A stretch of 29,985 bases of DNA from Pseudomonadota bacterium (GTDB lineage Bacteria > Bdellovibrionota_B > Oligoflexia > Oligoflexales > CAIYRB01). Below the pieces are notes generated by a model. It saw nothing but the letters and a program-made list of their open reading frames with translations, ran no database searches and was not told where the DNA came from. Shown in pieces: positions 1-29,985 of this stretch. The DNA lies in NCBI GenBank assembly GCA_031416315.1, contig JANOTL010000117.1, positions 1 to 29,985 on the forward strand, in the 5' to 3' direction. The position numbers and the translations under genes are program-made. The number at the start of each line of letters is the position of its first letter. The first letter of the stretch is position 1.

Positions 1-654
1 GGCGCGCGCGCGCGCCGGGGTTTCGAGGGTGAACAGAGCGCCGCCTTCGGCGAGGTTCAGGCCTTTGCGCTCCGGATGGAACGGGCGGCAAACGTCGTGA
101 TCCAGGATCTGCAGGCAGTCGAATCCCATGATGGTCATCGGCGTGAGGACGTCGAAGCCCCCGGCTACGGCCGCTTTCACGAGGCCCATGCGGATGGCGT
201 CGCGGGCCTTGGCGAGGGCGACGGCGGAGGCCGAGCAGGCGGTGGCGTAGACGAAGGCGGGGCCGGTGATGCCGAGGTGGCGCTTGAGAAACGGGGCGAC
301 GGCGCCGAGCTCGTATTGTGGGTCGAGGAGCAGGGCGGGAGACGGGCTCCACGGGGGCGACTGTCGATTGAACCAGCTTTCAATGCCCGACGTGGTGGTG
401 CCAAGGAAGAGCCCGACCTCGTGCGGCGCATAGTGCTCCAGGGGGCGGAGAGAGGCGGCGAGGGTGCGGGCCAAATCGAAGGCGCGATTGGGGCCGGCGG
501 AGAGATCCGCGATCACCCCGAGCGGCGCATCGAGGAGATGCCGGTACGGATGCACCCGCGTCAACCCGCACCGCGCGCCTTCGCCATGCGCTTCGAAGGT
601 CGCGCCCAAGGCCGAGCGCATCGCCACGCCGGTGATCGCGATCCGCGTTTCCAT
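1..654 (-). CDS. Beta-ketoacyl-ACP synthase (FabF/FabB-like ketosynthase), 3' end truncated by the window edge
   Basis: Not in the ORF track because there is no stop in the window. Manual translation from ATG at 654 gives METRIAITGVAMRSALG...GLFLGTTTSG...GITGPAFVYATACSASAVAL...AGGFDVL...CRPFHPERKGLNLAEGGA. It has the KS active-site TACSAS (Cys codon 235-237) and the CRPF / GxNLxEG motifs, and starts 2 nt after the ACP stop. Confidence 0.9.
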   Translation of the reverse strand, partial: METRIAITGVAMRSALGATFEAHGEGARCGLTRVHPYRHLLDAPLGVIADLSAGPNRAFDLARTLAASLRPLEHYAPHEVGLFLGTTTSGIESWFNRQSPPWSPSPALLLDPQYELGAVAPFLKRHLGITGPAFVYATACSASAVALAKARDAIRMGLVKAAVAGGFDVLTPMTIMGFDCLQILDHDVCRPFHPERKGLNLAEGGALFTLETPARARA

Positions 655-656
655 CG

Positions 657-944
657 CTAGGCCCCCGTGGCGCCGCGCAAATGCCGGTGCGTCACGTCGG
701 CGAGCGTGCGCAAGCTCTTGAGCGCCACGCGGCCTTCGTCGTCGTTGCGGATCTTGAGCCCGAATTTGCGCTCGACGTGCACGACGAGCTCGAGCAAGTC
801 GATCGAGTCCAAGCCGAGCCCCTCGCGGTAAAGAGGCTGGTCGAGCTCGATCTGCTCCGGTTTCAGGTGGCGGAGGTTCCCGACCTTCACGATGAGCTCG
901 GAGAGGTCGCGCGTCACGGCGCCGAGGTCACGGGTTGGGTCCAT
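657..944 (-). CDS. Acyl carrier protein
   Basis: C-terminal part of the 657..1577 ORF: EGLGLDSIDLLELVVHVERKFGLKI contains the phosphopantetheine-attachment LDS motif. ATG at 944 follows GGGAGG; an alternative GTG at 917 overlaps the upstream stop (GTGA). Confidence 0.9.
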   Translation of the reverse strand: MDPTRDLGAVTRDLSELIVKVGNLRHLKPEQIELDQPLYREGLGLDSIDLLELVVHVERKFGLKIRNDDEGRVALKSLRTLADVTHRHLRGATGA

Positions 945-2224
945 TCGTCCTTGCCTCCCACGTGTTGGAAGACGGCGCGAACCTCGGGATTGATGTTGAG
1001 GCGCGCCGTGTCGAGCGAGCGGACGATCGAGTTGGGGGACTCGACGTCGCCGGAAAGGATCGAGGTGAACTCGCGCGCCAACTCCCGGGCGCGCTCGTCG
1101 GCGTCCGGGTCCGCGACGAGAAAGAAATTCTCGACGAGATTTTTCTCGTAAAAGAGCTTCACGAAGCGGTAATAGGACCAAAAGAGGCGGCGGTACGTCT
1201 CTTGATACGCGAGGAGCGGCGCTGGGTCGTAGCCGCCGTTCGCGAGCGCTTCGACGATCGCCGGCGTCGAGAGCCGCGCCGAGTTGAGCGCGATGTGGAC
1301 GCCCGAGCTGAACACGGGGTCGATGAAGCCCGCGCAGTCGCCGATGAAGAGCTCGCGCTCGTGCACGACCTGCCGGCACACGCGCTGGAAGTTGAGGCGC
1401 ATGCGGTACGGCTCGAGCGGCTCGCCGAAGACAGCCGCGCGGATGAACGGCAGGGAGTCGAGGATCTCCCTGCCGATGGCGTCGATCGATTTGCCTTCCT
1501 GGCGAAAGCGCGCGAAATGGTGCGTGCGCAGGACGAAGCCGACGCTCATAACCTCGCCGTTGATCGGGATCGCCCAAGCCCAGCTCGGGATGCGGTCGCC
1601 GCCTTCGACGCCGTCGACGTAGAAAAGATCGATCAGAATGTCGCCGGCCGCCTTGTGATCGGCCTTGGGCGTGTATTTGAAATAGGTGTAGACGCCGGTC
1701 GCGTTGTCGTCGGGCGCGTTCGGGACATACTGATCCGGGTGCACGGAGGCGTTCGTGATGCCGCCGGCGCGGACGAGGAGACGTGCGGTGTGCTCGTCGT
1801 TGACGAGGACGCCGTCCGCGGTCTTCTCCACATCGCGCACGGCTACGGGCTGATGCACGTCGACGCCGAGGGAGCGCGCATGGTCGAGCATCAAGGCGTC
1901 GAAGACCCCGCGGTCGACGTGATAGATCGACTCGTACTTCGGGCTCACCGAGTTGGAGAAGCGGAAGGTCATTTCCTTCTTCGAGCGCTCGGAGTGGAAA
2001 GAGGCGCCGTACTTGGCGACGAAGCCCTGCGCGCGCATTTTGTCCGCGACGCCGATTTCCTCGAAGACGCGCCAGGAGAACGGCAAGAGGCTCTCGCCGA
2101 TCTGGTGGCGCGGGAAGCTCGCTTGCTCGAAGAGACCGACCGAGAGACCCGCGCGCGCCAAGTACGCCGCGCTCGCCGCTCCGGCCGGCCCGGCGCCGCT
2201 GATGATCACGTCGTAATGGGTCAT
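914..2224 (-). CDS. FAD-dependent halogenase-like oxidoreductase (tryptophan halogenase family, carrier-protein type)
   Basis: GAGPAG FAD motif, FPRHQIGESLLP, GFVAKYGASF (Lys at the usual catalytic position), WAWAIP (WxWxIP) and GDCAGFIDPVFSSGVHIA. Confidence 0.85.
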   Translation of the reverse strand: MTHYDVIISGAGPAGAASAAYLARAGLSVGLFEQASFPRHQIGESLLPFSWRVFEEIGVADKMRAQGFVAKYGASFHSERSKKEMTFRFSNSVSPKYESIYHVDRGVFDALMLDHARSLGVDVHQPVAVRDVEKTADGVLVNDEHTARLLVRAGGITNASVHPDQYVPNAPDDNATGVYTYFKYTPKADHKAAGDILIDLFYVDGVEGGDRIPSWAWAIPINGEVMSVGFVLRTHHFARFRQEGKSIDAIGREILDSLPFIRAAVFGEPLEPYRMRLNFQRVCRQVVHERELFIGDCAGFIDPVFSSGVHIALNSARLSTPAIVEALANGGYDPAPLLAYQETYRRLFWSYYRFVKLFYEKNLVENFFLVADPDADERARELAREFTSILSGDVESPNSIVRSLDTARLNINPEVRAVFQHVGGKDEWTQPVTSAP

Positions 2225-2243
2225 TCCAGGAATGTATTACAGG

Positions 2244-3434
2244 TTAGGCCGCGGAACCAAGGGCCTTTTCGATGGTCATGAGCAGGCTTTTGGCCTTGTC
2301 GAACTCGGGCGCGAGCGCCAGGCATTTCAGGAGCGCGGCGCGGGCCCGCTGCATGTTCTCGGGCGTCTTCTGGTTGGCCTCGGCGATCGCGAGGTTGAAG
2401 TAGATCCGGTAGTTCTCTTTGTAGGTCGGATAGAACTTCAGCGCCGCCTCATATTGGTGGACGGCGCGGGTATGCTCGGCGGTCTTCGAGTGGATGACGC
2501 CGTTGTTGTTGTAAAAACGCACGACTTCGGCGGGCAGCGTCGTCTCGCGGCAGAGGCCGATGGCGTGCTGGACGTAGCCGGCGTCCTCGAGGCTCTGGAT
2601 CATGTCGAATTTGAGGTCGGGCTGGTCGGGCGACAAGGTGATGAGCTCCTTCATCTTCGCCACCGAGGCGTCCGGCTGGTCGAGCTTGAGGTACATCGAG
2701 GCCATGGCTTGGATCCGGTCGAGGTTCTTCGGCGCGAGCTTGTCGGCTTTCTCGATGAGCTCGCGGGCCTCGTGGGCCTTGCCGAGGTGGAGGAGGATCC
2801 TGCTCTTGGCGTTGATCGCGGCGATGTCGTCCGGCTTTTTCTCGAGCATGACGTCGACGATCTGCAGGGCTTCCGGCCATTTCTTCGCCTCCTCGTAGAG
2901 GCCGAGGAGGAGCGGCATGCCCTTCTTGCCGATTTTCGCGACGTTCGCCTTCACATGGCCGACGGCGGCGTCGAAGTCGCCTTTCTTCATCGCGTCGTAA
3001 CTCAGCGTGCGGACGGCGTCGTATTCCGCGACGCTCCGCTTCTGCAGGAGGGCGCGGGCCAGGACGCTCAGCATTTTCACGTCGGTGAACGGCTTGGAGA
3101 TGAACTCGATGTCGCCGAGCTCGGCGCCGAGCGCTTCGTCCGTGTGCTTCTTCTGGTTGCCGGCGGCGATGACCATGCCGGCGAGGCGGCGATCCGGGTG
3201 CGTGTGGGCGCGGAACTTCTGCACGACGCCCAAGCCGGGGAGCGGGCCGAACTCGAGCTCGATCACGCAAACTTCGAAGATCTGCTGGTTGAAGAGGTAG
3301 GTGGCGGAGTCGAAGTCGATCGCTCGCACCACCTGGATCTGGTGCTTGCGCAGCATGTTGTCGAGCGCCTCGGCGACCGCGGGATCGTCGTCGACCAGAA
3401 GGATCTTGCGGGGAAGTTGGGCGTTTTCGACCAT
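2244..3434 (-). CDS. Atypical response-regulator receiver domain fused to TPR repeats
   Basis: KILLVDDD acidic pocket and FISKPF lysine motif, with Glu in place of the phospho-Asp (VCVIELEFG). Helical TPR-like repeats follow (FYNNNGVIHSK..AVHQYEAALKFYP, IYFNLAIA). Start taken at ATG 3434 (MVENAQ). Confidence 0.8.
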   Translation of the reverse strand: MVENAQLPRKILLVDDDPAVAEALDNMLRKHQIQVVRAIDFDSATYLFNQQIFEVCVIELEFGPLPGLGVVQKFRAHTHPDRRLAGMVIAAGNQKKHTDEALGAELGDIEFISKPFTDVKMLSVLARALLQKRSVAEYDAVRTLSYDAMKKGDFDAAVGHVKANVAKIGKKGMPLLLGLYEEAKKWPEALQIVDVMLEKKPDDIAAINAKSRILLHLGKAHEARELIEKADKLAPKNLDRIQAMASMYLKLDQPDASVAKMKELITLSPDQPDLKFDMIQSLEDAGYVQHAIGLCRETTLPAEVVRFYNNNGVIHSKTAEHTRAVHQYEAALKFYPTYKENYRIYFNLAIAEANQKTPENMQRARAALLKCLALAPEFDKAKSLLMTIEKALGSAA

Positions 3435-3573
3435 ATAGGATCTATGTCGGCGCCTTCGCGCCGGAACCTGATGGGGCTTGGAACTGCCCGTAAACAATGG
3501 ACTTGCCGGGCGCATCCGCGGGAGCTAACTCCTTGGAGGGACTTTGAGTCCAGGATTTCCGGAAGGGGTGCTT

Positions 3574-5100
3574 ATGTTTCTGCTGGCGATCGATCAAGGC
3601 ACGACCGGGAGCACGGCGCTCGTGGTGAGCGTGGAGGGGACCCAGTCGCGCGTCGTCGGGCGCGCCACCGTGGATTTTCCGCAGCACTTCCCGAAGACCG
3701 GCTGGGTCGAGCACGATCTCGAGGAGATCTGGCGCTCGGTCGAGAGCGCGGTGACGCAGGCGACCCAAGCGGCCGTCGTGACGGCGCCCGGATTTGCGGC
3801 GGCGAAGATCGCGGCGATCGGGGTGACGAATCAGCGGGAGACCTTGTGCGTCTTCGAGCGCGCCACCGGGAAGCCGCTCCACCGCGCCATCGTCTGGCAG
3901 GATAAGCGCAGCGCCGACATCTGCGCGCGGCTGAAGCGCGAGGGCGCCGAGGCGCGCGTGCGTGCGAAGACGGGCTTGGTGCTCGACCCCTATTTTAGCG
4001 GCACCAAGATCACCTGGCTTATGGAGAACGCGCCGGACGTCGCGAGCGCGTTGAAAGGCGGCCGCGGCGTCGTCGGCACCATCGATACGTTTCTCATGGC
4101 CCGTTTGTCGGGAAATCAAGTGTTCGCGACCGAGGCGAGCAACGCCAGCCGGACCCTTCTCTACGACATCGAGGCGGGAGCGTGGGATTCGGAGCTGCTC
4201 GACTTGCTCGGCGTGCCTTCGGCGAGCGTCCTGCCGGAGGTGAAGGATAGCGCCGGGATCTTCGGCAAGACCATGGGGCTCGGCTTCCTTCCCGACGGCA
4301 TTCCGATCGCCGGCGTGCTCGGCGATCAGCAAGCGGCGCTCGCGGGCCAGGCTTGCTACGACGTCGGCGAGGCCAAGTGCACCTACGGCACCGGCGCTTT
4401 CCTGCTCCTCAACCTGGGGACCAAGCCGCTCGCGTCGCGCGCCGGCCTTCTGACGACGGTCGCCTGGCAGCTGAAAGGGCAAAGAAGCTACGCGTTCGAG
4501 GGCTCGGCCTTCATCGCGGGAGCGGCGGTCCAGTTTCTGCGGGATCAGCTCGGCTTGATCGCCAAGGCGAGCGACACGGAGGCGCTGGTGAAGGGGGCGA
4601 CCGCCGCACCCGAGGTCTACTTCGTGCCGGCGCTTTCAGGGCTAGGCGCGCCGTATTGGGATCCGAAGGCGCAGGGCGCGATCATGGGGCTCACGCGCGG
4701 CACGACTCGCGGGCAGATCGTGCGCGCGACGTTGGAAGGCATCGCATTCCAAGTGTCCGATCTAATCCAGGCGATGCGTCAGGATTACTCCGGCAGCGTT
4801 ACCGCTTTGCGGGTCGACGGCGGCGCGGCGGCGAACGACGTCCTGATGCAGGCGCAGGCGGATTATTCCGGCGTGGCGGTCGATCGCCCGGCGAACATCG
4901 AGACGACGGCGTTCGGCGCGGCGATGTTCGCGGGGCTCGGCGCCGGCAACTTCGCGAATCTGGACGAGCTGCGCGGCGTGCGGAAGACCGACAAGCTCTT
5001 CACGCCGGTTAAGGATGCGGGGAGCGTCGGACGGATCGAGGCGCATTTAGCCGGCTGGAAGCGCGCCGTCCAAGCGGTGCGGACGTTCGCCGGGAGCTGA
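3574..5100 (+). CDS. glpK: Glycerol kinase
   Basis: LAIDQGTTGS, GVTNQRET, AIVWQDKR, DPYFSGTKI, GDQQAALAGQAC, KCTYGTGAF, SGLGAPYWD, LRVDGGA, ETTAFGAA. ATG 3574 follows AAGGGG. Confidence 0.97.
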   Translation: MFLLAIDQGTTGSTALVVSVEGTQSRVVGRATVDFPQHFPKTGWVEHDLEEIWRSVESAVTQATQAAVVTAPGFAAAKIAAIGVTNQRETLCVFERATGKPLHRAIVWQDKRSADICARLKREGAEARVRAKTGLVLDPYFSGTKITWLMENAPDVASALKGGRGVVGTIDTFLMARLSGNQVFATEASNASRTLLYDIEAGAWDSELLDLLGVPSASVLPEVKDSAGIFGKTMGLGFLPDGIPIAGVLGDQQAALAGQACYDVGEAKCTYGTGAFLLLNLGTKPLASRAGLLTTVAWQLKGQRSYAFEGSAFIAGAAVQFLRDQLGLIAKASDTEALVKGATAAPEVYFVPALSGLGAPYWDPKAQGAIMGLTRGTTRGQIVRATLEGIAFQVSDLIQAMRQDYSGSVTALRVDGGAAANDVLMQAQADYSGVAVDRPANIETTAFGAAMFAGLGAGNFANLDELRGVRKTDKLFTPVKDAGSVGRIEAHLAGWKRAVQAVRTFAGS

Positions 5101-5124
5101 CGATCAGTATATACTGACCGCATC

Positions 5125-5784
5125 ATGCTCAAGTACGCGCAAACCACGACTCTCATCCTCCTTTGGTGCTTCGTGCTTTCGCTCGTTTGGTCGGCCGCGC
5201 TCTACGCCCGACTTGCGTGGCGGAAGCCGGCGCCTGCGCGCAGTGACGTCGCCGGAGCCGCGATTTTGCCGGCGCTGGTCGTGGGGCCCTTGCTCCTCGT
5301 GCTGGGCTTTCGCGTGATCCACGTGAATCTGCTCTTCCCGGTGCATTTCTTCGCCGACTTCGAGACCCTCGCCGTGGCGGCGTTGGTGCCGGCGTTGGTC
5401 CTCGTGTTGGCCAGCGGCCTCGCGGGCACGCTGCGCCGCGGCATCGCGACCGAATACGCGCACTGGGCGGGAAAGCCGTTCGCGACGGTCGCGCTGGCAA
5501 TCGGCCGCTCGCCGCATAGCGCGCTGCGGCGCCTGGTGCTTGCGAAGGCCTTGGCCGGAGGGTGGAGCCAGTGCCTGCCATGGCTCTTCGGCGAGCTCGT
5601 CATCGTGGAGACGGTGTTCAACGCGCCGGGGCTCGGCCTCGACGCGTGGCATTTGGCGAAGCAGCGCGATCTTTCCGGGCTCGCGACCACGGTCGGCTGG
5701 CTCGCCGCGATGTACATCGTCTGCGTAGCGATGACTGCGGCGCTCAATGCCTGGCTCGGCAAGCGACTCGAATCCTATGCGTAA
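5125..5784 (+). CDS. ABC transporter permease, OppB/DppB-like (short)
   Basis: Several hydrophobic helices and the family motif GELVIVETVFNAPGLG followed by QRDL. Confidence 0.8.
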   Translation: MLKYAQTTTLILLWCFVLSLVWSAALYARLAWRKPAPARSDVAGAAILPALVVGPLLLVLGFRVIHVNLLFPVHFFADFETLAVAALVPALVLVLASGLAGTLRRGIATEYAHWAGKPFATVALAIGRSPHSALRRLVLAKALAGGWSQCLPWLFGELVIVETVFNAPGLGLDAWHLAKQRDLSGLATTVGWLAAMYIVCVAMTAALNAWLGKRLESYA

Positions 5785-6604
5785 TCGCAAGCTGCGCTTG
5801 GCGCTCAACGTGCTCGTCGTCCTCCTCTTCATCGTCTTGGCGCTGGCGCCGAGCCTCGGCTATTCGCCGACGAAGATGAGCCTAGCGTCTCGCCTGGCGG
5901 CGCCGAGCGCGCTGCATCCGCTCGGGACCGACAGCATGGGCCGCGATTTGGCGGGTCGGCTCGGCGGCGCGCTGCGCTCGGCCGTCATCCCGATGTGGGG
6001 CGCCGTGCTCGGCGGGATGATGCTCGGCATGGCGGGCGGCTTCGCGGCGCTGATGGCGCGCGGGCGCGGCTCCGCGCGGTACTTCGTGGGCGGCTTCGAC
6101 GTGATCGCCGCCGTGATCGCGAGCATCCCGGTAGGCTTGAGCGCGTTCGCCTGGTCGGCATGGCGGGAAGAGGCCGGCCTCGGCCCCGTCGTCGGTGCTT
6201 TGGCCGCGCTCTTCGCGGTGCGCGCGTATCTACAGCTTCGCGATCTCCATCGGCACGATCGCGAGTTGATGTACTGGCAGGCGCACGAGGCGATGGGCGG
6301 CTCCCTTGCCGGGCGGATATGGCGCTACGGCTTGGCTTCCGCCTGGCGCCGCGCGCTCGTCTCGAGTCTCGGCTTCAACCTGCGCGTCGCGGTGGCGATC
6401 GAGGCTTCACTCAGCTACCTCGGCTTCGGCGTGCAGGAGCCGACGCCTTCCTTTGGCAATCTTCTTGCAGCTCATTTCGAGCTTTATCTCAAGGGCGAAT
6501 GGCACGTCCTACTTGTCGTCGCGGGAGGCTTAGCTTTGGCCGCGGCGACCCCGGCTAGTGCCGTCGCCCTCTTTCCCCTACTCCGTCGACGAGGACTTTC
6601 ATGA
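5777..6604 (+). CDS. ABC transporter permease, OppC/DppC-like
   Basis: APSALHPLGTDSMGRDL and IEASLSYLGFGVQEPTPSFGNLL motifs. ATG 5777 overlaps the previous gene by 8 nt. Confidence 0.85.
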   Translation: MRNRKLRLALNVLVVLLFIVLALAPSLGYSPTKMSLASRLAAPSALHPLGTDSMGRDLAGRLGGALRSAVIPMWGAVLGGMMLGMAGGFAALMARGRGSARYFVGGFDVIAAVIASIPVGLSAFAWSAWREEAGLGPVVGALAALFAVRAYLQLRDLHRHDRELMYWQAHEAMGGSLAGRIWRYGLASAWRRALVSSLGFNLRVAVAIEASLSYLGFGVQEPTPSFGNLLAAHFELYLKGEWHVLLVVAGGLALAAATPASAVALFPLLRRRGLS

Positions 6605-7623
6605 AAAAATCCGCGAACGGACGCGTCACGCTGAGCCTCACGGCGGATTTGCGCGACAACATCTCCATCGCGCACTTCACCGGCACCGATCTGTGGCTGG
6701 CGTCGGACGAGACCGCTTCTTTAGAGCGCCTGGCGCCGAAGGGGCAGGGCTTCGCGGTCGAGCGCACTTTCGCGCTGAGCGAGTTCTTCGAGCTGCCGGC
6801 GGGGCCGGAGAAGGAAGTCGACGTCGAGGGCGTGACGAGCGCGGACGGCTACCTTTGGCTCGTCGGCTCGCACAGCTTGAAGCGGCGCAAGCCGAAGAGC
6901 GGCGACTCGGTCGAGAAGGCGATGGCGCGGCTCGCCACCGTCGACGCCGATCCCAACCGCTACCTGATCGGCCGGATTCCGCTCGCCGTCGATCCGAAGA
7001 CGGGGCGGAGCGAGCTCGTGAAGCGCGCGGGCTCGGCGCGGGCCGCTCAGGTCGATGGCGACGGTGAAGGCAACGACTTGATGCGGCTTCTCCAGAAAGA
7101 TCCGCACCTCGGGCCCTTCCTCGGGATCCCGGGCAAGGACAACGGCTTCGACGTGGAGGGCCTCGCGGCCGCGCCGGACGGCCGTCTCTTCCTCGGCCTC
7201 CGCGGCCCGGTGCTGCGCGGCTACGCGATGATCCTGTCGTTCTCGGTCGAGGAAGAGGGGAAGCACCATCTCGGCGTGAAGCGCCTGGCGAAACACTTCC
7301 TAAAGATGCAGGGGCTCGGGGTGCGCGACCTTTGCGTCGTGGGCGACGACCTTCTCGTGCTGGCCGGGCCGACGATGACCTTGAGCGGGATGGTCGGGAT
7401 CTTCCGCGTCAAGGGCGGGATGAAGCTGAAAAAGGACGCGATCCTGGAGCCTGAGCTGCTCACCGAGCTGTCGGCAGCCGAGGGCAATCCGGAGGGTCTG
7501 GCGCTGGTGCAAACGCGCAAGAGCGGCGCGAAAGTGCTGGTCACGCACGATTCGCCGGGAAAAGGCCGCAAGAAAGGCGACGCGGGGCTCGTCGCCGATT
7601 TGGTCGAGTTGAAGTGGAAGTGA
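6601..7623 (+). CDS. DUF3616-like beta-propeller protein
   Basis: LWLASDE, VDVEG, LVGSHSLKR, PGKDNGFDVEGLA, LGLRGPVLRGYA, GLGVRDL and LAGPTM recognised as typical of DUF3616. ATGA overlap with the upstream permease. Confidence 0.75.
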   Translation: MKKSANGRVTLSLTADLRDNISIAHFTGTDLWLASDETASLERLAPKGQGFAVERTFALSEFFELPAGPEKEVDVEGVTSADGYLWLVGSHSLKRRKPKSGDSVEKAMARLATVDADPNRYLIGRIPLAVDPKTGRSELVKRAGSARAAQVDGDGEGNDLMRLLQKDPHLGPFLGIPGKDNGFDVEGLAAAPDGRLFLGLRGPVLRGYAMILSFSVEEEGKHHLGVKRLAKHFLKMQGLGVRDLCVVGDDLLVLAGPTMTLSGMVGIFRVKGGMKLKKDAILEPELLTELSAAEGNPEGLALVQTRKSGAKVLVTHDSPGKGRKKGDAGLVADLVELKWK

Positions 7624-7630
7624 TTTAGCC

Positions 7631-7736
7631 TTCCCCTTCGGACCTTCCGTTCCTCTGCGCATCAGCGAAAAAACGGTCGGTTGAAAAGTCCCGATCTGCA
7701 TTTTATCGCTGAGGAGCGGAAAGCGCGGAGGGAGAA
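7631..7736. terminator. Long imperfect inverted repeat between convergent genes (candidate bidirectional terminator)
   Basis: TTCCGTTCCTC (7645-7655) pairs with GAGGAGCGGAA (7711-7721), TCAGCGAAAAAA (7662-7673) with TTTTATCGCTGA (7701-7712), and inner GGTCGG with CCGATC. Confidence 0.5.
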
Positions 7737-7739
7737 CTC

Positions 7740-9653
7740 TTAGCGCGGCGACTTGCGGCGGCGCATGCGCGCGACGACGCGCTTCGCCTGCGGCGCAAAG
7801 GCGGCGAGCACGACGGGCGTCGCGAGCAGCAGCAGCAAGATCGCGTGGACCAGTTTGCCGCCGCCTTGAGCGCCGACCGCGCCGCAGGAATCCTTCGCCT
7901 TCTCGTCGTGCGCCTTCTCGCGCACGATGCTCGACGTGCTGCTGCCGGTGGTCGGCTGCGTCTCGACGTTGCTCGGCTTCACCTTCGTTTTCGACTTGGC
8001 GCCGTCGCCGTCCAAAGCGGGGAGCGCTCCGCCTTCAGCGGGGACATCCGCCAGGAAAGCGCCGAGTCCGCGCGCCTCGACCGCGGCGCGCAGAATCGCG
8101 CGCTTCGTGCCCGAGAAGAGCTCTTGCTCCGCGTAGAAGAGGGAAAGGAGGAGGTCGCGAAAGCCGCTCGACGGCTGGAAAAGGGTGACGGCGCGGTACG
8201 TCATCTGGGCGACCTCACCGACAGTCATCACCCCCGCTTTCTGCAGGTCCCAGAGGAGGCCCGAGAACAGCTGGCCGTTCGGGTGCGTGTAGCAGGATTC
8301 GTCGCCGGAGAGCTTCATCCAGGTGGCGTCGCCGTATTTCATCACGTTGTCGCCGCTGCGCAGGCAGCCGACCACCTGGCAAGCGCGTGAGCCGGCCGGG
8401 CAGATGGTCTCGCCGAGGCAGGCGTTGCCCGTGCGAGCGAAGGTGAAGAAGTCGGCGAGCGCTTCGTGGACAGCGAGCGTCTCGTAGCAGCGATCGACGG
8501 TCTTCAAGGTCTGATAGACGACTTGATGCGAGAACTCGTGCGAAGAGACGTCCTGGTCGGTCGCGAGGTTCGCGAGGACCGAGCCGTCGCCGTCGCCGAC
8601 GTTGATCGTGCCGAGGTCGGAGTCGATGACGCCGTCGAGCGAGTAGAATGCGTTGTTCGCATCGCGATAGTGCGGCGCGATCGGCAAGGTCTTGCCGGGC
8701 GGCCATACGTAGCCGAGCGCCGTCATGAAATCGAGCTGCTTCTGTACGTAGTAGTATAGCGACGGCTGCACGAAGCGTGCGTCGGTCGTGGCATAGTCGA
8801 ATTTGTGGTCGGCCGAAAGGGCTCGATCGGCGTCGTCTTCGAGGTAGACGCGCAGGCGCGTGCCGGTCAGCGTGCCGTCTCCGACCAAATCCTTGAGCTG
8901 CGCGCTCGCGACGGCCTCGTCGAGGGAGTTGTTCTCGAAGATCTTCGCGGTGCCGTTGACGCTGAAGAAGCGCTGGCCAAGGCGGAAGGCGTGCGTGGCG
9001 TCGCCGATCCCTTCATATGGCATGCCGCCGGCGGTGAAGCGCGCGCGCCAAGCGGGGACCAAGACGTCGTCGAGGGCTTGCCAGCAGCGCTCGGCGCGAC
9101 CGAGGCGAAAATCATCGGCGTCGTCGCCGCGCTCTTCCAGCGCCTGACGCAGCTCTTCGCCCGTCGCCTCGAGGTCCGTCCACTCACCTGCAGCAGGCGA
9201 GATCGCGGCGCTCGCGACCGGCAGAGCGCCTAGGGTCAGGAAACTGCCGTCGCCGCCGTGATGCGCGCGGATCTCGGCGTCGCAGACCGGGATGCCGGCG
9301 AAGCTCAGGTGATACGAAGCGGACTGCGCGCCCATCTGCTGCGTCAGCCCGAGGCGTTGGCCAGGGTCGCGGACGAGCGCGATCCCCGGCAGAGTCAGCC
9401 GCTCGCGGACGATGGCGGCGACGGCGTGATCGACGTCGATGGCTGCGGCGTTCAAGCGCTCACTGAGCAAGGCCATGCCGTTCGTACCGGTGCGACCGAA
9501 GCTCGCGGCGCGGAAGCCTTGCACGCCGTTCGGCGCGAGGCGGCGCGGCGCCCAGGGCGCGCCGAAGCCCGAAAGCGCGAAAGCGTCGCTCGCGCTTGTG
9601 GCGCTGAGGGTGGCGGCGAGGGCTAAGCGGATGGCGGCGTGGCGAAGGCGCAT
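7740..9653 (-). CDS. Secreted thermolysin/fungalysin-like (M4/M36) zinc metallopeptidase with propeptide and C-terminal membrane anchor
   Basis: Signal peptide (..SASDAFA), NNAFY, GDGDG, HEFSH (HExxH), third-ligand motif AVHEALADFF and HPNGQLFSGLLWDL. The C-terminus is a Cys motif, a hydrophobic helix and a basic tail. Confidence 0.85.
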   Translation of the reverse strand: MRLRHAAIRLALAATLSATSASDAFALSGFGAPWAPRRLAPNGVQGFRAASFGRTGTNGMALLSERLNAAAIDVDHAVAAIVRERLTLPGIALVRDPGQRLGLTQQMGAQSASYHLSFAGIPVCDAEIRAHHGGDGSFLTLGALPVASAAISPAAGEWTDLEATGEELRQALEERGDDADDFRLGRAERCWQALDDVLVPAWRARFTAGGMPYEGIGDATHAFRLGQRFFSVNGTAKIFENNSLDEAVASAQLKDLVGDGTLTGTRLRVYLEDDADRALSADHKFDYATTDARFVQPSLYYYVQKQLDFMTALGYVWPPGKTLPIAPHYRDANNAFYSLDGVIDSDLGTINVGDGDGSVLANLATDQDVSSHEFSHQVVYQTLKTVDRCYETLAVHEALADFFTFARTGNACLGETICPAGSRACQVVGCLRSGDNVMKYGDATWMKLSGDESCYTHPNGQLFSGLLWDLQKAGVMTVGEVAQMTYRAVTLFQPSSGFRDLLLSLFYAEQELFSGTKRAILRAAVEARGLGAFLADVPAEGGALPALDGDGAKSKTKVKPSNVETQPTTGSSTSSIVREKAHDEKAKDSCGAVGAQGGGKLVHAILLLLLATPVVLAAFAPQAKRVVARMRRRKSPR

Positions 9654-9826
9654 GAATCATCTCCCTATGTCCTCTACGCTTTTCGGCAGGTTCCGCGACA
9701 AGATGAAGTCGGCCCGTGACCGGAGGGAAGTCGCCGAAAACGCGCGATTTTCGGCCGATCCTTGCGGGGCGGCCCAAACACGGCTTTGCACGGAACTCGC
9801 GTACACTGATGGAAAGGGAGACGGCG

Positions 9827-11272
9827 ATGCTCGAAAAGCGGGAGCTCAGGATCCACTTGGACCGGAGTCAGCAGCCTGTGGCCTGCGACGTGCGTGGCAA
9901 TCGCACCGACGCGAACGGGACGTTTCGTTTAGCAAACATCAGCCGCAGCGGGATGTTTCTCGAGTGCCCGATCGAACCGGCAGTAAGCGCCGGCGACCAG
10001 ATCCAGTTCTCGATGCGCGTCGATCGCGACGACGAGGAAGTGAGCGGCGTCGCCCGCGTTCGCTGGGTTCGACCGCGCGACCACGGCCCGTACATGCCGC
10101 GAGGGCTGGGCGTTCAAGTGCTCGCGTTCCACGAGAACGCGGAGCGGCGCTACCTCGAGTTCCTCGAGACCTGTTTAGTTCATCTAAAAATCACCGACCT
10201 CATGGAGCCGAATTTCGTCGACTTGGCGCCGCAGACGACGGTGTTGGAGGCGGTGCGCCGCATTCGCGACCGCGCCGCGCCGTGTGCCATCATCCTCGAC
10301 GCAAAAGGGGGCGCAGCCGGCATCTTCACGCGGAGCGACCTTTTTCGCGTCGTCGACGAAGGCGATGCTTTGGCGCGCACGGTCGAGACGGCGATGACCC
10401 GAGATCCCGTGACGATCTCGACCGACCAGTCGACGGACGACGCATACAGCGTCATGCGTTACGGCTCGCTCAATCATCTGCCGGTCATCGAGGACGGCGT
10501 GGTCGTCGGCGTGCTGTCGACGCGAGACCTCGTCCGCTTTTGGGCGGAGTTCATGGATCTGCAGGCCAAGCGTCTCGCCAAGAGCTACGAGCGCGCGATG
10601 AGCGTGATCGCCCACGATCTGCGCACGCCCCTCGGACTGATCAAAACGACGAACCTGATGCTGACGACGGGCGCCGTGACTGCGCAGGAGTATCTGGGTG
10701 GCGGCCTCGGCGACTCGATCGACTCGAGCTGCGAGATGATGATGGGTCTGATCGACGACATCCTCGACCTTTCCACCCTCTCGACACAAGGCGTGCGACT
10801 CAACCCCACCGACGTCGATCTGGCAGAGATCGGCCGCAAGGTGCATCGCTGGTTCGAGCCCGCCGCGCGCTCGAAGCGCATCACCTTGGGCCTCGAGATC
10901 TCCCCCGGCCTCCCGAGCATCACTGCCGATCCTCTTCGCCTAGAGCAGATTCTGGTGAACCTCGTCGGCAACGCCTTGAAGTTCACGCCCGAGGGCGGGC
11001 ACGTCCTCCTGCGCCTCGAGCAGCGCCACTCACGCGTCGCCGTATCGGTGATCGACGACGGGCCGGGGATTGCGCCGGCCGAGCGTCAGCTGCTGTTCAA
11101 AGAGTTCGCGCGTCTTTCGAACCGTCCGACCAAAGGCGAGCGTAGCACCGGCCTCGGCCTCGCCATCGTCAAACGCCTGATCGAAGCGCACGGCGGCAGC
11201 ATCGAGGTCGTCTCAGAGCTCGGGCATGGCTCGACGTTTCGAATGCTGCTGCCGATCGACGCCGTCCAGTAG
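9827..11272 (+). CDS. Cytoplasmic sensor histidine kinase with N-terminal PilZ domain and CBS pair
   Basis: PilZ: EKRELR...NISRSG...ARVRW...GLGVQ. CBS: ITDLM, GIFTRSDL, AMTRDPVT, HLPV, GVLSTRDL. Kinase: IAHDLRTPL, NLVGNALKFT, DDGPGI, STGLGLAIVK. No TM helix. ATG 9827 follows AGGGAG (ATG 9809 is an alternative). Confidence 0.9.
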   Translation: MLEKRELRIHLDRSQQPVACDVRGNRTDANGTFRLANISRSGMFLECPIEPAVSAGDQIQFSMRVDRDDEEVSGVARVRWVRPRDHGPYMPRGLGVQVLAFHENAERRYLEFLETCLVHLKITDLMEPNFVDLAPQTTVLEAVRRIRDRAAPCAIILDAKGGAAGIFTRSDLFRVVDEGDALARTVETAMTRDPVTISTDQSTDDAYSVMRYGSLNHLPVIEDGVVVGVLSTRDLVRFWAEFMDLQAKRLAKSYERAMSVIAHDLRTPLGLIKTTNLMLTTGAVTAQEYLGGGLGDSIDSSCEMMMGLIDDILDLSTLSTQGVRLNPTDVDLAEIGRKVHRWFEPAARSKRITLGLEISPGLPSITADPLRLEQILVNLVGNALKFTPEGGHVLLRLEQRHSRVAVSVIDDGPGIAPAERQLLFKEFARLSNRPTKGERSTGLGLAIVKRLIEAHGGSIEVVSELGHGSTFRMLLPIDAVQ

Positions 11273-11390
11273 CCTCGACTCGCTTCTTGAATATTCATGA
11301 TCGTGTTAGGCTTTTCGAATCAATCCCCGCGACCATCTTTTATCCGCAGCGCGCCGCTTGGGCGCGCCGCTGCTTTGAGGAGTTTGACTG

Positions 11391-13121
11391 GTGAGCAAAT
11401 TTGTCAAGCATCTAACGATGTTGGCACTGATAACCGCGGCGGTTCAGTGCAAGACTCCTGCCGGTCAAGACACGGCGAAGGTGAAGGAAGGTTACGACGG
11501 AGCGAACCATCCGCTCTCGACGTTCGGCGTATCTCTGATGCGCTACGACCAGGTGCCGACTGCCGGCAGTCTCTCGGTGCAGCCGTGGCCCGGCTACTAC
11601 TGGGCGACGTATCGCGGCGGCGTCGCCTATCGCTGGACGCAGTACCTGAACTTCGACAGCGGCACGCTCGGCAACATGAGCTGGAGGGACTTCGCGTACA
11701 CGCCGATGGACGCGACCGCGGCGAAAGCGCTCGGCGACGAGCAGATCAAAGCGCTTTCGCCCGCCGAAAAATTTGACCTTCTCAATGACAACTTCAGCTT
11801 TCCGCTGACGGGCCGCGCGCTCTCCGACACGAAGGCCGCCGTCGGCGCGAACGGGGAAGTCCCGACCTGGTTCGGCATCTGTCACGCCTGGGCGCCTGCC
11901 GCATCGCTTTCGCCCTACCCGGGCAAGCTCGTGCGGGTGAAGAACAAAGCCGGCCAGTGCGTCACGTTCTATCGCGACGACTTGAAAGCCCTCGCTTCGC
12001 TTTCCTTCGACGCAGGCTATGGCGCCGACTACAACACCATGTTCCTCGGCCAACGTTGCAACCTGGCCGAAGGCCAGATCACCCGCGACGCCCAGGGTCG
12101 CATCACCAACGCCGAGTGCCGCGACACCAACCCGGGCGCGTTCCACCTGGTGATGTCGTCCTTCATCTCCAACAACAAGCCCGTCGTCCTCGACGTCACC
12201 TACTCCGACGAAGTCTGGAACCAGCCCGTCCACAGCTACAAGTTCGCGTACTCGAACGTCCGCAGCGCCAACGGCTTCGACTCGTTGAACCATGTGCGCG
12301 CGCCGGGCACGGTGTACCTCGTCGACGTCGACTACGAGCTCAAGTACATCGTCGAGTCGAACCCCTCGATCAGCGAGGAGCAGCTCGAGGCCTACATCAA
12401 GACGGCCAACTACAAGTACTCGCTCGAGCTCGACTCCGAGTACCGCATCATCGGCGGCGAGTGGAACTGGGCCAGCATGGGCGCGGCCGGCATCCGCATG
12501 CCGGATTTCGTCTGGACGCCCTCGGAGAAGAACACCAACAATGGCGACGTGTCCTCGACGAAGATCGAGTCGCTGATCGCGGGTTCCCTGTCCGCTTCCC
12601 CCGACTTCTGCCAAGGCGGCGACCTGCCGACGCCGACGCCGAACCCGGACCAGCCGACCCCGAGCGATCCCGAGCCGACCCCGACCCCGGATCAGCCGAT
12701 CGTCAACCCGGACCAGCCGGGCAATCCGGGTCAGCCGGGCGGCCAGCGTCCGCCCTTGCCGAAGCTGAAGAAGAAGAAAGAGCAGCGTCCTCCGAACGAC
12801 GATCCGAAGCAGACGAAGCAGTGGGAATACACGGTTCCCGTCCGGAAGCTCGAGTACAAGCCGTACCTCGATCCGAACGACGCCTGCGTCATGCAGTCGA
12901 ACAAGCTCGAGTGCGGCAAGACGGTCGGTTGCGCTTGGACCAGCGTCACCAAGGCCTGCATCAACATGCGCTCGCAGAAGTGCTCGGACTACCCGGCCGA
13001 GGACATCTGCAACGTGAAAGACCTCTGCAAGTGGTCGGGCCAGGTTTGCGAGGCGAAGGACATCGTGAAGAAGCGCAAGAACAAGCAGCTCCAGGGCCAG
13101 TCGCAGAACCAGAAGCCGTAA
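11391..13121 (+). CDS. Exported transglutaminase-elicitor (Phytophthora GP42-like) family protein, putative lipoprotein
   Basis: PWPGYYW, LSPAEKFD, VPTWFGICHAW (Cys codon 11880-11882), DTNPGAFH, EVWNQPVHSYK, IIGGEW, PDFVW. Then a Pro-rich linker, Lys-rich patches and a Cys-rich tail. GTG start follows GAGGAG. Confidence 0.85.
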   Translation: MSKFVKHLTMLALITAAVQCKTPAGQDTAKVKEGYDGANHPLSTFGVSLMRYDQVPTAGSLSVQPWPGYYWATYRGGVAYRWTQYLNFDSGTLGNMSWRDFAYTPMDATAAKALGDEQIKALSPAEKFDLLNDNFSFPLTGRALSDTKAAVGANGEVPTWFGICHAWAPAASLSPYPGKLVRVKNKAGQCVTFYRDDLKALASLSFDAGYGADYNTMFLGQRCNLAEGQITRDAQGRITNAECRDTNPGAFHLVMSSFISNNKPVVLDVTYSDEVWNQPVHSYKFAYSNVRSANGFDSLNHVRAPGTVYLVDVDYELKYIVESNPSISEEQLEAYIKTANYKYSLELDSEYRIIGGEWNWASMGAAGIRMPDFVWTPSEKNTNNGDVSSTKIESLIAGSLSASPDFCQGGDLPTPTPNPDQPTPSDPEPTPTPDQPIVNPDQPGNPGQPGGQRPPLPKLKKKKEQRPPNDDPKQTKQWEYTVPVRKLEYKPYLDPNDACVMQSNKLECGKTVGCAWTSVTKACINMRSQKCSDYPAEDICNVKDLCKWSGQVCEAKDIVKKRKNKQLQGQSQNQKP

Positions 13122-13152
13122 CATCCGCAATGCCGGATCAGGAGGATAGAGC

Positions 13153-14964
13153 GTGAAGGTCAAGAATCTCGGATCCAAGCACTCGAAGCTGGCGCTGCTC
13201 GGCCTTTGCGTCGGCGCGGCAGCCATCGGCGGCTGCAAAGCCAAGCAAAACGCCTCCGGCGTCAAGGATCTCGGCATCGTCGACAACACCGATGAGCAGA
13301 AAGCGAAGGCCTTCGTCGCCTACCAGGACTTCGAGGACAAGAACTCAAACGGTAAGCAGGACCCGGATGAGCCGTGGATGGTGCACCTCGGCATCTGTCC
13401 GAAGGACATCAACCTGCTCCAAGAAACGCCGGTGGTCGACGGTGAGACGCTCGGCCGTGACGTCTGCAAAGAGAACCTTGATCTCTATCAGCCGATCCCG
13501 AAGGCCGACTATCAGCGCCTCCTGGCGTCCGACATCGGCGTGAAGGACGGCTCGACCGACGATCTCCTGAAGACGGTCCAGCGCCGCGAAGCGAAGATCA
13601 AAGAGATCGAGACCACGATCGCCGAGTCTGAGAGCTCGGGCGCGCCGGCTGCCGTAATCAAGGGCTGGAAGGATCAGCTCGCCGTAGAGCAGACCGAGTT
13701 CGACAAAGAGAAGAAGAAGCTCGCCGAAGAGACGACCAAGCAAGGTCACTTGGTCATGATTCTCGAGAACCTCGCCAAGACGAAGGGCGGCATCGTCGCC
13801 AAGTACATGGGCGCGCAGAAGGTCGAGAACAAGCGCTACGCCTCGGCGATGAAGCCGTTTGTCGACCAGCGCGCCAAGAACGACGCGTTCAAAGAGTACG
13901 TGAACCAGATCGAGTTCCACGTCACGACCGCGGAATACAGCTACGTCGGCGCGCACCAGGCATGCAGCTTCGGCGAGAAGAAGCAGGACGACTGGTGGCG
14001 CTTGGCCACGCCGACCGAGGCGAAGATCTACGGTAAGTACAAGCTTCCGAAGGACTACGCGACCAACGGCGGCGGCCAGGGGCAAGGTCAGGGCCAAGGC
14101 CAAGGCCAGGGTCAGAGCCAAGGTCAGGGTCAGCAAAACCAAAACCCGACGCCCGTCATCGTCCCGCCGGATTCGGTGTGGGTCGGCTCGTTCATCGACG
14201 AGCTTCCGGTCGAGGAAGAGCCGGTCATCGTGAATCCGACGCCGGTCCAGCAGCAGCAGGGTCAAGGCACGCAGCAAGGCCAGCAGCAGGCCGCGCAGCT
14301 AGCCCAACAGCAAGACCCTGATCGCGATCCGGCCGAATGGCGCCGCCAGCAGCAGCAGCAAAAGGGCAACCCGGCCTGGGAAATCTTCGAGGCGAGCGAG
14401 GAGAACTTCTTCAAGTACTCCGACTACCACGTCGAGCCGCCGTCGGCGTTCTCCACCGAAGTCCAATGGGGCCGCAACTACGGCGTTTATTACAACCTGA
14501 AGTCCGGCTCGTTCGGCGGTACCTACGCGCAAGCCGGCCTCTTCGAGCGGAAGGCCCGCGCCCTCTGCGTGAAGAACATGACGGCTCAGAAGTGGGAGAC
14601 CGGCAAGGGCTGGAAATACGTGATGACCAACGTCATCGCGAAAGATCCAGACACCAAAGACTTCGCCGACTACTGGTCCTGCCGCTACGTCGCCACGAAG
14701 GACTCGAAGGCCCAAGGCTCCAACACTGCGTACAAGTACGGCACCGCCTACGTCCGCCAGAACATCACCACGGCGATGTCCTTCGGCAAAGAGCAGTGCG
14801 ACCAACGCCTGAAGGCCCTCAACGGCGCCGGCAAGCAGACCTGCGCCGCCGACAAGCGCGAGTACGAGACCGAGATCGTCGACTCCAAGGGTGACAAGGT
14901 GAAGAACAAGCTTCAAGCCCACTGTCGCAACCTGTCGACCTGGAACTTCGGTACCGCTCAGTAA
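13153..14964 (+). CDS. Putative lipoprotein with coiled coil, C-type-lectin-like (DUF1566-like) motifs and Gln-rich inserts
   Basis: GTG follows AGGAGG. Signal peptide ends AAIGGC. DKNSNGKQDPDE loop, heptad-like region, AHQAC...WRLATPTE...VWVG...ALCVK, plus (GQ)n and polyQ tracts. Confidence 0.75.
   Translation: MKVKNLGSKHSKLALLGLCVGAAAIGGCKAKQNASGVKDLGIVDNTDEQKAKAFVAYQDFEDKNSNGKQDPDEPWMVHLGICPKDINLLQETPVVDGETLGRDVCKENLDLYQPIPKADYQRLLASDIGVKDGSTDDLLKTVQRREAKIKEIETTIAESESSGAPAAVIKGWKDQLAVEQTEFDKEKKKLAEETTKQGHLVMILENLAKTKGGIVAKYMGAQKVENKRYASAMKPFVDQRAKNDAFKEYVNQIEFHVTTAEYSYVGAHQACSFGEKKQDDWWRLATPTEAKIYGKYKLPKDYATNGGGQGQGQGQGQGQGQSQGQGQQNQNPTPVIVPPDSVWVGSFIDELPVEEEPVIVNPTPVQQQQGQGTQQGQQQAAQLAQQQDPDRDPAEWRRQQQQQKGNPAWEIFEASEENFFKYSDYHVEPPSAFSTEVQWGRNYGVYYNLKSGSFGGTYAQAGLFERKARALCVKNMTAQKWETGKGWKYVMTNVIAKDPDTKDFADYWSCRYVATKDSKAQGSNTAYKYGTAYVRQNITTAMSFGKEQCDQRLKALNGAGKQTCAADKREYETEIVDSKGDKVKNKLQAHCRNLSTWNFGTAQ
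14068..14145 (+). repeat. Coding (Gly-Gln)n tandem repeat
   Basis: GGGQGQGQGQGQGQSQGQGQQNQN encoded with mixed codons (ggc/ggg/ggt, cag/caa). Confidence 0.9.
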
Positions 14965-14998
14965 CGCGCGCCTCGCGCGGTCCTTGCACCGAACATCG

Positions 14999-15035
14999 AG
15001 GCGCGGCGGAATCGATCCGCCGCGCCTTTCTTCTT
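14999..15035 (+). terminator. Intrinsic terminator-like hairpin inside the lipoprotein cluster
   Basis: Perfect 12-bp stem AGGCGCGGCGGA / TCCGCCGCGCCT, loop ATCGA, followed by TTCTTCTT; starts 34 nt after the 14964 stop. Confidence 0.7.
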
Positions 15036-15050
15036 CGAGGGAGATTCTTC

Positions 15051-16526
15051 GTGCGCGCTTTGATTTGCCTGACCGTGGCTCTTTCGATCGCCAGCTGCAA
15101 GGCGCGCCGCGACGGCGCGGCGCTGAAATCCGAGGGCGATGGCGCTGCGACCACGGCGGCCAGCGAAGCTCCAATGCCGGGGCTTGATCCGTCCGCGCCC
15201 ACGTCCACGCTCACCGTCGGCGCCGTCGCGCTCACCGCGGGAGAGGTCGGGGCCATCGCGACCGAGCTCGACCAGACGATCACCCAGGGCATGCAGGCCG
15301 CGGGCGTATTGTCGGCCGAGGGCCTTGGCCTCGGCCTGGAGAAGCAGCAAAGCGCGACGGACGTAAAGAAGTCGATCGATGAGCTCCGTTCGCAGCTCGC
15401 GGACGCGCGAGTCCAGCTCGAGCGCTTGAAGGAGCTCGGTGACGACTCGTCGACGCGCATGGAGCTGGAGAAGACCGTCAACCGGCTCATCCAGCAGCTC
15501 GACGGTAACGGCGGCGAGCTGCAGCAAGCAGAGCAAAAGCAGGTCGAGGATCAGAAGCAGCAGCAACAGCAGCAACAAAAGCAGCAGCAAGATCAGGCTC
15601 AGCAGAAGCAGCAGAAGGCCGAAGAAGAAGCCCGCGCCAAGCAGAAGGCCCAGGATGACGAGCTCGCCCGGCAACAGCAGCTGGCGAAGGATGCGACCGA
15701 AAAAGCCGACAAAGAGCAGAAAGCGAAAAAGAAGCGCGAAAAATGGAAGAGCGACAAAATTGCCGAAATCCAGCGGCTGATCCGTGACATCGCCAAAAGC
15801 CAAACCACGCGTAGCGGCGCCGGCTGTACCGTGAAAGCGTTCTCGACGGCCTCGGCCTTGGACTTGAACCAGTTCGGCTCCTGGCCGTTCTCGTCGGCGA
15901 CGATCGACGACCTTTCGGATCGCCAGATCTGGAGCGGCGCCGCGGACCATTACCTGGCCGCAGGCACCGACTACTCCGTCAGCGGCGGCATCGCGACGTA
16001 CATCCTAATGCGCTACCCGGACGACTGCGGCTCCACGTTCCGTCCCAGCGCCAACTGCGAGTACATGGGTGAGGTGAAGAAGGGCTCGAACACCTTCCTA
16101 ATCTGCGGCGTCGTCAGCGGCGCCGGCCGGTTCAACTCGGCGGTCCTTCTTACAAACGGCGTCAGCTTCTATCGGCAGAAGACCGAGGTCACCGACCTTT
16201 CTATCGGCCGCACACCCGATCCCGCAAACGTCAGCAAGATTTTCGGAAACGACTTCATGACCTGCAGCGGCATCGCCGTGAAGAACAAATACATGTGCGC
16301 GTCGTCGGCCTACGACTGCAAGGGAATCGTGGAGGACAACAAGTACATGTGCGAGTCCAACGATTGCAAGGCCATCGTCGGGAAGAACTACTATCTTTGC
16401 GACACTTTCGACTGCAAGGCCATCGTCTCCGGCAACGCCACCCAATGCGACTCCAAAGACTGCATCGCCGCGGTCACGAAGAACGGCCAGCTCTGCGACC
16501 ATGACGGCCACCGCAAACCGAACTGA
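15051..16526 (+). CDS. Putative lipoprotein with Gln/Lys-rich coiled coil and C-terminal Cys-rich repeats
   Basis: GTG follows GAGGGAG. Lipobox IASC, QQAEQKQVEDQKQQQQQQQKQQQDQAQQKQQK...KAKKKREKWK, and five C-terminal CKAIVxxNxxxC-type units. Confidence 0.8.
   Translation: MRALICLTVALSIASCKARRDGAALKSEGDGAATTAASEAPMPGLDPSAPTSTLTVGAVALTAGEVGAIATELDQTITQGMQAAGVLSAEGLGLGLEKQQSATDVKKSIDELRSQLADARVQLERLKELGDDSSTRMELEKTVNRLIQQLDGNGGELQQAEQKQVEDQKQQQQQQQKQQQDQAQQKQQKAEEEARAKQKAQDDELARQQQLAKDATEKADKEQKAKKKREKWKSDKIAEIQRLIRDIAKSQTTRSGAGCTVKAFSTASALDLNQFGSWPFSSATIDDLSDRQIWSGAADHYLAAGTDYSVSGGIATYILMRYPDDCGSTFRPSANCEYMGEVKKGSNTFLICGVVSGAGRFNSAVLLTNGVSFYRQKTEVTDLSIGRTPDPANVSKIFGNDFMTCSGIAVKNKYMCASSAYDCKGIVEDNKYMCESNDCKAIVGKNYYLCDTFDCKAIVSGNATQCDSKDCIAAVTKNGQLCDHDGHRKPN
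16263..16499 (+). repeat. Five tandem ~16-aa two-Cys repeats
   Basis: CSGIAVKNKYMC / CKGIVEDNKYMC / CKAIVGKNYYLC / CKAIVSGNATQC / CIAAVTKNGQLC. Confidence 0.85.
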
Positions 16527-16537
16527 AGGAAAACCCA

Positions 16538-17899
16538 ATGCGTCTCGAGCACATTCTGACCCTCCTTGCGTTAAGCGTCGGCTGCCGCACTCCCGATGCG
16601 CCGCAAACGGCGCAAGTAAAGACCGACGAGGTCGTCGCCATTCCCGCGGTGCCGGGCGAGGCGACCGCAAAGTCGATGACGGAAGCGATCGCCTACTGGG
16701 TCGAGCGCGGCGACGTCATTCGCGCCTCCTGCCCGGCGCAGGGCGAGCCGAAGCGGCTCGCGAAAGTCGACAAGACCGGCTGCAAGGTCCTTGCGAAGAA
16801 ATCGGTCGCGGATTTCAAGAAGGCGTTTACCGAGCTCTATCTGAAGGAAACGGGCAAGCCTTCCCTCAGCCGCGCCGAAGCCGAGATGCTGGACGCCGCC
16901 ATCGCGACGGCTTCGATCGACAACGTGCTGCGCTCGAAGGTGAAAAAGCTGCCGGAAGGCGAGCTCGATGACTTGATCGCCAAGTACTTCCCGATCATCG
17001 AGAAGGCGATGGGCACGCCGCCGTACACGCCGCAGGCGACGCGTGCGACGGGCGCCAACCTCACCGAGGCGCCGTTCTTGAGCGAGCTCGTGTCCGTCCC
17101 TTTCGGCACCTTGTCGCTGACCCCGGCTTACGCGCTCTTCGACACCGCGAAGGCCAAGGTCATCAAAGTGAAGGCGAGCGGCGCGACCTGCGGCGCGGTC
17201 ATCACCGGCGTCAACATCGGCCAGAACCAGCTGAACCTCGGCGGACTCAAGAGCCAGGGCGGTGGCCTCTACGCCAGCAACTTCGCCGACAAGGCGCTCG
17301 AGATCAACTATTTCCAGGTCGTGATGTCGCAGACGACCTATAACTTCGGCATTTGCACCATCACCGCCGCCGTGGAAATCGAGGGCGACGGCCCGGCGCC
17401 GAGCGTCAGCGGCTACGACTTCGACGGCTATCGCGCGTGCGTCGGTCTCGCTTCCGGCGCGGCTTGCCCGCAGATTGCCGACGCGGTCACGGACGCCTGT
17501 CTCGCGAAGAACGGCAACACAAGCTACTGCGGCGACTGCTCGGTTCTCTGCTCGAAGCCCGTGTCGCAAGATAACGGCGGCGGCGGCGACGCCTGGAAGC
17601 AGGCCGGGACGATCTTCTACAACGGCGGCTTCGTGGCGGCGATCGACGTCGGCGTGGTCCCCAACGCTTTCGTACAGCGAATCAAGATCGAGAGTCCGAC
17701 GCAATGCCCGGGCGCGTCGATCCTCTCCGTACGCTCGAAGCCGCCGCTTTTCGCCGAGACCTTGAAGCCGACGAAAGCTGCGGGCGCGAACACCTGGAAG
17801 CCGAACGGCGGCGACGGCGCGGTTCTCAGCGCCGTCGTGGTGTCCCTCAACGGTCCGATCATCTTCGGGGGCTGTCAGATCCCGGTTTACGTTCAGTAG
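16538..17899 (+). CDS. Hypothetical multidomain putative lipoprotein
   Basis: Signal peptide ends LSVGC; starts 11 nt after the previous stop with AAGGA upstream. Two beta-rich segments flank a 6-Cys module (CVG..CPQ..C..CGDCSVLC). Confidence 0.75.
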   Translation: MRLEHILTLLALSVGCRTPDAPQTAQVKTDEVVAIPAVPGEATAKSMTEAIAYWVERGDVIRASCPAQGEPKRLAKVDKTGCKVLAKKSVADFKKAFTELYLKETGKPSLSRAEAEMLDAAIATASIDNVLRSKVKKLPEGELDDLIAKYFPIIEKAMGTPPYTPQATRATGANLTEAPFLSELVSVPFGTLSLTPAYALFDTAKAKVIKVKASGATCGAVITGVNIGQNQLNLGGLKSQGGGLYASNFADKALEINYFQVVMSQTTYNFGICTITAAVEIEGDGPAPSVSGYDFDGYRACVGLASGAACPQIADAVTDACLAKNGNTSYCGDCSVLCSKPVSQDNGGGGDAWKQAGTIFYNGGFVAAIDVGVVPNAFVQRIKIESPTQCPGASILSVRSKPPLFAETLKPTKAAGANTWKPNGGDGAVLSAVVVSLNGPIIFGGCQIPVYVQ

Positions 17900-17906
17900 C
17901 TGGCTG

Positions 17907-17952
17907 CTGGGTTCCTGCTAAAAATGTCTTGGCGTTTTTAGCTGGAAGCCGG
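17907..17952. terminator. Inverted repeat between convergent genes (candidate bidirectional terminator)
   Basis: TTCCTGCTAAAAATGTC-TT-GGCGTTTTTAGCTGGAA, with a perfect GCTAAAAA/TTTTTAGC core extended by wobble pairs. Confidence 0.55.
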
Positions 17953-17985
17953 GACCGAGGAATTCAAAGGTTCTCGCGTCGTCGC

Positions 17986-18453
17986 TCACTCGCATGGAAG
18001 TGTCAGTGCGGAATCGACGGCAGCCTTCAACTCCACTTCCCCCTCATCCCCCAACCCGCCGACATGCTCCCAAACCACGTTCATGTGACAATCCAAGACC
18101 CACGTGGTCGGCGTTCCCGTCCCGCCCAAAGGCCCCCAAACCGCCCGTTCCGCATCCATCAGCACTGGATGACTCGGCTGGTGCCGCGCGATCCACTGCT
18201 GAAAGTCACGGGCCGTGCGATCGAGGCCGACCTCCACGAATTGGGCGCGGGGCTCGTTGCCGTAGGAACGCGCCATCGCGGCGAAGCGCGGGGCGTTTTC
18301 ATTGCACGGGCCGCAGCGGAGCTGGAAGCCTTCGACGACGAAGATTGCCCCTGGATGATCGGCCGAATCGTAGACGGTACCGGCGGTCGGCGCGTTCATC
18401 CAGGGCAGTTGGATGACCAAGGTCGATGCCAAGGCGGCAGCAGCTAGAAACAT
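17986..18453 (-). CDS. Exported thioredoxin-fold protein (TlpA/ResA/AhpC-TSA-like)
   Basis: C-terminal half of the 17986..18891 ORF. From ATG 18453: hydrophobic N-terminus, FVVEGFQLRCGPC (CxxC), PVLMD and GTPTTWVLD (cis-Pro motif). Confidence 0.8.
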   Translation of the reverse strand: MFLAAAALASTLVIQLPWMNAPTAGTVYDSADHPGAIFVVEGFQLRCGPCNENAPRFAAMARSYGNEPRAQFVEVGLDRTARDFQQWIARHQPSHPVLMDAERAVWGPLGGTGTPTTWVLDCHMNVVWEHVGGLGDEGEVELKAAVDSALTLPCE

Positions 18454-18458
18454 GGTGT

Positions 18459-18478
18459 CCCCCCCCCCCCAAAAAAAA
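18459..18478. repeat. Adjacent homopolymers C12-A8 (T8-G12 on the minus strand)
   Basis: Seen directly: 12 C at 18459-18470 and 8 A at 18471-18478, 5 nt upstream of the ATG at 18453. Confidence 0.9.
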
Positions 18479-18502
18479 TGATGATGCTTTGGTCCGACGG
18501 TA

Positions 18503-21112
18503 TCAGTGCGCAGGGGGTGTTTGCGAGTCGGATTCCAGCGAGCGTAGCGTAAACCGCAGCTCCAACTTTTGCCCGCGCAGATCGGGGCCGCGCATCTTGA
18601 CCCCGCGCGACAAGGCCATCGGCCGCGGCCGCGACGAGTCATGAAAGACGACGCGACGGCTCGCCGCCTCTCCGCCTCGCCATAGCGCCTCGGCGTCTTT
18701 CGCCGCAATTTTCGCACCGGTATCGGAGCTTTGCGCCGTGACGCGCGCCGCGTCCGCATGGATCGGAACGAGGAGTGCGGCGAGCACCTTGTCGACGGCG
18801 TCACCGGACGCCGGCAGGCAGCTCTCCCGTGGACGCTCCCTGCGGTAGCGCTCGTCGAACGCCATCTGCGCCTGCTGGATGAGAGCTGCACGTGTGAACA
18901 TGGCCACGAGCCGGTCGCGCGCCGTGTTGAAGGGCTCGAGCTTCGTCTTCGCCTCGAAGACGATCTGCCACAGCTGCTCGAGCGAATGCCCTTCGATGCG
19001 TCCCAGCGCGCGGCACGTCAGGCCGAGGGAGAAGGGCTCCCAGGAGAACGGCCCGGTCGCAGTCACCAGATCGATCTGCGAGGCCGCGCACTCCGTCGCG
19101 ACTTTGAGCTGATCGCGCAGCTTCGCGATTGGCATGGCGACGGCATCCGGGATGGGCTTGCCCAACTCCAGCTTGCGCATCTCCGCCGCGACGACGAGGA
19201 AGGGGTCCTTGGAGACATCGTGGTCGCCGGCGGCGCCGAATTTCACGTCGAGCTTGTCGTTTACGAGCGTCGCGCTCAGCCGCTGCGCTGCGGTCGGGTC
19301 GAGCTTCGCCGCGGCCGCGGCGGGGCCGACGAGCTTCGCGACGTCGTTCAGGAAGGCGCGGCTCACCTCGAGCGGCGCCGGATACCCGACATTCGCGGCG
19401 ACCGGCGCCGTCGTCGCCGTGCATACCATCGCGCCGAAGTGGACGTCGATGCCGAGCGGCTTCTTCTCCGCCGCGAGACGATAACCGCCGAGACTAGCGA
19501 GACCGTCGAGAGTGCTCTGCAAAACGTTGAACGCGTCGATCGTCTTGCCCGGCTTGCCGATCATATCGAGCTTGGTCGTGGCCTCGCCGCCAGCGGCGAC
19601 TTTTGCTTTGCCGACGGGCACCCACGTATCAGCGGTCGGCAGCGGCTGCGTCGTGCCGCGCGGCGCGGTCCAATAACCGAAGATCAGGTCGAGCGGCTTC
19701 GCCTTGCTCGCAAAGCTCATGTCTGGATGCGCCGCAGCGTAGGCTTTCACGCCCGCATCGGCTTGGCCTAGCGTCGCGGAGAATGCCAGGGAGCCGACGC
19801 CCTCCGGCGTGTCGGCGGCGTCGGGGACCTGATCTTTCACGCGGGCCGCGAACGCGCGCACAGTGCGACCCCCGGTTTTTTCCGCGGCGTCGCCGGCTTG
19901 ATAGAGCGAGACGCCGAGACGGCGCGTGCCGAGCTGCCGGGTGAAGACGATGTGATGATCACGCGGGAGGCCGCCGACCAAGGTCTCAGGCTCCAGGTTG
20001 CCCTGTGGCAGGCTGGTCCGGACGAGCTTGTGGTCGGTCTTGCCGTCGGCGACGAGTGCGTACGAGTCGAGGCGCACGGGAATGCCGAGCGTCATGCCGC
20101 GCAGTTCGTTCTCGCGGTAGAACGAGGAGAAGCGCCTCGCGTCGGCGGGCGTCGCCAGCGTGGCGTCGGCCGGGCGGAAGATCGTCGCGGCCATCGAGGG
20201 GAAGATGTAGTCCTGCGGCGCTTGGCTCCACCACGCGCCGAGGCCGTTCATCTTCGGCACCAGCGCCGTGATCGGCTGAAAGTCGACGGGGCGCAGATCC
20301 AGGGCGACGATGCCGCCCTTGAGCTTCGCGACGTCGAACGACGGAGAGAGGCGTTTCGCGAGCTCGACGCAGCGGTTGTCGGTCGCGCAGTCGATCACGT
20401 CGAGCGGGCGCTGGACGAAATAGTGGTCCTTGCGATAGCCGTCATAGACGACGAAATAGCTCTTTTTTAGCAGCTCGACGTCGGCGGCACCGCTTTGCGC
20501 CGCGAAGAACGACCAGCGGCCCGCCTCGGGTCCGGGGCTGCGGGGCGAAAGCTCCTCGACGATCGAATAGCCGGTGGCGCCGACCTTGCGCAGGATCGGA
20601 AACGGCTCGCTCTTTGCGTCCTGCAGCGTCCACGTCGCGAACGCATCTTTGCGCCGCTCTTGGCGCAACTTCGTCAGATCGAGCGGCTCGTTCGTCTTCA
20701 AGCGCGTCTTCTTGTCCCCCGGGAACGCCGGGGCCACGCGCACGAATGCCTGGCGGTCGCTGAAGAAATCGGTTGTGCGTGCGCCGCCGGCGAGCTGGTG
20801 GTCGAAGTGCTCGTAGTCGCGACCCGAGCTGATGCGGACGACGCAGCCGGCGCCCTTGCACTCCGTGGTCTGGACCGCGAGGTGCTCGAAGGCAAATGCG
20901 ACGTCGCTGAGCGCCGCTTGCGCGCGGAAGCGCTCGCCGAAGGCGCTGAACTCACGGTCCAATCCGCCGAGCGTCACGAAACGGCGCGCGCGCTGCACGA
21001 GCTCCGGCTTTTGCCCGACGATGCCGGCAGCCAACGCGACGGCCAGCAGCACCGAGCTGCCGAGGCGGATGAAAATTCGCCGGTTCAAGGGCGAATTGCC
21101 AGGGGGATTCAT
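18503..21112 (-). CDS. Hypothetical large exported or membrane-anchored protein
   Basis: 869-aa ORF with normal codon usage and composition. N-terminus LNRRIFIRLG plus a hydrophobic helix; GGAGG upstream. No family recognised. Confidence 0.75.
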   Translation of the reverse strand: MNPPGNSPLNRRIFIRLGSSVLLAVALAAGIVGQKPELVQRARRFVTLGGLDREFSAFGERFRAQAALSDVAFAFEHLAVQTTECKGAGCVVRISSGRDYEHFDHQLAGGARTTDFFSDRQAFVRVAPAFPGDKKTRLKTNEPLDLTKLRQERRKDAFATWTLQDAKSEPFPILRKVGATGYSIVEELSPRSPGPEAGRWSFFAAQSGAADVELLKKSYFVVYDGYRKDHYFVQRPLDVIDCATDNRCVELAKRLSPSFDVAKLKGGIVALDLRPVDFQPITALVPKMNGLGAWWSQAPQDYIFPSMAATIFRPADATLATPADARRFSSFYRENELRGMTLGIPVRLDSYALVADGKTDHKLVRTSLPQGNLEPETLVGGLPRDHHIVFTRQLGTRRLGVSLYQAGDAAEKTGGRTVRAFAARVKDQVPDAADTPEGVGSLAFSATLGQADAGVKAYAAAHPDMSFASKAKPLDLIFGYWTAPRGTTQPLPTADTWVPVGKAKVAAGGEATTKLDMIGKPGKTIDAFNVLQSTLDGLASLGGYRLAAEKKPLGIDVHFGAMVCTATTAPVAANVGYPAPLEVSRAFLNDVAKLVGPAAAAAKLDPTAAQRLSATLVNDKLDVKFGAAGDHDVSKDPFLVVAAEMRKLELGKPIPDAVAMPIAKLRDQLKVATECAASQIDLVTATGPFSWEPFSLGLTCRALGRIEGHSLEQLWQIVFEAKTKLEPFNTARDRLVAMFTRAALIQQAQMAFDERYRRERPRESCLPASGDAVDKVLAALLVPIHADAARVTAQSSDTGAKIAAKDAEALWRGGEAASRRVVFHDSSRPRPMALSRGVKMRGPDLRGQKLELRFTLRSLESDSQTPPAH

Positions 21113-21208
21113 GGGGATACCTCCACCCGAGGCATCGGCCGAAGGGAGGCGGGGGCTGAGTTGGCTGGGGCCTTCCGGGTCCTGGCAGGGCGAGGACGCG
21201 GCGAGCCT

Positions 21209-22888
21209 TCAGCCCAAGGTCACCGATCTTGTCGAAACGCCAACGCGGCAGCTGGCCAGCGTCAAGCGCGCCGTCCCCTTGCCTTTGAACGCCAGGCGCA
21301 AGCGCTTCTCGCTCACGTTCCCGCGCGTCCACGGCAGGAAAACCGATCCGCCGTTGTGCAGGCCCTGGCCCCAGCCTTCAAGGTGACCGATCTCGATCAC
21401 CGATGTGTCCGGCGCCAATAAGCTCAGTCCGCCTTCGCAAGCGACGGAAAGCCGCAAAGGCTCGCTTACGGGCAAGGCCTTCGCCGAGGCGAGACCGTGG
21501 GTGGCGAGGTAGCCCTGATTTTTCACGAGCACCTCGATCGTGTCGTCGTCAAGGCGCCTCACGTCGAGGCGCACGCGCGGAAGAAGCGAGGCGACGCGCA
21601 GGAAAGCGCGGCTTTGCGCCGTCACAACCTCGTCGATCAGCTCGTACGGCGGGTTCGAGATGCCGACGCGGATGTCGGTGCCGCCGATCTCGACCGGGCC
21701 GAGCTGCGGGTGGTCGAAACGCTTCCAAGGCTGGAAAATCCGGCCTTGGTTCGAGTTCCGATCCCAGCGCGCCAAGGCCTCGTAGTGCTCGACGTCGAAG
21801 TGCGTGTAGTGGTCGACGAAGGGCTTCTTCCGCTCGATCCCGAGCTGCTTGAAGATGTCCCACAGCTCGCACACGTAGGCGATCGCGCCGCGCTGGTTGT
21901 AGGCGAAGTCGGTGAGGTCGCCATAGAGCGGCTTGTCGGGCTCGTAGAGGAACTCGTGGAAGCCGCTGACGGTCGGGTAGCCGGTGAGCTCGGTGTTCCA
22001 CTTCTCGATCTGCCGGAAGACGGCCAGATCGGCTTGATCCATCTTGTGGTCGGCATGATGGCCGGCGGGTCGGATGAAGACGCCGCCGAAGGTGTGGAAG
22101 TTCATCCACGCGAAGATGTTCGGGTGCGCGCAGGCGAATTCGATGATCGCCCGCGTCTCGGGCGCGCTGCCGGGGTAGGCGCCGGCGCCGACCTGCTCGG
22201 GCTCCGGCTTCCAGCCCCAAGGAAAGTTGCGGTTGAAGTCGTAGCTGTTGTCGGCGAGGAAGTTCGGCGAAGGAATCGTCGATCCGTCGTAGTGCGAGAT
22301 CGTCCCTTCTGGATAGACCTTATAAAACGGCCCACTGTGCTCGATCCTGCGCGGAATCAAAAGGCCTGGATGCGCGGGAGACTCGACCAACTCGCCTGAT
22401 TCGCAGACGACGCGCATCAAGCGCACCATGCCGTCGCTGTCGAGATCCTGCGATTTCCAGTGGGGGCGATGGAGGTCCTGGCGCGCGTCGACCGGGCTCG
22501 AGCGGATGTAACGGCCGGTCTTCAGCACCCCCTCCGCGCCGTCGGGGGAGATGCGCGGCATGACGTAAAACAAAGCGCCGCGGATCGCTTCGACGACCGG
22601 ATCCGGCAGGCCCTGCGGATTTTCGCCCAAGTGCAGCTTCAACGCGTCTTCAGCGATGGCCAAGGCGGCGCTCGAGCCGCAAAGCTCGCTCGCATGCATG
22701 TTGCCGTCGACCCAGACGGCGGGGCGGCCGTCATCCGGGTTGGCGCCGACGGTGAGGAGCCACAGCTCGCGCCCTTCGGCCGAGCGGCCGAGGGAGCTCA
22801 GCCGCGCGATCTCCGGATGGGCCTTCGCCCAGATGGTGAGCTGCGCGGTGAGCTCGGCGTAGTCAAGGTAACGGGAACGGAAGCTCAT
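21209..22888 (-). CDS. M14 family zinc carboxypeptidase
   Basis: LGRSAEGRELW, DGNMHASE (HxxE), PRISPDG, DFNRNFP, PETRAI, NFHTFGG and YVCELW. No signal peptide. Confidence 0.92.
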   Translation of the reverse strand: MSFRSRYLDYAELTAQLTIWAKAHPEIARLSSLGRSAEGRELWLLTVGANPDDGRPAVWVDGNMHASELCGSSAALAIAEDALKLHLGENPQGLPDPVVEAIRGALFYVMPRISPDGAEGVLKTGRYIRSSPVDARQDLHRPHWKSQDLDSDGMVRLMRVVCESGELVESPAHPGLLIPRRIEHSGPFYKVYPEGTISHYDGSTIPSPNFLADNSYDFNRNFPWGWKPEPEQVGAGAYPGSAPETRAIIEFACAHPNIFAWMNFHTFGGVFIRPAGHHADHKMDQADLAVFRQIEKWNTELTGYPTVSGFHEFLYEPDKPLYGDLTDFAYNQRGAIAYVCELWDIFKQLGIERKKPFVDHYTHFDVEHYEALARWDRNSNQGRIFQPWKRFDHPQLGPVEIGGTDIRVGISNPPYELIDEVVTAQSRAFLRVASLLPRVRLDVRRLDDDTIEVLVKNQGYLATHGLASAKALPVSEPLRLSVACEGGLSLLAPDTSVIEIGHLEGWGQGLHNGGSVFLPWTRGNVSEKRLRLAFKGKGTARLTLASCRVGVSTRSVTLG

Positions 22889-22895
22889 GCGTCGC

Positions 22896-24908
22896 TCAAT
22901 CGAGAATTTGCGCCTTCAAGATCGTGTCGCCCATCTCCAGCCGGTCAATGACCTCGAGGCCCGAATCGACCTTTGCGAAGACGGTGTACGCGCCGTCGAG
23001 ATGGAGGTTCGGCGCATGGTTGACGAACCACTGTGAGCCGCCGGTATCCTTACCGGCCGTGGCCATGCCGACGAAGCCGCGCTGATGATTTAGCGGCGAA
23101 AGCTCCTCGCGGATCAAGTAACCGGGGCCGCCGTAGCCGTCGCCGCGCGGATCGCCGCCCTGGACGACGAAGTTCGGGACGACGCGATGGAACGTCAAGC
23201 CGTCGTAGTAGCTGGAGCGCACGAGCGTGACGAAGTTGTGGGCGGTGAGCGGCGCAAGGTCGAGCATTTGCAGCACGAAGGTGCCGCGCGTCGTCTCGAT
23301 CTGGACCTTCGCCGTTGAGGCGGCGCGCAGGGCGGCGAGCGGCGCGGTCATCCCACGGACATTGCTGGCTTCGGGCACGCGGTCCATGACGTTGGTGCCG
23401 GTGAGGGCCTCGTAGGCCGCGGCGGCGGCGAGCGCGACGGCGCGGGCGTCGTCGCTGAGCGCGGCTTCAATGAGCGGCAGCTGCGCGGCGTCGCCGATCT
23501 TACCGAGCGCGTCGAGGAGGGCGACCTTCCCTTCAAGGTCGTCCGGACGCACCATCGCCGCATAAGCTGCGGCGAGCGGCGCGGCGAAGTCCCGCCAGCC
23601 GGCCCGAGCCGCGATCTCCGCAACCGTGGAAGACATCGCGAGGTCGTGACGGCCGAGCGCCGCGAGCAGGTCCGATTTCGCGTGCTCGGTGAGCAGCGCG
23701 TCGTCGAAGCCGGTCAGGGCCAAGACGGCGGCAGAGGCGATTTTCAGCTTTCGATCGTGCAGAAAAGGCAGGATCGCGGCGAAGGCGGCCGGCGTTTCGA
23801 CCGAGCCGAGCGCCGTGAGGGCCGAGGCAGTGAGCTCGGGCTCGCTCGTGAGAAGGCGCAGCGCCACCGGCGCGGCGCGATCGGGGGCGATCGCGGGAAG
23901 GGATTCGAGCGCGGCGCCGCGGATCCAGGTCGAGCGCTGCGTGTCGGCGATGACGGAGACGACGGCGTCCGCTGCGGGCGCCGCGTCGGTTGCGATCTTG
24001 CCCAAAGCCTCGAGCGCCTGGACGACCGCTTGCGGCTCGTTCGCGGGGTCGAGGATCGAGGCGACGAGCGCTTCGCGCGCGGCGGGCGCCTTGTAGTTGC
24101 CGAGCGCGCGGAGCGTCTCGGTCTTCACGCCGAGAGACTGGACGCCTTCGCCGTCCAGCGCGGCGAGGAGAACTTTGAGGAGCTGCGGCGAGGTCGAGGC
24201 GAAGTTCTTGCCGAGGGGACGCGCGAGGAGGGCGCGCGCCTCCGGATTCTTCGCGGCGCGGTAGGCGCGAACGAGCAGCGTGCGTTGCTCCTCGGGGAGC
24301 TGGCCGCGTTGCCGGGCGAGGGCGAACGCCGCCGAAACGGCGTCGGGCGTCGAGAAGCGCGCGATCTGCAGCAAGCGGTCCAAGGTCGCGACCGGCGCGA
24401 GCTGCAGATCGACGTTGTTCAGGAAGAGATGGCCGATCGCCTGGGCCGCAGGCGCGCGGATCGCCGTCGTCGGAGCGTTCAGCGCGGCGTAGAGCAACGG
24501 CAGATCCGCTTCTTTGCCGAGGCGGCCGATGCCGAGGATGAGCTCCTTCATGACGCGCGCCGAAGTCTCCAGCGGCAGGCGGCCCTTCAACGCAGTGAGC
24601 GCGGCGTCGCCGCCGAGGATGCCGAGCGCAAAGGCGGCGTTGACCCGCACCTTACCCGAGACGTCGGCGAGGAGCGGCGTGAGCAAGTTGACGCCTTCCG
24701 GGGCACCGATGCGGCCGATGGCAAGGGCGGCGCGGGCGCGCAGGCGCGAGGAGCCGTGCTGCGCGGCGAGGGCGAGAACCGCATCGCCACCGCGACGATG
24801 ATCCTCGGCTTCGTATACAGCGTGCTCGAGGCGGTCATCGGCGCGCGCCATGGAGGGCATGACGAGGGCGAACGCGAGCGCGAGCGGCGGCAGCAGAGAC
24901 CTGATCAT
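22896..24908 (-). CDS. Exported HEAT-repeat protein with C-terminal cyclophilin-type peptidyl-prolyl isomerase
   Basis: Signal peptide (..PSMARA), HEAT-like repeats (RARAALAIGRIG, VRVNAAFALGILG) and YDGLTFHRVVPNFVVQGGDPRGDGYGGPG..GMATAGKDTGGSQWF..HLDGAYTVF. ATG 24908 follows GGGGAG. Confidence 0.92.
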   Translation of the reverse strand: MIRSLLPPLALAFALVMPSMARADDRLEHAVYEAEDHRRGGDAVLALAAQHGSSRLRARAALAIGRIGAPEGVNLLTPLLADVSGKVRVNAAFALGILGGDAALTALKGRLPLETSARVMKELILGIGRLGKEADLPLLYAALNAPTTAIRAPAAQAIGHLFLNNVDLQLAPVATLDRLLQIARFSTPDAVSAAFALARQRGQLPEEQRTLLVRAYRAAKNPEARALLARPLGKNFASTSPQLLKVLLAALDGEGVQSLGVKTETLRALGNYKAPAAREALVASILDPANEPQAVVQALEALGKIATDAAPAADAVVSVIADTQRSTWIRGAALESLPAIAPDRAAPVALRLLTSEPELTASALTALGSVETPAAFAAILPFLHDRKLKIASAAVLALTGFDDALLTEHAKSDLLAALGRHDLAMSSTVAEIAARAGWRDFAAPLAAAYAAMVRPDDLEGKVALLDALGKIGDAAQLPLIEAALSDDARAVALAAAAAYEALTGTNVMDRVPEASNVRGMTAPLAALRAASTAKVQIETTRGTFVLQMLDLAPLTAHNFVTLVRSSYYDGLTFHRVVPNFVVQGGDPRGDGYGGPGYLIREELSPLNHQRGFVGMATAGKDTGGSQWFVNHAPNLHLDGAYTVFAKVDSGLEVIDRLEMGDTILKAQILD

Positions 24909-25225
24909 ATGGATATGCTCCCCTGAAGTTAGTGAAAAAGGACTAACCTCGGGGTCGGGGGATGTCAATTGACCGTTCGCGGCGCTTCGCGAGCGCTCGT
25001 CTTCCCCGCCAATTCGACCTTGCGGCGCGGAGGACGCGGGGGGCTCGATTTACTGCGGTTTTAGCGCCGCCGGCAGCGCCATGACGGTAAACGCCGGCGT
25101 CTCGTGACAGCCTTCTTTGTAGCCCTGCCCCTTGACGCCTTTGTCGCTGAAGATCTTCACCGTCGTACCTTGCGGCGACCCGGCGGGCAGGTCCAGGTCA
25201 TAGACCGCGCGTCAGGCGGTAAAGA

Positions 25226-28200
25226 TCAGTTGGCGATGAACTTCCAAAGCTCACGCCCTTGCGCCGTGGTCACGGCCTGGAAGTAAATCGCGCCGTCGAC
25301 GTTCAGCGGCGCCCAGGCAAAGCTGCTGACATCGTCACCGACCGCGAGATCGTAGAGCATCGTCGTGCCGGCGGCGGTGCCGTCCGTACGCCACAACTCG
25401 TACCCGTGGGTCTCGTCGGCCGCTTGGAAATAGGCATAGCTTCCGGCCGTCGCGGCGACCGCAGCGGCATCGGTGAAAGCATGGCTTACGTCTTTGAACT
25501 CCGTCTCGACGATGCGCTTCGTGCCGGCGGCGGTGCCGTCGCTCACGTGCAGGAAGCGCTTGCCGGCGGCGTCGAGCGCGAGGAAGACGATCTTGCCGTC
25601 GAGCGCCGCGAGCGGCACGGGGTCGCTCGACGCCGCGCCGCCGATCAAGTCCTCCACGAGCATCGTTCCAGCCGCCGTGCCGTTGGTCTTCCACAGCTCG
25701 ACACCGTGGACGCCGTCGTCGGCAGCGAAATAGGCCGTCCCGGTCGAAACCAGGAAACGTTGCGGATTCGACGCGGCGTCGGGGTTGATCTCGAGGACGA
25801 GCTCGGTGCCGCCGGCCGTGCCGTCCGAGACGAAGAGCTCCGCGTTGGCCGCCGTGGCGCTCGCGGCGAAGAGGAGCTTCGTGCCGAGCGCGGTCAGCTC
25901 GTGCGGATCGCTCGAGGCCGCGCTCGCCGCGAGATCCTTCACGAGCTCGGTCGAGAGCGTCGAGCCGGCCGTCTTCCAGAGCTCGACGCCCTTGATGCCG
26001 TCATTGGCCGTGAAATAGAGCGTCGAGCCGACGACGCGAAATTGACCCGGATTCGAGCCCAGGCTAGCCGACGAGCGCATGTCGCGCACCAGCTCCGTGC
26101 CCGCGGCGGTGCCGTTGCTCTTCCAAAGCTCGAAGCCGCTGCCGGCGTTCGCGGTGAAATAGGCGTACGTGCCGAGCTTCACGAAGCCGGTGGGGCTGCT
26201 CGAGCCCGAGCCGCCGTTGATGTCCTTCAGCAGTGTGGTGCCGGCGGCGGTGCCATCGCTCAGCCACAGCTCGAGCCCGTTCGTGCCGTCGTCGGCGGCG
26301 AAGAGGATCGCCGTCTCGCTCAATGGAAAGGGCGCGTGGAGGCCGCTCGGACCGGCGCTGCCGTCTTTCCCCGTGCGCACGTCCTTGACCAGGACGGAGC
26401 CAGCCTTCGTGCCGTCGCTTTTCCAGAGCTCGGCGCCGTGCGTACCGTCGTCGGCCGTGAAGAGGATGGTGGTGCTCGATGGCGAGAGGCGGACCATGCT
26501 CGCGACCTCAGCGTTCGGCGGGAGCGCGTCGCCGTTGCCGTCCTCGACGTCCTTCAGGAGCTTCGTGCCGGCCTCGGAGCCGTCGGAGATCCAAGGCTCG
26601 CGGCCGTGCGCGCCGTCGTCGGCGCTGAAATAGAGGCTGGATCCGATGGCGATGAGGTCGCGGGGTAGGCTGGAGACGGCACCCGCGCTGACGTCCTTCA
26701 GGAGCACCGTGCCGGCGGCGGTGCCGTCGCTCTTCCACAGCTCGTATCCCTTGACCCCGTCGTCGGCGAAGAAATACACGTTGGCGCCCAGCGTCGCCCA
26801 GGAGAGCGGGTAATCCGTGGTGATCGCGCCCGTCGCGCCGGCACGGATCTCTTTCACCGCCGCCGTCACGCCGGCGGACGAACGCCAAAGCTCTAGGCCC
26901 GTTCCCACGTTGTCAGCGAAGAAGTAAAGGTCGGCCCCCGAGGCATAAAGGAAGCGCGGCGAGATACCGCCAGCGCCGCCGATGCTGTCGATGACGCTAA
27001 CGACGAGCGGCGCTGACGCGTCGATCGCCATCAGCTCGGTGCCTTTGACCGGGTCGGTGGCGCTGAAGAAGAGCATGGCGTCGGCGACGGTCAGCTCCGC
27101 CGGATCGCCGCTCCCGGCGCCGGCGTTGAGGTCGATGGCGGTGGGCGCGCCGGCGGGAACGACCGAGAAAAGCTCGGTGCCTTCGGCGGCGGTCGTGGCG
27201 ACGAAGTAGAGGCGGCCGTTGAACGTCGTCAACTCACGCGGGTCGCTGCCGGTGGCGCCAATGCCCATGTTTTGCAGGATCAGCGTGCCCCCGGCGGTGC
27301 CGTCGCTCAACCAGGGCTCGCGGCCTTCCCCCACGGTCGTCGCGGCGAAATAGATCGTGGCGCCGACGAGCGCGAACTCGCCCGGGTCGGAGCCGGTGAC
27401 GCCGGTCGCGATGTCCTTGATCAACGCGGTGCCGCCCGCCGTGCCGTCGGAGCTCCAGGGCTCGTCGCCCGAGATACCGTCGTTCGCCGCGAAGTACAGC
27501 TTCGAGCCGAGTACGGTGAGCCGATGGGGGGCGCCGCTCGTTTTTCCGGGTGCGATGTCCTTCACGAGGGTCGTGCCGGCCGCCGTGCCGTCGGAGCGCC
27601 ACAGCTCCCAGCCGTGCTCCTCGTCGTAGCCGCGGAAGAAGACGATCGAGCCGACGCGGACCGTCTCCTGAGGCGACCGACCGCCGCTGCCGGAGATGGC
27701 GTCCGCGACGAGCGCGGTGCCGGCCTCGGTGCCATTCGACGTCCAAAGCTCCGAGCCGTTGGCCCGCGTCGCGGCGGTGAAGGCGAGCACGTTGTTCGGC
27801 AGCGCGGCGAAAGCGGGTGTGGTCGTCAGGCCCGAGACGTCGCCTTCGCCGTTGACGTCCTTGACCACGCCGATCATCGACAGCGGGACGCTCACGGTCT
27901 CGCAGGCGGCGCAGACGCCTGTGGAGTCACGGATGCCGATTTTTAGCGTGCAAGGCGCGGCCGGCATGGCGTCGGTGACGAGGAGGAACTCGACGGCGCC
28001 GGGGGACTGCTCCACGGTGAATCCGCAGCCGTTCTCGAAGAGCTCGATGCCGGGCGGGTCGCTGTCGGCATCGGCGTAGCCGGCGATCGATCCGGTCGTG
28101 GTGAGCGCCGCACCGGCGAGGAAGGGCGAAGGAACGGTCTCGATCGTCACGGTGCCGCTCGCAGGCGTGGCGTTGGCTGGGACGACCACTTTCACGCCGT

Positions 28201-28654
28201 TGTTCGCGGCACGTTTCAGAATGCCGCTCGTGTGCTTCGCCGTGACGCAGAGGAAGTGCTCGCCCGCTTCGAGCCGCGGCACGGTCACCTCGAGGACGGC
28301 GAGATCGGCGAAGGTCGGGACCTCGCCGGTGCAGGAAGCGTCGTTGCTGATCAGGACGTCGTAGGAGGTCGCGTCCGTGGAGGCGGCCCAGCTGGCGGTG
28401 AAGGCGACTTGACCGCCGAGGGCGGAGACCTCCGCGATGGCGAATTCGCCGAGGACGAGCGCTGCGGGTTCGGGCGCCGGAGCGGGCGGGAGCACCTCGG
28501 TCGGCATGCTCGCGCTGCCGCTGCCCGTGCCGGTGCCGTCGCCTTTGACCACGGTCGCCTTGTTCTTGCGCGCCGGCAGCTTCTCGTCCTCGCAAGCGGA
28601 GAAGGCAGCTGCGAGCGACAGAGCGACGAAAGCCTTGGCGAAACCGAAGCGCAT
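25226..28654 (-). CDS. ELWxxDGT-repeat surface lipoprotein
   Basis: Signal peptide ends AAFSAC, followed by a Gly/Pro linker, two Ig/Fn3-like beta segments and about 18 repeats of GxE(L/P)WxSDGTAAGT, several degenerate. Confidence 0.92.
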   Translation of the reverse strand: MRFGFAKAFVALSLAAAFSACEDEKLPARKNKATVVKGDGTGTGSGSASMPTEVLPPAPAPEPAALVLGEFAIAEVSALGGQVAFTASWAASTDATSYDVLISNDASCTGEVPTFADLAVLEVTVPRLEAGEHFLCVTAKHTSGILKRAANNGVKVVVPANATPASGTVTIETVPSPFLAGAALTTTGSIAGYADADSDPPGIELFENGCGFTVEQSPGAVEFLLVTDAMPAAPCTLKIGIRDSTGVCAACETVSVPLSMIGVVKDVNGEGDVSGLTTTPAFAALPNNVLAFTAATRANGSELWTSNGTEAGTALVADAISGSGGRSPQETVRVGSIVFFRGYDEEHGWELWRSDGTAAGTTLVKDIAPGKTSGAPHRLTVLGSKLYFAANDGISGDEPWSSDGTAGGTALIKDIATGVTGSDPGEFALVGATIYFAATTVGEGREPWLSDGTAGGTLILQNMGIGATGSDPRELTTFNGRLYFVATTAAEGTELFSVVPAGAPTAIDLNAGAGSGDPAELTVADAMLFFSATDPVKGTELMAIDASAPLVVSVIDSIGGAGGISPRFLYASGADLYFFADNVGTGLELWRSSAGVTAAVKEIRAGATGAITTDYPLSWATLGANVYFFADDGVKGYELWKSDGTAAGTVLLKDVSAGAVSSLPRDLIAIGSSLYFSADDGAHGREPWISDGSEAGTKLLKDVEDGNGDALPPNAEVASMVRLSPSSTTILFTADDGTHGAELWKSDGTKAGSVLVKDVRTGKDGSAGPSGLHAPFPLSETAILFAADDGTNGLELWLSDGTAAGTTLLKDINGGSGSSSPTGFVKLGTYAYFTANAGSGFELWKSNGTAAGTELVRDMRSSASLGSNPGQFRVVGSTLYFTANDGIKGVELWKTAGSTLSTELVKDLAASAASSDPHELTALGTKLLFAASATAANAELFVSDGTAGGTELVLEINPDAASNPQRFLVSTGTAYFAADDGVHGVELWKTNGTAAGTMLVEDLIGGAASSDPVPLAALDGKIVFLALDAAGKRFLHVSDGTAAGTKRIVETEFKDVSHAFTDAAAVAATAGSYAYFQAADETHGYELWRTDGTAAGTTMLYDLAVGDDVSSFAWAPLNVDGAIYFQAVTTAQGRELWKFIAN

Positions 28655-28760
28655 GGCGATTCCCCTTCATTCCCTATGTCGACTTCTACGACACGGAGCT
28701 TGAAACGGTGCATAATGCTGTTTGCTATCGACCACTTGAAAACCCAATTAATCTGGCACC

Positions 28761-29903
28761 ATGCGCTTCGGAAGCCTCCCTCTCATCGTTGCGCTGACAG
28801 CCGCATCGGCCTGCACCACCACGAAGGGGGTGGTGACGCGCAAGTGCGAGGTCTACGCAATCGTGCCGCCCCAGCACGCGAATCCCGAGGCCTCGGATTA
28901 CATCCTGGCTTCGTGGCGCAAGCGCGCACGTAAGAACCTCGGCAAATGTGACCGCTTCGTCGAGCAGCGCCGGGCCAAGGACGTGCTCGCGACGCTCGGG
29001 ATGGGCTTCGACCGGCCCTTCAACTGGCGTACCGATCTCAACACGGAGCGCGCCGGCCGCATTGCCGCAGAGACGAAGGCGACGCGGCTCGTCGTCTTGC
29101 GCTACAAGGTCGAGGGCCGTCGCCTCGTCGTCGGCCCGGCGATCTACGATTTGAAGCCGCCGCGGCTCGTGAAGGAGCGTGAGCTGAACGACGAGGAGCT
29201 CGCGCACGTCATCACCGTCGCGCTCCCTCGCAGCAATCCGCTCAAAGACACCTGGATGAACGACCTTAAGGCCGCGCTTGCGCGCCTTGTCCCGAACGCG
29301 ATCACCTTCGGCGCTGGCCGGCCCGTCGTGAGTAACGAGCGCGACACGAGCGGCGATCTGGAGGAGGTGTCGAACGAGCGGCAAACCCTGCTTCCTGAGG
29401 TCCTGACGGCGTTCGGCGTCACCAACATCGATCATCGCAACGCCTTCAATACCTGGGACGCCGACTTTTCCCTCGCGTCCAACGTGCGCATCATGGCCGA
29501 CGACGGGCGGCTCACGTACAAGCCGCGCGGCGACCGCGTGCCGTTGGCAGACGAGGACCTCGACTATCAGTTCACGTTCTTCGCGCTCGCGGCGACGATC
29601 AACGGCCGCGCCTCGCTCTATTCCCCGCTGGGCACGACGGTCTTGAGCTTCGGGCTCGGATTCGCGCCCCTACGCTTTCAGGACGACGGGGGCACGAACG
29701 CGACCCGTGTCGACTTCATCACCCGCATCGTGATCGCCCAGCGCATGTTCTTCGCCGAGCGCTGGTACTTCGAGTTCTCGGCCGACAGCGTCACGTTCGA
29801 CCGCGACTTGGCGCGAACCGAGGTGTTCAAGACGGATACGGTCCAGACCGCGTTTTTCGGGTTCGGCTGGTTTTTCCCGCGCGGACGCTACTTGGGGCTG
29901 TGA
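28761..29903 (+). CDS. Hypothetical lipoprotein with outer-membrane beta-barrel-like C-terminal domain
   Basis: Signal peptide ends AASAC. The C-terminal half has amphipathic strands (YQFTFF, VLSFGLGF, WYFEFSAD, FFGFGWFF). Confidence 0.65.
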   Translation: MRFGSLPLIVALTAASACTTTKGVVTRKCEVYAIVPPQHANPEASDYILASWRKRARKNLGKCDRFVEQRRAKDVLATLGMGFDRPFNWRTDLNTERAGRIAAETKATRLVVLRYKVEGRRLVVGPAIYDLKPPRLVKERELNDEELAHVITVALPRSNPLKDTWMNDLKAALARLVPNAITFGAGRPVVSNERDTSGDLEEVSNERQTLLPEVLTAFGVTNIDHRNAFNTWDADFSLASNVRIMADDGRLTYKPRGDRVPLADEDLDYQFTFFALAATINGRASLYSPLGTTVLSFGLGFAPLRFQDDGGTNATRVDFITRIVIAQRMFFAERWYFEFSADSVTFDRDLARTEVFKTDTVQTAFFGFGWFFPRGRYLGL

Positions 29904-29985
29904 CAGGCGGTGCGGGGTTGGATTTACGATCGGGAATTGAGAGCTTTGGGTTGTTCGAATTGATTTTTTTATCAGGAACAGACAA

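Follow-up and report, generated by a model that had tools for sequence, protein, structure and literature searches.

A GP42-family transglutaminase-type lipoprotein gene next to two glutamine-tract lipoprotein genes at a variable site in an Oligoflexales-type bacterium

The window analysed here is a stretch of 29,985 nucleotides from a genome of 6.36 Mb (65% GC; 5,507 genes called) that probably shares its order with an Oligoflexus genome. In the window, four lipoprotein genes follow one another on the + strand. Gene 1 (11391..13121; 576 aa) encodes a GP42-family (PF16683) transglutaminase-type lipoprotein, gene 2 (13153..14964; 603 aa) a near-orphan lipoprotein, and gene 3 (15051..16526; 491 aa) and gene 4 (16538..17899; 453 aa) two more lipoproteins, the last without a Gln tract. 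All four carry the same short tag behind the lipobox, and the gaps between them are 31, 86 and 11 bp in order. A PilZ-CBS-histidine kinase (9809..11272, +) lies upstream of gene 1 and is a conserved landmark whose downstream side differs among relatives. The first-pass annotation had described an enzyme gene and two exported Gln-tract genes on one strand; the three ORFs do lie where it put them, on the + strand, but the run extends to a fourth lipoprotein, gene 4, which it had overlooked. Between genes 2 and 3 is a GC-rich hairpin of 13 bp followed by a T-rich tail (14998..15028), present as a single copy in the genome, and no such hairpin was found between genes 1 and 2. Judged by its sequence, it may be a terminator-like element or a processing or stability element.

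An independent Logan contig, probably from the source sample, covers 11147-18458 with 2 differences, and the Gln repeats described below are therefore not an assembly artefact. No repeats or IS elements were found at the gene 1-3 block, and a promoter search gave no sigma-70 match. A foreign origin of the block was considered on grounds of composition and is unsupported, as its GC3 of 0.83-0.88 is inside the range of the genome.

A profile search of 11391..13121 matched PF16683 (TGase_elicitor) at E 4e-47 (161 bits vs a cut-off of 25), and Phytophthora sojae GP42 (PDB 3tw5) matched gene 1 at E 2.5e-36, which bears out the earlier assignment of a GP42-type transglutaminase with an intact WFGICHAW motif and Cys164. 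The domain occupies residues 45-384 (11523..12542, +) and the motif residues 160-167 (11868..11891, +), where Cys164-His165 forms the 'CH' motif and falls, in the alignment, on the catalytic position that is mutated in 3tw5. In an alignment and tree of 125 homologues, from which 14 of 139 proteins were left out for want of the motif, the Cys164 column is invariant (125/125) and the His165 column holds His in 95. The Pep-13-like strand EVWNQPVHSYKFAY (12210..12251, +) was placed by alignment to 3tw5 and contains Asn277, which aligns with its counterpart in 3tw5 and whose column holds Asn in 122 of the 125 homologues. Only 21 of 125 have Asp in the column of Asp207, yet gene 1 does, and this residue also aligns with 3tw5, to what we take to be the GP42 helix Asp, D328. 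For the family, a CH motif with either an Asn (beta-2) or an Asp (non-core helix) partner is described in PMC10318531. By its sequence gene 1 is an additional member of a known, widespread family, with an activity like that of GP42 to be expected. Its product would be one of seven Cys-His acyl-transfer enzymes of this family in an Oligoflexales-type bacterium; by analogy with GP42, Cys164 most likely forms a thioester with a protein Gln, followed by transfer to a Lys or an amine, and envelope or surface proteins would be cross-linked as a result.

Seven PF16683 genes exceed the Pfam cut-off in the genome, and gene 1 is the only tagged one among them. The family was found in 38 of 41 genomes searched (this genome counted), usually in multiple copies, and occurs also in Myxococcota; with 1,017 bacterial members tabulated in the supplement of PMC10318531, such enzymes are numerous, and they are multicopy in this order. 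Gene 1 itself has a weakly supported place in the tree (0.78) with no close clade. It resembles Phytophthora sojae GP42 (3TW5) in its PF16683 domain, CH motif, conserved Asn and Asp and Pep-13-like strand, and it differs in being a lipoprotein with a post-Cys tag, in having seven paralogues per genome, in being known here from sequence, and in carrying a unique C-terminal extension that is Pro/Thr-, Lys- and Cys-rich. Its layout runs from an atypical lipobox (AVQC, with the same downstream tag as in genes 2-4) through tag and catalytic domain to the extension (12627..13118, +), which consists of a Pro/Thr linker, a Lys-rich patch (KKKKEQ), Cys-rich repeats (PSI-like at E 0.23 only) and a Gln/Lys tail (KKRKNKQ..Q) with 13 Q+K per 30 residues. 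No relative of the extension was found in the genome or in 151 homologous loci, and one homologue elsewhere (L094) carries polyQ of its own.

The enzyme could also be directed at foreign or unrelated proteins, for instance on prey or on particles, with transglutaminase, deamidase or papain-type protease activity, and genes 2-4 would then encode adhesin-like lipoproteins outside its chemistry. The family belongs to the papain-like superfamily according to PMC10318531, its copy number is high, its C-terminal domains vary, and the GP42 helix Asp, though kept in gene 1, is rare in its column, all of which fits this account. However, gene 1 retains the features of a proven transglutaminase, namely the Cys-His pair, Asn277, Asp207 in its aligned position and the Pep-13-like strand, and the classification table of PMC10318531 annotates the family as transglutaminase. 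We regard such foreign targeting as improbable, and as the least probable of the readings weighed here.

The Gln and Lys tracts quoted by the first-pass annotation are all present in genes 2 and 3, and, as it had said, no other gene of the window has the like, none of them having more than 5 Gln per 20 residues. Those of gene 2, read from the sequence, are (GQ)n, QQQQGQGTQQGQQQAAQLAQQQ and RRQQQQQKG, together spanning 14074..14367 (+); singly, (GQ)n lies at 14074-14136, the QQQQGQGTQQGQQQAAQ tract at 14248-14298 and RRQQQQQKG at 14341-14367, all on the + strand. In gene 3 a Q-run (15558-15614, +) is followed by KAKKKREKWK (15720-15749, +), likewise read from the sequence. The density peaks at 12 Gln per 20 residues in gene 2 and at 15 in gene 3, which ranks first in the genome, and only 7 of the 5,507 called genes, genes 2 and 3 included, reach at least 12. 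Both use mixed CAA/CAG and Gly codons in their tracts. Gene 2 is 9.5% Gln and 10% Lys, the Lys content being the highest among 63 tagged lipoproteins.

Of the seven densest Gln tracts in the genome (5,507 genes), two adjoin a gene of this family, which favours a second reading, a dedicated local cassette in which gene 1 and gene 2, perhaps with gene 3, entered the genome or were retained in it as a unit. The tethered enzyme, on its Pro/Thr stalk, would join Gln loops to Lys patches, its own tail included, and so build a covalent surface mesh or adhesive patch. Also in its favour are the tag common to enzyme and neighbours, the 31 bp without a hairpin between genes 1 and 2, and the Gln/Lys tail of gene 1 itself, the only tagged paralogue in the genome, together with the polyQ in L094. 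The hairpin ahead of gene 3 speaks against it. We consider this arrangement unlikely, though less so than foreign targeting.

Gene 2 has only one homologue, P0002 (E 1.8e-17, 25-32% identity), which is encoded on a Logan contig of 10,973 bp. P0002 has a Gln tract in the loop that matches the first tract of gene 2, and a second Gln tract near its end; retention of the tract in the equivalent loop suggests selection for Gln and counts in favour of the cassette. No further homologue was found in a 5.8-billion set, JGI metagenome contigs or the ESM Atlas, a search of 130 other genomes from the phylum gave none either, and there was no match in Pfam, NCBIfam or PDB. A weak match in G036 was to the GQ tract alone and was discarded as compositional. 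An assignment of gene 2 as Lcl_C/C-type-lectin-like was also rejected, since gene 2 is absent from the 5 PF07603 and 1 PF00059 matches of the genome and the hhalign probability was 0.3%.

Gene 3 combines polyQ and a Lys patch, in a region that is a probable coiled-coil, with a small globular domain and C-terminal Cys-rich repeats; the repeats occur as small stand-alone proteins in relatives. Its paralogue at G000:C188:21205-22362 (35% identity) shares the globular domain and carries a QQQQQQQ within the corresponding probable coiled-coil; the contig of this paralogue has no PF16683 gene. No relative of the N-terminal and middle part of gene 3 was found beyond this paralogue in its own genome. 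A polyQ paralogue unlinked to an enzyme argues against the cassette. The Gln tracts more probably belong to the families of gene 2 and gene 3 as such, set in a flexible loop in one and a coiled-coil in the other, and would then be one kind among many low-complexity linkers. Lipoproteins of this genome often have low-complexity linkers made up of Gly, Ala, Thr or Pro; a low-complexity 20-mer is present in 10 of 61 tagged lipoproteins and in 88 of 568 others, compared with 142 of 3,949 proteins that are not lipoproteins.

The shared tag (C[KR]..[VL]K after the lipobox) places genes 1-4 in a class of about 63 lipoproteins in the genome. The search pattern was C[KR]-x4-12-[SAGT]-x-[VLT]-K, lipoboxes of genes 2-4 being identified by a regular-expression match, and 2 of its 65 matches were judged false by eye, leaving 63. 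Where a lipobox Cys is followed by Lys or Arg, the second half of the tag comes after it in 46 of 104 cases, vs 24 of 516 for other lipobox Cys, and the whole pattern was found at 20 of 14,548 internal Cys. Tagged lipoproteins are rich in Lys (median 6.9% vs 4.5%, p 1e-10), and their genes cluster: 8 pairs are adjacent where 0.74 would be expected, and the present cluster contributes 3 of them. Because the class is Lys-rich and clusters, the Lys richness and much of the co-location of genes 1-4 are explained without an enzyme-substrate link.

Proteins with at least 10 Gln per 20 residues number 11 in the genome, of which 4 are tagged, and the tracts are enriched in the tagged class even without this cluster (2/59 vs 7/5,442, p 0.004). 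Had such tracts been equally common in unlinked lipoproteins, the first-pass annotation would have lost its footing. They are in fact rare there (2 of 59 other tagged and 1 of 625 other lipoproteins), but the unlinked paralogue of gene 3 carries one. Gene 1 has 3 tagged neighbours, and conditional on the class the probability that 2 or more of them belong to its 4 Gln-rich members is 0.009. This figure favours the cassette; it is post hoc, many windows having been scanned and the neighbours not being independent.

The expectation that Q/K-rich lipoprotein genes would be enriched beside homologues had been set as a test beforehand. We collected 151 loci around homologues: 102 from the same order, which took in close relatives as well as two further paralogue groups, 33 named loci, and 16 that came out of searches centred on Myxococcota, a sample that did not target Bdellovibrionota proper, Patescibacteria or Vibrio. 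Two loci (L174 and L175) had been dropped as duplicates of L046 and L041, and the enzyme gene was recovered in 149 of the 151, L152 and L181 being dropped with theirs uncalled. Within 3.5 kb of the homologue (minimum ORF 45 aa; many loci stop at contig edges), none of 560 same-strand and none of 488 opposite-strand genes reached 10 Gln per 20 residues, vs 1 of 792 farther genes. At least 14 Q+K per 30 residues were found in 1 of 560 same-strand near genes vs 1 of 792 farther ones, and the sole near case (L131) is a repeat that lies ahead of where a lipoprotein probably starts. As a control, genes 2 and 3 of the window are picked up by the identical pipeline. None of the 151 loci has a homologue of genes 2-4. 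The enrichment did not appear, and the idea of an operon with dedicated substrates as a feature of the family finds no support here; by this negative neighbourhood test, Gln-rich neighbours are no general rule for the GP42 family. The juxtaposition at this locus is unusual, but it comes from a single genome and does not pass the conservation test.

Orthologues of the PilZ-CBS kinase were found in 6 of 11 family genomes. In a genome of the same genus (G001), genes 1-3 are absent from this site, and the kinase gene (64% identity) overlaps with the beginning of gene 4's orthologue. The other five kinase-bearing relatives have differing downstream genes, and genes 1-3 are never downstream in any of the six. 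Since the downstream genes differ, the site behind the kinase is variable and genes 1-3 are lineage-specific there. The absence in G001 can be read in two ways. What is missing there is precisely the enzyme gene with its two Gln-rich neighbours, while gene 4 is retained, which favours joint gain or retention, but our genome also has other extras at the landmark, two more genes just upstream of the kinase that are missing from G001, so the block may have accreted piecewise. A single genome, moreover, allows no demonstration of co-inheritance.

Taken together, these data lead us to favour, at a probability of roughly 0.55, a reading in which an ordinary enzyme of the GP42 family sits in a lineage-specific patch of orphan lipoproteins that are sorted together with it and serve, at most, as opportunistic substrates. 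Gene 1 would be lipid-anchored and would probably reach the cell surface with about 60 other tagged lipoproteins. Genes 1-3 would have been added in this lineage, at a variable site behind the kinase, where tagged lipoproteins build up in tandem. The neighbours, in the same compartment as the enzyme, could plausibly serve as acyl donors or acceptors. The products of genes 2 and 3 may be cross-linked opportunistically by gene 1 or another paralogue, with no conserved dedicated operon. It is a more doubtful proposition that genes 1-2, or 1-3, form a covalent glue that was assembled recently and is complete in itself. The family would then have recruited Gln/Lys-rich substrates several times independently, this locus being one case, and a bacterial GP42 enzyme would have a first set of native substrates. 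Should genes 2 and 3 encode substrates, the locus would supply an enzyme together with its substrates, and evidence that isopeptide bonds cross-link a surface layer in a Gram-negative bacterium.

To our knowledge, the substrates of Bacillus subtilis Tgl are not adjacent polyQ lipoproteins. Tgl spot-welds pre-assembled spore-coat proteins, its substrates being SafA/C30, GerQ and YeeK, and a dedicated enzyme-substrate set at this locus would work like Tgl with SafA, GerQ and YeeK (PMC6490927). Tgl differs from gene 1 in belonging to another family with another catalytic arrangement, and in acting on a spore coat and not on a Gram-negative surface. A literature search, with most subscription papers outside its scope, found no description of a bacterial GP42 operon or of native substrates, and PMC9105555 and PMC7720654 only restate GP42 background.

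The post-lipobox tag shared by genes 1-4 is a separate lead. In the Bacteroidota lipoprotein export signal (LES) and other post-Cys sorting motifs, a short charged motif follows the lipidated Cys on unrelated passengers. The tag, known here as a sequence pattern, is similar to LES in its placement after the Cys and differs in sequence and lineage.

Downstream of the lipobox, 63 unrelated lipoproteins of the genome holding the window, which are Lys-rich and prone to tandem arrangement, carry a tag of the pattern C[KR]-x4-12-[SAGT]-x-[VLT]-K-[DESAGTH]. In the window, the tagged genes start at 11391 (gene 1, the PF16683 gene), 13153, 15051 and 16538, and the genome has about 60 others. The second half of the tag followed 46 of 104 lipobox Cys-Lys/Arg, compared to 24 of 516 other lipobox Cys in this genome. 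The tag was also present in 6 of 1,540 genes at relatives' loci, and P0002, the only homologue of gene 2 (start 13153), carries it too. The tag is a candidate sorting signal.

The Cys-rich repeats of gene 3 (about 16 residues each; 16236-16500) gave no family match, and small stand-alone ORFs matching them (open frames of 123-218 aa) were seen in 8/60 relatives.

Elsewhere, the PF16683 lipoprotein at L094:1-1737 (-) has QQQQQQQQQ immediately downstream of its lipobox, a tract that may be a self-cross-linking tether. In the window's own genome, C130:43878-44720 (-) encodes a lipoprotein whose Pro/Gln tract reaches 9 per 20; this gene lies about 1.1 kb upstream of the WAGHCNGF-type PF16683 paralogue, in divergent orientation, and was not found adjoining 20 orthologues. 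Loci L078, L081 and L082, from one PF16683 subgroup, have same-strand neighbours of repeated size (~290 aa upstream, ~430 aa downstream), and gene 1 lacks such putative partners. Three tandem PF16683 genes occur at G065:C145:14335-19472 in another genome.

Genes for DUF3616 and an M4 peptidase (window 6601-9653) lie between an ABC-permease-like gene and the PilZ-CBS-histidine kinase gene, and are absent there in the same-genus genome G001; this region is a second insertion site. Positions 1-2224 (-) hold what we take by eye to be flavin-dependent oxidoreductase/halogenase-like, acyl-carrier-like and ketosynthase-like genes, and a HEAT-repeat and cyclophilin fusion adjoining an M14 carboxypeptidase lies at 22896-24968 (-).
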